From: an uncultured bacterium
Lineage (GTDB): Bacteria > Oederibacteriota > JAAXVQ01 > JAUVAV01
Direction of reading: 5' to 3'
NCBI GenBank assembly: GCA_963710755.1
Contig: CAVQBK010000003.1
Coordinates: 1,024,001 to 1,088,000, forward strand
Length of the DNA stretch: 64,000 bases
A program made the position numbers and the translations under genes. The number at the start of each line of letters is the position of its first letter. Positions within the stretch are counted from its first letter, which is position 1. Below are positions 1-64,000 of this stretch, in pieces. A model generated the notes under the pieces. The model made no database searches. It had not been told where the DNA came from and worked only from the letters and a program-made list of their open reading frames with translations.

Positions 1-1
1 A

Positions 2-1165
2 CCAGGAGCCAATCCCGATCAAGTTAAGCAAGAGCTGTCTCATTATCAATTGATTTCAGAAGAATGGGGCGGTAAAACCATTTTTGTGGAGATTTCCGCC
101 AAAAAGAAAATAGGCATCGACAAGCTGCTGGAAATGATTTTGCTGGAAGCGGAGATGCTGGAATTGAAAGCTAATCCCTCGTCCCGAGCCAAAGGTACGG
201 TCATTGAAGCCAAACTGGACCGTGGACGGGGTACGGTGGTAACGGCGCTGATAGAGCGGGGGACCATTAAAGTCGGAGATCCCATTGTCGTTGGCGTTCA
301 ATATGGACGGGTCCGGGCTTTGAATAATGACCGCGGCCAAGCTGTAAAAAATGCCGGCCCAGGCACACCAGTGGAACTTTTGGGGATGTCCGGCATGCCC
401 TCTGCCGGTGATATCCTGCAAGGGGTGGAAAGTGACAAACTGGCGCGTCAAGTGGCTATGAAACGGCAAATGATCAAACGGGAGCAAGAACTCAAAAAAG
501 GCAACAAAATCACCTTGGATAACCTGAACAACCAAATCGCGGAAGGGGCGGTTAAAGAATTAAAGATTATTATCAAGGCTGATGTGCAGGGTTCGGCAGA
601 AGTGTTGAAAGAATCCCTGGAAGGGCTGTCCACGGAAAAAGTGAAATTAACCTGTATTCATAGTGCGGTGGGCAACATCCGTGAGAGTGATATCATGTTG
701 GCTGCGGCCAGTAACGCAATTCTCCTGGGATTCAATGTTACTCCTGAAAGTGGAGTGGATCAGGCCGCCAAACGGGAAGATGTGGATGTGCGTATTTACA
801 AAGTCATTTATGAAATGGTGGAAGATGTTAAAGCCGCCATGACCGGACTCTTGGAACCGCATTATCACGAAGTGCCCCTGGGCAAGGCCGAAGTTAAAAC
901 CCTATTTAAATTATCATCAGGACACTTTATTGCCGGGTCACAAGTCACCACCGGCAAAGTGCTGCGTAATGCCCATGGCAAGGTTGTTCGTCAGGGCGAG
1001 ATTATTCATCAGGGCAAAATTGAATCCCTGCGCCGCTTCAAAGAGGATGTCAAAGAAGTTGGCGTGGGTATGGAATGCGGAATTACCCTCACCGGATTTA
1101 AAGATTTTGAACCTGGTGATATCATTGAAGCCTTTGAATTGGAAGCCGTGGCCCAGAAATTATAA
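2..1165 (+). CDS. infB: Translation initiation factor IF-2, C-terminal part (5' end outside window)
   Basis: Frame is open from nt 2 (PGANPDQVKQEL...EEWGG); motifs IIIKADVQGSAE, SLRRFKEDVKEV, GMECGI. Confidence 0.98.
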   Translation, partial: PGANPDQVKQELSHYQLISEEWGGKTIFVEISAKKKIGIDKLLEMILLEAEMLELKANPSSRAKGTVIEAKLDRGRGTVVTALIERGTIKVGDPIVVGVQYGRVRALNNDRGQAVKNAGPGTPVELLGMSGMPSAGDILQGVESDKLARQVAMKRQMIKREQELKKGNKITLDNLNNQIAEGAVKELKIIIKADVQGSAEVLKESLEGLSTEKVKLTCIHSAVGNIRESDIMLAAASNAILLGFNVTPESGVDQAAKREDVDVRIYKVIYEMVEDVKAAMTGLLEPHYHEVPLGKAEVKTLFKLSSGHFIAGSQVTTGKVLRNAHGKVVRQGEIIHQGKIESLRRFKEDVKEVGVGMECGITLTGFKDFEPGDIIEAFELEAVAQKL

Positions 1166-1235
1166 ACGGCCAGAGTAATGAGCGGACTGAGTCAGTCCGT
1201 GCCTGGGGCTGAAAAGGGACCGCAGGTGAGCGACG

Positions 1236-1517
1236 ATGAAGATTGGCTGTTTGCAGGGCGAATTGTTTATCCCAGAAAACCGATCACTGAAAGAGAAACG
1301 CATGCTCTTGCGGCGTCTCTTCGACCGGCTGAGGAATCAATTCAATGTTTCCGTGGCGGAAGTGGACTTTCAGGATTATTGGCAACGTGCCGCCATTGCC
1401 ATTGTTTGTGTCAATACCACTGCCGCCGGGGCGCAGCGAACGCTGCAGCAGGCCCTCAATCTCATCGATCAACTGGCGGAAGCGGAATTAATCAACCCCA
1501 CGATGGATTTAATTTAG
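1236..1517 (+). CDS. DUF503 (YlxP-like) protein
   Basis: SLKEKR...LRNQFNVSVAEVDFQD motif; conserved position between infB and rbfA. Confidence 0.9.
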   Translation: MKIGCLQGELFIPENRSLKEKRMLLRRLFDRLRNQFNVSVAEVDFQDYWQRAAIAIVCVNTTAAGAQRTLQQALNLIDQLAEAELINPTMDLI

Positions 1518-1722
1518 ATAAGACGTGGCCGGGCTGCTGGGTTGGTCAAACCACAGATCTTTAATACGTCCTCCCCTTCATCCCTGGTGATAAAGGGGAA
1601 ATAATAAAATAAAATTCCCCTCGACTCAAAAGCACTACGGCTTGTTGCCGAAGGCAGTCCCATCAAGTTGGAGTTCATGACTGGTCGGGGCCGAAGGGTA
1701 ATTTAACACACAGAGGTAACTC

Positions 1723-2097
1723 ATGGGCGGAAAACGAACTGATCGCCTAGCTTCCCAATTGATGCGGGAAATCTCGGAGATTATCAGAAGAAAGATGACT
1801 GACCCCCGTTTGGCCTGGCTCTCCGTCACCCATGCCGAAGTCTCCAAAGACATGATGGAGGCAAAAATATTCATCCAAACCCTGGCGGAAGGTGAAAAAC
1901 AAATCGAGGCTTTAAACACGCTGAAACACGCCACGGGATTTATCAAGGGTGAACTGGGCCGTCGTCTCAATTGGCGTACTATCCCTAATTTGCAATTTAT
2001 GCTGGATGACGAATTGGAAAAGAATGAAAAAATATTAAGAGTGCTGGACCAATTGGCCATAGAGAGGGAAAAGAACAATGGTGGAACAGAAGCTTAA
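1723..2097 (+). CDS. rbfA: Ribosome-binding factor A
   Basis: RTDRLASQLMREISEII, DPRL, IPNLQFMLD; GAGG RBS. Confidence 0.97.
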   Translation: MGGKRTDRLASQLMREISEIIRRKMTDPRLAWLSVTHAEVSKDMMEAKIFIQTLAEGEKQIEALNTLKHATGFIKGELGRRLNWRTIPNLQFMLDDELEKNEKILRVLDQLAIEREKNNGGTEA

Positions 2098-3085
2098 TCG
2101 CGATCCGGACTATGATCGCGAGTTCGAAAATGCCCTCAAAGTTATCAACGAGCATAAACAATTTATTTTAACTACACATATCAATCCCGATGGTGACGGC
2201 CTGGGTTGCGAATCGGCTTTGGTTCTGGCTCTGACCAGCATGGGCAAAAAAGTGCGTATCGTCAATGCTCATCCCATCCCCGATCTTTATTATTTTCTTC
2301 CTCAGCATGATGTATTTGAAGTGGGAGAGTTGCAAGCCACCTCCAAGGATGTGGTAATCTATCTGGAATGTCCTGACGAACAGCGTTCAGGCAATGTGAT
2401 AAAGCAGACCCAGAAGGCGGCCCATATCATCAATATTGATCACCACGTTTTTAATGCCCGATATGGCACAATCAATTTAATTGATCCCACCGCCTCGGCG
2501 GCCGGTGAACAAATTTGGGAATTGGTCAGTGCCCTCAATTGTTCACGTGATCAACGCATGGCCATTGGCATTTATACCGCTATTGCCACAGATACGGGGC
2601 ACTTCAAATATGCCGGGGTTACCCCGAGAACCCATCAAATCATCGGGCAATTAATTGAATTGGGCGTGCAGCCCAGCTATATGAATGAGCAACTTTATGA
2701 ACGGGTGCCCCTGGAAGCTTTGGCCCTTTTGGGCCGGGCGCTTTGCACGGTCAATTATAATCTCGAGAGAACAGTGGGGTGGTTTTACATTACCCGTGCC
2801 ATGCTGGCCGAAACCCATGCCAAACAAAATCAAACCGAGAACTTTGTCAATTATGTCCGGGCTGTGGATGGCGTGCAAGTGGCCATCTTTTTTCTGGAAA
2901 CTGAAGATGAAAAAATAAAAATATCCTTTCGCTCCCGTGGCTCCGTGGATGTTTCTACCATTGCCCATCACTTCGGTGGGGGAGGTCACCAGCGCGCAGC
3001 CGGGGCTCTACTGGAAGGCTCCATGGAACAAGTGCAGGAAAAAGTTTTGGCAGAGGTATTGACGCGCATGTCCCCTAAGGACTGA
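2078..3085 (+). CDS. nrnA: DHH-family bifunctional oligoribonuclease/PAP phosphatase
   Basis: HINPDGDG, IDHH, TDTGHF, GGGGH motifs. Confidence 0.92.
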   Translation: MVEQKLNRDPDYDREFENALKVINEHKQFILTTHINPDGDGLGCESALVLALTSMGKKVRIVNAHPIPDLYYFLPQHDVFEVGELQATSKDVVIYLECPDEQRSGNVIKQTQKAAHIINIDHHVFNARYGTINLIDPTASAAGEQIWELVSALNCSRDQRMAIGIYTAIATDTGHFKYAGVTPRTHQIIGQLIELGVQPSYMNEQLYERVPLEALALLGRALCTVNYNLERTVGWFYITRAMLAETHAKQNQTENFVNYVRAVDGVQVAIFFLETEDEKIKISFRSRGSVDVSTIAHHFGGGGHQRAAGALLEGSMEQVQEKVLAEVLTRMSPKD

Positions 3086-3087
3086 TC

Positions 3088-3981
3088 ATGCATGCCGGAT
3101 TTCTGCCCATGTTTAAACCGACGGGACCAAGTTCCGCTGCTTTTGTGGGGCAAGTACGCCGCCTGCTGGGGGGGCCTAAAGTCGGTCATACGGGTACTCT
3201 CGATCCGGCCGCGGACGGTCTGTTGATCTTGGCTTTTTCCCGAGCTACCTCCTTGATTCCTTATTTACCCACTGACAAACGCTATTTAGCCCACATCAAA
3301 TTAGGGGTGACCACCCACACCCTGGATGCCAGCGGCCGCGTCTTGGAACGCCGGCCGGTGCCGTCATTGGACCAAGCCCGGCTGGCCGATGTGTTGGCGT
3401 CCTTTACCGGCATGATTCAGCAAATTCCTCCTATGGTCTCAGCCCTGCAGGTCAAGGGTAAACGCTTGTATCGTTTGGCTCGGAAGGGGGTGGAGGTAGA
3501 TCGTCCTCCCCGGACCGTCACCATCTATAAGCTGGAGCTGCTTGCCCGCCACCAAGATGAATTGGTCCTGGATGTGCGTTGTTCCTCCGGGACTTATATT
3601 CGTACTCTGGCGGATGACATCGGTCAGGCCCTTGGCTGCGGTGCCCATTTGCAGATGCTAACCAGAACGGAGAGCAATGGATTTGATTCGAGCCAAGTCA
3701 TAACATGGGAAGTCTTATCGCAAACGGAGAATCGTACCCATTGGCAGGATCTGCTTGTTCCGCCCGAAAAAGCTTTGATACACCTGCCTCGGTTGCAGCT
3801 GGATGACCAGCAGGCCCGGGCCGTATGCCATGGCCAACCGGTCAAGCTCTTACAGCCGGTTCAGTGGCCAGCTGATCATCCTGGCTTGGTAATCGGCCCG
3901 GATCAGGCCTTTTTGGGCATGGGCATTATTACGGATCAGCAGCTGAAAATGAACCGGGTATGGTGGCCGCCAGTAGCTTAA
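3088..3981 (+). CDS. truB: tRNA pseudouridine(55) synthase
   Basis: KVGHTGTLDP, PPMVSA, CSSGTYIRTL. Confidence 0.97.
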   Translation: MHAGFLPMFKPTGPSSAAFVGQVRRLLGGPKVGHTGTLDPAADGLLILAFSRATSLIPYLPTDKRYLAHIKLGVTTHTLDASGRVLERRPVPSLDQARLADVLASFTGMIQQIPPMVSALQVKGKRLYRLARKGVEVDRPPRTVTIYKLELLARHQDELVLDVRCSSGTYIRTLADDIGQALGCGAHLQMLTRTESNGFDSSQVITWEVLSQTENRTHWQDLLVPPEKALIHLPRLQLDDQQARAVCHGQPVKLLQPVQWPADHPGLVIGPDQAFLGMGIITDQQLKMNRVWWPPVA

Positions 3982-3983
3982 TT

Positions 3984-4011
3984 CTAGGGTAGCGGCATGC
4001 CTGTGCCCCAG
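3984..4011. repeat. Degenerate copy of the GTAGGGGCACGG-type REP-like palindrome
   Basis: ctagggtagcggcatgcctgtgccccag resembles the copies at 47606 and 50187; intergenic. Confidence 0.4.
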
Positions 4012-4046
4012 AACTGGGTTAGGCCTACTCGGACAAAGGAAGCGTC

Positions 4047-5036
4047 ATGAACGTTTATTATCGTTTTCCTCAACGCAGAAATCAGTTCCGGGTGATTACT
4101 GTTGGCGTATTCGATGGTGTTCATCTGGGGCATGCCAAATTACTGAAACGGCTGATTACGACTGCGCGGCAACAACACTTTCGCGCTGCGGTGATTACGT
4201 TTGATGATCATCCGCATGGCACCCTAGCCCCGGCTGAACGCCCCCCGCGCTTAGCCACTCCAGCGCAATGCCTTGAGCGCATGGCCTTTCTCGGCGTGGA
4301 CGAAGTATTCCTCATTTCCTTTACTCCCCAATTGGCAGCTTTAACCGCCGACACTTTTGTCAGGACTATTTTGGTGGCCAAACTCGGTGTTAAGCATATC
4401 GTGGTGGGGAAAGATTTTGTTTTTGGCAAGAACGGCCAAGGCAACATTCATTTATTAAGGAAAATGGGCAAGGTTTTGGGATTTGAAGTCACTGTGGTGT
4501 CACCATTGCGCAGAGACCGGCAAGTTGTGAGTTCCAGTACCTTGCGACAATTAATCGCCCGCGGCGCCGTGGCTCAAGCTGCACGCTGGTTAGGGTGGGC
4601 CTACACCCTTCATGGGGTGGTGGAACGAGGCGAGGGCCGAGGCAGCCAGTTGGGCATTCCCACGGCTAATTTAAGAACTACTCATGAGGTGGTCCCGTCA
4701 CCTGGAACCTATGCGGTCCTGGCAGTAATCCAAGGACAGATCTGGCCCGCCCTCTGTCACATTGGTAAGCGGCCGACATTTCACCGTTGGGGACCGGAAA
4801 CCATAGAAACCTACATTCCCGGATGGAAAGGCCGGTTATACGGCGAACGCCTGGAGGTGCAATTCCTCGGGAAGTTACGCCGGGAGAAACGGTTTCACGG
4901 TGCGGCGGCCTTGGTGCAACAAGTGATTAAAGACTGGGCGGACGCCATGTCCTTTTGGCCGGCTGGTATAACGCTCAGACATAAGGATTTACACGGGTTA
5001 ATTAACCACGACCAGAAACATCACGGCAACCTATAG
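4047..5036 (+). CDS. ribF: Bifunctional riboflavin kinase/FAD synthetase
   Basis: GVFDGVHLGH, VSSSTLR, LGIPTANL, IGKRPTF. Confidence 0.96.
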   Translation: MNVYYRFPQRRNQFRVITVGVFDGVHLGHAKLLKRLITTARQQHFRAAVITFDDHPHGTLAPAERPPRLATPAQCLERMAFLGVDEVFLISFTPQLAALTADTFVRTILVAKLGVKHIVVGKDFVFGKNGQGNIHLLRKMGKVLGFEVTVVSPLRRDRQVVSSSTLRQLIARGAVAQAARWLGWAYTLHGVVERGEGRGSQLGIPTANLRTTHEVVPSPGTYAVLAVIQGQIWPALCHIGKRPTFHRWGPETIETYIPGWKGRLYGERLEVQFLGKLRREKRFHGAAALVQQVIKDWADAMSFWPAGITLRHKDLHGLINHDQKHHGNL

Positions 5037-5301
5037 ATGAGTAAGGGCGCGGAAACCAGGCGCCCCAAAAAGGGCAATGTTTTTTTGCATTGGATGGCTG
5101 TACTGTTGGCGGGCTTGGGCCGATACTATGTTTTAGGACGGCCATCGTCAGCACCATTCAGGGTGTTTCTTTACTATGGCCGCCACAAAACACTATTAAC
5201 AGAAGGCCAACTCCTAAAAGGCTTCAAGTCCATGAACACCACGCGTGTCTCATGTACAAAGGCAGGGGCGAGGGGCATTGGCAGGGAGTGCGGGAGGTCC
5301 T

Positions 5302-5652
5302 ATGAAAGAACTGGATATCACCTTGGAACAAGCGGAAGATGTGGCGGTGCTCATAGCCAAGGGGATGATGGATATCGATGAGGTGCAGAAATTTGAGCGT
5401 TATATTTTGCGTTTGCTGAAAAATGATCAACTCAAAATCGTGTTGGATTTGAATCAATTGACCTATATCTCCTCTTCCGGGTTGGGCCTGATTATTGGTT
5501 ATATTCGCGATGTCCGGCGCAAAGGCGGGGATATCAAGATTGGCGGTATGTCGGAACGGGTTCAGGACATTTTAAATACCTTCGGATTTTCCGTCATTTT
5601 TGACACCTTTGCCACCAGGGAAGAAGCTCTGCTTAAGTTCAAGGACCTTTAA
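5302..5652 (+). CDS. STAS-domain anti-sigma factor antagonist
   Basis: IVLDLNQLTYISSSGLG; GGAGG RBS supports ATG 5302 rather than 5245. Confidence 0.9.
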   Translation: MKELDITLEQAEDVAVLIAKGMMDIDEVQKFERYILRLLKNDQLKIVLDLNQLTYISSSGLGLIIGYIRDVRRKGGDIKIGGMSERVQDILNTFGFSVIFDTFATREEALLKFKDL

Positions 5653-5657
5653 CACTC

Positions 5658-7196
5658 ATGCCGCCCGCTTCTCCCCAAGCCCTGAACGGCACTCCCATGC
5701 AATGGGGGCTTAAAACCGCGGCCTGGCTGACGGTAATGGTTTTTTTAACTGGCAGCGCCATAGTTTTGATGGTGCATTATCACCTTAACCGCAGTTTAAG
5801 CGCCCAACTGCAAGTCCGCGGGACGGTGCTGACCAGCCAGTTGGCGGCCAGTGCTTCGGAGGCCCTGGTAACCAAAGATCGGTTGATGATGACCGAAATG
5901 GTAACGGCCCTGGCCAAACAAGACAAAACGATCCTAATGGCCGCCTTGGTGGACATTGATCAACGCATCCTGGTCAGCAGTCATTCTGATTTGGAAGGGG
6001 AGCGTTACCCACAGCCACAGGAGGATACAGTCTGGGAGGCTAATGCGGTTGACGTCAATGCCGTACGTTACCGGCAGCAGCCATGTCTGGATTTTGCTTG
6101 CCGCATTGCTTTGGACCAGCGTATTAAAGCCAAGGCCCGCTTGTTGGGATATGCCCATCTCCTTTTTTCTTTACAACCCATCCACAACCTGACGCAGAGG
6201 CTTTTAATTAAAAATATATTGTTGGTTATGGCCGGCTGCAGCCTGAGCTTTTTTTTGAGCTGGTTTTTGTTCAGCTTGGTATACAAGGACCAACTTTATT
6301 ATATCAGAGTACTCGAGCTGATTACTCAAGGCCATTATAGTGAGATGCAAGAGAGCCAGAAGTCATCCTCCAGATATCAGGCCCAGATTCAAAGGCTTCA
6401 AGCTAATGTAGAGGGCATTATTCATAAACGGCTGGAAGAGGCCAAGGATCAGCAGCGGGGGAAAATGGCACTGACCATTCAAAATCAACTCATTCCCAAA
6501 CTGCCGCCCCAACTGCCTGGAATTGACCTTGGCCTTTATTTTAAATCGGGAAACACCGTGGGCGGAGATTATCTGGATTGTATCAAACTGGATGATCACC
6601 ATTGGGGCTTGGTTGTCGCGGATATTGCCGGCCAGGGCGTAGGGGCGGCCGTGATTATGAGTCAGGTCCGATCCTTTTTACGCAGCGTCTGCCAATACCA
6701 TTTGTCGCCCTTAAAAACACTTGTCACAACCAACCGGCAGTTGTATAAAGAAAAGCAAGAAAATGCCCTTATCACCATGACCTACGCGGTGTTGGATAGT
6801 GCAAAAACCACGCTGACCTTTTGCCGGGCCGGTCATGTGGGTACGCTGATCTATAGGAGAGGCCTTTCCAAATTGGAAGTGGAAAAACCGGCGGGTATAG
6901 CCATGGGGATGGCAGCACCCGAGTCCTTTGAAGCGGTTCTGGTAGAACGGAAAATAAAGCTGCTTCCCGGCGATTGCCTGTTGTTGTATACTGATGGCAT
7001 CATGAAAAAAATGGGACAGGACCGGTCATTTTACAGCCTGGAGAAGTTGAATGTGATTTTTTCACTTTATGCCAGCCGGCCTGCCAAGACCATTCTTAAA
7101 ATGATTGAAAATGACATGCAACAGTATAATGCCCTGGAACAATTGGATGATATGGGCATGATGTTGCTTAAGCTAGAGGAGGCCGAACTATCGTGA
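5658..7196 (+). CDS. Membrane-anchored SpoIIE/RsbU-like PP2C phosphatase with extracytoplasmic sensor region
   Basis: Two hydrophobic segments, then GGDYLD, VVADIAGQG, LYTDG, DDMGM. Confidence 0.85.
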   Translation: MPPASPQALNGTPMQWGLKTAAWLTVMVFLTGSAIVLMVHYHLNRSLSAQLQVRGTVLTSQLAASASEALVTKDRLMMTEMVTALAKQDKTILMAALVDIDQRILVSSHSDLEGERYPQPQEDTVWEANAVDVNAVRYRQQPCLDFACRIALDQRIKAKARLLGYAHLLFSLQPIHNLTQRLLIKNILLVMAGCSLSFFLSWFLFSLVYKDQLYYIRVLELITQGHYSEMQESQKSSSRYQAQIQRLQANVEGIIHKRLEEAKDQQRGKMALTIQNQLIPKLPPQLPGIDLGLYFKSGNTVGGDYLDCIKLDDHHWGLVVADIAGQGVGAAVIMSQVRSFLRSVCQYHLSPLKTLVTTNRQLYKEKQENALITMTYAVLDSAKTTLTFCRAGHVGTLIYRRGLSKLEVEKPAGIAMGMAAPESFEAVLVERKIKLLPGDCLLLYTDGIMKKMGQDRSFYSLEKLNVIFSLYASRPAKTILKMIENDMQQYNALEQLDDMGMMLLKLEEAELS

Positions 7197-7474
7197 ATAA
7201 AAAAGAATTGGCCAAACGTTTAACCAAACGTTTTGGCTTTAGCCAGCGGGAAGCCACTGTTATTCTGGACCAGTTTTTGGAGAGCATGGCCAGCGAGCTT
7301 GAAAAAAACCGGCGCGTGGAATTGCGCGGTCTGGGCACCCTGGGAACCAAACAACGCCGTCCCAGCCTGGGCCGGGTTGTGAAGACCGGGGAGACTGTGG
7401 CGGTACCGGCCATGCGCAGGGTCTATTTCCGGCCCGGACGCACCTTAAAAGAAATCCGTCCCTTGGATCAATAA
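7193..7474 (+). CDS. HU/IHF-family DNA-binding protein
   Basis: MNKKELAKRL, VELRGLGT, KTGETVAVPA, VYFRPG. Confidence 0.9.
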   Translation: MNKKELAKRLTKRFGFSQREATVILDQFLESMASELEKNRRVELRGLGTLGTKQRRPSLGRVVKTGETVAVPAMRRVYFRPGRTLKEIRPLDQ

Positions 7475-7477
7475 GCC

Positions 7478-9697
7478 TTGATGAAAAGCCGTATTGATTT
7501 AACCACCTTAAATCCTCCGCAATATCGTGCCGTAACCTATGGGCAGGGGCCTCTGCTGGTATTAGCCGGCGCAGGCTCGGGAAAGACCCGTGTGATTACC
7601 TATCGTATCGCCTATCTGATGGAGACCGAAGAGCTCGCGCCCCATCAGCTCATGGCGGTTACCTTTACCAATAAGGCTGCCCAGGAAATGCGGGAACGCA
7701 TCAATAAATTAGTCGGAAAGAAAAGCGGTCAGGACATTTGGATTGGTACCTTTCATGCCCTCTGTCTGCGCATGCTCAAACAGAGCCTACCCTATGACTT
7801 TACCATTTATGATCAAGAGGACGCCAAGCGATTGATCAAGGAGTGTCAGCGCGAACTGAATATGGATGAAAAAATGCTTAAGGCCGATGTTCTTGGGTAT
7901 CGCATTGAAAGTGCCAAGCACGAATTAATCGATGAAGAGGAGTATGAACGGCTGGCCTCGGATTTTGCTACGCGGCTGACCGCCAAAGTCTATCGTCTTT
8001 ATCAGAAAAAGCTGGCCCGGAACCGGGCTTTGGACTTCGGTGATCTGATCATGACCACGGTTAAACTCTTTAAAACCCAACCGGAGCTGCTGCAAAAATA
8101 CCAAGACCAGTTTCGTTTCATTTTAGTGGATGAATACCAGGACATCAATCATTGCCAATATTATTGGATCAAGCTCTTGGCCGGTGAGCGGGCCAACCTC
8201 ACCGTGGTGGGTGATGATGACCAAAGTATTTATCAGTTTCGCGGTGCCGATTTAAGAAACATCCTGGAATTCGAGCGCGATTACCCTAAAACCGAAGTGG
8301 TTAAATTGGAACAGAATTACCGCTCCAGCCAGAATATTCTGGCGGCGGCTTCAGCAGTGGTTAAAAACAATAAAGGCCGAAAAGAAAAGACGTTATGGAC
8401 CGAAAAAGCCGCCGGCCCTCCCATTATTTATTTCCGTGCCCAGACGGAAATGGAGGAAGCCCAGTTTGTGGTTAAATCCATTGTGCAGGATGTTTTCGAC
8501 TATCACCGGCGTCATTTGAATGATTGCGTCATCCTTTACCGTACCAACGCCCAATCCCGCCCCTTTGAAGATGCCTTGCGCCGGGAGCGGGTACCTTATA
8601 AAATCGTAGGCGGCATGAAATTTTATGACCGCATGGAAATCAAGGATGTGCTTTCCTATTTAAAAGTGCTCGTCAATCCCAATGATGAACTGGCTCTGGG
8701 CCGGATCGTCAACACGCCAGCCCGGGGGTTGGGGGAAGGCGCCCTTGGCAAGATTCGGGAATCAGCCTCACGCTTGGAGTTGACCTCTATGGAGACCATG
8801 GCCTATTTGGCCGGGCACCCGGAGGAGTTACCCAACCGTTCCCGGGAAGCGGTGATCCAGTTTGCCCAGCTTATGGCCGGACTGAATGAGAAGAAAGACC
8901 ACCTGCCTTTGCCCCAATTTTTAAACGCCGTAATCATTGACAGCGGCTATCTGGCTATGTGGGAGAAAGCGCCCTTTGAAGAAGGTCAGGCGAGAATTGA
9001 AAATTTAAATGAACTGATCGTGGCGGCCGATGAATTCCAAAAAACCAGTGAGACCGGGCTGCAGGGTTTTTTGGATCAAATCGCTCTAGTATCCAACCTG
9101 GATGACGATCGTAAAAACAGCGACGAGGTCACCCTCATGACTTACCATAGCGCTAAAGGCCTTGAATTTCCCCTGGTCTTCATGGCTGGGATGGAGGAAG
9201 GGCTGTTTCCTCACGGCAACGCGCTTCAGGAAGAGCAGGGCATTGCAGAAGAACGACGGTTATGTTATGTGGGGATTACCCGTGCCATGGATCAACTGGT
9301 TATGACCGGAACGGCCATGCGCACCAATTTTGGAAACAGAATCTACAATACCGAATCCAGATTTCTTCACGAAATTCCGGGCTATTTATTCATTGGTCAA
9401 AAACCGCTTCACCATCAGAAAGCTGAAGCCCGGGCCCAGGACGCTGGTTTATTTTCCGGCGAGTCGGCTGATGCTGCGCCAGCGGACACCATAACGCTTG
9501 ATGAAGAGCCCGCTGCAGACCCGCTGCCTGTGGGGAGCAGGGTGCGCCATGCCAAATACGGGGCAGGCACGGTGGTGGCTAAAAGCGGGTCGGGTGAAGA
9601 TTTAAAGATCGAAGTGGCTTTCGTTAATTTTGGACGAAAAAAAATGTTGGCCCGCTTTGCAGCCTTGCAGGTTATGAGCGTACCTCAGCGTTCCTGA
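7478..9697 (+). CDS. pcrA: ATP-dependent DNA helicase PcrA/UvrD
   Basis: AGAGSGKT, LVDEYQD, VGDDDQSIY, EERRLCYVGITRA, C-terminal Tudor-like RVRHAKYG. Confidence 0.96.
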   Translation: MMKSRIDLTTLNPPQYRAVTYGQGPLLVLAGAGSGKTRVITYRIAYLMETEELAPHQLMAVTFTNKAAQEMRERINKLVGKKSGQDIWIGTFHALCLRMLKQSLPYDFTIYDQEDAKRLIKECQRELNMDEKMLKADVLGYRIESAKHELIDEEEYERLASDFATRLTAKVYRLYQKKLARNRALDFGDLIMTTVKLFKTQPELLQKYQDQFRFILVDEYQDINHCQYYWIKLLAGERANLTVVGDDDQSIYQFRGADLRNILEFERDYPKTEVVKLEQNYRSSQNILAAASAVVKNNKGRKEKTLWTEKAAGPPIIYFRAQTEMEEAQFVVKSIVQDVFDYHRRHLNDCVILYRTNAQSRPFEDALRRERVPYKIVGGMKFYDRMEIKDVLSYLKVLVNPNDELALGRIVNTPARGLGEGALGKIRESASRLELTSMETMAYLAGHPEELPNRSREAVIQFAQLMAGLNEKKDHLPLPQFLNAVIIDSGYLAMWEKAPFEEGQARIENLNELIVAADEFQKTSETGLQGFLDQIALVSNLDDDRKNSDEVTLMTYHSAKGLEFPLVFMAGMEEGLFPHGNALQEEQGIAEERRLCYVGITRAMDQLVMTGTAMRTNFGNRIYNTESRFLHEIPGYLFIGQKPLHHQKAEARAQDAGLFSGESADAAPADTITLDEEPAADPLPVGSRVRHAKYGAGTVVAKSGSGEDLKIEVAFVNFGRKKMLARFAALQVMSVPQRS

Positions 9698-9745
9698 ATG
9701 GCTGCCATGGCCAGGGCAGGAACGCCAAACAAAGGAGATCAAGGC

Positions 9746-10111
9746 ATGAGCAGAAGCTTTGACATCAATATTATTGCATTGGAAAAACCGGAGACCCTGC
9801 TGTGCATGTTGACCGGATCCCTGGAATTAAGCTCAACCATGGAACTGGAAAATATTTTGGAAAAGGTGATTGTCACCAATCAGGAAAAAGTCATTTTCGA
9901 TCTTGGCCAGGTGTCCTATATTAACAGTCAGGGGTTCAGCGCTTTTTTAGCTGTTCAAAAAAAATTGAGCACCGGCAAGGGTGGTGTGGTGCTGGTGGCA
10001 GCCAACAAACGGTTGCGTTATATTCTGGACCTTACGGGGTTTTATCAAGCTATTCCCGTATATGATAATCTGGAAGAAGCCTTGCAGAAAGATGACCTCT
10101 TCAAAGCTTGA
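9746..10111 (+). CDS. STAS-domain protein
   Basis: VIFDLGQVSYINSQG; AAGGAG RBS before ATG 9746. Confidence 0.85.
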   Translation: MSRSFDINIIALEKPETLLCMLTGSLELSSTMELENILEKVIVTNQEKVIFDLGQVSYINSQGFSAFLAVQKKLSTGKGGVVLVAANKRLRYILDLTGFYQAIPVYDNLEEALQKDDLFKA

Positions 10112-10222
10112 TAAACCATTTTTTTAAGACAATTACCTCTATCCAGCGATAGACCGGGCCCGAAGGCCAATTATGGTCAAGGGCACCGCAAGCCCTATTT
10201 CTTCAACGCGAGGAGCCGCACC

Positions 10223-11710
10223 ATGAGCAATGCCGTCATCCTGGCCATGGACTTGGGTACCACCGGCAACCGCGTAGTAGCATTTGCTCAAAGCGGTGAA
10301 GTTGTTGCCCAAAAGTACTATGAATTCACGCAGCACTATCCTCAACCGGGCTGGGTGGAACATGATCCCCTGGAAATCAAAGACACGGCTCTGCGTGCCC
10401 TGCGCGAAGTGCTGGAAGCGGTAAAGGAGCACGAGGTGACAGGGCTGGGGATTACCAACCAGCGTGAAACCACTATCCTTTGGGAACGGCGAACCGGTCA
10501 GCCGATTTATCCGGCTATTGTTTGGCAATGCCGCCGGACTGAGGCACTGTGCCGGCAACTGGAACCTTACCGGGATCTGTTTAAACAAAAAACAGGATTG
10601 TTTTTAGATCCTTATTTTTCGGGTACCAAGATCCATTGGATTCTGGAGCATGTGCCTGGTGCCCGTCAAAGAGCCCAGCAAGGCGAACTCGCATTTGGAA
10701 CGGTGGATAGCTGGCTGTTGTGGCATTTGACTAACGGCCAGGTTCACGCCACGGAAGCCAGCAATGCTTCCCGCACACTCATTTTTAACCTTCATGATAT
10801 GGCTTTTGACCAGGAACTGCTGGAGTTGCTTCAAATTCCAAAGCGCCTGTTACCACAAGTACTGCCTTCTGATGCCTGCTTCGGCACAACTGATCTCAAG
10901 GTGGTGGGGCGACGTTTCCCTATTCATGCGATTTTAGGCGATCAGCAAGCCTCGCTCTATGCTCATAGCGGGGTGGGGGAAGGCAAGGTTAAAAATACTT
11001 ATGGTACTGGATTATTTGTGGTGACCAAAACGGGCGCCGAGCCTGTGGCGCATGACCGGTTGGTGACCACCGTGGCTTGGCAGCTACAGGATAAAATAAC
11101 CTATGCCCTGGAAGGCAGCATTTTTATGGGGGGGGCCATTCTGCAATGGACACGCGACAATCTGCACCTGCTGAACCATGCCTCCCAATCGGAAGCCCTG
11201 GCCCAGAGCCTACCTGACAACCAGGGCGTCTATTTGGTGCCTGCTTTTCAAGGCCTGGGTGCGCCTTATTGGCAATCCGATGCCCGCGCCCTATTGGTGG
11301 GCCTTTCCAGAAAATCGGACACAGCCGTGGTTGTACGTGCCGCGCTGGAAGCCATGGCCTACCAGACCAGGGATGTGGTTGCGGTGATGTCCGATCATTT
11401 GCCCTTTGCGCTCCAGGAACTTCATGTGGATGGCGGGGCCTGCGCCAATAATTTTCTTATGCAGTTTCAAGCCGACATTTTGGGCTTGCCTGTGATCCGG
11501 CCCAAAATAATCGAAGTTACAGCTCTGGGTGTTGCCGGGTTGGCCGGCTGTGCCTTGGGGTTCTGGTCACGGGAGGGATTCGAAACTAACTTAATGACGC
11601 CTGACCGCATCTTTAAACCGCAAATGACCAGCCAGCAGGCGCAAGCCTATTATAAACGTTGGCAGGATGCAGTGCATCTGTCCCTGTCCTGGTCCTCGGC
11701 CCAAGGTTGA
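10223..11710 (+). CDS. glpK: Glycerol kinase
   Basis: DLGTTG, GITNQRETT, IVWQCRRT, GDQQASL, KNTYGTG. Confidence 0.96.
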   Translation: MSNAVILAMDLGTTGNRVVAFAQSGEVVAQKYYEFTQHYPQPGWVEHDPLEIKDTALRALREVLEAVKEHEVTGLGITNQRETTILWERRTGQPIYPAIVWQCRRTEALCRQLEPYRDLFKQKTGLFLDPYFSGTKIHWILEHVPGARQRAQQGELAFGTVDSWLLWHLTNGQVHATEASNASRTLIFNLHDMAFDQELLELLQIPKRLLPQVLPSDACFGTTDLKVVGRRFPIHAILGDQQASLYAHSGVGEGKVKNTYGTGLFVVTKTGAEPVAHDRLVTTVAWQLQDKITYALEGSIFMGGAILQWTRDNLHLLNHASQSEALAQSLPDNQGVYLVPAFQGLGAPYWQSDARALLVGLSRKSDTAVVVRAALEAMAYQTRDVVAVMSDHLPFALQELHVDGGACANNFLMQFQADILGLPVIRPKIIEVTALGVAGLAGCALGFWSREGFETNLMTPDRIFKPQMTSQQAQAYYKRWQDAVHLSLSWSSAQG

Positions 11711-12108
11711 ACTTGTCCGCTATCCTTCCTACCGATAATTGAAAAAACAATATACCCCATGATGAATTATAAAGATGAATGGGAACGTATTAAAAAAGAT
11801 TGCTTTTTGGAGTCTGAAGTCTTTATAATTTGAATCCCCTTTCCAGCCGTGGGCATGACGTCAATGCTCCGCAGGGTAGAAAGAACCAATGGTGAGCAGC
11901 CGGCCCAGGGCCTTGCTGCCGCTGCTGCAGTCCTCGAGGTATAGTCTAAGGTTGTCAGGTCGTCTTCCGGTTCAGAATTATAAGTAACACATTCTCAGGT
12001 GGGTACGCTTTCAGATACAGGGGCCTTGCCGATCAAGGCGCAGCTCCTTTGGGTGATAACATCAATGTTGACCATAAAGTAAAGATTAACGTTAAGTGAG
12101 ACGAAGAG

Positions 12109-12660
12109 GTGGGGATGGAAATTCAGAATAAGATCGAAGAATGCCTGGCCCGCTATCAAAGCCTTTGCCACATCGTGGATCAGCAATTTGAGCAGGCCTT
12201 GAAATACCATGGCTGGCAAATGAACTGCCGCAAAGGGTGTGACCAATGCTGTACCCTGCAAAGTGTCATGCCTTTGGAAGCCTACATCATCAGGGGTTTT
12301 CTTCAGCAACAAAACCAAGCCTGGTTTGAGCAGATGGAAGATCACCAGGGGAACGCCTGCATTTTTCTTCACCAGCAGCAGTGTCTGATCTATCCGGTCC
12401 GGCCCATGATATGCCGCAGCCATGGACTGTTTTTACGCATGGACCAAAATACTATTGTACCCAGTTGTTCCCAAAACTTTATCTCCAACCAGGGACAATT
12501 GGAACACCGCATGCTTTTTGATAATCACTGGGCTACTCTTCAGCTGGCCAAGCTTAACTTGGCTTTTGCCATGCTGCGCAACGAACGGGACTTGGCGGAC
12601 CGGCGGATCCCTTTGGTGGAGATCAAATCCAGCTTTCTTCCAACCTACAAAGTGAAGTGA
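12109..12660 (+). CDS. YkgJ-family CxxCxxCC cysteine-cluster protein
   Basis: CRKGCDQCC, CIFL, CLIYPVRPMICR. Confidence 0.85.
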   Translation: MGMEIQNKIEECLARYQSLCHIVDQQFEQALKYHGWQMNCRKGCDQCCTLQSVMPLEAYIIRGFLQQQNQAWFEQMEDHQGNACIFLHQQQCLIYPVRPMICRSHGLFLRMDQNTIVPSCSQNFISNQGQLEHRMLFDNHWATLQLAKLNLAFAMLRNERDLADRRIPLVEIKSSFLPTYKVK

Positions 12661-12851
12661 TGGTTTGGGGGCTTCCTGACCGGACTTAATATTTAAAAAA
12701 ACTCATTTTATTTAACTGAAATCAAAATGATCCGAAGCTATTGATCAGAAGCTGGGCGTTTTTTGCCAAAATCAGCTAAACGATGCTTAAATGCCGAACA
12801 GATCTTTTGTCATGGAATGTCATCCAAGGCATCAGGTCTTGAGGAGTTCCG

Positions 12852-15128
12852 ATGGATCGGCTGACTACTTATTTGAAAAAAGTATTTCCCAACCAACAAA
12901 CCACGTTGGAATTTAAATTATCCTTCATTACCTCAGTGATGATCACAGGTATTCTGATTTTTACCAGCCTGGCCGTGATCACCAGCATTAGCAGCCAATT
13001 TGCCGCGGACATCAAAGAATATAAAACTGAAAACCTGAATAAAATTAAACAGACCTTGAAAAACTACATTGACATTGCCTACGCGTCCATGGACACCACT
13101 TATAACCAAGCCCGGGATAAAACTTACTTGGAAGATCATTATGGCCACCGTCTTCAAGATATTACGGACGCTGCCCAAACAATTCTCCAAAGCAAAGCGG
13201 ATGAAGCCAACAGCGGACTAAAAACCTTGAGGCAAGCCCAACAGGAAGCCATGCAGGAAATAAAAAAGATCCGTTACGATAATGGTACCGGCTATATCTG
13301 GATCAATGATATGGGACGGCCTGTGCCTAGAATGATCATGCACCCCACTCTGCCGGTGCTGGACGGCAAGGTTTTGGACGATCCCAAGTTCAACTGCGCC
13401 CTGGGCATGAAAAAAAATCTTTTTGTGGCCTTTGTGGATGTGTGTGCTGAGAAAGGGGAAGGGTTTGTGGATTACCTCTGGCCCAAACCCACCAAGGAGG
13501 GCCTGACCCAGGAACAGCCCAAACTTTCCTATGTCCGGCTGTTTAAACCGTGGGGATGGGTTTATGGGACTGGCATTTACGTTGATGATGCCGTGGTTGA
13601 AGCAGAGGAAAAAATAAAAAGCGACATTAAGAAAATGCGTTATGCTGGCGGAGTGGGTTATATTTGGATCAACGACATGGGACGGCCTGTGCCCAAGATG
13701 ATCATGCACCCCACTCTGCCGGTGCTGGACGGCAAGGTTCTGGACGATCCCAAGTTCAACTGCGCCCTGGGCATGAAAAAAAATCTTTTCGTGGCCTTTG
13801 TGGATGTATGTGCGGAAAAAGGGGAAGGGTTTGTGGATTACCTTTGGCCTAAACCCACCCAGGACGGTCTGACCCAGGAACAGCCCAAGCTCTCCTTTGT
13901 CCGTCTCTACAGGCCGCTAAAATGGGTCATTGGCACCGGTGTCTACATTGATGACATCAATACCATGGTGGCTAAAAAAGTCAAGTCCATGAGACTGCAA
14001 GAGTTGTGGCTTATTTTTAAAATTCTCATCCCTATCGTTTTAATCAGCGGGCTGGCTTGGTGGGTAATGGCCAATGTTATGGGGGATATCACCAGTACCG
14101 TAAAAGCTATGGTGGTCAAACTTAAGCAGATGGCGGCCGGTGAAGGCGATCTTTCCAAACGTATAGACGTACTTAGCGAAGACGAACTAGGGGAACTTGC
14201 GGAAGGATTCAACGTGTTTTTAGACAAGCTCTCTTCCCTGATTGGGTCTTTTAAACGGTCGGCAGGAAAGGTGGATCATGCCTCTCGGGATATGGCGGAT
14301 ATGGGCAAGGGGTTAATCGGCAGTTCGGACAGCTTGGAGACCAAGGTGAGCCAGCTCAAAGGCAATATTCAGGAGCTCAATAAAAAAATGGATGCCACAT
14401 CAGCTGCTTCGGAACAAACATCAGCCAATTTGGTCAGCCTGGACATGGCGGTTAAGGAATTTACCCAAACCATCACCCATATTTCCGGAAATGCCACCAA
14501 ATCCAATCATATTGCAACAGAAGCTGTGGACGTGGTGAACAATGCTTCCCGTAAGATCAACGAACTATTCACCCGGACCGGGGAGATCGCCACCATTGTC
14601 AATGTTATATCCGATATTTCCGACCAGACCAAGTTACTGGCTCTCAATGCCAGTATTGAGGCTGCCCGGGCGGGGGAAGCGGGCCGTGGTTTCTCCGTGG
14701 TGGCCGAAGAAGTCAAGAATTTGGCCGGAGAGGTCAACGAAGCCGCGGTCAATATCCGTAACATTCTGGGCAACATGAAAGGGTCAACCAATGAGTCCAT
14801 GCAGGAGCTGGAAAAGATTAATAAGGTCATCAATGAGGTGAATGACTCCGTGACCGATATCGCGGCTGCGGTTCAGGAACAAACCGCCACCACCATGGGC
14901 ATCTCCAATAATATTTCAGAAGCTGCTGACGGGTTGAATGATGTTAATGTTGCCATTGCCGATGCATTGGAATTCAGCAACAAAATTCACGATGATACGG
15001 AAGTGGTTAATAAGGAGAGCCATCATGTCATGGACCAGGGCAGCAGCCTACATGAACACGCCGATGCCTTGCTCCAAGTGTCGGCCACCTTGTTGAACCT
15101 GATCGGGCGATTTCGATTAATGGACTAA
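12852..15128 (+). CDS. Methyl-accepting chemotaxis protein with two tandem Cache domains and a HAMP domain
   Basis: TM-(YIWIND...HP...VDYLWPKP...GTGxY)x2-TM-HAMP (DELGELA); signalling tip [23 protein letters not shown]. Confidence 0.95.
13290..13950 (+). repeat. Intragenic direct duplication (366-bp offset) encoding the two Cache domains
   Basis: atgggacggcctgtgcc occurs at 13311 and 13677, followed by long near-identical DNA. Confidence 0.9.
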
Positions 15129-15372
15129 ATCCGGATGGCCATTTTGAGCTTGTCTCCCAAGTGCAGCTGGTGTAAGATGCCAGCTCGCAGTCCCGCAAAG
15201 TCAACCGACCTCGCATGCGAACTAGTTATAACTAATAAAAAAAATCCTTCCGGCGTTTTGTCCCTAGGCCAGAGCGCCGTCAGCCGTTAATGCCATTGGC
15301 CGGGATCTGCACTAGGATGTCAACTGCCAGCAGCCCCATGGCGATTTTTCGGAAAGGAGAAGCAGAGCAACC

Positions 15373-16389
15373 ATGAGAAAAATCGATTCTCTATTGCAAA
15401 AAGGTAAAGCGTTTCTGGGTGTCTCCATTCCCATTATTAGCGGAGGCATGACCTGGGTCAGCAACTATGCCTTGGTCAAGGCGGTCAGCGATCACGGGGC
15501 TTTTCCGGTGCTGGCCGGCGGCAACATGCCGCCTGACTTGTTTGAACAAGAAGTGGATAAGTGTGTGGCGCAATTGCAACGTCCCTTTGCGGTGAATTTG
15601 ATCACCATCGCGCCCAATTACCAGGTGCATCGGGAAATCTTAAAAAGCAAGAAAGTCCCTTTTGTGGTGTTTGCCGGCAATTTTCCCCGTATCAATGCTG
15701 TCCGGGAAATGAAAGCCGCGGGAAAGCAGACCATGGCCTTTGCCTCCACCAGCTCGATTGTGGAACAAATGGTGCGCTTTGGCATTGATGCCCTTATTCT
15801 GGAAGGTTCGGAGGCCGGTGGCCATATTGGCCATGTTTCCTTGACTATTTTACTTCAACAAGTTCTGTTTAAATACCGTCATCTGCCGGTTTTCGTGGCC
15901 GGCGGAATTGCCACCGGTAAAATGATGGCGCACTTATTGTTGATGGGCGCAGCCGGCGTCCAAATGGGTACCCGCTTTGTGATGACCGAGGAATGCACCG
16001 CCCATCCTGATTTCAAACAAGCGTTCCTTAACGCCAGAGCCCGGGAGGCTATTGCCACGCCCCAGTATGATTCCCGCTTGCCGGTCGTGGCCGTCCGGGC
16101 CATTAGCAACAAGGGTATGGAAAATTTCGGCAAATTACAGCTCGATTTAATTCAACGCATGGAACGTCATGAAGTTACACGAGAGCAAGCCCAGTATGAA
16201 GTGGAACACTATTGGATGGGATCGCTGCGCAAGGCTGTGGAAGAAGGGGACATTGACAACGGCTCCTTGATGGCCGGCCAGAGCGTGGGCTTGATCCATG
16301 ATATAAAACCCATCAAAACTATGTTGGATGAAATTGTCAATGATGCTGAAGAAGAATTAAATTGGGTGGCCGAACGCCTAGGCAGTTAA
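15373..16389 (+). CDS. FabK-like enoyl-ACP reductase / nitronate monooxygenase family flavoprotein
   Basis: PIISGGM, EGSEAGGHIG, VAGGIA, GVQMGTRF, MAGQSVG. Confidence 0.85.
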   Translation: MRKIDSLLQKGKAFLGVSIPIISGGMTWVSNYALVKAVSDHGAFPVLAGGNMPPDLFEQEVDKCVAQLQRPFAVNLITIAPNYQVHREILKSKKVPFVVFAGNFPRINAVREMKAAGKQTMAFASTSSIVEQMVRFGIDALILEGSEAGGHIGHVSLTILLQQVLFKYRHLPVFVAGGIATGKMMAHLLLMGAAGVQMGTRFVMTEECTAHPDFKQAFLNARAREAIATPQYDSRLPVVAVRAISNKGMENFGKLQLDLIQRMERHEVTREQAQYEVEHYWMGSLRKAVEEGDIDNGSLMAGQSVGLIHDIKPIKTMLDEIVNDAEEELNWVAERLGS

Positions 16390-16466
16390 GCCTAATGGCC
16401 GCTTGAACGGTTAATATCGTTGGCAAACCTGATTTGAAAAAGGCGCGGCTACATACGATCACAGGC

Positions 16467-16496
16467 TTGCTTATGGGATTTGCCTTATGCTATAGT
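16467..16496 (+). promoter_or_regulatory. Putative sigma70 promoter of gatCAB
   Basis: TTGCTT-N18-TATAGT with extended TG. Confidence 0.5.
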
Positions 16497-16591
16497 GAAG
16501 CGGTTTTAAAAGCGCTTTCTCAACGCCTACGGCTTGTTCCTGAGAAACAAGCCTGCTGTAGGGCAGAGGCGGGCAGCTGAAGGAGAAGATC

Positions 16592-16882
16592 ATGCCGGAA
16601 ATCACGCAAGCAACAGTTGAAAAAATAGCCCGTCTGGCCAATATTCGTTTGGGCCAGGAAGAAGCGGGCCAGTATGCCAAGCAGCTGGAGCATGTGTTGG
16701 AGTATATTCATAAATTAAATGAACTTGATACCCACGGCATCCCTGAAACCGTGCATGCGTTGCCATTAAAAAATATCTGGCGGCTTGATGAGGTCCAAAC
16801 TGGTTTAAGCCAGGACCAAGCCCTGGATCAGGCACCGGAAGCGCAAGAAGGTTGTTTTCGCGTGCCGAGAATTATGGAATGA
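16592..16882 (+). CDS. gatC: Asp/Glu-tRNA amidotransferase subunit C
   Basis: [24 protein letters not shown]. Confidence 0.95.
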
Positions 16883-16889
16883 GCTGAAC

Positions 16890-18362
16890 ATGATGGCAAA
16901 GCTGGTTACGGCTAAGGCAATAGCAGAGGCAATCAAAAAGCGACAGATTTCCGCTGAAGAAATCTGTAAGGAAACCATTAACAATATTGAAGCCATTGAT
17001 CCTAAAGTCCAAGCTTTTATCACGCTGAATACGCAAGCTGCCCTGGAAGAAGCCCGCCGGGTGGACAAGGCCATAGCTGAAGGAACCCCGGTGGGCCCTT
17101 TGGCGGGTGTACCCATCGCACTTAAGGATAATCTTTGCACCCGGAATTTGCCAACTACCTGCGCTTCCAAAATGTTGGAAGGTTGGCAACCGCCTTACAA
17201 TGCTACTGTGGTAGAACGATTAAAAGCCAGCGGCATGGTGCTGGTAGGGAAAGTCAATATGGATGAATTTGCCATGGGCTCATCCTGTGAAAATTCTGCC
17301 TTTAAGACCACCAACAATCCCTGGGATCTAAAAGCCGTGACCGGAGGTTCCTCCGGTGGCTCGGCGGCAGCTGTGGCTGCCGGTATGGTGCCGATTGCTC
17401 TGGGTTCTGATACGGGGGGCTCCATTCGTCAGCCTGCGGCTTTTTGTGGCGTCCTGGGATTAAAGCCCACTTACGGACGGGTTTCCCGGTATGGCTTGGT
17501 GGCTTTTGCCAGCTCCCTGGATCAAATCGGCCCCATGGCCCGCACCAGTGAGGACCTGGCTCTGGTTATGTCGATTATAGCCGGCCACGACCCCAAGGAC
17601 AGCACCAGTGCGGAGCTGGCGGTACCCGATTATAGTTCGGCCTTGGGCAACTCCCTGGCTGGGATGAAGATAGGTCTGCCCAAGGAATATGATAATGAAG
17701 GCATCCACGCTGATATTGGTGAGGCTTTAGGCCAGGCCCGTAAGGTGCTTGCGGCCCAAGGTGCTCAATTGGTAGACGTTAGTCTGCCACACACCGACTA
17801 TTGTTTGGCGGCCTATTATTTGATTGCCACGGCGGAAGCTTCATCCAATCTGGCGCGCTATGATGGTGTCCGCTATGGCTTGCGCGTCAAGGGCGAGCCC
17901 CTGAGTACCATGGTACAAACCACCCGTGCGCAAGGCTTCGGGGCGGAAGTAAAACGGCGGATCATGCTCGGCACCTATGCGCTCTCGGCCGGCTACTATG
18001 ATGCTTATTATAAAAAAGCCTTGCAGGTACGCACGCTCATACAACAGGATTTTAATCAGGCCTTCCAGCATTGCGATGTGTTATTAACCCCTACCTCGCC
18101 AACGGTGGCCTTTAAACAGGGAGAAAAGACCGATGATCCCCTGACCATGTATTTGTCGGATATTTTTACCATTTCCATCAATTTGGCCGGCCTGCCGGGA
18201 TTAAATGTACCCTGCGGGTTCAGCCGGGAAGGTCTGCCCATCGGGATGCAGCTCATTGGCCGGGCCTATGACGAAAGCTCTTTGCTCAAAGTGGCTCATG
18301 TTTATCAACAGCAAACCAGCTGGCATACACAAACACCAACGTTATCAATAGGAGGAAAGTAA
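16890..18362 (+). CDS. gatA: Asp/Glu-tRNA amidotransferase subunit A
   Basis: Amidase signature [19 protein letters not shown]; [11 protein letters not shown]. Confidence 0.98.
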
Positions 18363-18363
18363 G

Positions 18364-18642
18364 ATGATTTGTAATAAGTGTAAAAATCAAAAGAAATTTC
18401 AAGCCGTGGTGACTTATTATGAACCGGTGGAGATATGGGAATTCAATGAAGACGGTTCCATGGCGCGGTTCAATCAACCTGAGACCGGGGATCTGGAAAT
18501 AAAATTATCCTGTCCTATTTGCAATTCCGATGATGTGGACACTCAGGGGTACGCTATTCAATCCTTTGTCGAAAGCCCGCTTACCCGTCTGAACGGCGAT
18601 GAATGGGATGCCAAAGTACAGGAAGCGGAAAAAAACAGTTAA
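18364..18642 (+). CDS. Small hypothetical protein with two CxxC motifs (zinc-ribbon-like)
   Basis: CNKC at the N-terminus and CPIC internally; AGGAGG RBS inside the gatA 3' end; starts 1 nt after the gatA stop. Confidence 0.8.
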   Translation: MICNKCKNQKKFQAVVTYYEPVEIWEFNEDGSMARFNQPETGDLEIKLSCPICNSDDVDTQGYAIQSFVESPLTRLNGDEWDAKVQEAEKNS

Positions 18643-18782
18643 GCTTCTCCTGGGCGTGCCTGCCTGGCTCCGGGGAACCTCCCCGGCGGTGTCTCCCAGT
18701 GCCCGGCAAGGCCAGCCCAAAGCCGGCAGCCCCTAGGTGGAATTATTCAGGGGCGGGGTTAGAAAAATGAGGACGGTAGTAA

Positions 18783-20234
18783 ATGCAGCAAGCTTATGAA
18801 ATTGTGGTGGGATTGGAAGTTCACGCGGAATTATTAACGCAGTCCAAAATATTTTGCACCTGCCCTACCACCTTCGGAGCCAAATCCAACACCCAAGTCT
18901 GTGCGACCTGTCTGGGCCTTCCGGGCACCCTGCCCGTGCTCAATCAGGAAGTTCTACATCTGGCCATTAAAGCCGGCCTGGCCCTGAATTGCACCATTGC
19001 CAAACACTCCAAATTCGATCGGAAAAATTATTTTTATCCCGATCTTCCCAAAGCTTATCAAATTTCTCAGTATGACATGCCCATTGCCAAGGCCGGTCAC
19101 TTAACCATTACAGTGAACGGCGAGACTAAAACCATCGGGTTGACCCGCATTCACATGGAAGAGGATGCCGGTAAACTGGTTCACTTGGGGGGCAAGGGGC
19201 AGATTGGCGATGCGGTCGGATCCTTGGTGGATTACAACCGCACCGGCGTGCCTCTCATTGAGATTGTCAGCGAACCGGACTTGCGCTCCGGAGAAGAAGC
19301 CTACGCCTATCTAACAGCCTTGAAAGAGATATTGCAATATGCCGCCATTTCGGACTGCAATATGGAAGAAGGCAGTTTGCGTTGTGATGCTAACATCTCG
19401 GTGCGGCCGGCCGGCCAAACGGGCCTGGGCACCAAAACGGAAATTAAAAATATGAACTCCTTCAAAAATGTGCGCACGGCCATCGACTACGAAGCCGGCC
19501 GTCAAATCAAGGCACTGCAAAGTGGCGGTACCATCACGCAGGAAACACGCTTATGGGATCCCGATAAGGCGGTGACCGTACCCATGCGCAGCAAGGAAGA
19601 AGCGCACGATTACCGTTATTTTCCGGAACCGGATTTGCCCTTGATTGAAGTGAACGAGGCCATGCTGGAGGGTGCACAGGCAGCGCTGCCGGAACTACCC
19701 CAGGCCAAACGGGCACGTTTCATGAAGTCTTATGAGCTGAATGATTATGATGCCGGCGTATTGACGGCCTCGCGGACATTGGCCGATTATTTTGAAGAAG
19801 CCTTAGATACCGGCGTTACCCCCAAGGCTGTCTGTAATTGGCTGACTGTGGAATTGCTGGGCAGGCTGCATGGGGAAGGCAAAAGCATTGAAGAGTCCCC
19901 CATGAAACCGAGACAGTTGGCGGAACTGGTGGAGCACATCGAGAAGGGCACTATCTCCGGAAAAATCGGGAAACAAGTTTTTGCCGAAATGATGGAGACC
20001 GGCCAGGATGCCGGCACGGTAATTGCCCGACTTGGCTTGGTGCAAATATCGGATCCCGAGGCCCTTATGGCCATGGTTGCCGAGGTGCTGGCCGCCAATG
20101 CCGGCGCTGTGGCAGAATATCACGCCGGCAAAGCGCAAGCTTTGGGATTTTTGGTGGGACAGGTCATGAAAGCTTCACGGGGTCAAGCCAATCCAAAAAT
20201 GGTCAATCAGTTGCTGAAGCAAAAGCTGGATTAG
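18783..20234 (+). CDS. gatB: Asp/Glu-tRNA amidotransferase subunit B
   Basis: GLEVHAEL, RKNYFYPDLPK, HMEEDAGK, DYRYFPEPDL. Confidence 0.98.
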   Translation: MQQAYEIVVGLEVHAELLTQSKIFCTCPTTFGAKSNTQVCATCLGLPGTLPVLNQEVLHLAIKAGLALNCTIAKHSKFDRKNYFYPDLPKAYQISQYDMPIAKAGHLTITVNGETKTIGLTRIHMEEDAGKLVHLGGKGQIGDAVGSLVDYNRTGVPLIEIVSEPDLRSGEEAYAYLTALKEILQYAAISDCNMEEGSLRCDANISVRPAGQTGLGTKTEIKNMNSFKNVRTAIDYEAGRQIKALQSGGTITQETRLWDPDKAVTVPMRSKEEAHDYRYFPEPDLPLIEVNEAMLEGAQAALPELPQAKRARFMKSYELNDYDAGVLTASRTLADYFEEALDTGVTPKAVCNWLTVELLGRLHGEGKSIEESPMKPRQLAELVEHIEKGTISGKIGKQVFAEMMETGQDAGTVIARLGLVQISDPEALMAMVAEVLAANAGAVAEYHAGKAQALGFLVGQVMKASRGQANPKMVNQLLKQKLD

Positions 20235-20286
20235 TTTATGCGGATTAGAGCAAAGGTGTAAAGGTGGAGGCTTGGGGATTTTAGTG

Positions 20287-21663
20287 ATGGAAGCTATGAA
20301 GCCAATGATTAAGGTGGGGGACCAGCTGGAGCTTGAAGTGTACGCCTTGGCTTATGGCGGGGAAGGCATTGCCAAGCATCAAGGACTGGTCGTGTTTGTG
20401 CCCGAAGCCCTGCCTGGAGACACGGTGCTGGTCACTATTTTACAAGTGAAAAAACGTTTTGCCCGCGGTGAACTTAACGCCATCATTAAGCCGTCCGGCA
20501 AACGGGTCGAAACGTTTTGCAACAAGGCGGCGGTTTGCGGCGGCTGCACCTGGCAACATTTTAACTATCCCGATCAGCTTAAGGCCAAACAAGCGTTTGT
20601 GGAAAACGCGTTGCAGCATGTGGGGCATCTTAAAGCCGCCCATGTACTGCCGGTTATTAAGGCCGTACCCAATCAAGGTTATCGCCATAAAATTCAGATT
20701 CCCTTCCAGCAAATCGATGGCCAATTAGCTGCCGGTTTCTATAGTAAAAAAACGCATCGGGTAGTGCCTATCGAGGAATGCCCGGTGCAACCGGGTCTGG
20801 GGAATAAAATTTTTAAGACTTTCCTGTCCCTGGCCCAGCAGTATGGCTACACCGGTTACGATGAAACCACACAAAGCGGCCAACTGCGTCATCTGGTCAT
20901 CCGCCTCAACAAACAACTTAAGGAAGCCTCGGTGGTGGTGGTGACCCAGGAAAAAGACTTGCCCCATCTGCAGGAATTGGCCCAGACCCTGCACCAGGCC
21001 ATTCCAGAAATTTCCGGTGTGGTGCATAACCTCAATCAAGCCCAGACCAATGTGATCCTGGGGCCCCATTATAAAACGCTGGTCGGCCGCTCCTATCTGT
21101 ATGAGGAGATAGGCGGTCTTAAGTACCGTGTTTCCGTAGAATCCTTCTTCCAAGTCAATCCCCACCAACTGGGACATTTGGCGCAAGTGGTGCTTAATTA
21201 TGCAGCTTTGAATGGTTATGAAAAAGTGGTGGATCTGTATTGCGGTGTGGGTTTCTTTACTCTGGAAGCAGCCAGAAAAGCGCGTATGGTTTACGGCATT
21301 GAGAATGTGCCCCATGCCATTGAAGATGCGCAAGCTAATAAACACCTCAATCAATTTACCAATGTGGAATTTAAATGCCAGGACGCTACCCAAGGCGTGG
21401 AAGAATTAATCGCCAAAGGGTTTTTACCAGATGTGCTGATTCTTGATCCGCCCCGGCGGGGGTGCGATCCCCAGTTGCTAAAAAAAATCATGGCGTGGAA
21501 AACCAAACGGCTGGTATATATTTCCTGTAATCCTGTATCCCTGGCCCGGGATTTAGCCCTGCTAACCAAAGGCGGTTACCGCATCCACCAGGTACAACCC
21601 CTGGATCTTTTTCCCCATACCTATCATATCGAGAGCGTGGCCAGTTTGGTTCGAAGCAAATAA
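20287..21663 (+). CDS. rlmD: 23S rRNA (uracil-C5)-methyltransferase, RlmD/RumA family (start uncertain, 20272-20305)
   Basis: TRAM domain, CGGC Fe-S motif, SFFQVN, DLYCGVG, LDPPRRG, YISCNP. Confidence 0.92.
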   Translation: MEAMKPMIKVGDQLELEVYALAYGGEGIAKHQGLVVFVPEALPGDTVLVTILQVKKRFARGELNAIIKPSGKRVETFCNKAAVCGGCTWQHFNYPDQLKAKQAFVENALQHVGHLKAAHVLPVIKAVPNQGYRHKIQIPFQQIDGQLAAGFYSKKTHRVVPIEECPVQPGLGNKIFKTFLSLAQQYGYTGYDETTQSGQLRHLVIRLNKQLKEASVVVVTQEKDLPHLQELAQTLHQAIPEISGVVHNLNQAQTNVILGPHYKTLVGRSYLYEEIGGLKYRVSVESFFQVNPHQLGHLAQVVLNYAALNGYEKVVDLYCGVGFFTLEAARKARMVYGIENVPHAIEDAQANKHLNQFTNVEFKCQDATQGVEELIAKGFLPDVLILDPPRRGCDPQLLKKIMAWKTKRLVYISCNPVSLARDLALLTKGGYRIHQVQPLDLFPHTYHIESVASLVRSK

Positions 21664-21689
21664 CCGCCCGTCCGGGAAAGGGGCTCAGC

Positions 21690-24284
21690 ATGACCACATC
21701 GCCAACGGCACATCAAAAATTCCTGATTATTGACGGCACCGCCCAAGTTTATCGTGCTTTTTATGCCATTAAGCTCCTCACTGATCCCGACGGTCAGCCG
21801 GTCAATGCTGTTTACGGCGTGGCCTCCATGCTCCTTAACTTGTGGCGGCAGGAACGTCCCACCCATATGGCTGTGGTTTTTGACCGGCCTGAACCCACCT
21901 TTCGTCATCAGGCCTTCCCGGCCTACAAAGCTCAGCGCGAAAAAGTGCCGGAGGACCTGGTTCGCCAGCTGCCCATGATCAAGACCTTGCTGGGGCAATT
22001 GGGATTTGTGGTGGTGGAACAAGCCGGTTTGGAAGCCGATGACATTATCAGCACCATGGCCACTGAAGCGGCTGCCGACCGAGTGCCGGTTCTGGTGGTG
22101 AGTAGTGATAAAGATTTGTTTCAAATCGTTAATAAACAGATTCACATGTTGCGCCCCTTGCGCGGCGGCAAAGGGGAATACGAACGCCTGGATAGCCACG
22201 GCGTGGCGGCCACTTTTGGCGTCGAGCCCGCCCAAGTTCCGGAAGTACTGGCGCTCATGGGAGACAATTCCGACAATATTCCCGGCGTAGCCGGTATTGG
22301 GCCCAAAACCGCCGTGGCCTTGATAGCTCAGTATCGCACGGTAGATAATCTCTACCTTCACCTGGATGAAATCAAACAGGATAAGCTCAGGGAAAAACTG
22401 CAGCACCAGCGCGAGCAGGCTTTCCAATCGTTGCACCTGGTTAAAGTGCTGACCAATGCGGCTTTGGAAAAAAAATGGCATGAATGTGCGGCGCCGGCTG
22501 AGATTCCGGTCACTGGTTGGGAAGGGTTGAACCGGCTTGGCTTCAAACGATTGCTGACCGCGCTGACGCCGCCGCAGGAAACTGCAGCCTTGCCGCCGGC
22601 CTGGGGCCAGGAGGTGCACCTGCTGGAGGATGTAACCCAATTATGCCATGCTGCCCGGACCCATAAACAGTTGGCCGTGGACATGGTGCGTGATCATCTG
22701 GTCTTGGCTGTTAACACCACCCAAGCTCTGCAGCTGCCTCTGGCAGGCTTTACGCTTGCCGGACTGCTCCAAGCTTACCCTTGTCTGCTCGACTGCCTGG
22801 AAAATGAAACCATTGCTAAAATCAGTTATCAATTTAAACCGCTGCTGATCGCCTGCTTGGAAAGCCAACGCCGCGCGGGTGGTCCGGTGGAGGATTTGCA
22901 TCTGGCCGCGCACTTGCTTGATCTTCCGGCCAATAGTCTGGAACGTTTTGTGGAGCGGCTGTTGGGCCCGGTGGGCGAGCAGACCTCGCCCGGCGCTTTA
23001 GCCTGCGCTTTGCTTCAAATCCATAAACAGCTTCTGAAAAAAATGAGGCATGAGAAGTTGGACCAAGTCTACACCTCTATCGAACTGCCGCTGCTGCCGG
23101 TGTTGGCCAAAATGGAATGGACCGGCGTGGCCATTGATGTAAAGGCTGTTAATAAAATGGCCCAGCAATTGGGCCGTCAGTTGGACCAATTGGAAAAAGA
23201 CATCCAGACCATGGCCGGCCATGACTTTAACGTACGTTCTCCCCAACAGCTGGCTGAGGTCCTGTTTGACCAGCTCAATCTCTCGCCTGGGAAAAAGACC
23301 AAGACCGGCCGTTCCACCAGCGTGGAAGTGCTGGAGATGCTGGCACCGCAGCACCCGCTGCCCGCCACGGTCTTGGAGTATCGAAAACTTCAGAAAATAA
23401 AATCCACCTATCTGGATGTTCTGCCCAAACTGATTTCACCTCAAGACCAGCGCTTGCATACGACCTTTAATCAAGTGGGCGCAGCCACGGGCCGTCTTTC
23501 CTCCACCGATCCCAATCTACAAAACATTCCTGTACGCACCGAGATAGGCCAAAAGCTGCGGGCCATGTTTATTCCCCAACAATCGCGGGATCTGCTGCTC
23601 TCGGCCGACTACTCCCAGATCGAGTTACGTCTGCTGGCGCATTTGTCCGAGGACCAACAGATGCTGGAGGATTTTAAAAACAACCGTGATATCCACCGTA
23701 CCATGGCAGCGGATATTTTTAGTGTGTCCCTGGATGAGGTCACACCGGATATGCGCCGTCAGGCCAAAACCTGCAATTTCGGTATTGCCTATGGGGTCAG
23801 CCCCTACGGGCTGGCCAAGCAGATCGGCGTTCCTCCATTTCGTGCCAAGGCCTTCATTGACGGTTTTTATCACCGTTATCCCGGGGTCAGGGCTTTCCTG
23901 GATCAAACCCTGGTTCAGGCCCACGCCGACGGCTATGTTACCACCTTGATGGGACGGAAACGGCACCTTCCTGACATCCATTCCGCCAACCGCACCATCC
24001 GGGAAGCGGCAGAACGGATGGCCATTAATGCCCCCATTCAAGGGTCAGCCGCAGACCTAATCAAGCTGGCTATGATTGAGATTGACCGGGCTTTGGAAGC
24101 AGGCCGTTTATCTTCACGCATGATTCTGCAAGTGCACGATGAATTGTTATTTGAAGGGCCGGCTGAAGAAATGGAACCCTTGAAAGCTCTGGTGGTCAAT
24201 AAAATGAGCAAAGTCTATCCACTGAAGGTAACCCTCACCGTGGATGTGGGCTACGGCAACAATTGGAAAGAAGCCCACACTTGA
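21690..24284 (+). CDS. polA: DNA polymerase I
   Basis: 5'-3' exonuclease (IDG...EADD...GDNSDNIPGV); polymerase motifs SADYSQIELR, NFGIAYG, LQVHDEL. Confidence 0.97.
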   Translation: MTTSPTAHQKFLIIDGTAQVYRAFYAIKLLTDPDGQPVNAVYGVASMLLNLWRQERPTHMAVVFDRPEPTFRHQAFPAYKAQREKVPEDLVRQLPMIKTLLGQLGFVVVEQAGLEADDIISTMATEAAADRVPVLVVSSDKDLFQIVNKQIHMLRPLRGGKGEYERLDSHGVAATFGVEPAQVPEVLALMGDNSDNIPGVAGIGPKTAVALIAQYRTVDNLYLHLDEIKQDKLREKLQHQREQAFQSLHLVKVLTNAALEKKWHECAAPAEIPVTGWEGLNRLGFKRLLTALTPPQETAALPPAWGQEVHLLEDVTQLCHAARTHKQLAVDMVRDHLVLAVNTTQALQLPLAGFTLAGLLQAYPCLLDCLENETIAKISYQFKPLLIACLESQRRAGGPVEDLHLAAHLLDLPANSLERFVERLLGPVGEQTSPGALACALLQIHKQLLKKMRHEKLDQVYTSIELPLLPVLAKMEWTGVAIDVKAVNKMAQQLGRQLDQLEKDIQTMAGHDFNVRSPQQLAEVLFDQLNLSPGKKTKTGRSTSVEVLEMLAPQHPLPATVLEYRKLQKIKSTYLDVLPKLISPQDQRLHTTFNQVGAATGRLSSTDPNLQNIPVRTEIGQKLRAMFIPQQSRDLLLSADYSQIELRLLAHLSEDQQMLEDFKNNRDIHRTMAADIFSVSLDEVTPDMRRQAKTCNFGIAYGVSPYGLAKQIGVPPFRAKAFIDGFYHRYPGVRAFLDQTLVQAHADGYVTTLMGRKRHLPDIHSANRTIREAAERMAINAPIQGSAADLIKLAMIEIDRALEAGRLSSRMILQVHDELLFEGPAEEMEPLKALVVNKMSKVYPLKVTLTVDVGYGNNWKEAHT

Positions 24285-24527
24285 CCGGAACTCAAATATT
24301 TATTACCATGGTTAATAGTCTCCCAACTGGGATGGGCATGGCGGATACACAACTCTGGCACCTAAGGTCGCGAAGGGCTTGAGCTTCCGGTATTAAACCC
24401 GGCATTGAACTGCCATAAGCCATCACATGCCATGGCGTCGGTCTGAAGAACCAAAGGGCAACCCGTTACCCGAGGTATCCTCTTGGTGGCAGCTTGACCT
24501 AAACACTTATCCGATAAACAGGTAGCT

Positions 24528-25250
24528 ATGACCAAAAAAGAAAAGGCACCAATTATTGTTATCACCGGGGGGACGGGGTCAGGGAAAAGCACGGTGGCCG
24601 CGGTCTTCAATAAACTGGGCGCCCGCTTGATTGATGTGGACCGTTTTGCTCATCGTTTTTTAAAACCCGGCTCACCAGCCTGGCACCAGCTCCTGCAAGC
24701 ATTTGCCGGCGTCAAACTGCGTCAGCCTAAATCCTTTAATCAACCTTATGCGCCGGAAGATTTTATAGATGCCCAACAGCAACCCCTGACCTCATTGCCT
24801 TGGCTGATCAATCAACAAGGGGTAATCCGGCGGGACAAACTGGGGGCCAAGGTTTTTGCCGACAGCGCTGCCTTGGAACAGCTGAATAAAATTATTCATC
24901 CCCGCCTGCGCAAGGCTTTGGACGCCAAATTGACTATGCATCGCCGCCTCAGCACCAAACCAGTGGTTCTGGATATGGCTGTCTATCCTGAGAAACTATT
25001 CCGCGGCTTGGGGGATGTGGTACTATGGGTGAGGGCCCCCGGAGGGTTACGGGCCCAGCGTCTGGCCGATCACCGCCGTCTGAGCCTGGAAGAAGCCAGT
25101 GCCCGCGTGCGGATTCAATGGAAAGATGATGAATTTAAAAAGGTGGCCAACTTTATCCTGCCCAACCTGGGCTCCGATACCGACTTGAAAAAATCCGCCG
25201 AAGCCCTATGGCCCCAGCTGCTGAAATTTGCCTACGATGGAGGCAAATAA
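24528..25250 (+). CDS. coaE: Dephospho-CoA kinase (with a ~30-aa insertion)
   Basis: ITGGTGSGKST, IDVD, KLGAKVF, LNKIIHP; follows polA. Confidence 0.88.
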   Translation: MTKKEKAPIIVITGGTGSGKSTVAAVFNKLGARLIDVDRFAHRFLKPGSPAWHQLLQAFAGVKLRQPKSFNQPYAPEDFIDAQQQPLTSLPWLINQQGVIRRDKLGAKVFADSAALEQLNKIIHPRLRKALDAKLTMHRRLSTKPVVLDMAVYPEKLFRGLGDVVLWVRAPGGLRAQRLADHRRLSLEEASARVRIQWKDDEFKKVANFILPNLGSDTDLKKSAEALWPQLLKFAYDGGK

Positions 25251-26719
25251 TGCAATATTATTTTGAAGAGATGCCTATGCAACGATGGCTGCTCTTTATT
25301 TTTTTAGCCATGACCTTTCCTCTGAATTATCTTCTGGCCTATTTTTTAAATGATCATGTTTGGCTAATCCTGGTTGCCTTCACACCCTTGGTGGGACAAT
25401 TGTTTGTGTCCAACCGTGTGGGTAATTTACTTCTAGTGGTCAGCGTTCTTTTCTATACCCTTTCCGCCATGCGTTTGGAACATCCTGAACTCCGGGCAAT
25501 CCTGATTTTCTATATTCTGGTGGCCCTGCTGATGAGTATTTTCGGCTATTTTTACCGTCGGCGGAAAATACTGGAAACCAATGTTTTTGAAGATAAGCTT
25601 TCCACTCTGCATGAGGAGCTGACCCTCCAGCGAGAACAATACAAGAGTGATCTTATGATCAGTGTGGCGGATAGAAAAAAATTCGAAAAATATTCTATGC
25701 TTAACAGGGTGTCCAATGCCTTTAGTGCGGAATTGCAGCTGCAAAAATTGCTCGCTTCGGCGGTAAAGGAAATACAGCATGTGATCGGTCCGGAACGAGG
25801 ACGGTTTATCATTGCCGCTTCAGGCGTGGATAGTGACGAAGTTTATCTTCGCAGTTTGCCGGAACAAGTTGAGAACGACGATATGCTTCAAGACCAGTTT
25901 TCTTCCTGGATTCAGGAACATAAGGTCGGTCTGCTCATTGACGACACTAAAAATGATTTTCGTTTCCACGCCTTGGATGATCAAGACCGTGTCAGAAGTC
26001 TAATGATCGTACCCATGCTGATAGCCGGCCAACTTAAGGGTTTTGTACGGGTGGAGAGCCCTTGGGAAAACATGTTTAACGTCAATGATTTACAGTTGCT
26101 TACCATCATGACCGATATCATCGCGGTCTCCACAGAAAATGCCAGGCTCTTTCAGCAACAAAAAGAACTCGCGGTGACGGACAGTTTGACCGGATTGTAT
26201 CTGCGTCGTTTTCTGGACAAACGTATTGAAGAGGAGTATGGCCGATACCAGGCACATGGTACGGTCTTCAGCCTGATGATCCTGGATATCGATCATTTTA
26301 AGCATATCAACGACCGTTTGGGTCATATTGCCGGCGACCAAGTGCTCATCCAGCTGGCCAAATTATTACAACAGGAAATTCGCAGCATTGATATCGTGGC
26401 CCGTTATGGCGGGGAGGAATTTATCATTCTGCTGCCCAATACCTGGATTGAAGGCGCTTTGGTACTGGCAGAACGTATCCGGAAAAAAGTTCAACAACAT
26501 CCATTTAATGCCCTGGATCAGAGTCTGAAGGTGACGCTTAGCATCGGCGTGGGGGAATGTCCACGGCATGCAATTGAAGTGGCTGCCCTAATTAGGAAGA
26601 CGGATGACGCCTTGTACCGGGCTAAACGTAATGGACGCAACCAAGTCAGTTTGGCTGAGGAGCAGTCATCTTCAACACCGGACGCAGCCGGGGGGCTCTA
26701 TGACCAGAACCAGGCGTAA
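25250..26719 (+). CDS. Membrane GAF-GGDEF diguanylate cyclase
   Basis: N-terminal hydrophobic helices, GAF, TDSLTGLY, DIDHFK, RSID I-site, RYGGEEF; ATG overlaps the coaE stop. Confidence 0.92.
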   Translation: MQYYFEEMPMQRWLLFIFLAMTFPLNYLLAYFLNDHVWLILVAFTPLVGQLFVSNRVGNLLLVVSVLFYTLSAMRLEHPELRAILIFYILVALLMSIFGYFYRRRKILETNVFEDKLSTLHEELTLQREQYKSDLMISVADRKKFEKYSMLNRVSNAFSAELQLQKLLASAVKEIQHVIGPERGRFIIAASGVDSDEVYLRSLPEQVENDDMLQDQFSSWIQEHKVGLLIDDTKNDFRFHALDDQDRVRSLMIVPMLIAGQLKGFVRVESPWENMFNVNDLQLLTIMTDIIAVSTENARLFQQQKELAVTDSLTGLYLRRFLDKRIEEEYGRYQAHGTVFSLMILDIDHFKHINDRLGHIAGDQVLIQLAKLLQQEIRSIDIVARYGGEEFIILLPNTWIEGALVLAERIRKKVQQHPFNALDQSLKVTLSIGVGECPRHAIEVAALIRKTDDALYRAKRNGRNQVSLAEEQSSSTPDAAGGLYDQNQA

Positions 26720-28136
26720 CTATGGCATATTGGCGGTGGGGGTTGTGCTTATCAACAGCCTTACCTATATCAATTATCAGCAGGATGCCATGCTTCCGTT
26801 TTCCTTACTCTTTTTACCCCTGATCATTCTGGCCGGGTACTGGGAGGAAACCATTGGTGCTTTGGCCGTAACCGTGGTCTCGGTTTTAACCATGGTGGCC
26901 CTTAATTTACTGCGTATTGTCGATCCTAAAAACGCCATGGTGGCGGTTGTGACTTTTGGCATGGCTTTCGGTCTGGTGGCGCTTATCAACTATGACCGGG
27001 AACGCAAACATCGGCGCCGGCTGGAAGAACTTACACCCAAGGAACAGGAATTGGCTGCCGTACAGCAGCGCGTCAACACCATCAGGGAGCAAATCGAAGG
27101 TTATGAGAAACGACTAAGGGGTCTTATCAAAGTCTATCAGGTTACCAAGGTGCTGGGTGGCATGATCAAGCTAGTCCCCATGCTGGATGAAGCGCGCCTG
27201 ATTGTGTCCGGCATACTATCTTCCCATTTTCGGTCAGCCAACACGGAACCGGCGCGTCTGGCCATTTATATTCCCGACGAAGAATCAAGTGATTTTGTAA
27301 GAACCGGTTCGCGGGGGCTGGAAATTTCCGATGAGGGATTTCCGGAAAAAATCACGGCCAAACATTTGAAACGTTGGCTGGGGGAAGATTTGAATTCCGT
27401 GCTTATTGAAGATTTGCGGCAGGAAGAACGGTTTCGACCTTTTGCCGAACAGGTGACGTTTCGGGCCTTGATGGCAGTGCCGCTGGTGCTCAATGACATT
27501 GTGATCGGCGTGCTCATGATGGGGGCCAATAAACCGGCCAGTTTTTCGGCCCAGGAATTCAATAAGATTGAAGTGCTGGGGCGCCAAATTGCCCTGGCAC
27601 TCAAGAAGGTTTTTTTATATCGTAAGGTTCAAAAACTCTCGGTAACCGACAGCTTGACCGGGCTTTATGTGCGCCGTTTTTTCCATGAACGGCTGAACGA
27701 GGAGATTATCCGAGCCAAACGTTATCAACAACAGCTATGTCTGCTCATGCTCGATCTGGACCATTTTAAGGAGGTCAACGACCAATTTGGCCATCAGCAG
27801 GGAGACACGGTGCTGATGGAAGTTGCCCGGCGGCTGCAAACCGTGGCCGGTCAAACCGCCTTGGTGGCCAGGTATGGCGGAGAGGAATTCGCGGTCATCC
27901 TGCCCAACACTAGTGCCAAAGCAGGTTCGGAATTGGGCAAGATCATTAATCGTCATATGAAAGCTTCACCCATTAGTCTTGCCGGGGGCCAGGGCATTAC
28001 CTTAACGATTTCCATTGGTGTCAGTGCCTTTCCGGCCCTGGCCAGAGATCAGGACAATCTGCTGGCGTCAGCCGATCAAGCCTTATATCAGGCCAAGCAC
28101 GAAGGCCGTGACCGGGTGGTGGTATTTCAGGGTTGA
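26700..28136 (+). CDS. Membrane GAF-GGDEF diguanylate cyclase
   Basis: TM helices, coiled coil, GAF, TDSLTGLY, DLDHFK, RYGGEEF; no RxxD I-site. Confidence 0.92.
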   Translation: MTRTRRNYGILAVGVVLINSLTYINYQQDAMLPFSLLFLPLIILAGYWEETIGALAVTVVSVLTMVALNLLRIVDPKNAMVAVVTFGMAFGLVALINYDRERKHRRRLEELTPKEQELAAVQQRVNTIREQIEGYEKRLRGLIKVYQVTKVLGGMIKLVPMLDEARLIVSGILSSHFRSANTEPARLAIYIPDEESSDFVRTGSRGLEISDEGFPEKITAKHLKRWLGEDLNSVLIEDLRQEERFRPFAEQVTFRALMAVPLVLNDIVIGVLMMGANKPASFSAQEFNKIEVLGRQIALALKKVFLYRKVQKLSVTDSLTGLYVRRFFHERLNEEIIRAKRYQQQLCLLMLDLDHFKEVNDQFGHQQGDTVLMEVARRLQTVAGQTALVARYGGEEFAVILPNTSAKAGSELGKIINRHMKASPISLAGGQGITLTISIGVSAFPALARDQDNLLASADQALYQAKHEGRDRVVVFQG

Positions 28137-28169
28137 GGCCGATGATTAAAAAATCTTAGGAGAAAAGGA

Positions 28170-28198
28170 TTGACAAGGCCGAAGGGGTTAGCTATACT
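28170..28198 (+). promoter_or_regulatory. Sigma70 promoter upstream of rho
   Basis: TTGACA-N17-TATACT. Confidence 0.75.
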
Positions 28199-28317
28199 TT
28201 TTTCAACCTACCGGACGGTAACATCAAAACGTTTTGATTTCAAGTTTTCCCTCACATTTAGAATCACCTTATCGGGAATATTGTCATGACCGGATTGTAC
28301 TTTTTTCCCTTTTTTTA

Positions 28318-28344
28318 TCAATAACGCATGTCCAAGGCCGATAC
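28318..28344 (+). promoter_or_regulatory. Possible sigma28-type promoter within the rho leader
   Basis: TCAA-N15-GCCGATAC versus consensus TAAA-N15-GCCGATAA. Confidence 0.35.
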
Positions 28345-28676
28345 TGTGATCACCGATCGGAGAGTGTGGTTTACTACCAGGACAATATCCTCAATAAGCA
28401 TTGTGGTGGTTCCTGGAGGTTAGTGACGGCAAACTGGCGGCAAGGGAAACCATCATCCCAAAGGTATTCGCAGTTCGGTTAGTCATGCTAAAGACGACTC
28501 ATGGGACTCATTTCAAAAAGGCATTTCATTACGAAAACACAATTTCCTTTTAGGTTTTAGTCAAGCACGACAATCATCGGGCCGCTCCAATCGCTCTTTA
28601 AATCCCGATTTATTATATATAAAATGCTGCCGCCGGCAGCCAAGTTAAGCATCACCCAAAGGGGGAAGAAAGCTTT

Positions 28677-29927
28677 ATGAACGTTACGGAATTAAAACAT
28701 AAAAGCATTTCCGAATTAAACGCCATGGCCAAGAAAATGAAACTGACCGGCGTGGCCGGGTTGAAGACCCAGGAGCTCATCTTTAGAATCATTGAAGCGC
28801 AGGCCTCGAAAAATGGTGATATCAGCGCGGAAGGCGTATTGGAAGTCTTGCCCGACGGCTTTGGCTTCATGCGCTCTCCCGATTATAATTATCTTCCCGG
28901 ACCGGATGATATTTATGTTTCGCCCTCCCAGATCAGACGATTCTCCCTGCGTACGGGGGACACCATTACCGGGCAAGTCCGGCCGCCCAAGGAAGGCGAA
29001 CGTTATTTTGCGCTTTTAAAAGTGGAGAAGATTAATTTTCAAAAACCGGAAAAACAAGAAGATAAAATTCTCTTCGATAATCTCACCCCTATCCATCCCC
29101 GGGAGAGGCTGAATCTTGAATTCAAAGAAGGGGATATCAGCACGCGTATCATGGATCTGTTGATTCCCATCGGCAAGGGACAACGCGGGTTGATTGTCGC
29201 CCCCCCGCGTACTGGGAAGACTATTTTGCTGCAAAAAATAGCCAATGCCATCACCGCCAACCATCCCGATGTGTGGCTAATCGTTCTTCTGATTGATGAA
29301 CGGCCGGAAGAAGTGACGGACATGCAGCGCTCAGTTAAAGGCGAAGTGGTGTCGTCGACCTTTGATGAACCGGCCGACCGCCATGTGCAAGTTGCGGACA
29401 TGGTCATTGAGAAAGCCAAACGTTTGGTGGAGACAGGCATTGACGTGGTCATTTTGCTTGACTCGATCACCCGTCTTGGCAGGGCCCATAATACCATTAT
29501 TCCTTCCTCCGGGAAAATCCTCTCCGGTGGCGTGGATTCCAACGCCCTGCAACGTCCCAAACGTTTCTTTGGCGCGGCGCGCGCACTGGAAGAAGGCGGC
29601 AGCTTGACCATTATTGCCACGGCCCTGGTGGATACGGGCAGCAGGATGGACGAGGTTATCTTTGAGGAATTTAAAGGCACCGGTAATATGGAACTTTGTT
29701 TGGACCGCAAACTGGTGGAAAAACGTGTGTTCCCCGCCATTGATATTAGCCGATCCGGCACCCGGCGTGAAGAACTGCTCATTGGGCCCGACGATTTGGC
29801 CCGTATCTGGGTTCTAAGAAAAGTATTAAATTCCATTTCCAGTGTGGAAGCCATGGAGTTGCTCATCGAGAAGATGGGCAAGACCAAAACCAACAAGGCC
29901 TTCCTGGAAGCCATGAATGTGGGCTAA
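28677..29927 (+). CDS. rho: Transcription termination factor Rho
   Basis: [42 protein letters not shown]. Confidence 0.99.
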
Positions 29928-30003
29928 CTCAAAATTTTGTGGGCAAGCATGGGAGGGTTAACCCTTGGCGCCTGTGCGTGAGATATGTTTTTTGAATTAA
30001 CGG

Positions 30004-30032
30004 TTGCTAAAAAAAAGGGCTTGTGCTAGACT
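30004..30032 (+). promoter_or_regulatory. Putative sigma70 promoter of rpmE
   Basis: TTGCTA-N17-TAGACT with extended TG. Confidence 0.55.
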
Positions 30033-30093
30033 AGCGCACACTTTTTAAGGAAGGGAACCTATCCTATCGGTTCCCAGGTTTTGGAGGCCAATT

Positions 30094-30303
30094 GTGAAAG
30101 AGAAGATTCATCCTAAATATGAAGCCACTACCGTGACCTGCGCCTGCGGCAATACCTTTGAAACGCGCACCACGGTAGCACCACAGCTGCGTGTGGAAAT
30201 TTGCTCCGCCTGTCACCCGTTCTTTACAGGTACGCAGAAACTGGTGGATACCGCAGGCCGGGTGGAAAAATTCCGTCGTCGTTATCAAAAGAAACAAGCT
30301 TAG
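30094..30303 (+). CDS. rpmE: 50S ribosomal protein L31 (Zn-binding type)
   Basis: [27 protein letters not shown]. Confidence 0.98.
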
Positions 30304-30318
30304 CTCAAGATCAATCTT

Positions 30319-30368
30319 AAGGCTCATTTTGGTCGATTTTTGGCCAGAATGAGCCTTTTGTTTCTTTT
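30319..30368 (+). terminator. Intrinsic terminator after rpmE
   Basis: aaggctcattttggtc...ggccagaatgagcctt stem followed by a T-rich tract. Confidence 0.75.
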
Positions 30369-30418
30369 ACCCTGATGTGTGTTTGACATATCTGGGCAAA
30401 GGCGGTAAATGAGGACTT

Positions 30419-31105
30419 ATGAACGTACTATTGCTAAAACACACCCAGGATCCCGAACTCGTGGTGGCCCAAGCCGGCAAATTGTGCTATTCCGCAGTAG
30501 GGGTGAACGAGATTGCCCAACAATTAACGCCTGCTAAAACCGAAGCCTTTATTAAAAAACTTATTGAGCTTGGTCATTTTTCGGCTTTGGAACATGCTGT
30601 TTTTACCTTTGCGGTTGAAGGGGTGTCCCGCGCTTTAACCCATCAACTGGTCCGGCACCGTCTGGCTTCTTACTCTCAGCAGAGCCAGCGCTATGTCAGT
30701 ATGCACGATTTTCCCTATGTCACCCCGCCTTCTCTGGAAGCTAATCCGGCTTTGAAAACACGTTATCAAGAAGTCATGCAACGTCTGGGAGCAGACTATG
30801 AAGCCTTGCTGGAAGCTGGTGTACCCGCCGAAGATGCGCGCTATTTGCTGCCCAATGCCTGTGAAACCAAAATGGTGATCACCATGAATGCCCGGGAATT
30901 GCATCACTTTTTTAGACTGCGTTGTTGTAACCGCGCCCAATGGGAGATTCACGCCATGGCAGACCTGATGCTTAAAACCGTGAAAGCCGTGGCGCCGGGG
31001 TTGTTCGTGGGCGCCGGACCGGGTTGCGTGGCCGGGCCCTGCCCGGAGGGGTCTATGACTTGTGGTGAGGCCCGGGACGTTAAAGCCAAATATCAAGCCC
31101 TTTGA
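30419..31105 (+). CDS. thyX: FAD-dependent thymidylate synthase
   Basis: GHFSALEH, QLVRHR, SQQSQRY, AQWEI. Confidence 0.97.
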   Translation: MNVLLLKHTQDPELVVAQAGKLCYSAVGVNEIAQQLTPAKTEAFIKKLIELGHFSALEHAVFTFAVEGVSRALTHQLVRHRLASYSQQSQRYVSMHDFPYVTPPSLEANPALKTRYQEVMQRLGADYEALLEAGVPAEDARYLLPNACETKMVITMNARELHHFFRLRCCNRAQWEIHAMADLMLKTVKAVAPGLFVGAGPGCVAGPCPEGSMTCGEARDVKAKYQAL

Positions 31106-31574
31106 GTTATAAGCACATTCCAAAACCGGGCAAGCCGGAAACAACATTAGCCTATGATCACTGGCTTTGAAATCAACAGTTAGTGATCGATCTCCCTACA
31201 TAAGGAGGATAAAAGGTGGATTGGCGGATGACAAGACGACGTGAAGCCTTTTGACGCCGGTGAGTTTAGAGCGTCCACAGTGGCCACACCGAAAATCCTG
31301 CTAGTCCCTTTCCAAAGGGGAGAAGTAATTATCTTGGTTTTGTTGTGGAAAGACCATTTTTTATAGTCTTTTTGATTGTTACCCCGGTCCGATTTTAGCC
31401 GGGGTTAAGAGGTCTTTAATTTTTACCTTATAAAGTCTATGGGCTCCGGCTAAGAACTTGTCCGAATAACGATGATGAAAAGAGCTTTGTATCTTTAAAT
31501 AATAAAAAAAATTTCGCAACAAGAACTAGCTACATAAGCAATGTAGAACTTGACGACTTACAATCGGAGAACCT

Positions 31575-32636
31575 ATGTGGGAAAAACTTAAAAAAGTTGA
31601 AGAAAAATTCATGGCGCTTGAAAAGGAGCTTTCCGATCCATCTATCATGAACGACCAAAAACGCTATCAGGATGTGGCTCGTAAACATGCTGAGCTATCA
31701 GAAATAGCGGAAGTACTGCGGAACCATCACCAGCTGGAAAAAGAGCTGGACGAAGCACGCCAAATGCTGGGCGCCGAGTCGGATATGGCGGCCCTGGCCG
31801 AGGAAGAGATCAGCTCCTTAACCGCGCGTCTGGCCCAAAACGAAACCCATTTAAAAGCTTTGCTGGTGCCTCGCGATCCCAATGACAGTAAAAATGTGTT
31901 TATGGAAATACGGGCCGGTACCGGCGGTGAGGAAGCGGCCTTGTTTGCTGCTGATTTGTTTCGTCTCTATACCCGGTATGCAGAACAGCGTCATTGGAAA
32001 GTATCGGTTATAGACAGTAATGAAACCGGATTGAACGGATTGAAGGAAGTGATTTTTCAAATCACAGGCAAGGATGTTTACCGCAATCTTAAATTTGAAG
32101 CCGGTGTGCACCGGGTGCAACGTGTTCCTCAAACCGAGGCCTCGGGACGCATTCATACCTCGGCGGTCACCGTAGCGGTGCTGCCGGAGGCCGACGAGGT
32201 GGAAGTGAACATTAATCCAACAGAATTGCGCATCGATATTTTCTGCTCCTCCGGACCGGGCGGTCAAAGCGTGAACACGACTTATTCGGCAATACGCATT
32301 ACCCATTTGCCCACAGGCATTGTGGTGCAATGTCAGGATGAACGATCCCAGACTAAAAACAAAGCCAAGGCCATGAAGGTTCTGCAGGCACGTTTGAAAA
32401 AGCTGAAAGAGGAAGAACAGTCAAAGGAATTGTCGGCAGACCGAAAATCCCAAGTGGGCAGCGGCGACCGCAGTGAAAAAATCCGTACCTATAATTTCCC
32501 CCAAAACCGGGTTACAGATCACCGGATTAATTACTCTTCTTATAATTTGGAAGGGTTCATGAACGGCGATATGAATGACATGATCGCTAAATTGCAGGAA
32601 GCCGACCAGGCGGAAAAACTGGCTCAGTCCACCTGA
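31575..32636 (+). CDS. prfA: Peptide chain release factor 1
   Basis: PQT (PxT) specificity motif, GGQ, SEKIRTYNFPQNR. Confidence 0.98.
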   Translation: MWEKLKKVEEKFMALEKELSDPSIMNDQKRYQDVARKHAELSEIAEVLRNHHQLEKELDEARQMLGAESDMAALAEEEISSLTARLAQNETHLKALLVPRDPNDSKNVFMEIRAGTGGEEAALFAADLFRLYTRYAEQRHWKVSVIDSNETGLNGLKEVIFQITGKDVYRNLKFEAGVHRVQRVPQTEASGRIHTSAVTVAVLPEADEVEVNINPTELRIDIFCSSGPGGQSVNTTYSAIRITHLPTGIVVQCQDERSQTKNKAKAMKVLQARLKKLKEEEQSKELSADRKSQVGSGDRSEKIRTYNFPQNRVTDHRINYSSYNLEGFMNGDMNDMIAKLQEADQAEKLAQST

Positions 32637-32659
32637 TCCGGGGGAACCGGGGAAGATGC

Positions 32660-33082
32660 TCAGCGGTTAAAGCGTTGCCTCAGAAGTTCATGTGCTGATT
32701 TGCAGGTACCCAGCACCTGCCACTCACAATGGTCGCAGAGAACATCGAATTCTTCTTCCGATAGGCTGGCAATGCGCTCATCGATCTCAGGGAGAGGATA
32801 AGGATGCCCCGGTTTGAGCTTCAAAGCCTTAAGGGTCCGTTTGTCCAGATCGTTCAATTTTTCCCCGCGCGGTCCCAACTGTTCAGGCTGACATTCCAAC
32901 TCGGCATGGGGACAACTTTTACAAATATTATCCAATCCTGGCTTAATCACAATTGTTTTGGTGCGGCTGCTTTTAAGAATAGCGATGATACGGGTCATTT
33001 CATTTATATATTCAGGGGAATAGCCGTAACCGTTGTAGCCGATCCGGCATAGGATGTGATGGGGTCTTAAAGTTATAATCAT
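32660..33082 (-). CDS. DUF1284-family Cys/His-rich protein
   Basis: LRPHHILC, GYGYS, DNICKSCP, CDHCEW...C; start at MIITL (33082). Confidence 0.85.
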   Translation of the reverse strand: MIITLRPHHILCRIGYNGYGYSPEYINEMTRIIAILKSSRTKTIVIKPGLDNICKSCPHAELECQPEQLGPRGEKLNDLDKRTLKALKLKPGHPYPLPEIDERIASLSEEEFDVLCDHCEWQVLGTCKSAHELLRQRFNR

Positions 33083-33187
33083 AACGCCTTCTTTAATACT
33101 TGGATGCAATTCCGTTCTAAAAGAAGTCAGCGTCAAGAAAAGCATGGAAATAAAATGCTAACTAATAATAGGTTAAATTATGAAGCA

Positions 33188-34048
33188 ATGAAAGTCAATG
33201 CCAAAACTGTACAAAATGCACTCAAATATGGTCAAACTGAGCTCAAGGCAGCAGGCATTGTCCAGGCCAGGCAGGAAGCATTGGAGTTATTAAGTCATGT
33301 CTCTGGCTTGGATAAAGCGTCACTACTGGCTCATCCCAACGATCCTTGTCCTAAATGGAACCCATTTCTGGAGTTGATTAACCAACGTTGTCAACACAAG
33401 CCTCTGCAATATCTGTTGGGGAGCGAGTTTTTTGGCCCCTTGGAATTAAAAGTTGGGCCCGGGGTGCTCATTCCCCGGCCGGAAACAGAGCTGATCCTGG
33501 ATTTATGCAGCCAATTACTGGAGCCTGATCAGGTTAACTGGATTATAGATTTGGGCACTGGTTCCGGCAATTTAGCCTTAAGTCTGGCCATGCGCTATAG
33601 GCAGGCTCAAGTGTTGGCTGTAGATCTATCGGCTCAAGCACTGCGTTGGGCACGGCGAAACCGGGAATTGGCCAAAATTAAAAACGTGCGCTTCTATCAT
33701 GGTCATGGTGCTAGCCCCGTGCCTAAAAAACGATTTCACCAAATCGATTTAGTGGTTTCCAATCCGCCCTATATTAAAAGCGGAGATTTGGCAACTTTGC
33801 AGCCAGAGGTGCTGTGGGAGCCCAGACAAGCCTTGGACGGGGGCCCCGATGGATTGCAATCTATTGGCATTATGATAGATGCTGCCCGGCAGCTATTAAA
33901 GCCCCAAGGGCTTTTTTGTTGCGAAATAGGAATTAATCAAGCTTCGGACGTGATTAGACTTTTGCAGGAAGCAGGTTTTCAAAAGACAGACGTTAAAGAC
34001 GATTGGCAGGGTATAGGTCGTATTGTTTACGGGTTTCAACCTAATTGA
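33188..34048 (+). CDS. prmC: Release factor glutamine N5-methyltransferase
   Basis: PLQYLLG, VLIPRPETE, DLGTGSG, SNPPY, ALDGGPDGL; start uncertain. Confidence 0.96.
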   Translation: MKVNAKTVQNALKYGQTELKAAGIVQARQEALELLSHVSGLDKASLLAHPNDPCPKWNPFLELINQRCQHKPLQYLLGSEFFGPLELKVGPGVLIPRPETELILDLCSQLLEPDQVNWIIDLGTGSGNLALSLAMRYRQAQVLAVDLSAQALRWARRNRELAKIKNVRFYHGHGASPVPKKRFHQIDLVVSNPPYIKSGDLATLQPEVLWEPRQALDGGPDGLQSIGIMIDAARQLLKPQGLFCCEIGINQASDVIRLLQEAGFQKTDVKDDWQGIGRIVYGFQPN

Positions 34049-34145
34049 CGACTGTTTGTTTAATCGTTTATCAGGCCCCCTATAGTTTCTGTATCCATGT
34101 AAAACCTTTGATCTCCTTGCTTATTATTGTCCGCTGAAGTGGATG

Positions 34146-34174
34146 TTGACAAAATGGACAATAAAGACTATAGT
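34146..34174 (+). promoter_or_regulatory. Sigma70 promoter heading the chemosensory-like operon
   Basis: TTGACA-N17-TATAGT. Confidence 0.7.
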
Positions 34175-34342
34175 TTTTTTGTTAAATATTTGGATATAGT
34201 TTTTGGAAGGTTGCCAAGAGGGCGATATATTATTTTGTAATCAAAGTTTTAGGATAAAAGTATTTATTGTTGATTCTCAGTTTCAGGCCCATGGCCACGC
34301 AGTCCAAAGATTAGTACCTTTCAAGTCAAAGGAGGTCAAGTC

Positions 34343-34921
34343 ATGAAAACAATTGTCCTGCTGGGCATGATCTTAGGCTTGCTGTTTAGTGTTGGAACCA
34401 ATTTGTTGGTGAATGCCGAGGAGCCTAGAGCCGGGTCGTCACCAGCGGAGGTTAATCAGGATTCAGACTTTTTTCCCACCCATCCAGCACCGGAAAATTT
34501 ATTGGAAATAGAGCCAAGTACCCAATCTGTCCAAGCTGCTGTGCCCTCATCCGTGGAGTCCACCTCCACCGCCCAAGCAAAGAATATTAAAGCGGTAAAT
34601 CCCAAGCCCACGTCCACCGATACTATTATCAGGCAAAAAATTGCCATCGTAAGCCAAATAGACAATCATGAACTGATTACGGTTGGTGATGAAGTCTATT
34701 TGAAAACCAAACACCTGGCCGGTCTCGATTTCCACCGCCGTTATACTATTTATAAAGAGGTGGTGAAAGCCATGCCCGCCATCAGCAAACAACCGGTTCA
34801 CCTGGAGCAAGTGGTGGGCCAATTGAAGCTTTTGGATAAACGGCAGCCTTTGAGTTTGGCACGAATTACCACGGCCAGTGATATTATTAAACCGGGGGAC
34901 TTCATTTATATAGGACAATAA
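34343..34921 (+). CDS. Exported hypothetical protein: signal peptide, Pro/Ser/Thr-rich linker, C-terminal beta-rich domain
   Basis: AAGGAGG RBS; MKTIVLLGMILGLL...VNA-EE signal peptide; GDEVYL...RYTIYK...VGQLKL...ARIT...IKPGD. Confidence 0.8.
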   Translation: MKTIVLLGMILGLLFSVGTNLLVNAEEPRAGSSPAEVNQDSDFFPTHPAPENLLEIEPSTQSVQAAVPSSVESTSTAQAKNIKAVNPKPTSTDTIIRQKIAIVSQIDNHELITVGDEVYLKTKHLAGLDFHRRYTIYKEVVKAMPAISKQPVHLEQVVGQLKLLDKRQPLSLARITTASDIIKPGDFIYIGQ

Positions 34922-34922
34922 C

Positions 34923-35759
34923 ATGAGCGATATCCTGGACAGCTTTCATTTTGGGCGATTGATTCAAATGATCCGTAATGAGATTGGGTTGGATTGTTCT
35001 CATTATAAACCGGGTTATTTAAAACGTCGGGTGGCGGTGCGTATGCGCGCTACGCAATCACAGGACTATCGGGCTTATGAAAAAATACTGGCGTCCAACC
35101 GGGAAGAATATGACCTGTTGCTGGACCGCCTGACGATTAATGTGTCCCATTTTTTCAGGGATGTTACGGTTTTCGAGGAAATGAAAAAAAGCGTACTTCC
35201 CCGCTTGGCACAAAAATCCTCGGTCCGTATCTGGTCCGCAGGCTGCGCTAATGGCGAGGAACCCTATTCCTTGGCCATGCTCTTTGACAAAGAATTTCCC
35301 AAACATAAACATTGGGAGATATTGGCTACTGATCTAGATCCTAATTGCCTGCTCCGGGCCAAGGTAGGCCGGTACAAGCTCCAATCGCTGGTGGAAACAC
35401 CACCAGCGTACAAAGCCCGTTATTTCCATCAGGACGGCGAATTTTGGGATGTGAATCCTGAACTCAAAAAAAAAATAAAGTTTAGGGTGCTCGATCTGAC
35501 CAGCGATATGCCCAGGGAAAGAATCGACATGATCCTGTGCCGTAATGTGATGATTTATTTTATGCCTTTGCTTCAGGACCGTCTTTATGAAGGGTTTTAT
35601 GACATTCTCAAACCTAATGGTTTTTTAGTATTAGGTAAGACCGAAACCATGCTGGGAGAACAACGGCTCAAATTCGAGTCTGTTAACGGCCGGGAACGCA
35701 TCTACCAGGCCAAGGCGGATATTCTACCCGCTAAACACGAGGGCAGCACGCATGGATAA
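34923..35759 (+). CDS. cheR: Chemotaxis protein-glutamate methyltransferase
   Basis: TINVSHFFRD, RIWSAGCANGEEPYS, ILCRNVMIYF. Confidence 0.96.
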   Translation: MSDILDSFHFGRLIQMIRNEIGLDCSHYKPGYLKRRVAVRMRATQSQDYRAYEKILASNREEYDLLLDRLTINVSHFFRDVTVFEEMKKSVLPRLAQKSSVRIWSAGCANGEEPYSLAMLFDKEFPKHKHWEILATDLDPNCLLRAKVGRYKLQSLVETPPAYKARYFHQDGEFWDVNPELKKKIKFRVLDLTSDMPRERIDMILCRNVMIYFMPLLQDRLYEGFYDILKPNGFLVLGKTETMLGEQRLKFESVNGRERIYQAKADILPAKHEGSTHG

Positions 35760-36939
35760 TATTCAAAACCATCTCAACCTGGGCCTGGCCTTTACCCAAA
35801 CCAGGCAGTATGACAAGGCTATCAAGGAATATGAAAAAGCCTTGATTATTGACCCAACGGACACGGCAGCTTTGTTTCAGCTGGGGAGCCTATATGCCCA
35901 AGCCGGTCAATACGAGGTGGCGGTTAAAACCTGCCGTCAGGTGCTGGAGATGGCACCCGGTCATCAGCAGGTGCATGCCAAGCTGGGGATGCTCTACAGT
36001 AAAACCGGTCAATTGGAAGAGGCGATCGAGGCTTATCATCAGGCTATCAGTCTCCAGGCCAAGGATCCCTCACTGCATAACAGTCTGGGCGATGTGTATT
36101 ATAAATTAGGAAAAGCATATGAAGCCAAGGCTGCTTATCTTGCTGCGCTAGCCATCAATCCCAACCTTTCGGAAGTTCATTTCAAACTGGGTTATCTCCA
36201 CGAGAGCCAAGGTCATTTTGAAGAAGCAGTGGGAGAATATGAAGCTGCGTTACGCATAAATCCCAAGCATGCCGGCATTCATAATATTATTGCCAGCCTG
36301 AAAGCCAAGATGGGCAACTTGGAAGATGCGGAAACAGCATTAGGAAAAGTATTGGAACTTAATCCCCAAGACAGCACGGCCTTGCATCATTTAGGACAAT
36401 TGCTGATCAAGGGCCAGCGTCTGGAGGAAGCAGCGGAGGTGATGGAGCGCGTCTTGCAGCTGCGCCAGCATGATTTGGAAACCAGAAGCCAGTTAGGGCA
36501 GCTCTATGCCAAACTGGGGCAAAAAGAAAAAGCCATCCATCAGTTCCAAACAGTGCTGAAAGAGGCTCCGGAGGAAGGGCAAGTGCAGAAAATGCGAGCC
36601 TTTATTTATGATCTTGAAAATAACGTGGAACAAGCTGATCGTGCTTATCAAGACGCCATTGCCCACGCTCCCCAGGATCTGAGTTTGGTGGAAGGCCGTG
36701 CCAATTTTTTATATCGGGTGGGTGATTATCTTAAGGCGGTGGAAGCGTTGACCCAACTGCTTATCCTGGACCCCGGTCATGCCGAAGGTCATTTGAAGCT
36801 GGGCAATATCTATTACAAACAACAAGCCCGGGAACAGGCCCTGGACGCCTGGAAAAAATCCCTGGCCCTTGATCCTAATAATGAAATTTTGAGAAACAAC
36901 ATCAAATTTGTTGAAGGAACGCGCAATGGGGTACATTGA
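35752..36939 (+). CDS. TPR-only protein (about 10 repeats)
   Basis: Recurring 34-aa LG..Y...G..EEA...Y..AL.INP pattern over the whole length. Confidence 0.92.
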   Translation: MDNIQNHLNLGLAFTQTRQYDKAIKEYEKALIIDPTDTAALFQLGSLYAQAGQYEVAVKTCRQVLEMAPGHQQVHAKLGMLYSKTGQLEEAIEAYHQAISLQAKDPSLHNSLGDVYYKLGKAYEAKAAYLAALAINPNLSEVHFKLGYLHESQGHFEEAVGEYEAALRINPKHAGIHNIIASLKAKMGNLEDAETALGKVLELNPQDSTALHHLGQLLIKGQRLEEAAEVMERVLQLRQHDLETRSQLGQLYAKLGQKEKAIHQFQTVLKEAPEEGQVQKMRAFIYDLENNVEQADRAYQDAIAHAPQDLSLVEGRANFLYRVGDYLKAVEALTQLLILDPGHAEGHLKLGNIYYKQQAREQALDAWKKSLALDPNNEILRNNIKFVEGTRNGVH

Positions 36940-37570
36940 ACAGCATCAGGAAAAGTCTCTGGGCCAGCTGTTACTGCAGAGCGGAAGAATTAATCAAGAA
37001 CAGTTAAACCAGGCTCTGACCGAACAAGAGCGGGCGGCCGAGCCTTTGGGCAAGACCCTGGTGCGTCTGGGCTATGCCCGGGAAGAAGATATTTTACAAG
37101 TACTAAAAGGGCTGTTGGTGGTCACCTTCACCCTGGCCAATGAATACTTCGCTTTTGAAGCGCTGTATGTGCGTGAGATCATTCGCTATCAGCCCTTGAA
37201 TAAATTACCACGCATGCCTGAGTATGTGGAAGGCTTGCTGCGCCACCGGGAAGCGGTGCTGCCGGTCGTCAATTTGACCTTGTTGCTCTGCCATCGGACC
37301 AGTCCGGTTACGGAAACGACCCGGATCATTATTATCGAGATTACAGGTCAGCTTTATGGCCTGCGGGTGGATACGGTGGAGGCGGTCGTGCAGTTGCCCA
37401 TGAATAATATCGAGACCACGCCCAGCACCCTAAAAGGCATCAATCCAAAATTTATTTACGGTGTAGGTAAGGTGGCCAATCGTCTCCTGACGGTGGTGCA
37501 TTTGGGCAATCTTTTTAATGCCGTCAATGTGCCAACATTAGATTCCGGGAACATGGGAGCAAGGGAATGA
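36926..37570 (+). CDS. CheW-domain protein with an N-terminal MshEN-like domain
   Basis: SLGQLLLQSGRINQEQLNQALTEQ...PLGKTLVRLGY, then CheW (VREII, LPRMPEYVEGLLRHR, YGLRVDTV). Confidence 0.88.
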   Translation: MGYIEQHQEKSLGQLLLQSGRINQEQLNQALTEQERAAEPLGKTLVRLGYAREEDILQVLKGLLVVTFTLANEYFAFEALYVREIIRYQPLNKLPRMPEYVEGLLRHREAVLPVVNLTLLLCHRTSPVTETTRIIIIEITGQLYGLRVDTVEAVVQLPMNNIETTPSTLKGINPKFIYGVGKVANRLLTVVHLGNLFNAVNVPTLDSGNMGARE

Positions 37571-39780
37571 GCGAACCCGAAGAGGTTCAAAACAGCCGTG
37601 AATTTGAGTATGGCATCGATCAGAATGATGCCTCGGCGCATAATAATTTGGGTGTCTTTTATTACTCCAAGGGTATGTACGTGGAGGCCATTAAGGAATT
37701 CAAACGGGCTTTGGAGATTGACCATAATCTGACCCAAGCCATGGAAAATCTACAGGCGGTGAATAAACACACCGGTATATATGATCGCGCCATCGGAGCT
37801 TACCAGCGTGCTATTGAATTGTACCCTGAAGATGCGGATGCTCATTACAATTTAGGCAACGCCTTTCGTTACACCGGCCGTTATGAAGAAGCTATTGCTG
37901 AATATCAGCAGGCGGTGGATATCACACCGTCTCATCTCTTTGCCATCAATGCCTTGGGGTTGGTATACAAAAATTTAGGACGTTTTGACGATGCCATAAA
38001 CGTGCTGGTCAAAGCCATTGCCGCCTCTCCACATTTTGCGGATTTGCGTAATACCCTGGGTGAGGTTTATTACAACAAGGGTCTTTACGACGAGGCCATC
38101 AAGGAATTTACCACAGCCATCCAGATAAATCCCGATTTTGCCGTGGCCCACTACAACCTTGGGTTCGCTTATGGCGACAAAGGCATGAATCAGGAAGCGG
38201 AAAAGGAATTTGCCATGGCCGTGGAGATCAATCCCGGCTACATGCAGTCTTCCACCAATCTGGCCATCGATTATTATAAAAAAGGGGAAGGTGTCAAACC
38301 GGAACCTGAATTTTCAGTGCCCAAATTTCAAGAATCCGATCCCGCCGCAGCCTACCAGGAGATGGGCAAAGCCTATCGTCTTAAAGGTTTGCTAAACGAA
38401 GCGGTTCAGCAATATCAGAAAGCCTTGGCAGTTAAGCCTCAGAGCGCGGAGCTGCATAACATTCTGGGAGAAATTTACTTTGACATGAAAATGCTGGCCG
38501 ACGCTCTGACGGAATTTCGTAAGGCCATTGAGCAGGATGCCACCTTTGCCCTGGCTTATATCAATGCCGGCGTGCTATATCGTCATCAAGGTTTGTACCG
38601 GGAAGCGGAAGAACAGTTCAAGCGCGTACTGCATTACGATCCGGACAATGTGCGCAGCCATTATGAACTGGGCGTGGTTTATCACAAGCAAGGCAAGGCC
38701 CAGGAAGCCATCCATGAGATTGAATTGGCCATCAACAAAAATCCCCACTATGCGGATGGGCATTATCAACTGGGTATTTACTATTACCGTCTCAACCAAT
38801 ATGACCAGGCCATCACCGAATTCCGCCGTGCTATCGAACTCTCCCCCTTGTACAGCCAGGACAGCGAAGCCAATATTTATCTGGGGTTGGCGCTGGCGGA
38901 CAAAGGCCGGTTTGAAGAAGCCATTATTGAATATCAAAAAGCTTTGGCCCTGGATCCGCAAAACGCCGTAGCACATAATTCTCTGGGCATGGCCTATAAG
39001 AATATCAGCAATTACGACGATGCCTTGGAAGAATACCGCAAAGCCATCGTCCTCAATCCTCAGTACGCCAAAGCCTTTAATAATTTAGGTGTGATCTATT
39101 ATCAGAAAGGCATTTACGACAAAGCCATTGAGGAGTTCACGCGGGCTTTGGAAATTGATCCTGAATATCTGACCGCCCAAAAAAATTTGGTGGCGGCCTC
39201 CAAGAAAAAGGACATCTTCAAAGAGGCCATCGAACGCTTGCAGGCGGACATTCAGTCCAATCCCAACAATGCCGCAGCCTATTATGACCTGGCCAATGTT
39301 TATCGCAATACGGACCGTTTTGAAGAAGCCATCGAAGAATATAAAAAAGCACTGAAGATCAAGCCTGATTATGTCGAAGCTTGTACTAACATGGGATTGA
39401 TCTACAAGAAGCTCAATCAACCCGAGCTGGCGTTGAAAGTGTTGTTGGAAGCGGTAGCCATCAATCCCACTTACCCCGACGCTCACTATTATCTGGGGGA
39501 AGTGTATTTGCAAAAAAAATTACTGGATGAATCCGAGGTGGAATACTTGCGCACCATTGATCTGAACCCCAAGCATATCGAGGTTTATGACCGTCTGGCT
39601 ACCATCTACAGCATGCGCAACTGGTGGGACGAGGCTATCGCCACCTGGGATCACTTTATCCAGATCGCGCCTAATACGGAAACGGCCTTACGGGCGGCGG
39701 AGAAGATGCGCTCGGCCCAGGACTGGCTGGAACGATTTGAGTATTCGCCCGGTGCCAATCATCGCCGGCTGATTATATAA
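37567..39780 (+). CDS. Long TPR-only protein (roughly 18-20 repeats)
   Basis: Repeated AHxNLG...Y...AI..F..A...NP units; no catalytic domain visible. Confidence 0.93.
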   Translation: MSEPEEVQNSREFEYGIDQNDASAHNNLGVFYYSKGMYVEAIKEFKRALEIDHNLTQAMENLQAVNKHTGIYDRAIGAYQRAIELYPEDADAHYNLGNAFRYTGRYEEAIAEYQQAVDITPSHLFAINALGLVYKNLGRFDDAINVLVKAIAASPHFADLRNTLGEVYYNKGLYDEAIKEFTTAIQINPDFAVAHYNLGFAYGDKGMNQEAEKEFAMAVEINPGYMQSSTNLAIDYYKKGEGVKPEPEFSVPKFQESDPAAAYQEMGKAYRLKGLLNEAVQQYQKALAVKPQSAELHNILGEIYFDMKMLADALTEFRKAIEQDATFALAYINAGVLYRHQGLYREAEEQFKRVLHYDPDNVRSHYELGVVYHKQGKAQEAIHEIELAINKNPHYADGHYQLGIYYYRLNQYDQAITEFRRAIELSPLYSQDSEANIYLGLALADKGRFEEAIIEYQKALALDPQNAVAHNSLGMAYKNISNYDDALEEYRKAIVLNPQYAKAFNNLGVIYYQKGIYDKAIEEFTRALEIDPEYLTAQKNLVAASKKKDIFKEAIERLQADIQSNPNNAAAYYDLANVYRNTDRFEEAIEEYKKALKIKPDYVEACTNMGLIYKKLNQPELALKVLLEAVAINPTYPDAHYYLGEVYLQKKLLDESEVEYLRTIDLNPKHIEVYDRLATIYSMRNWWDEAIATWDHFIQIAPNTETALRAAEKMRSAQDWLERFEYSPGANHRRLII

Positions 39781-39822
39781 ATCGGGACGCCTGAATTTTA
39801 CAGGTGCAGCCTTGGAGAGACG

Positions 39823-40161
39823 ATGAAGTTGATTAAGTGCATTATTCAACAAAACAAACTGGAGACCGTCAAGCAGACCCTGTTGGAACAAGGCGTACAG
39901 GGCATGACGGTCTATGAAGTGAAAGGATTTGGCATTCATCGTGCCCAATTAGAGCACAAAGCTAGTGGCAATTACCTGGTTGAATTCCAGCCGCGGGTTA
40001 TGTTAGAACTGGTGGTGCCTGACGAACAGACCGCCTCTTTAATCAACTTAATCACAGCGGTGGTGCGTTCCGGGCGTCTGGGGGACGGGAAAATATTCGT
40101 TCTGCCCGTGGAAGAGGTGATTCGTATCCGGACAAATGAGCACGGCAACGCAACCATATAA
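39823..40161 (+). CDS. P-II family signal transduction protein (divergent T-loop)
   Basis: 112 aa; GMTVYEVKGFG, GDGKIFV, VIRIRT. Confidence 0.92.
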   Translation: MKLIKCIIQQNKLETVKQTLLEQGVQGMTVYEVKGFGIHRAQLEHKASGNYLVEFQPRVMLELVVPDEQTASLINLITAVVRSGRLGDGKIFVLPVEEVIRIRTNEHGNATI

Positions 40162-40190
40162 GCATACTCAATCAAAGAGAGGAGAATACC

Positions 40191-40562
40191 GTGGCATCAA
40201 AAATCCTTATTGTTGACGACGCATCCTTTATGCGCATGATGCTTCGTAATATCTTAACCAGTCATGGCTATGAGATTGTGGGGGAAGCCGAGAATGGAAT
40301 TCTGGCCATTGATGCCTATCAGCGGCTCAATCCTGATATCGTGCTCATTGATCTCATCATGCCCGAGATGGGCGGCATCGAGGCGGTTAAAAAGATCATG
40401 GAGCTCGATGGCCAGGCCAAAATTATTATTTGCAGCGCCATGGGGCAGCAAGCCCTGGTGGTGGAAGCCATGCAAGCCGGCGCCAGAGATTTTATCATCA
40501 AGCCCTTCCAGCCGACCAGTGTCGTGGAGGCGATCCAAAAAGTTGAACATGAGAAGGAGTAG
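40191..40562 (+). CDS. cheY: Chemotaxis response regulator CheY
   Basis: ILIVDDASFMR, DLIMP, CSAMGQ, DFIIKPF (Bacillus/Thermotoga-like). Confidence 0.92.
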   Translation: MASKILIVDDASFMRMMLRNILTSHGYEIVGEAENGILAIDAYQRLNPDIVLIDLIMPEMGGIEAVKKIMELDGQAKIIICSAMGQQALVVEAMQAGARDFIIKPFQPTSVVEAIQKVEHEKE

Positions 40563-40567
40563 CCAAC

Positions 40568-41209
40568 ATGAATGATCCCAGCGAAATCAATCAGTTCTAC
40601 CGGGACGCTTTGCAGGAACTGGGCAATATTGGGGCGGGTAATGCCGCCACGGCCTTGTCGCAAATGGTGGGACGGACCATCGGCATGTCGGTGCCCAAAG
40701 TCATGATCGTGCCGGTGGAGGAAGTGCCTGAGCTGGTCGGCGGTGTGGAGGAAATTGTGGCCGGCATCTATCTGGAAGTCTTCGGTGACCTGCCTTCGAA
40801 AATATTAGTTACTTTTCCCCATAAGAATTTGGTGCTCTTGACGGATATGCTGCTGGGCAACAACCTGGGGTCCCAAACCCTGATGAACGAGATGAAACTT
40901 TCGGCCCTTAAAGAACTGGGCACCATTCTATCCGGGGCCTATTTGAACGCCTTGGCCAAGTTTTTAGATCTGCGTATGATTCCGTCCGTCCCGGCCCTGG
41001 CCATTGACGTTATGACCGCGATTTTGGAAACCATCCTGGTAGAAATTTCCCAGGAGACCCAATACGCGCTCATGCTTCAAACTGAGATTATTGAAACCGA
41101 GACTAAAATAACGGGAACCTTCTTTTTGATTCCCGAACCGGGAACATTGGACACGATTGTGAAATCCATTGCCAAAGCTGCTGGGGTGATCGATGCCGGA
41201 ACGAATTAA
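40568..41209 (+). CDS. cheC: CheY-P phosphatase CheC
   Basis: DALQELGNIGAGNAATALSQM; second site SALKELGT. Confidence 0.93.
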   Translation: MNDPSEINQFYRDALQELGNIGAGNAATALSQMVGRTIGMSVPKVMIVPVEEVPELVGGVEEIVAGIYLEVFGDLPSKILVTFPHKNLVLLTDMLLGNNLGSQTLMNEMKLSALKELGTILSGAYLNALAKFLDLRMIPSVPALAIDVMTAILETILVEISQETQYALMLQTEIIETETKITGTFFLIPEPGTLDTIVKSIAKAAGVIDAGTN

Positions 41210-41690
41210 GGTTGGAATGGCTTCTTGGAAATTGGCCCGCGATGGTGACTTGCTGGTAACCTTTGGGTTGGGATCCTGTGTGGGGTTGGCGTTGTGGGAC
41301 AAGTCCACCAAGGTGGCCGCCATGGCCCATGTTATGTTGCCTGACTCCAAGCAAATGCATTTTCGCCAGGAAGTCAATCCAGCCAAGTTTGCCGACACCG
41401 CCTTGTCGATCATGCTCAACCGGCTGGAAAAAATGGGCATTCCCAAAGAGCGGTTATGTGCTAAAATCGTCGGCGGCGCCAATATGTTTGCTTTTGACAA
41501 CAAAGCCAGTCACTCGGGGATGAGCATTGGGGCGCGAAATGTGGCGGCCGTTAAAAGCATCCTCAAGGAGGAAGGCATCCCCTTGAGTGCGGAAGACACG
41601 GGCGGCACGGTGGGACGCTCCCTGGAATTTTCCTCAACCGATGGGTTGATCCGGGTACGCACCGCTTTAACGGGCGAGCGGGTAATATAA
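41193..41690 (+). CDS. cheD: Chemoreceptor glutamine deamidase CheD
   Basis: GLGSCVG, AHVMLP, KFADTA, GGANMF, IGARN, EDTGG. Confidence 0.95.
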   Translation: MPERIKVGMASWKLARDGDLLVTFGLGSCVGLALWDKSTKVAAMAHVMLPDSKQMHFRQEVNPAKFADTALSIMLNRLEKMGIPKERLCAKIVGGANMFAFDNKASHSGMSIGARNVAAVKSILKEEGIPLSAEDTGGTVGRSLEFSSTDGLIRVRTALTGERVI

Positions 41691-42227
41691 ATGTACGAGA
41701 AAAAGGAAGCCAAAAACGAATTTAAAATGGTGGTCTTTCGCCTTGGGGACGAAGAGTTTGGTGCGCCCATCAATCAAGTGCATGAGATTCTGCGGTTGGT
41801 GGAAATAACACGTGTTCCCCGGGCTCCCAAGTTTATTGAAGGGGTAATCAATTTAAGAGGACGCATCATCCCGATTATTGATCTGCGGCGGCGCTTTGAT
41901 CTGCCCATCAAAACGGCGGAGAATAAGCAACGCATCATGGAAGTGGAAGTGGACAACCAAATCTTGGGCATGATTGTCGATGAGGTTACCGAGGTTTTAA
42001 GGATTCCCGTGGATGCAGTGGAATCGGCACCTCGCATGATTGCCGATATTTCAGGGGAGTATTTGGCGGGCATTGCCAAACTGCCGGGAAGGATTTTGAT
42101 TATGTTGAATTTCGACAAAATTTTATCGGAGCAAGAAACGCTTCAGATTGAACAAGCGTCCATGGATAGCCTGCCAGGTGCCGTGTCACCGGGATTGCCA
42201 GAACATCAAAACCAGGAGGAGCGCTAA
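41691..42227 (+). CDS. cheW: Chemotaxis adaptor CheW
   Basis: VVFRLGDEEFG, ITRVPRAPKFIEGVINLRG, GMIVDEV. Confidence 0.95.
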   Translation: MYEKKEAKNEFKMVVFRLGDEEFGAPINQVHEILRLVEITRVPRAPKFIEGVINLRGRIIPIIDLRRRFDLPIKTAENKQRIMEVEVDNQILGMIVDEVTEVLRIPVDAVESAPRMIADISGEYLAGIAKLPGRILIMLNFDKILSEQETLQIEQASMDSLPGAVSPGLPEHQNQEER

Positions 42228-42592
42228 TGCCAGCCAGGATCCTCATCGCCGACGATGCTGCTTTTATGCGGGTCATGATCAAGGGAATTCTGTCCAAGCA
42301 GAACTACGAAATCGTAGGGGAAGCCAAAGACGGAAAAGAAGCCGTGGAATTGTACAAGAAACTCAAACCCGATCTTACTACCATGGACATCATTATGCCC
42401 GAGGTCAATGGGATAGAAGCGGTCAAAGAAATTATAAAGGAAGATCCCAATGCCTTGATCATCATGTGCAGTGCCATGGGGCAGCAAGCCATGGTGATTG
42501 AAGCGATCGCGGCCGGCGCTAAAGATTTTGTGATCAAACCATTTCAACCTCCCCGGGTGTTGGAAGCGGTCGAGCGCGCCTTGGCGAAATAA
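42227..42592 (+). CDS. cheY: Second CheY response regulator
   Basis: ILIADDAAFMR, MDIIMP, CSAMGQ, DFVIKPF. Confidence 0.92.
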   Translation: MPARILIADDAAFMRVMIKGILSKQNYEIVGEAKDGKEAVELYKKLKPDLTTMDIIMPEVNGIEAVKEIIKEDPNALIIMCSAMGQQAMVIEAIAAGAKDFVIKPFQPPRVLEAVERALAK

Positions 42593-42612
42593 GCCGGGTT
42601 GCTGGGCTCCTT

Positions 42613-43704
42613 GTGAACAGTCAACGTCTTATCCGAGTGCTGGTGGTGGATGATTCCGCTTTTATGCGTAAGACCATCAGCAACATCCTCAATCAAGCCG
42701 AAGACATTGAAGTCATCGCCACTGCCCGTGATGGCTTGGAAGGCATCCAGAAAGTCACCGATTATCATCCTGACGTCGTTACCATGGACATTGAAATGCC
42801 CAATTTGCAGGGATTGGAAGCTTTGGGTTATATCATGAGCGAATGTCCCACGCCGGTGGTGATGCTTTCAGCCTACGCTGCTGAAGGCGGTGAAAAAACC
42901 ATCAAGGCTCTGGAATATGGGGCCGTGGATTTTATTGCCAAGCCTTCGGGACCCATCAGTCTGGATTTAAATGTGGTGGCCCAGGAATTGGTGGCCAAGG
43001 TCAGAACCGCCAGCCGGGTGGATACACGGCGCCTTAAATTTTTGGATCTGGAAAAAATCCCCACTCTTCCCAGAAACATCACCATGCCGACCAAGGGTCA
43101 CAAGGCTGTGGTCATTGCCAGTTCTACCGGCGGGCCGCGCGCCCTCTATGAGATTGTTCCCAAATTACCGGCAGATTTTCCAGCGGCCGTGTTGATTGTG
43201 CAGCATATGTCCTCGGGATTTACCAAGTCCATGGCCGAGCGGCTTAATCTTGTGTGTGCCTTGCCTGTCAAGGAAGCCCAGGAAGGCGATGTCATCCTAC
43301 CGGGAAAAGTGTACATTGCCCCCACCAACTACCATATGGCCATCGTCGTGCAGAAAGATCAGGAAGTAGTGACCCTTAACCAGGGCCCGCCGCGCAACAG
43401 CGTTCGCCCGGCTGCCGATGAGACCATGGAGGCCGCCGCCCGTATCTACGGTCCTAATTGCCTGGGCGTCGTGCTTACCGGTATGGGACACGACGGCACG
43501 GTGGGTGGCCAGGCGATTAAGCGGCGAGGCGGTCTACTGTTGGCGGAAGACGAATCCACTTGTGTGGTGTTCGGTATGCCCAAATCCATTATCAAGACCG
43601 GTCTGGTCGACGGCGTTTTTCCCATTCAGGATATGGTTGATAAAATTATAAGCTATGTTACCATGTTGGGATCAGAACACTCTGGCAAGAGGAGCAGACC
43701 ATGA
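42613..43704 (+). CDS. cheB: Chemotaxis methylesterase (REC + CheB domains)
   Basis: VVDDSAFMR; catalytic triad motifs SSTGGP, QHM, GMGHDG. Confidence 0.97.
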   Translation: MNSQRLIRVLVVDDSAFMRKTISNILNQAEDIEVIATARDGLEGIQKVTDYHPDVVTMDIEMPNLQGLEALGYIMSECPTPVVMLSAYAAEGGEKTIKALEYGAVDFIAKPSGPISLDLNVVAQELVAKVRTASRVDTRRLKFLDLEKIPTLPRNITMPTKGHKAVVIASSTGGPRALYEIVPKLPADFPAAVLIVQHMSSGFTKSMAERLNLVCALPVKEAQEGDVILPGKVYIAPTNYHMAIVVQKDQEVVTLNQGPPRNSVRPAADETMEAAARIYGPNCLGVVLTGMGHDGTVGGQAIKRRGGLLLAEDESTCVVFGMPKSIIKTGLVDGVFPIQDMVDKIISYVTMLGSEHSGKRSRP

Positions 43705-44672
43705 TCATCGTCACCGGCGGAGCCGGTTTTATCGGCAGCGCTATGGTATGGAAACTAAATCAACAGGGGCGCCAAGACTTGTTAATCGTGGACGCTCTGG
43801 ATCAGAGCGACAAGTGGAAGAATCTGGTCAATCTCAGCTTTGAGAGTTATCTCGATCGCCGCGAGTTTCTGGAAAAAATCAACAATGACGCCCTGCCCAA
43901 TCACATCGAGGCCATTGTGCACATGGGTGCCTGCAGTGCCACTACCGAACGGGACAGTGACTATCTGATGCGCAACAATTACCAATACACCCGCCGTCTG
44001 GCAGAGTGGGCCTTGGGGCATCAGGTTCGTTTTATTTATGCCAGTTCGGCAGCCACCTACGGTGCCGGTGACCTGGGTTATGGAGATGATCTGCCCACCA
44101 CGCTCAAGTTGAAGCCATTCAATATGTACGGGTACTCCAAACATTTACTGGATCTGTGGGCCATCCGTTCGGGGGCTATCTCCCAGATGGCGGGCTTGAA
44201 ATTTTTTAATGTATACGGCCCCAATGAATATCACAAAGAGGATATGCGCAGCGTGGTGCACAAAGCTTTTGGCCAGATCCAGCGCCAGGGCAGCGTCAAT
44301 CTCTTCAAGTCCTACCATCCCGACTATGCCGATGGGGAACAGGTGCGCGATTTTGTTTACGTAAAGGACGTTGTGGAAGTGATGTGGTGGCTGTTGCAGA
44401 ACCGTGAGGTCGGCGGCTTATTTAACCTTGGTACCGGCCAGGCTCGTTCCTGGAAAGACTTGGTGCAGGCGGTATTTACGGCCATGGCCAAACCGGCCCG
44501 TATCGATTTCATTGATATGCCGGCGGGCCTGCGCGACCGCTATCAATATCATACTCAGGCCAACATGAGCAAATTGCGTCAGGCCGGTTTTACAGCTGAA
44601 TTCCAGTCCCTGGAAGACGGCGTGCGCGATTATGTACAATCCTATCTTTTGAATCCAGATCCCTATCTCTGA
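43701..44672 (+). CDS. hldD: ADP-L-glycero-D-manno-heptose 6-epimerase
   Basis: MIIVTGGAGFIGS, HMGACSATTE, YASSAATYG, YGYSK, FNVYGPNEYHK. Confidence 0.95.
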   Translation: MIIVTGGAGFIGSAMVWKLNQQGRQDLLIVDALDQSDKWKNLVNLSFESYLDRREFLEKINNDALPNHIEAIVHMGACSATTERDSDYLMRNNYQYTRRLAEWALGHQVRFIYASSAATYGAGDLGYGDDLPTTLKLKPFNMYGYSKHLLDLWAIRSGAISQMAGLKFFNVYGPNEYHKEDMRSVVHKAFGQIQRQGSVNLFKSYHPDYADGEQVRDFVYVKDVVEVMWWLLQNREVGGLFNLGTGQARSWKDLVQAVFTAMAKPARIDFIDMPAGLRDRYQYHTQANMSKLRQAGFTAEFQSLEDGVRDYVQSYLLNPDPYL

Positions 44673-44693
44673 CCACAAGCTATCCCCTTGGAC

Positions 44694-44720
44694 TTAATTC
44701 CTATCCGAAACGGCCGATAA
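44694..44720 (+). promoter_or_regulatory. Putative sigma28 (FliA/SigD)-type promoter
   Basis: TTAA-N15-GCCGATAA (perfect -10), 34 nt before the ATG. Confidence 0.55.
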
Positions 44721-44754
44721 TAAACCTAAACTATTGTTGCGCAGAGGGGAATCT

Positions 44755-46251
44755 ATGTCCAAACTGTTGGTTGTTGATGATGAACTGGCTATCAGGGAAT
44801 CGCTGGCCATTATTTTAGAAGACCGGGGCTACGAAGTGATGACAGCCGCTGATGCCGAGGAAGGCTGGTCGCTGCTGGAGCAGGCGGCTTATGATCTGGT
44901 CCTGACCGATCTGCTGATGCCCAAGGTTGATGGATTTGAATTCATAAAACAAATCCGTTTAAAATACGGGCGCCGTATTCCTATCATTATTCTCACGGCC
45001 CATGGAACCGTGGAGATCGCCTCCCTGGCCATCAACGAGGCGGTGGATGATTTTATCGTCAAACCCTTTGAAGTTAAGATCGTCACCGAAGCCGTACAAT
45101 ACGTGCTGCAAAAAAACCGGCGCTTGGCTAAAAAAACCCATCATGAAGCTGCCGGTAGTCACGGCAATTCCTCCTTTGAAAAAAAATTCTTTGGCCTCTC
45201 CAGTCTGGATGAGATTAGTAAACGCATCAAGGAAACAAGTGAAGTGGATGAGATTGGGGATACCTTATTCGATCAGGTGCGGGCCACCCTGAAACCGGAC
45301 CGGGGCTTGCTGGTGCTCGCACCACAAGATCTGCAGCAGTATCAGTACCAGCGGTTGTGCACGGCCGAGCGGCTGGCTTCAGGGCCGCCGTCCAGTGTGG
45401 ACCAAGGCATCCTGGCCTGGGTCCAAAAAAATCAAAAACCGCTGCTGATTGAGGACATGGTCAGCAGCAGCCAATATAGGGCCTGTTTCAACGGTATGCT
45501 TAATGCCGGCTCATTATTGTCCATGCCCTTTTTGCGCAAACAGCGTTTGTTGGGGGTTATCATTCTCTACCGCCAGCCCGGGGGCGAGCCCTTTGGGGAA
45601 GAAGACATGAAATTTTTGTCGGTGCTCTCCTGTATGACCACGGTTGCCCTGGAAAATCTTGAAATTTACGATGAGATGAAAAATTATTTTAACGGCACCA
45701 TTCGGGCCCTGATCACGGCCGTGGAGACCAAGGATGCCTTTACCTTTGGTCACAGCGCCCGGGTGGCCCGTTACTCGTTGATGATTGCCAAGGCATTGAA
45801 CATGGAGGAATTGATACAGCGCCGTCTCGAGTATGTGGCGCTGCTGCATGATATTGGCAAGATCGGTATTCCGGAAAACATACTGCAAAAAAAATTACCC
45901 CTGACCGACGAGGAATGGGCCGTAGTGCGTCATCATCCCGAATTGGGTGAGAATATTGTGCGGTCCATTCATTTTCTACCGGAAGGCGCCAGCGGCGTCC
46001 GTCACCATCATGAATATTATGACGGCAGCGGCTATCCCGATGGCTTGCAAGGCGAGGGCATTCCTTTGTTTGCCCGTATCATTGCCGTGGCTGATGCCTA
46101 CGATGCCATGCATAGTGATCGGCCCTACCGCAAAGGCATGGACCATGTCAGTGCCCTGGAAGAATTGGAACGGTTCAAAGGCGCTCAGTTTGATCCTCAA
46201 TTGGTGGACCTGTTCATCCAGGCCTTGCAATTAAAAGAAATGGTGGCTTAA
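44755..46251 (+). CDS. REC-GAF-HD-GYP cyclic dinucleotide phosphodiesterase
   Basis: LLVVDDE, TDLLMP, GAF segment, GHSARV, LLHDIGK, HHEYYDGSGYP. Confidence 0.93.
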   Translation: MSKLLVVDDELAIRESLAIILEDRGYEVMTAADAEEGWSLLEQAAYDLVLTDLLMPKVDGFEFIKQIRLKYGRRIPIIILTAHGTVEIASLAINEAVDDFIVKPFEVKIVTEAVQYVLQKNRRLAKKTHHEAAGSHGNSSFEKKFFGLSSLDEISKRIKETSEVDEIGDTLFDQVRATLKPDRGLLVLAPQDLQQYQYQRLCTAERLASGPPSSVDQGILAWVQKNQKPLLIEDMVSSSQYRACFNGMLNAGSLLSMPFLRKQRLLGVIILYRQPGGEPFGEEDMKFLSVLSCMTTVALENLEIYDEMKNYFNGTIRALITAVETKDAFTFGHSARVARYSLMIAKALNMEELIQRRLEYVALLHDIGKIGIPENILQKKLPLTDEEWAVVRHHPELGENIVRSIHFLPEGASGVRHHHEYYDGSGYPDGLQGEGIPLFARIIAVADAYDAMHSDRPYRKGMDHVSALEELERFKGAQFDPQLVDLFIQALQLKEMVA

Positions 46252-46294
46252 CCTGTCACCGCAAGCGGCAGGACCGGGCGCCGGGTTTATGACC

Positions 46295-46324
46295 TTGACA
46301 CTTTTTCCCGGCCCGTGCTAGAAT
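46295..46324 (+). promoter_or_regulatory. Sigma70 promoter of recA
   Basis: TTGACA-N18-TAGAAT with extended TG. Confidence 0.65.
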
Positions 46325-46431
46325 TTCACTTCAAAATGCCTTTATTTTAAGTATTTTTTCACCTTTTTTAACTTCACCTTTGACATGAGTTCTTAAAAAT
46401 AAGGCGTCCAATTTTAAGGCGGAGGCAGTCC

Positions 46432-47511
46432 ATGACCAGCGAAAAAACCAAAGCACTTGATTTAGCGATTGCTCAAATTGAAAAACAATTCGGCAAAGGT
46501 ACCATCATGAAATTCGGGGAACGTCCGGTAGCCGATGTAAGTGTGATTCCCACGGGCTCCTTGTCCCTCGATCTGGCCATCGGGGTGGGCGGCATCCCCC
46601 GAGGAAGAATTGTGGAGCTCTTTGGGCCGGAATCGTCCGGTAAAACCACGCTGGCCCAACATATAATTGCAGAATTACAGAAACAAGGCGGCCAAGCTGC
46701 CTTTATTGATGCCGAGCACGCCCTGGATCCTGATTATGCCCGCAAAATCGGTGTGGATGTGGACAATCTGCTCATCTCCCAGCCTGATTCGGGCGAACAA
46801 GCCCTGGACATTACGGAAACACTGGTGCGCTCCGGCGCCCTGGATGTCATTGTCATCGATTCGGTGGCTGCCTTGGTGCCCCGCGCGGAAATTGAAGGCG
46901 ATATGGGCGATTCCCATATGGGTCTGCAAGCGCGGCTGATGTCCCAAGCCTTGCGCAAACTGACTGCAGTCAGCAGCCGTTCCAATACATCCATCATCTT
47001 TATCAACCAACTGCGTGAGAAAATCGGCGTCATGTTCGGCAATCCCGAAACCACCACTGGTGGCCGGGCGCTTAAGTTCTATGCCAGTCTGCGTCTGGAT
47101 ATTCGGCGCGTGGACAGTATCAAGCAAGGCACGGACGTGGTGGGCAACCGGGTCAAAGTCAAGGTGGTTAAAAACAAAGTGGCTCCGCCTTTTGGCCTGG
47201 CGATCTTTGATATTATGTTCGGGGAAGGCATTTCCAAGGAAGGCGATTTGATCGACCTGGGTGTGGAACACGGCATTGTTGAAAAAGCCGGATCGTGGTT
47301 CTCTTTCGATGGCCAGCGCATCGGCCAGGGCCGGGAAGCGGCCAAAGCCTTTCTGCGGGAAAATTTCACCGTGGCCCAAACCATTGAACAAAACATCCGT
47401 GAAAAAGTTAAACCCAGCGAGGTCGTGGAACCAGAGGAAAAGAAATCCGCTGCGGCCGATAATGCCGATGAAGTGGTGAGTGCTGTTAGAGCCAGCAGAC
47501 GTTCATCTTAA
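46432..47511 (+). CDS. recA: Recombinase A
   Basis: [39 protein letters not shown]. Confidence 0.99.
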
Positions 47512-47596
47512 TTCGGTGAAGTCAGCTTAAAAAATCTTTCTTGCGTAAAGCATGCCAAGTTAAAGAAATGAAGATGGTTTGTCCTTCTTTGCGATT

Positions 47597-47642
47597 TTTA
47601 TCAATGTAGGGGCACGGCATACCGTGCCCCTACATTGATAAA
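47597..47642. repeat. REP-like palindrome (GTAG family), perfect 21-bp inverted repeat; may also act as a terminator
   Basis: tttatcaatgtaggggcacgg-cata-ccgtgcccctacattgataaa. Confidence 0.8.
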
Positions 47643-47784
47643 TACAGGCCCGTACGAACGGCTCGGTAAGGGGGTAACTGAATCGGGTGAGCCCCTGCCT
47701 CCCCAAGGGTTGAAGGTAAAGAACATTATCACCACCAAAAACGTTGATTTTGCTGACAGAGAATCTAAGCGGAGGCCCAAGCTC

Positions 47785-50085
47785 ATGCCTAAAAATGCAA
47801 CTCCCCGTCGTGGTTGGAGAACGCTGCTGATCGTACTGGTCTCGCTGCTGGCGGTGGCCGCAGCGGCCCTGGTAATCGTACCGCGCTTTATACCTTGGGA
47901 AAAACTAAAAGGCCAAGCTGAACAAAAGCTCTCGGCAACCCTCCATCACGATGTCCGCATCGCCTCCATCAAGTTCAATTTTTTAACAGGTATTGAATTA
48001 AGAGGTCTGACCATTGCCAACGCCCAAGGATTTTCTTCCCAGCCTTTACTGAGCGATGAAGCAGCAGTATTGAAATACCGCTTATGGCCCTTGCTGTTGG
48101 GCAAGGTGGTGGTCAAGGCCGTGGAATTGCAGCGGCCTCAAGTGCTGATCGAGAAGGATCGCAACGGCCGCTATAATTTTTCTGATATGCTCACGTTGTC
48201 CCCCAAAGCCGGCCGGCCGGCTGGAACGACTCAGGCCTCCGCCGAGACTCAACCATTCAAGCAATTGCCGCTGGATATTCTGGTTGCTCATTTTGGAATT
48301 GTGGATGCCATCTTGACTTATCGTGATTTGGCCGCTAAGCAGGAATATCAATTGCAAGCCTTCAACGTCAAGGTGGATAACCTCACCTTGGCCGGGCTCA
48401 CACCTATTCATATCCTGGTCACCACCAAGGCCAAGGCCATGGGTACGGTGATTCCCCTGGCCTTTAAAACCGTGATGCGTGTCAACTATGGCCAGCAACG
48501 GCTGATCCTGGACCAGGTAACTTGGAACCTGCCTGGGATCAAGGGCGAGGCTTCCGGTCAAGTGGACCAATTCCTGAAGGCGCCAAAGCTGGACTTGAAG
48601 ACAGCGATGACCATGGATATGAAGACCCTGTGGATGGACCTGGTCCCGGGCACCATGAAAGCCAACCGTCCGCCAATGGCCATGACCGGTACCATTTCAG
48701 CTAAGGGTCAGGTGCAAGGTCAGGTCAAAACGTTGGAAACCATGAACTTTAGCACCGAGGTCACCCTGGACCAAGTGGGCATTGCCCTAAAAGACAAAAA
48801 GCTGCTTTCCCAGGCTCAGGGCCGGTTGGTCATTACGCCGCGTCAACTGACCCTCAAGCCTTTTGAGGCGGTGCTGGGCGGGGCACCGGTTACCTTTGCG
48901 CTGACTGTAAAAGGGTTTGACCTGCGCAAACCGAAAACCCTGAACCCTAAAACCATGACTACTCAGGTGGACTGGAGCTTAAGTTCCGACCAATTGGATC
49001 TGGACGCATTGCTGGCGCTGCTGCCTGTCAAGCCGTCTAAAACGTCGTCACCAGCGGTTGCGGCTCCGGCGTCCGCCCCCCGGCCTGAACCTGTAGCCAA
49101 CCGATTGGTGCCTGCGGGGCTAAACATGATTGGTCAAGCCCACCTTAAAGGCATGACCTTCGGCAAAGTTAAGTTTGGAGCTCTGCAAATGAACACCACT
49201 TTGAAAGCCCAACAGGTGGCCATTCATGTTACCCTCGACGGTTATGCTGGCCGGGTGCGCAGTGACACCAGTTTGGCCTTTAACCAGCCGTTGTTTCAAT
49301 TCACCACTCATGCCGCCGTGGAACATGTGGATTTGGAACCATTGATTTCAGATACCTTGCAAACGTTCGTGGCGGCCAAGTTGAAAAAGCCGGAAATCAT
49401 TAATGAACTGAAAGATAAGTTGGGTGGCCGTTTGGAAGGTCAAATGACTCTCCAGGCGCAAGGCATGCAAGCGGCCCACATCAAAAAGAGTATGACCGGA
49501 AAAGGTGAATTCCGCCTTCAGGACGCGCGACTTAAAAAGTTCGGCTTTCAGGGGCAGTTGGCCAAGTGGGCAGGTAATGACAAGTTCAATCAGGACCTGT
49601 CATTTGAACGCATGGTTATTGGGTACACCATAGCCAGGGAAGTGGTGACCGTAGATCCGTTGGTGGCAGAATCAGGCTCCGATGGCTTAGCTGGAGATAT
49701 GCGTCTTACCGGCCAAGGTCAGCTGACGTTTGGTGCGGCTTTCAAGAATTTTAAGTTGATGCCGCGCATCAATCCCAGGGCCGCCAAGTCTATTTCTTCG
49801 GAATTTCGGCAATATACGGAAGTCCTGAAAGACGAGCATCAATGGGTGGCCTTGCCCATGATTTTAAACGGCCCGCTTAAAAAACCGGACATTCAGCCTG
49901 ATTGGAGTTGGATCAAGGGGCGGATGAAAGGGTATGCCAAACAAAAAGCCGGCCGGGCGGTGGAAGCAGTCAAGCAGAAGGCCAGTACCTTTGTTGAAAA
50001 GCAAAAAGGCAAATCAACCGATGAAATTAAAAAGAACGTTCAGCAGGAATTGAAAAAGCTTAATTTCAATAACTTATTTAAATAA
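47785..50085 (+). CDS. AsmA-family envelope protein
   Basis: GGAGG RBS; N-terminal TM anchor; LWPLLLGKVVVKAVELQRPQVLIEK...NFSD; beta-rich body; C-terminal LNGPLKKP. Confidence 0.82.
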   Translation: MPKNATPRRGWRTLLIVLVSLLAVAAAALVIVPRFIPWEKLKGQAEQKLSATLHHDVRIASIKFNFLTGIELRGLTIANAQGFSSQPLLSDEAAVLKYRLWPLLLGKVVVKAVELQRPQVLIEKDRNGRYNFSDMLTLSPKAGRPAGTTQASAETQPFKQLPLDILVAHFGIVDAILTYRDLAAKQEYQLQAFNVKVDNLTLAGLTPIHILVTTKAKAMGTVIPLAFKTVMRVNYGQQRLILDQVTWNLPGIKGEASGQVDQFLKAPKLDLKTAMTMDMKTLWMDLVPGTMKANRPPMAMTGTISAKGQVQGQVKTLETMNFSTEVTLDQVGIALKDKKLLSQAQGRLVITPRQLTLKPFEAVLGGAPVTFALTVKGFDLRKPKTLNPKTMTTQVDWSLSSDQLDLDALLALLPVKPSKTSSPAVAAPASAPRPEPVANRLVPAGLNMIGQAHLKGMTFGKVKFGALQMNTTLKAQQVAIHVTLDGYAGRVRSDTSLAFNQPLFQFTTHAAVEHVDLEPLISDTLQTFVAAKLKKPEIINELKDKLGGRLEGQMTLQAQGMQAAHIKKSMTGKGEFRLQDARLKKFGFQGQLAKWAGNDKFNQDLSFERMVIGYTIAREVVTVDPLVAESGSDGLAGDMRLTGQGQLTFGAAFKNFKLMPRINPRAAKSISSEFRQYTEVLKDEHQWVALPMILNGPLKKPDIQPDWSWIKGRMKGYAKQKAGRAVEAVKQKASTFVEKQKGKSTDEIKKNVQQELKKLNFNNLFK

Positions 50086-50186
50086 ATGCGGCGCGGAAGG
50101 GCATCCGGATTCAATTTCGGCAGGATCTGCATTTTTGGCGTAGCTAACGGCCCCCTTATTGGTCGAAGTTCGGATCAACATTACAG

Positions 50187-50214
50187 GTAGGGGTACGGTA
50201 GGCCGTGCCCCTAC
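50187..50214. repeat. REP-like palindrome (GTAG family)
   Basis: gtaggggtacgg-tagg-ccgtgcccctac, same arms as 47606-47633. Confidence 0.75.
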
Positions 50215-50240
50215 GACCCTTAGGGAAGGAGTGTTAAATA

Positions 50241-52739
50241 ATGAAAGCAATGGTAATGGCCGGAGGATTTGGCACGCGTTTGCGTCCTCTCACCTGCAAT
50301 ATTCCCAAGCCCATGGTGCCCATGATCAACCGCCCCATGCTGGAACATATCTTTGATTTGCTCAAGGTACATGGCTTCACGGACGTGGTGGTGGCTTTGT
50401 ACTTCCAGCCGGAAGTAATTCAGGATTATTTTGGCGATGGTAAAAAATTCGGATTAAACATTGATTATATTCTGCCGGAAGGGGATTTGGGTACCGCCGG
50501 ATGTGTCAAATATGCACAAGACCTTCTCGGCAAGGAATCTTTCCTGGTCATCTCCGGGGATGTGTTGACCAATATCAATTTATCCAAAGCTGTGGCGTAC
50601 CACCAGGAAAAAAAATCGATGGCCACTATCGTACTGGGACGGGAGGAAAACCCCTTGGCCTATGGGGTGGTCATCACCAAAGACGATGGCCGCATTGCTC
50701 GTTTTTTGGAAAAGCCCACCTGGGGCGAAGTGTTTTCCGACACCATCAACACGGGCATCTATATTTTGGAACCGGAGGTGCTGGAGCGTATACCTTCGGA
50801 AGGAGATTATGATTTTAGCAAGCAGCTCTTTCCTGAGATTTTAAACGCAGACCTGCCGTTGTACGGCTATATCGCGGAAAACAACTATTGGAAAGATGTG
50901 GGCAATCTTACCGAATATCGTCAGGCCCATTATGATGCCATCAAGGCGGCTGGGGCCCTGGGTCAGCCCGGTGAAGGTCAGTGGAGCAAGGGTAACTGGA
51001 TCGGTCCCGGTTGTCAGATCGATCCGTCAGCGGTTTTGGAAGAAGGCGTTATTCTGGGGCCTCATTGCTGGATCGGTCCCAATGTGCGTATTGCCAATTC
51101 GGTGTTGGGCAAATCCTGCCGGGTGGGCGAAGGCTCTAAAATTATCGGTGCGGTAATTTGGGACAATGTTTCCATTGGTAATGGCGCCAACCTCAAGGAA
51201 GTCACCATTGGCAATGATTGTAAAATCGGAGCAAGAAGTTATATTGGCGTGGGCGCCGTGGTGGCCGACTTTTGCACGATTGGAGAGGAAGCCACGGTCA
51301 AAGCGGAAGTCAAGGTATGGCCCTATAAAGTCATCGAAGACGGCACTACGTTGTCCACATCGCTTATTTGGGGTGAACGCTGGACCAAGCACATATTCGA
51401 TGCCTATGGCGTCACGGGTGTAGGTAATGTAGAGATCACCCCTGAGTTTGCCGCCAAACTGGGGGCAGCCTATGGCGCTTCTCTGAAAAAAGGTGCTATT
51501 GTGGTTTCAAGCCGTGACAACCACAAATCCTCCCGCATTATTGATCGTGCCATCATGACCGGCTTGGCTTCCGTGGGGGTTAATGTTTATGACTTGCGGG
51601 TGGTGCCCACGCCCGTGGCCAGATACGCCGTGCGGGCCTTAAAGGTGGCCGGCGGATTTCATGTACGCAAATCACCCTATGATCCCAAATTAATGGATAT
51701 CAAATTTTTCGATAATCAAGGCAAAGAACTGACCAGTGCCAAGGAGAAAGGCATTGAGAATCTCTTTTTTCGCGAAGATTTTCCGCGGGCCGATATGGAG
51801 GAAGCCGGAGAGATCATGTTTCCGCCGCGGGCCCTGGAATATTATCAGGAAGGGTTTGTGAGCCTGCTCAACCGGGAAAAAATCAGGGAGGCCCAGTTTA
51901 AGGTGGTCATCGATTATGCCTGGGGCAGCGCGGTCAATATTTTTCCCCAGGTCCTGGGTGATCTGCACTGCGAGGTGGTGGCCTTAAACTCCTACCCTGA
52001 CGGCACGCGTCTAACCCGGTCTAAAATTGATTTTGAACAATCACTCAGCCGCTTGGGTGAAATCGTGGGCACCCTGAAAGCCCAGGTGGGCATCATGATG
52101 GACGCGGGTGCCCAGAAAATATTTATTGCCGATAACAGCGGCCGTGTGCTTGACGGTGATCTGGCGTTGGCGTTGATGGCCTTGTTAATTTTCAAAACCA
52201 AGCGGGGCGCCCGCATTGCCGTACCCATCTCTGTATCCAGAGTGGTGGAAGATTTGGCGGAGCAATTCGGCGGTCAGGTCGTTTACACCAAAACCAATTA
52301 TGCAGCCATTCTGGAAGCGGCCGACCAGAAACGCATTGACTTTGTGGGCGAGGTCAAGGGCGGCTATGTATTTCCCAAATTCCAGCCGGCCTTTGACGCC
52401 ATGATGGCCTCCGCCAAACTGCTGGAGCTCATGGCTTTGGCCGGGGAAACACTCTCTGATCTGGTGGCTCAGGTACCGGCCATTAATATTGTACGGCTTC
52501 ATGTGGCCTGTTCATGGGAGAAAAAAGGAGAGATTATGCGCCGCCTGATTGAGGCCACTCGCAAGGAAAATGTACAGTTGATTGACGGCGTCAAAGTGTG
52601 GCACGGCAAGTCTTGGGTACTCATTATTCCCGATGCCGATAAGCCCATCTTCCATGTCAACGCCGAGGCCGTTTCTTTGGAACAGTCCAAACAATTGGCC
52701 AACCGTTATGTACAGATGATCCAGGAATGGCAGGGGTAG
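50241..52739 (+). CDS. Mannose-1-phosphate guanylyltransferase-like nucleotidyltransferase with hexapeptide repeats, fused to a degenerate phosphohexomutase domain
   Basis: MAGGFGTRLRPLT, PKPM, FLEKP, INTGIY; mutase part lacks the TASHN motif. Confidence 0.9.
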   Translation: MKAMVMAGGFGTRLRPLTCNIPKPMVPMINRPMLEHIFDLLKVHGFTDVVVALYFQPEVIQDYFGDGKKFGLNIDYILPEGDLGTAGCVKYAQDLLGKESFLVISGDVLTNINLSKAVAYHQEKKSMATIVLGREENPLAYGVVITKDDGRIARFLEKPTWGEVFSDTINTGIYILEPEVLERIPSEGDYDFSKQLFPEILNADLPLYGYIAENNYWKDVGNLTEYRQAHYDAIKAAGALGQPGEGQWSKGNWIGPGCQIDPSAVLEEGVILGPHCWIGPNVRIANSVLGKSCRVGEGSKIIGAVIWDNVSIGNGANLKEVTIGNDCKIGARSYIGVGAVVADFCTIGEEATVKAEVKVWPYKVIEDGTTLSTSLIWGERWTKHIFDAYGVTGVGNVEITPEFAAKLGAAYGASLKKGAIVVSSRDNHKSSRIIDRAIMTGLASVGVNVYDLRVVPTPVARYAVRALKVAGGFHVRKSPYDPKLMDIKFFDNQGKELTSAKEKGIENLFFREDFPRADMEEAGEIMFPPRALEYYQEGFVSLLNREKIREAQFKVVIDYAWGSAVNIFPQVLGDLHCEVVALNSYPDGTRLTRSKIDFEQSLSRLGEIVGTLKAQVGIMMDAGAQKIFIADNSGRVLDGDLALALMALLIFKTKRGARIAVPISVSRVVEDLAEQFGGQVVYTKTNYAAILEAADQKRIDFVGEVKGGYVFPKFQPAFDAMMASAKLLELMALAGETLSDLVAQVPAINIVRLHVACSWEKKGEIMRRLIEATRKENVQLIDGVKVWHGKSWVLIIPDADKPIFHVNAEAVSLEQSKQLANRYVQMIQEWQG

Positions 52740-52845
52740 AGGCTAAGGTCCACACAGTTACTTATTCCCCCAAAAAAGTCATCGGAGCCAGCAATTTTCT
52801 TGAGGAACTGGCTGGTGCATCCAACTTAAAGGCAGGTTAAGCAGC

Positions 52846-54264
52846 ATGAAACAAATTTCATTTGGAACATCGGGATGGCGGGATATCATTGCCGACGGGT
52901 TTACCTTTGATGGCGTCCGGGCGCTGACCCGGGCTGTGGCCAGGGAGTTGAAAAAGAAAAAAATGGGGTCCCGCGGGGTGGTGGTGGGGCATGATTCCCG
53001 TTTTCTTTCGGAGAACTTCGCAGCTTTTGCTGCCCAAATTCTCAGCGAGGAAGGCCTGCCGGTTTATCTGGTGGAAGCCTCTACGCCCACGCCGGTACTG
53101 GCGACCGCTATTTTGGATTTGAAATGCGCCGGAGGCATCAATTTCACCGCCAGCCACAACCCAGCCCAATATCAAGGCTTTAAATGGTCCAACCATTTTG
53201 GCGGACCGGCCACCAAGGAAGAGGTGGCGCCTATTGAAAAAGCGGCCAATGTGCTGCTGGCCCAAGGTGGCGGTCAAGCCCCGCGCGGTGTCAAGCCCGG
53301 CAAGATTACTAAAATTGATCCCAAAAAAGCCTATTTCAGGCGGTTGCATAAAAAAGTCGCCATGGAGGTGCTGAAAGCCGCCAAGTTGAGCGTCGTGGCC
53401 GATCCCCTCTTCGGAGCCGGGCATGGTTATTTGGATGTGGCCTTAAAGGAAGCGGGGTGCAAACTGGAGGTGATGCACGATTGGCGTGATCCTCTGTTTG
53501 GTGGTGGATCGCCTGAACCGAATGGGGAACGACTGGCCGAAGCCGCCAGCCTCATGAAAAAGAAACGGGGGCAATTGACCCTGGGCACGGATGGTGATGC
53601 GGACCGCTTTGGCGTTGTTGACCGGGACGGTACCTACATCACGCCCAATGAAGTGCTGGCCTTGATAGTGTATTTGTTGGTCAAGCACCGCGGTTTAAAA
53701 GGCCGGGTAGTCCGTTCCGTGGTCTCGAGTCATCTGATTGATGCCGTGGCCAAACATTATGGCCTGAGTGTGGAAGTCACGCCGGTGGGCTTTAAGTACA
53801 TTGGTGAGAGCATGCAGCGTCCCGGCTTTTTGATCGGCGGTGAAGAGAGCGGCGGCTTGACCATTGCCGGGCATGTGCCGGAAAAGGATGGCATTCTGGC
53901 CTGCCTTCTGATTGCGGAGCTGGTAGCCCGGGAACAAAAAAGTCTGAAACAAATCCTGCAACATCTTTATCGGCAAGTAGGCACCCTCTACACTGACCGG
54001 CTTAATGTCACCCTGGACTCCTTGGCTTCGGGCAAACGGTTAAAAGCCAAGTTGGAACACTTTCGTCCCCAATCCATGGCTGGAAAAAGAGTCGCGGCCA
54101 TTGATCGAATGGATGGATTTAAATATATACTGGACAATGATAGTTGGCTGGCCATACGCTTGTCCGGCACTGAGCCGGTGGCGCGTTTATACCTGGAAGC
54201 TCACAGTCCCCAGGAATTAAAAAAATTACTGAGCGAAGGCAAACGGCTGCTGGCCAATGCATAA
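52846..54264 (+). CDS. Phosphoglucomutase/phosphomannomutase
   Basis: FGTSGWR, TASHNP, DGDADR, GGEESGG, RLSGTEP. Confidence 0.95.
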   Translation: MKQISFGTSGWRDIIADGFTFDGVRALTRAVARELKKKKMGSRGVVVGHDSRFLSENFAAFAAQILSEEGLPVYLVEASTPTPVLATAILDLKCAGGINFTASHNPAQYQGFKWSNHFGGPATKEEVAPIEKAANVLLAQGGGQAPRGVKPGKITKIDPKKAYFRRLHKKVAMEVLKAAKLSVVADPLFGAGHGYLDVALKEAGCKLEVMHDWRDPLFGGGSPEPNGERLAEAASLMKKKRGQLTLGTDGDADRFGVVDRDGTYITPNEVLALIVYLLVKHRGLKGRVVRSVVSSHLIDAVAKHYGLSVEVTPVGFKYIGESMQRPGFLIGGEESGGLTIAGHVPEKDGILACLLIAELVAREQKSLKQILQHLYRQVGTLYTDRLNVTLDSLASGKRLKAKLEHFRPQSMAGKRVAAIDRMDGFKYILDNDSWLAIRLSGTEPVARLYLEAHSPQELKKLLSEGKRLLANA

Positions 54265-55504
54265 GCCGGTCAGTAAGACTATTTTGCCCAATGGCTTGAC
54301 CTTGCTGGTGCAGCCCTTGCCATCGTTGGCTTCGGTCTCAGTCGGACTGCAGCTGCTTAGCGGGTCGCGTGAAGAAAGTCCGGCGGAAGCCGGATTGACC
54401 CATCTGATTGAACATTTGCTGTTTCAAGGCACGGGCAAGCGCAGTATGCGTGAATTATCGCGCGTGATCAGCGCCGTGGGCGGACAATTGGATGCCTGCA
54501 CCGGCCGTGAGAGCATGACGCTTTACACCAAGGTTCCGCCCCAACACCTGGGACTTGCCCTGGACGTTATGGCCGATATGATTTTTAACAGTGCCCTGCG
54601 CCCCTCCAGTCTGGCTAAAGAGAAGGCGGTCATCACGGAAGAAATCAACATGGTGGATGACACGCCTGATGAATTGATTCACGATCTGTTTCTGCAGGCG
54701 CTTTGGCCTAACCAAGGTTTGGGCCGGGCCATCCTGGGCAGCCTGGACAATTTAAACCAGTTTACCATCCCCCAGATCAAAGCCTTTATGCAGCGCTATT
54801 TCGACCCTTCCAACATGATTTTGGCCGTGGCCGGCAAAGTTTCACCTGCAAGAGTAAGTGCTTTGGCTAAGACCTATTTTGCGGTTTCCGGTGTTGCTCA
54901 TGCTGATGGCCAAGTTTATCCAGGGGAAGAATCGCAACCTTCCCAACCTCTTTGGGAAAAGCGAACCTTGGAACAAGTCCATTTGTGTCTGGGTGTCAAA
55001 GCTTTTGCATATGCTGATCCGCGGCGCGTGGCCGCCATTGCGCTGTCCACCATTCTGGGCGGAGGAGCCAATTCCCGTTTGTTTTATGAAATCAGAGAGC
55101 GCCGGGGGTTGGCCTATGCGGTCTACTCGTTTACTGATTTTTTCCGTGATACGGGCTTGATAGGTGTTTACGCTGCCTGTCAGAAAAAGAATTTTGCCCA
55201 GACCATGGCCGTGATCAAGGAGCAGATTGACCACTTAGTCAGCCGTGGTGTGACAGCTGCCGAGCTGGCGGATGTGAAAGCGCAACTGAAGGGTAATTTA
55301 CAATTGTCCTTGGAGAGTTCCTCCAGTTTTATGTGGAGCATGTTGCAGCAGGAGACTTATTTGCACCAACAACCTTCTCTAGGTTCGGTATTGAAAACAA
55401 TTGACCAGCTTACCAGGCAGGACTTGAAAAAAATTGCACAAACCCTTTTTTCCAATCAATCTTTAATTCCTGCAGTGCTCGGCCCCTACCCTAAAAAAAT
55501 CTGA
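54257..55504 (+). CDS. M16-family zinc peptidase
   Basis: Inverted zinc motif HLIEH, EKAVITEEI, SRLFYEIRERRGLAY. Confidence 0.92.
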   Translation: MHKPVSKTILPNGLTLLVQPLPSLASVSVGLQLLSGSREESPAEAGLTHLIEHLLFQGTGKRSMRELSRVISAVGGQLDACTGRESMTLYTKVPPQHLGLALDVMADMIFNSALRPSSLAKEKAVITEEINMVDDTPDELIHDLFLQALWPNQGLGRAILGSLDNLNQFTIPQIKAFMQRYFDPSNMILAVAGKVSPARVSALAKTYFAVSGVAHADGQVYPGEESQPSQPLWEKRTLEQVHLCLGVKAFAYADPRRVAAIALSTILGGGANSRLFYEIRERRGLAYAVYSFTDFFRDTGLIGVYAACQKKNFAQTMAVIKEQIDHLVSRGVTAAELADVKAQLKGNLQLSLESSSSFMWSMLQQETYLHQQPSLGSVLKTIDQLTRQDLKKIAQTLFSNQSLIPAVLGPYPKKI

Positions 55505-55727
55505 TTAAAATAAAATCTGCTAACCAACGCAAACGTAAGTTGAATTCAGGTCAAGAATCTTGCTCCCAAATGAGTGTCTGTTCATTAAGTCTTCGCTCCT
55601 GTCTTAGCGGTAGTTTGAAATGAAGAAAGATCAACCGTCCTGTCTGTATCGCGAATATGATGGTGGATATTAAAAAGTTCATGTCTGTAAGTTTGGAAAA
55701 TGTGTTAAAGGAAATATTAATATTTTA

Positions 55728-55755
55728 TTGACTATTGTGAGATATTTTGTAAACT
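55728..55755 (+). promoter_or_regulatory. Putative sigma70 promoter of the small basic protein gene
   Basis: TTGACT-N16-TAAACT with an AT-rich upstream tract. Confidence 0.5.
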
Positions 55756-55814
55756 ATATTTTGTGCTACATCTAATACGACATACACCATCTAGAAAAGG
55801 GGGGCAATTAGGAA

Positions 55815-55928
55815 ATGGCTACAAAAAAGGCTGTAAAAAAAGTAGCGAAGAAAGCCGTGAAAAAGGCTGTAAAAAAAGTAGCGAAGAAAGCAGTAAAAAA
55901 GGTAGCTAAAAAAGCAACAAAGAAATAA
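55815..55928 (+). CDS. 37-aa Lys/Ala/Val-rich histone-H1-like small basic protein
   Basis: MATKKAVKKVAKKAVKKAVKKVAKKAVKKVAKKATKK*; AAGGGGGG RBS; synonymous codon variation between repeat units; terminator downstream. Confidence 0.85.
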   Translation: MATKKAVKKVAKKAVKKAVKKVAKKAVKKVAKKATKK

Positions 55929-55964
55929 GTACTTTTTGTCCTAAGCATTAGAATACAGAACAAA

Positions 55965-55997
55965 AACGCCGGGCTTTGGCCCGGCGTTATTTTTTTT
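55965..55997 (+). terminator. Intrinsic terminator
   Basis: aacgccgggc-tttg-gcccggcgtt followed by a T tract. Confidence 0.9.
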
Positions 55998-56036
55998 CAG
56001 GCCTTTTCGGATAAATAGGATGATCCGGTTTTTCCG

Positions 56037-56065
56037 TTGGTCCACTACTGAGCGTCTGCTATAAT
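56037..56065 (+). promoter_or_regulatory. Putative sigma70 promoter of rnj
   Basis: TTGGTC-N17-TATAAT with extended TG. Confidence 0.6.
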
Positions 56066-56092
56066 AACCAAAAATTGAAAAGGGTAATCTCG

Positions 56093-57796
56093 ATGACTAT
56101 AGAAGATCAATTCCAACAATCACATGACCAGCCGGCCAATGCCTGTGCCATCATTCCTTTAGGCGGATTGGGTGAGATCGGGAAAAATATGCTGGTCTTG
56201 GAATGTGAAGGCCAATTACTAATTATAGATGCCGGTCTGGCTTTTCCCACGGAAGAACAACCGGGTATTGATCTTATTATTCCCGATGTCTCTTATATTC
56301 TTGAAAAAGCGGAATCCATTGTTGGCCTTATTTTAACCCATGGCCACGAAGATCATATTGGCGGCGTTCCCTTTCTTTTGAAACAACTTTCCCGTAACCT
56401 GCCCATCTACGGCACGCGTATGACCTTGGGTATGCTACAGAATAAATTGGAAGAGCATCATCTCCTGAGCCAAGTGGAGCTCCGGCCTATTGAAGCCGGG
56501 CAACAGCTGGTTCTGGGGCCCTTTGAAATTGAATTTATCCGGGTAACTCACTCCATTGTGGATGGTGTAGCGCTGGGCATAAAAACACCGGCAGGACGTT
56601 TGGTGCATACAGGCGACTTTAAACTCGATCCCACACCCGTGGACAACCAGGTGACGGACCTGGCGGCTTTTGGTGCCTGGGGCAGAGAAGGGGTGGACTT
56701 GTTGCTGGCGGATTCCACCAATGTGGAAAGAGAAGGTTATACCCTATCGGAAAGAGAAGTAGGTGTGGCGTTTGACGAGATCGTCCGTGATGCCGAGGGC
56801 CGGGTGGTGATTGCTTGTTTTTCCAGTAATATTCACCGCTTTCAGCAAGTCGTGAATACAGCCCTTAAGTTTCAACGTAAAATCGGAGTGCTCGGGTTGA
56901 GCATGGTTAAGAATATGCGCACTGCCCAGGAGTTGGGGTATCTTAACATTCCCGCCAATCTGTGGTTGAAATGGAGTGAAGTGGCCATGCTGCCGCCGAA
57001 AGACACATTGGTATTAACCACGGGCAGTCAAGGTGAACCCAACAGCGCCCTGGCCCGGGCTGCGGTGGGCGAACACCAGGATTTGAGACTGCAGCGCGGA
57101 GATACAGTGGTGATCTCAGCGCGCACCATTCCAGGCAATGAACGCCGCATCGGCACTATGATCAATCAGTTGTTTCATTTGGGCGCGCAGGTGCAATATG
57201 AACGGGTCAGTGAGATTCATGTCTCCGGCCACGCTGCCCGGGAAGAATTGAAAATCATTCATCGCCTGGTCAATGCCCGTCATTTCATGCCTGTACACGG
57301 AGAGACCAGGCATCTGGTTCATCATGCAGCCTTGGCCCATGCCTTGGGTTATGATCCGGAAAATATTTTTATTCTTGAAAATGGTGATCGGCTGGTACTT
57401 ACACCCGAGGGGGTTTCACGGGGTGAACCCGTGCCTTCCGGCCGGGTGCTGGTGGATGGCAAAGGTATGGGGGATGTGGACCAAGTGGTATTGCGCGACC
57501 GCAAGCATCTGGCTCAGGATGGTATGGTGGTGGTCGTGTTGGGCTTGGATCGCCAACAGGGGGAGGTCATCTCCGGGCCTGATATATTAAGCCGTGGCAT
57601 CAGCGAGACGCTGGAACAGGATAAAGTGCGTGAAGAAATGCTGGACGTGGTGCGCCAGGTATTGGCCGAGGAAAACGGCCCGGCTATGAGCGATCCCTTG
57701 ATGATTCAGGATCAACTGCGGCGAGCGTTGAAGAAATATTTTAAGAAAAAAATGATGCGTTTTCCCATGATCGTGCCGGTGGTAATGGAGGTCTAA
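56093..57796 (+). CDS. rnj: Ribonuclease J
   Basis: PLGGLGEIGKNM, THGHEDHIG, HTGDFK, TTGSQGEP, IHVSGH. Confidence 0.97.
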   Translation: MTIEDQFQQSHDQPANACAIIPLGGLGEIGKNMLVLECEGQLLIIDAGLAFPTEEQPGIDLIIPDVSYILEKAESIVGLILTHGHEDHIGGVPFLLKQLSRNLPIYGTRMTLGMLQNKLEEHHLLSQVELRPIEAGQQLVLGPFEIEFIRVTHSIVDGVALGIKTPAGRLVHTGDFKLDPTPVDNQVTDLAAFGAWGREGVDLLLADSTNVEREGYTLSEREVGVAFDEIVRDAEGRVVIACFSSNIHRFQQVVNTALKFQRKIGVLGLSMVKNMRTAQELGYLNIPANLWLKWSEVAMLPPKDTLVLTTGSQGEPNSALARAAVGEHQDLRLQRGDTVVISARTIPGNERRIGTMINQLFHLGAQVQYERVSEIHVSGHAAREELKIIHRLVNARHFMPVHGETRHLVHHAALAHALGYDPENIFILENGDRLVLTPEGVSRGEPVPSGRVLVDGKGMGDVDQVVLRDRKHLAQDGMVVVVLGLDRQQGEVISGPDILSRGISETLEQDKVREEMLDVVRQVLAEENGPAMSDPLMIQDQLRRALKKYFKKKMMRFPMIVPVVMEV

Positions 57797-57826
57797 TCCA
57801 GCCTGCCCAAGATCATGAGTGAGAGT

Positions 57827-58410
57827 CCCGACCGGAGCAGATATTATTATGCCAGGGACGCCTACGGCAGCCCCGACCGGAGCAGATATTATTATGCCAG
57901 GGACGCCTGCGGCAGCCCCGACCGGAGCAGATATTATTATGCCAGGGACGCCTACGGCAGCCCCGACCGGAGCAGATATTATTATGCCAGGGACGCCTGC
58001 GGCAGCCCCGACCGGAGCAGATATTATTATGCCAGGGACGCCTACGGCAGCCCCGACCGGAGCAGATATTATTATGCCAGGGACGCCTACGGCAGCCCCG
58101 ACCGGAGCAGATATTATTATGCCAGGGACGCCTACGGCAGCCCCGACCGGAGCAGATATTATTATGCCAGGGACGCCTACGGCAGCCCCGACCGGAGCAG
58201 ATATTATTATGCCAGGGACGCCTACGGCAGCCCCGACCGGAGCAGATATTATTATGCCAGGGACGCCTACGGCAGCCCCGACCGGAGCAGATATTATTAT
58301 GCCAGGGACGCCTACGGCAGCCCCGACCGGAGCAGATATTATTATGCCAGGGACGCCTACGGCAGCCCCGACCGGATAGGATATTATAAGAAAGGGACGC
58401 CTACGGCAGT
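57827..58410. repeat. Tandem array of a 45-bp unit: 12 near-identical copies plus 1 degenerate copy
   Basis: Unit cccgaccggagcagatattattatgccagggacgcctacggcagc starts at 57827, 57872...58322; units 2 and 4 carry tac>tgc; last unit (58367) is diverged. Confidence 0.97.
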
Positions 58411-58500
58411 TCCAAGAACGTAGATCTTGTTGATACAGCATCCAATGTTCCCCTGCCTCAGGCTGCAGGTGTCATCATCAGCCCGGCCTGAAAAAAGTCC

Positions 58501-58529
58501 TTGAACCAAGTCTGCGGCAAAGCTATGAT
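58501..58529 (+). promoter_or_regulatory. Putative sigma70 promoter of ftsK
   Basis: TTGAAC-N17-TATGAT. Confidence 0.5.
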
Positions 58530-58561
58530 GCTATCATTATGAGTTGGAAATGGAAGGCCCA

Positions 58562-60994
58562 ATGCCAATTTTGTTTGAGAAGTTGAAAAAGAAAAGGAAA
58601 ACCCGGACCACACGCGAACCCCACCTAACCTTGAAGGAAATTTTTTCAGGCCGACGGCGCAATGAAATTAAAGGTATCGCCTGTTGGGCATTGAGCGTGC
58701 TTTTGATTGCAGCCTTTTGGCCTCACCAGGCCGATCAGAATCTGATTGGTCCCCTGGGCGAGATCATTTATCGTCTGGCATTTGCTCTGGTGGGGGTCAT
58801 GCTGTACCTTTTGCCGGCTGCTCTGGTTGCAGCTGGTTGGATGATTTTCCGGCAAAAGGAAATGGAGCATAAATCCTTTAAGGTGTTGGGTTGGGTGTTG
58901 GGATTTTTATCCCTCGGCATTTTAATCGAGTTAATTTATCCCCATGATATTGTTTTTAAGCAAGTGCCATCCTTTTATTATTGGCACGGAGCAGCAGCTT
59001 TTTGGAAGAAAATGCCGGCGTTGCTGCATCTTTGGACCACCGTGGCCTTGCCGGCCGGTGGCTTGGTGGCTGACAGTATGACCCGGGTGTTGCAATCCCT
59101 TTTTGCTACCGTGGGCACGACCATCATCAGCGGTGTGGTGTTGGTGTTGGCGCTTTATCTGCTGGAGTTGGAAACCTATGTGCTCCGTGGCCTTAGACGC
59201 TTTCGGGACCGCATGAGCGCGGCCCTGAGTCAGGCCAAGACCGCATCGCTCAAAGGGTTTGATTATGCCCGGCCTCCGGTCGCTGAGGTGAAGAAAAATG
59301 AAAAGCGGGGAACAGTAAAAAAAGCGCAGGTCCAGTCGCTTCCGGAAACACCCGAACCCCGTCCCAAAATAAAGATTAACGCCCTGCCCGGTCCGGGCAG
59401 CAGCAAAATCCCCGCCACTCTGCCGGAAACACCGGCACCCCAGGCTGTGACCGCCGCCCAACGGGAGGCCATGTCAGTGGCCACCGAGGACAAACCTTAT
59501 CAACTGCCGGGGCTGGAGCTGTTGGAAGACCCCCGGCCCAATCCTGCTTTGACTACCGCCTACTTTGAAAATATGAGCAACACTTTGGAACAGGCATTGG
59601 CTCAGTTCGGCGTGGCGGCCAAAGTGGTGGAAGTCTGTCCCGGGCCGGTGGTCACACGCTATGAATTGCAGCCTTCGCCGGGCGTGAAAATTAACCGGAT
59701 TATTTCCCTCAGCGATGATATTGCCTTGACCATGCGCGCTGCCCATGTGCGCATAGAGGCACCCATTCCCGGTAAGGGCGCCGTGGGTATTGAAGTGCCC
59801 AATCAGGAAAAACAAATTGTGGTCATCAAAGAACTGCTGGCCTCGCAAAAATGTCAGGACCAGCAGTCCTTGCTGACTTTTGCTGTGGGCAAAGACATTG
59901 GCGGAGAGCTGATCTTTGGCGAGCTTAATTCCATGCCCCACCTGTTGATAGCCGGAGCCACCGGGTCGGGCAAGAGCGCCTGTATGAACGGTATTATCAG
60001 CAGCATCCTGTACCGGGCCAAACCGGATCAAGTCAAATTGCTCATGATCGATCCCAAACGGGTGGAGCTGACGGTGTACAACGGCATTCCTCATCTGATC
60101 AGTCCGGTGATTACCGACAGCCGGGAAGCCGCCGGCGCGCTGAGATTGCTGGTACGCGAGATGGAAGAGCGCTACAAGCGTCTGGCGGAATTGGGCGTGC
60201 GCGACATCACCGGCTATAACCAAAAGGTGCAGGAAGAACAGGCGGCTTGGCAAACGCAGGACCAGCAAGGGGAAGAAGTCTCCCGGCCGGTGTTGAATTC
60301 CATGCCCTTTATTTTGATTTTTATTGATGAACTGGCTGACTTGATGATGGTGGCGGCCAACGAGGTGGAAAACACCTTAGCCCGCTTGGCCCAAATGGCT
60401 CGGGCCGTGGGCATTCATATGGTGCTGGCGACGCAACGGCCGTCGGTGGATGTGATCACAGGAGTAATCAAAGCCAATTTTCCTTCGCGGATTGCTTTTC
60501 AAGTTTCCTCGAAGGTGGATTCACGCACCATTCTCGACGCTAATGGTGCTGATGCTTTATTGGGCAAGGGAGATATGTTATATTCATTGGCGTCGTTAAA
60601 CAAGCCGCTGCGGGTACAAGGTGTGTTCATTACCACCAAGGAAGTGGAACGGGTGGTACGCTTTTGGAAAAAGCAAGGGCAGCCTGTCTTTGATGAATCT
60701 TTCTCTCAGGAAAAATTAAAAACCCTGGCTAATGGCAATGGTGGTGGCACCGGTCAGGGGGGTGAAGATGATTTGTACCAGCAAGCGGTAGCCTGGGTGG
60801 TTCGGGCCAAACAAGCCAGCACGTCCATGCTGCAAAGACGGTTAAAAATCGGCTATTCCCGTGCGGCCCGGCTGCTGGACCTGATGGAAGAAAACGGCAT
60901 TGTAGGACCGCCGGAGGGCAGCAAACCGAGAAAAGTTTTGGTGGAGGAAGATCAGGATATGACCTCCAATGCTTTGGAAGGACGGTCAATGTGA
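58562..60994 (+). CDS. ftsK: DNA translocase FtsK/SpoIIIE
   Basis: N-terminal TMs, GPVVTRYE, PHLLIAGATGSGKS, IDELADLM, ATQRPSVDV, gamma domain LQRRLKIGYSRAARL; start uncertain (58544-58562). Confidence 0.97.
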   Translation: MPILFEKLKKKRKTRTTREPHLTLKEIFSGRRRNEIKGIACWALSVLLIAAFWPHQADQNLIGPLGEIIYRLAFALVGVMLYLLPAALVAAGWMIFRQKEMEHKSFKVLGWVLGFLSLGILIELIYPHDIVFKQVPSFYYWHGAAAFWKKMPALLHLWTTVALPAGGLVADSMTRVLQSLFATVGTTIISGVVLVLALYLLELETYVLRGLRRFRDRMSAALSQAKTASLKGFDYARPPVAEVKKNEKRGTVKKAQVQSLPETPEPRPKIKINALPGPGSSKIPATLPETPAPQAVTAAQREAMSVATEDKPYQLPGLELLEDPRPNPALTTAYFENMSNTLEQALAQFGVAAKVVEVCPGPVVTRYELQPSPGVKINRIISLSDDIALTMRAAHVRIEAPIPGKGAVGIEVPNQEKQIVVIKELLASQKCQDQQSLLTFAVGKDIGGELIFGELNSMPHLLIAGATGSGKSACMNGIISSILYRAKPDQVKLLMIDPKRVELTVYNGIPHLISPVITDSREAAGALRLLVREMEERYKRLAELGVRDITGYNQKVQEEQAAWQTQDQQGEEVSRPVLNSMPFILIFIDELADLMMVAANEVENTLARLAQMARAVGIHMVLATQRPSVDVITGVIKANFPSRIAFQVSSKVDSRTILDANGADALLGKGDMLYSLASLNKPLRVQGVFITTKEVERVVRFWKKQGQPVFDESFSQEKLKTLANGNGGGTGQGGEDDLYQQAVAWVVRAKQASTSMLQRRLKIGYSRAARLLDLMEENGIVGPPEGSKPRKVLVEEDQDMTSNALEGRSM

Positions 60995-61740
60995 AAGCAC
61001 TATGCCTAGGTCTGGCGCTGGGCGCCTGGCTGCTTATGGGCGCAGGCCAACGGCCGCAAGTGGCCGCCACGGCTCGTCCGATAGCCACGCCAACGTTTAC
61101 AGCTACGGTCACACCTGCGGCGGTTGTTCCCGTCGAATTATCCGCAGCTGCTCGGGCCCTGACGCGGGCTCAGTCGCGCCTGCTCTTTATCCAGGCTGAT
61201 TTTAAAATGACGGTCGATGATGCTAAGACCGCCAAACCGTTTTTGAACGCTTCCGGAGAAGTGTGGTTGGCCAATGAGCGGCGTTACCGGGTGCAGTATC
61301 AAACACCGCAGCGGCAATTGTTGGTTTCCAATGGGCACCAGCGCTGGTTATATTTACAAGCCATAAATCAAGTTCAGCTGCAGGCGCTACCGCCACAGGG
61401 TAATCCTACGGAGTTTTTTCTTGAACTCGGCGGCGGTCTTGCGCGCTTGGTAAAGCACGCCCGGGTCACCCGCCGGCAAGAGGGCAATCTGGAAGTCTAT
61501 ACGCTAATCCCCGAATCAGGCCAGGACAGCCTATATAAAAAAGCCGTGCTCTGGACCAAAGGAAAAAACAGCCTGCCGGTCAAGCTGATGGTGTTGGCCG
61601 AGCGGCGGGTGCAAGTGAGCTTTGAGCTCAAGCAAGTCAAATTAGCGGGGGAAAATCTGACAGCTTCGGAAAAAGCACTGTTTCAATTTCAGATCCCCAA
61701 AGATGCGGAAGTGATTGAAATGCTTGCGCCTATGCCCTAG
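60991..61740 (+). CDS. LolA-like outer-membrane lipoprotein carrier
   Basis: Signal peptide; ADFKM, SGEVWL, YRVQY..P..QLLVSNG...WLY, FQFQIPKDAEVI; follows ftsK. Confidence 0.78.
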   Translation: MKALCLGLALGAWLLMGAGQRPQVAATARPIATPTFTATVTPAAVVPVELSAAARALTRAQSRLLFIQADFKMTVDDAKTAKPFLNASGEVWLANERRYRVQYQTPQRQLLVSNGHQRWLYLQAINQVQLQALPPQGNPTEFFLELGGGLARLVKHARVTRRQEGNLEVYTLIPESGQDSLYKKAVLWTKGKNSLPVKLMVLAERRVQVSFELKQVKLAGENLTASEKALFQFQIPKDAEVIEMLAPMP

Positions 61741-61961
61741 GAGGCTGAGCAATTAGTTGCTCCAACTCAAGAGCAATTGAAAATCAATAATAGAAAGTAG
61801 AAAACCACACCAGTGCGGGCGATTTGTGTATTTTAGACTGCTTGTTGAGACACCTTGTTGCACAGGGCTATACAAAGGTTCCGGTTAAACGACAAGCAAA
61901 TTGGTCTGAACCAATATCATATTAATGAAATGGTCAATCTCCTGGAGGAGGATAAAGACAA

Positions 61962-62756
61962 ATGAGCGAAATCAAAAGAACAGAAGTAGAAGAACAAGCC
62001 CAAGGAGCGGAATTAGGGCTGGGCGAACAACTCAGAGCCCAGCGCAAGGCGCGGGGCATCTCTTTGGTGGAAGTCACGGAGCATACCAAGATCGGCAAAA
62101 AGTATTTGGAAGCCCTGGAAGATGAGCGGTTTGATTTTTTGCCGTCACCAGCTTATATTAAAGGCTTTCTGCGTGCCTATGCCAAGTATTTGGAACTTGA
62201 TGATGAAAAGATGATCCGTCAGTACAAAACCAGGTTCCGCAATCCGGAAGGAGAAAAAGAGGATCAACCTGGCGAAGAGCAGGAAAAGCAAAACAACCAG
62301 TCTATTTGGATTCCGCTGTTGTCCATGATCATTCTGGCGGGCTTGGGGGCAGGCGTGTTTTTATTGTGGCCATCAGAAGAGCCGCAGGATCAGGAAGTGG
62401 TGCAGGAAGCGATTCTTCCATCGGCGGTCAATGAAGGTACCGAGGCAGCGGTACCGGGTGTACCCGGCGCCAATGATATGTTGACCTTGAAGATACGGGC
62501 CAAGGAACGTACCTGGATTACCTTGATGATCGATGGCAAGCAGGAACCGGATATCACGCTGGCAGCCAACGAAGAGCGGCAATGGCGGGCCAAAGACCGA
62601 TTCGTGCTTTGGACCGGCAATGCCGGGGGTATCGAGGTTTATTTTAACGGTGTGCTGCAACCGGCCCTGGGCAGGACTGGGGAAGTACGCAAGGAAATCA
62701 TTTTTGAACGTAAAAATCCGTTGGTCAATAACGAGAACGTCCCCACCGAACCTTAG
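61962..62756 (+). CDS. rodZ: RodZ-like HTH-TM-DUF4115 protein
   Basis: LGEQLRAQR, TKIGKKYLEALE, YIKGFLRAYAKYL, TM, TGNAGGIEVYFNG. Confidence 0.88.
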   Translation: MSEIKRTEVEEQAQGAELGLGEQLRAQRKARGISLVEVTEHTKIGKKYLEALEDERFDFLPSPAYIKGFLRAYAKYLELDDEKMIRQYKTRFRNPEGEKEDQPGEEQEKQNNQSIWIPLLSMIILAGLGAGVFLLWPSEEPQDQEVVQEAILPSAVNEGTEAAVPGVPGANDMLTLKIRAKERTWITLMIDGKQEPDITLAANEERQWRAKDRFVLWTGNAGGIEVYFNGVLQPALGRTGEVRKEIIFERKNPLVNNENVPTEP

Positions 62757-62791
62757 GGTCATGTCTCACACATAAGGTGAATATCTTGGTG

Positions 62792-63058
62792 GTCATCCCG
62801 TTAGGATGCCAAACGGGATCCAGAGGACTTTGTGGAATTTTAAATCTAAATCGACCAAGTTGGAACAAAAGTTTTGTCTAGCGCAAAGCCGCAGAGTTAA
62901 GGATCTTATCAATATGTTTATTCTTTCTTTGTGCCTTGGTCTGCTGCTTGTGTCCGGTGCGAATAGGCGTGATTTAATTATCTACATTAAATGCGTTTAG
63001 TCTGGAATCACAGAAATAAAAGGCCGCTGGATTCCGGCTGGAATCGTGTCGGAATGAC
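62792..63058. repeat. Inverted pair of GTCAT...GGATCCAG-type palindromic repeats
   Basis: gtcatcccg...cgggatccag (62792-62823) and ctggattccggc...gtcggaatgac (63027-63058). Confidence 0.55.
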
Positions 63059-63131
63059 GAACATCGTCTTTCAAAATTATTTATATGATACCACAGTGGA
63101 ACAATTTACCCGGAAGACTAGGAGGCTTAAA

Positions 63132-63629
63132 ATGGCTCAAGACCATTCTTTTGATATTGTCTGCCAATTGGACAAACAGGAAATAATCAACGCAATTCAG
63201 CAAACGGAACGGGAAGTCGGCCAGCGCTATGATTTTAAAGGGGCTCAGGTGAAAATGGATTTTGATGCCAAAGCCATGACCCTGACGCTGAGTGCTGAAA
63301 GTGATTTCAGACTGAAAGCCTTGGTGGAAGTTCTGGATGGACGGCTCAGTAAACGGCAAATACCTTTGGCTGCCATCAAGAAGGATAAAATCGAAACCTC
63401 TTCCAGCGGTCATGCCCGACAATTGGTGCATTTGCAAAGCGGTATTCCCGGTGATAAGGCCAAAGAGATAGTCAAACGGATCAAGGACACTAAATTAAAA
63501 GTACAGGCCGCTATCCAAGGGGATCAGGTGAGGGTGACGGGCAAAGTCCTGGACGACTTGCAGACTATCCAGAAAATGATCAAGGATGCCAACCTGGATT
63601 TTCATGTTCAATTTACCAATTACCGGTGA
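63132..63629 (+). CDS. yajQ: YajQ-family nucleotide/c-di-GMP-binding protein
   Basis: SFDIV, RYDFKG, KLKVQAAIQGDQVRVTGK..DDLQ, QFTNYR; AGGAGG RBS before ATG 63132. Confidence 0.95.
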   Translation: MAQDHSFDIVCQLDKQEIINAIQQTEREVGQRYDFKGAQVKMDFDAKAMTLTLSAESDFRLKALVEVLDGRLSKRQIPLAAIKKDKIETSSSGHARQLVHLQSGIPGDKAKEIVKRIKDTKLKVQAAIQGDQVRVTGKVLDDLQTIQKMIKDANLDFHVQFTNYR

Positions 63630-63643
63630 GTGGGATCGCGGTT

Positions 63644-64000
63644 ATGCCTTCCTCCAAGCCGGCACGCCGGTTCCAACCCCGGCCTCCCATCACGGTGGCG
63701 GCCATCTCTCTGGGCTGTCCTAAAAATCAAGTGGATACGGAAAATCTGCTGGCCGTTTTAGGCCGCCATGGGCTGAAGTTTGTTGACGATGCCGACGGGG
63801 CCGACTGGCTGGTGGTCAATACCTGCGCCTTTATCCGTTCTGCGGAAGAAGAAACGGTCGAGGCCTTGATACAAGCTGCGGCACTCAAGCGCAAGCAGGG
63901 CGTCCAGCGCTTGATTGTGATTGGGTGCCTGGTCAAGAAACACGGGGAAGGGCAACTGCAGCGGCTCATTCCGGAAATTGATCTGGCGTTGCCGCCACAA
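63644..64000 (+). CDS. rimO: Ribosomal protein S12 methylthiotransferase, N-terminal part (runs off the window)
   Basis: Own translation: ISLGCPKNQVDTE, VVNTCAFI, IVIGCL. Confidence 0.92.
   Translation, partial: MPSSKPARRFQPRPPITVAAISLGCPKNQVDTENLLAVLGRHGLKFVDDADGADWLVVNTCAFIRSAEEETVEALIQAAALKRKQGVQRLIVIGCLVKKHGEGQLQRLIPEIDLALPPQ

Follow-up and report, generated by a model that had tools for sequence, protein, structure and literature searches.

How can a chemosensory operon work that carries neither a histidine kinase nor a receptor gene, and what part might TPR proteins, a P-II protein, and a second CheW play in it? We addressed this question for a gene cluster in a 64,000-nt stretch of DNA (hereafter, the window) from a member of the phylum Oederibacteriota; the genome that carries the window is referred to as G000. 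The organisms of this phylum appear to be uncultured, and a look-up of RNA runs gave none. By ORF calls and domain searches, the window contains 13 operon genes on the + strand (34343 to 44672), in the order given in a preliminary description of the sequence, with intergenic distances of at most 42 nt and six overlaps. The gene order, tight spacing, putative promoter, and trailing REC-GAF-HD-GYP gene of that description are all present. A domain search of the cluster bore out the lack of a histidine kinase or receptor gene, and scanning the window ORFs revealed no flagellar genes. All core enzymes of the system are intact by sequence motifs. The features are as follows, in window positions unless stated otherwise.

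12852..15128, + strand: Cache-HAMP-MCP receptor, one of six orphan MCPs (domain search)
34146..34174, + strand: putative sigma-70-like promoter, TTGACA-17-TATAGT, 11/12, the region's best site (consensus match only)
34343..34921, + strand: exported protein with one TsaP-like beta-roll repeat, no LysM found (profile comparison)
34923..35759, + strand: cheR methyltransferase, intact motifs (PF01739, PF03705, motif check)
35752..36939, + strand: TPR1, 395 aa, immediately 3′ of cheR (Pfam TPR)
36926..37570, + strand: MshEN_N-motif-CheW fusion, 214 aa (NF053729, PF01584)
37567..39780, + strand: TPR2, 737 aa (Pfam TPR)
39823..40161, + strand: P-II family protein, Q39H and K58R, nucleotide loops kept (PF00543, alignments)
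40191..40562, + strand: cheY1 (domain searches)
40568..41209, + strand: cheC, first copy (PF04509)
41193..41690, + strand: cheD (PF03975, motif check)
41691..42227, + strand: canonical cheW (PF01584)
42227..42592, + strand: cheY2, 88 to 94% identity across the ten loci of the window's order
42613..43704, + strand: cheB (domain search); the ancestral operon breaks 3′ of this gene
43701..44672, + strand: hldD (TIGR02197), at the break point
44755..46251, + strand: REC-GAF-HD-GYP (domain search), 82 nt after hldD, placement not conserved
G000:C3:837685-840534, outside the window: cheA-cheC2

A genome-wide search, as proposed in the preliminary description, recovered one cheA, six MCPs, a flagellar gene set, and genes for type IVa pili. 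The statement that there is no CheA or MCP is correct for the cluster and incorrect for the genome, in which one of the six MCPs lies within the window itself, and the earlier caveat that CheA may be encoded elsewhere proved right: the single cheA is intact and lies ∼220 kb upstream of the operon. The encoded protein has the architecture Hpt-P2-dimer-ATPase-CheW with intact motifs. We then compared 33 loci, 10 from the window's order and 23 from other families (outside loci). The operon continues as cheB-cheA-cheC in 20 of the 23 outside loci, the remaining three being cut by contig ends, and the remote tail in G000 (cheA-cheC2-ftsA-like-dprA) is the same tail as that of the intact operons. 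In a quick CheA tree (37 rows, P3 to P5 only), the G000 CheA falls into one clade with the in-operon CheAs of other families (SH-aLRT, 95). Because the operon runs into cheA-cheC in these 20 loci, we conclude from the sequence comparisons that it is the leading portion of a split F1-type (CheC/CheD, 44H) system with its kinase and receptors encoded elsewhere, and that the local lack of CheA and MCP is an artifact: in this lineage, the operon has broken between cheB and cheA. A module that works without CheA or without receptors, as the title of the preliminary description proposed, would suit a cluster with neither kinase nor receptor gene; however, cheA was found in 46 of 47 genomes bearing the MshEN-CheW fusion, besides its place within the operon in the 20 outside loci, and such a module is extremely improbable. 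We rejected a CheA-free system on the grounds of the remote intact cheA, the in-operon cheA in relatives, and the CheA clade. An operon break alone can account for cheA missing from a cluster.

The six MCPs of G000 are all orphans and, the Cache-HAMP-MCP receptor of the window included, depend entirely on the single CheA for signaling. By C-arm length, which is an estimate and not a class HMM assignment, four of the six (154 to 155 residues; 22 heptads) and all 11 in-operon MCPs (154 to 160 residues) are 44H receptors. Those in the operon, found in 11 of the 23 outside loci, have two transmembrane helices and a tiny loop. They are missing from the window's order and from family f9, and no G000 receptor groups with them in a FastTree phylogeny (32 rows, long branches). 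CheC and CheD, the auxiliary components that mark the F1 class (PMC10746217), are both present in G000. The best NCBIfam model for the CheA is CheA_Halo, below the cut-off. The nearest named outside homologues of this protein come from Clostridia, Actinomycetota, Methanothermococcus, and Syntrophothermus (42 to 46%), lineages that we take to be F1.

The accessory genes proved to be conserved together with the che genes when their recurrence was checked across the phylum. P-II and TPR1 are found in all 33 loci, the MshEN-motif-CheW in 32, and TPR2 in 29, the four exceptions being all loci of family f3; one genus has no fusion in its operon (locus L107). Overall, 47 of 60 genomes of the phylum encode the fusion, all compared genomes being draft assemblies and kin. 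Searches of 201 genomes from one other phylum and of five single genomes gave no fusion, and its named matches and Atlas clusters are limited to FCPU426 and Goldiibacteriota, which does not imply absence elsewhere. An all-protein profile search gave three fusion-length rows among the 150 matches listed, in which multi-CheW proteins dominate. At the 3′ end, hldD directly follows cheB in 10/10 loci of the window's order and in 0/23 outside loci, and REC-GAF-HD-GYP follows hldD in none of the 10 related loci, of which one is cut. The neighborhood comparison thus speaks against these two genes as parts of the unit. We rejected both as core parts: hldD is conserved only within the window's order and is probably a passenger at the break point, and the placement of REC-GAF-HD-GYP does not recur. 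Our literature searches, which did not extend to subscription papers and bioRxiv supplements, found no account of an MshEN-CheW, nor of a che operon that includes P-II, and within this scope the system may indeed be undescribed, as suggested earlier.

The N terminus of the operon's first CheW matches NCBIfam model NF053729 (c-di-GMP motif) at 55.6 bits (cut-off, 38), and a Pfam search gave no match to MshEN itself in this region. With NF053729 matching all 18 fusion proteins at E ≤ 0.001 and PF01584 matching the CheW part, the fusion named in the preliminary description is real. In the fusion model (pLDDT, 82.5), the four-helix part fits onto MshE/c-di-GMP (5htl) with 0.7 Å over 51 columns, and the remainder fits CheW. 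The MshEN residues G11, L29, Q32, and G40 are invariant in 18/18 fusions, and the positions of L10, L25, L39, L54, and L58 are hydrophobic. R9, R38, and Q61 are lost in 18/18, with S, P, and L/M instead. The Q61A change alone has an 11.8-fold cost in MshE, and single changes at such positions leave binding in PilF domains (PMC11731258) and in MshE. Judged by its sequence, this additional CheW is predicted to bind c-di-GMP.

In the P-II protein, D88, G89, K90, R101, and R103 of the B-loop and C-loop, which have a role in ATP binding, are invariant in 19/19 sequences. H39 and R58 replace Q39 and K58 in the window; among the 19 sequences, K58 is changed to R in 15, Q39 is kept in 9, and the T-loop is variable. 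Q39 and K58 have Mg/2-oxoglutarate roles (PMC3198391). The proposed energy or metabolite input through P-II stands insofar as the gene is real and kept in every locus, and is weakened by the altered 2-oxoglutarate residues; P-II is predicted to read ATP/ADP, a likely extra input. There is a precedent in the Azospirillum GlnZ network, in which P-II affects c-di-GMP and aerotaxis (PMC7646526). TPR1 lies 3′ of cheR in all 31 loci that reach cheR, as a separate ORF in 31/31. A complex prediction for CheR and TPR1 scored 0.00, which is evidence for neither side. The scaffold function given to the TPR proteins in the preliminary description is hypothetical.

The pilus control considered possible in the preliminary description is now supported by TsaP homology and PilT-TPR neighbors. 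The window's exported protein and five family members align with 22 longer operon-leading proteins at an hhalign probability of 97.1 (E, 6e-11), and these longer proteins match TsaP from Myxococcus xanthus (3jc8; E, 1.2e-22) and Pseudomonas aeruginosa (6ve2; E, 3e-15). TsaP associates with the secretin of type IV pili and has been linked to surface sensing (PMC11525922). A homologue leads the operon in 22 of the 23 outside loci, and just 5 of the 10 loci of the window's order (two cut) yielded the short exported gene. The relatives' proteins carry two beta-roll repeats in tandem, the window's protein carries one, and none of 11 exported proteins scanned had a LysM (Pfam, E ≤ 1). In 14 of the 23 outside loci, a PilT-TPR fusion gene precedes the operon. 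A genome search found no such fusion in G000, and the Walker B region of its sole PilT-like gene is altered. As pilM occurs in 58 of 60 genomes, operon-less ones included, its co-occurrence alone tells little.

FlhA is present in 39 of the 47 fusion genomes and had no match in 8, 7 of which also have no FliG over the cut-off; these 7 represent six genera and three families, and all have cheA and pilM. No flagellin match was found in the five FlhA/FliG-less fusion genomes tested. G009, a genome with no flagellar markers found, is 100% complete in 8 contigs; G059 has FliG despite no FlhA match, so assembly gaps do occur. The N-terminal CheY-binding peptide (motif from PMC5677366) is missing from FliM in 6/6 flagellated genomes of the window's order, and in G000 neither FliM nor FliN has it, with no match anywhere in the genome. 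Outside the window's order, all 18 over-cut-off FliMs have a variant of the peptide, several in genomes with this sole cheA, which makes flagellar output plausible there; this system may control flagella as well in families whose FliM retains the peptide. The FlhA/FliG-less genomes, the peptide-less FliM, and the TsaP homology together with the PilT-TPR neighbor point to an output away from flagella, and pilus rather than swimming control is likely because relatives keep the operon and its extras where no flagellar genes were found. Our main reading, with a probability of about 0.5, is a split F1-type operon with CheA and a second CheC ∼220 kb away, controlling the type IVa pilus machine and not the flagellum in the window's order, with the predicted c-di-GMP-binding CheW and the ATP/ADP-reading P-II as likely extra inputs. 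The closest picture is likely a Dif-like, pilus-coupled pathway tuned by c-di-GMP and ATP/ADP.

The system could also be one of ordinary flagellar F1 chemotaxis, its extras being lineage-specific helpers or passengers and its flagella recently lost or missing by assembly. In favor of this, the F1 class is flagellar (PMC10746217), G000 combines a flagellar gene set with a single cheA, FliM retains the peptide variant outside the window's order, and G059 exemplifies an assembly gap. We nevertheless find this unlikely: it sits poorly with seven genomes without flagellar markers found while CheY2 stays 88 to 94% identical across the window's order, with five flagellated genomes that have neither the operon nor any cheA, and with a G000 that has no peptide in FliM, FliN, or genome-wide, and it leaves the TsaP and PilT-TPR linkage unexplained. 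Under Dif-type wiring, the TsaP-like protein and the 44H receptor lacking a loop would instead relay pilus state to CheA, with the pilus as the input, and the output would be surface polysaccharide or c-di-GMP turnover. In M. xanthus, Dif responds to pilus activity by controlling EPS (PMC3945109, PMC4671073), DifA-like receptors occur in 11/23 outside loci, and TsaP has been linked to surface sensing (PMC11525922). Six of the 23 outside loci contain an HD-GYP gene, a degenerate GGDEF follows several, and G000 encodes 9 GGDEF-like and 9 HD-GYP-like proteins. These neighbors vary between families, however, no linked EPS locus or EpsW-like gene was found in any locus examined, and the window's order and family f9 have no in-operon receptor, which leaves such wiring rather doubtful.

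For the pilus-controlling F1-type system, the 44H receptors, both CheWs, and CheA would assemble one array, which CheR, CheB, CheC, and CheD would adapt by analogy with Bacillus. Binding of c-di-GMP to the MshEN motif would probably alter kinase output, and there is an even chance that P-II would act on some protein of the pathway; that the TPR proteins connect phospho-CheY or CheR to the pilus motor is possible at somewhat below even odds. A bolder version, offered tentatively, is that these operons represent a separate chemosensory class found across the phylum: c-di-GMP would act directly on the array via a CheW adaptor, a dedicated P-II would bring in energy state, and the operon would encode its own pilus hardware (TsaP-like secretin partner and PilT-TPR motor), with one CheA and two CheYs switching between swimming and pilus-driven surface life, or serving pili alone where flagella were lost. 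If true, c-di-GMP and the energy state of the cell would feed directly into a chemoreceptor array, a route of which we found no description in the literature, and the pathway would be a second F1-type one, independent of Dif, that has been redirected to type IV pili. The proteins concerned are small and soluble (the 214-aa MshEN-CheW, the 112-aa P-II, and two CheYs), so these claims are testable in vitro.

Compared with the F1 systems of Bacillus, Thermotoga, and archaea, the system shares CheC and CheD, 44H receptors, and a CheA with P2 and without a receiver, but adds TPR1, TPR2, MshEN-CheW, P-II, and a TsaP-like protein, has two CheYs and two CheCs and no FliY, and is retained where flagellar markers were not found. 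The MshEN receptors (Vibrio cholerae MshE, Thermus thermophilus PilF GSPII-B) share the 53-residue tandem motif and four-helix fold, whereas the fusion has no MshEN_C subdomain and has R9, R38, and Q61 replaced. MshEN was already reported in CheA and CheX (PMC5013675); here, it is on a stand-alone CheW, and the sole mention of CheW in the supplement of that study does not describe such a fusion. The P-II protein has the fold and nucleotide loops common to P-II/GlnK but, unlike these and Azospirillum GlnZ, is fixed within a che operon, with a variable T-loop and often changed Q39/K58. As in TsaP (PMC11525922), the relatives' exported protein has two tandem beta-roll repeats; the differences are the single repeat in the window, the lack of a LysM match, and the gene's position inside a che operon. 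In the CheR-TPR fusions of ACF-class pathways (WspC), where it points to a nonflagellar output (PMC3447774), a TPR unit is likewise tied to CheR, whereas here it is a separate gene product of ∼390 aa, not a short fused domain, beside an F1-type core. Finally, Dif-like clusters have a 44H two-transmembrane receptor with a tiny periplasmic loop (PMC2577667), and together with the Dif system of Myxococcus and the Dif-like system of Geobacter they share with our loci this receptor, CheA, CheW, CheY, and CheC (CheD and CheR in Geobacter), and a tie to pili; CheA, CheW, CheY, CheC, CheD, and CheR are all present in G000. The present system differs in having CheB, two CheYs, and five extra proteins unmentioned for Dif in the passages cited here from PMC2577667, PMC3945109, and PMC4671073, in the absence of a receptor from the G000 operon, and in the remote position of cheA in the window's order.

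The cluster comprises 13 codirectional genes on the + strand, spanning 34343-44672 of the window (exported protein-cheR-TPR1-[MshEN-CheW]-TPR2-P-II-cheY1-cheC-cheD-cheW-cheY2-cheB-hldD), with intergenic gaps of at most 42 nt. A strong sigma-70-like consensus begins at 34146. The gene order, the gap limit, and, as a sequence match, the promoter of the preliminary description all hold. The motifs of CheR, CheB, CheD, and CheC are intact. The same description had reported no CheA in the cluster. Three CheW-domain matches occur in the genome (3.44 Mb; 98% complete), two of them within the cluster; the third belongs to the only cheA:

C3:837685-839721, cheA (sole copy in the genome), about 220 kb upstream of the cluster

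Downstream of this gene lie a second cheC, an FtsA-like gene, and dprA. Six MCPs exceed the cut-off, one of them inside the window, and the genome also carries flagellar genes, pilM-type genes, PilB genes, and a Tad locus.

BLASTP comparisons with the window's proteins served to annotate 33 operon loci from relatives, 23 outside the window's own GTDB order and 10 inside it. Outside the order, cheA-cheC come after cheB within the operon in 20 of 23 loci, and the remaining three stop at contig ends. Inside the order, hldD comes after cheB in all 10 loci, and the six cheA loci fetched for this system all read cheA-cheC-ftsA-like-dprA; three of them, as well as that of the window's genome, lie ~10 kb downstream of pilMNOPQ. 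A quickly built tree of 37 CheA sequences places the window genome's enzyme and the in-operon CheAs in one clade (SH-aLRT, 95), with the second CheA of one relative (G007) far outside it. Because the operon elsewhere runs through cheA-cheC and this CheA groups with the in-operon enzymes, we conclude that the cluster is a split operon. The CheA-free title thus falls away, with cheA in this genome and in those 20 outside operons; what gives the operon its worth is its conservation, its retention without detectable flagella, and its TsaP/PilT linkage. C3:840531-842666 (just past fetched locus L001, at the start of L002) encodes an FtsA/PilM-like protein of 711 aa that has an actin fold and ThiS-like repeats at its C-terminus; its gene comes after the second cheC both here and in many of the intact operons from different families. 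In G014, cheA matches stand in tandem at two near-identical loci (L105 and L106), reflecting duplication or an assembly artefact.

The accessory genes are conserved with the che genes across the 33 loci: P-II and TPR1 occur in all, the MshEN-CheW fusion in 32 (L107 lacks it), and TPR2 in 29 (the four loci of family f3 lack it). Of 60 genomes with completeness of 90% or more, 47 gave a full-length fusion match, and 46 of the 47 have cheA; related genomes are not independent, yet identities drop to 30-45% between families. Sources name the fusion homologues candidate division FCPU426, to which Atlas clusters add Goldiibacteriota.

The predicted structure of the 214-aa fusion (pLDDT, 82.5) shows a four-helix bundle followed by a CheW fold. 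The modeled bundle superposes on MshE with bound c-di-GMP at 0.7 A across 51 columns, with a Foldseek E-value of only 0.016 for so small a domain. Across 18 sequences, G11, L29, Q32, and G40 of the MshEN motif are invariant and the other hydrophobic positions are retained; R9, R38, and Q61 are substituted. A further MshEN-type motif occurs in a 764-aa DUF4388 protein (L008:6765-9056). Elsewhere in the window are a tandem pair of GAF-GGDEF genes whose active sites are intact, unlinked to the operon (25208-28136), and a DUF520 protein (62991-63629) of the nucleotide- or c-di-GMP-binding YajQ family. The G11L substitution in MshE eliminates binding, and Q61A weakens it 11.8-fold (PMC5013675); PilF can still bind with K, L, or P at the first position or with a single Gln lost (PMC11731258). 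Micromolar c-di-GMP binding by the fusion's MshEN seems plausible, at somewhat better than even odds.

The operon P-II aligns without gaps to solved P-II proteins, and its nucleotide-loop residues are invariant in the family. Mg and 2-oxoglutarate are held by Q39 and K58 (PMC3198391), positions that are H and R in the window and variable in the family. Since the genome carries five other P-II genes, the one in the operon probably has a dedicated role and probably senses ATP/ADP more than nitrogen. Among the other five (C6:193064-195627, C7:38522-38839, and C7:57094-57788) are two nearly identical genes and two divergent ones lying side by side. In Azospirillum, P-II influences c-di-GMP and aerotaxis (PMC7646526).

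FlhA is present in 39 of the 47 fusion genomes and had no match in eight, of which G059 has FliG and probably reflects an assembly gap. The other seven have no FliG over the cut-off (G002 has one weak match), and flagellin had no match in the five tested; all seven carry cheA and pilM, and MCPs are present in 5/5 tested. In all six flagellated genomes of the order, FliM is divergent, with no CheY-binding peptide (motif from PMC5677366) at its N-terminus, and the peptide had no match among the ORFs of the window's genome. Outside the order, all 18 over-cut-off FliMs bear a variant of it (strict in only one), which, with the 39 FlhA-bearing genomes, weakens a purely nonflagellar reading. Since motors lacking this peptide can still respond to CheY, its loss is only suggestive as a sign against flagellar output. 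The order's flagellar system is divergent (fliM and fliN of this genome are at L006:6431-7974), with FliG, FlhA, and FliM scoring well below those of other families. G025 and G036 have similar second FliMs without the peptide, and five genomes (G017, G018, G021, G024, and G068) have FlhA and FliG with no cheA match, apparently having flagella without chemotaxis genes.

As pilM occurs in 58 of 60 genomes of the phylum, the argument for a pilus rests on gene linkage, not co-occurrence. The exported protein leading the operon is a one-repeat homologue (hhalign probability, 97.1) of two-repeat proteins present in 22/23 outside loci; a profile of the latter hits TsaP from both M. xanthus (E = 1.2e-22) and P. 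aeruginosa (E = 3e-15). TsaP uses two beta-roll domains to form a belt around the PilQ secretin and has been linked to surface sensing (PMC11525922); the exported TsaP-like proteins scanned had no LysM match. In 14 of 23 outside loci the operon is preceded by a PilT-TPR fusion whose Walker motifs are intact; this fusion is absent from the window's genome. The only PilT-like gene of that genome (L001:2478-3545) adjoins a pilin gene and has an altered Walker B region; the copies of G009 and G011 are altered too. A small membrane-anchored TPR-like protein (L072:4252-4758 and equivalents), not found in the window's genome, is encoded ahead of the TsaP-like gene in 22/23 outside loci.

CheC, CheD, and 44H receptors mark class F1 (PMC10746217). 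C-arms of ~22 heptads were found in four of six receptors of the window's genome and in 11/11 in-operon receptors of relatives, the latter having two TM helices separated by a very short loop, the hallmark of Dif-like cluster receptors (PMC2577667; PMC3945109). The operon appears to work like an F1/Dif-type chemosensory pathway, a class assigned by sequence features, and we conclude that it is a variant of that known pathway with a conserved accessory set, of which our literature search found no description. The likeness to Dif receptors belongs to the relatives; we do not file the operon as a Dif member because it lacks an in-cluster receptor. CheR-TPR fusions mark nonflagellar pathways (PMC3447774), whereas here TPR1 directly follows cheR as a separate gene (31/31 loci). 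The supplement of PMC5013675 lists MshEN in CheA and CheX and not in stand-alone CheW, to which it is joined here instead.
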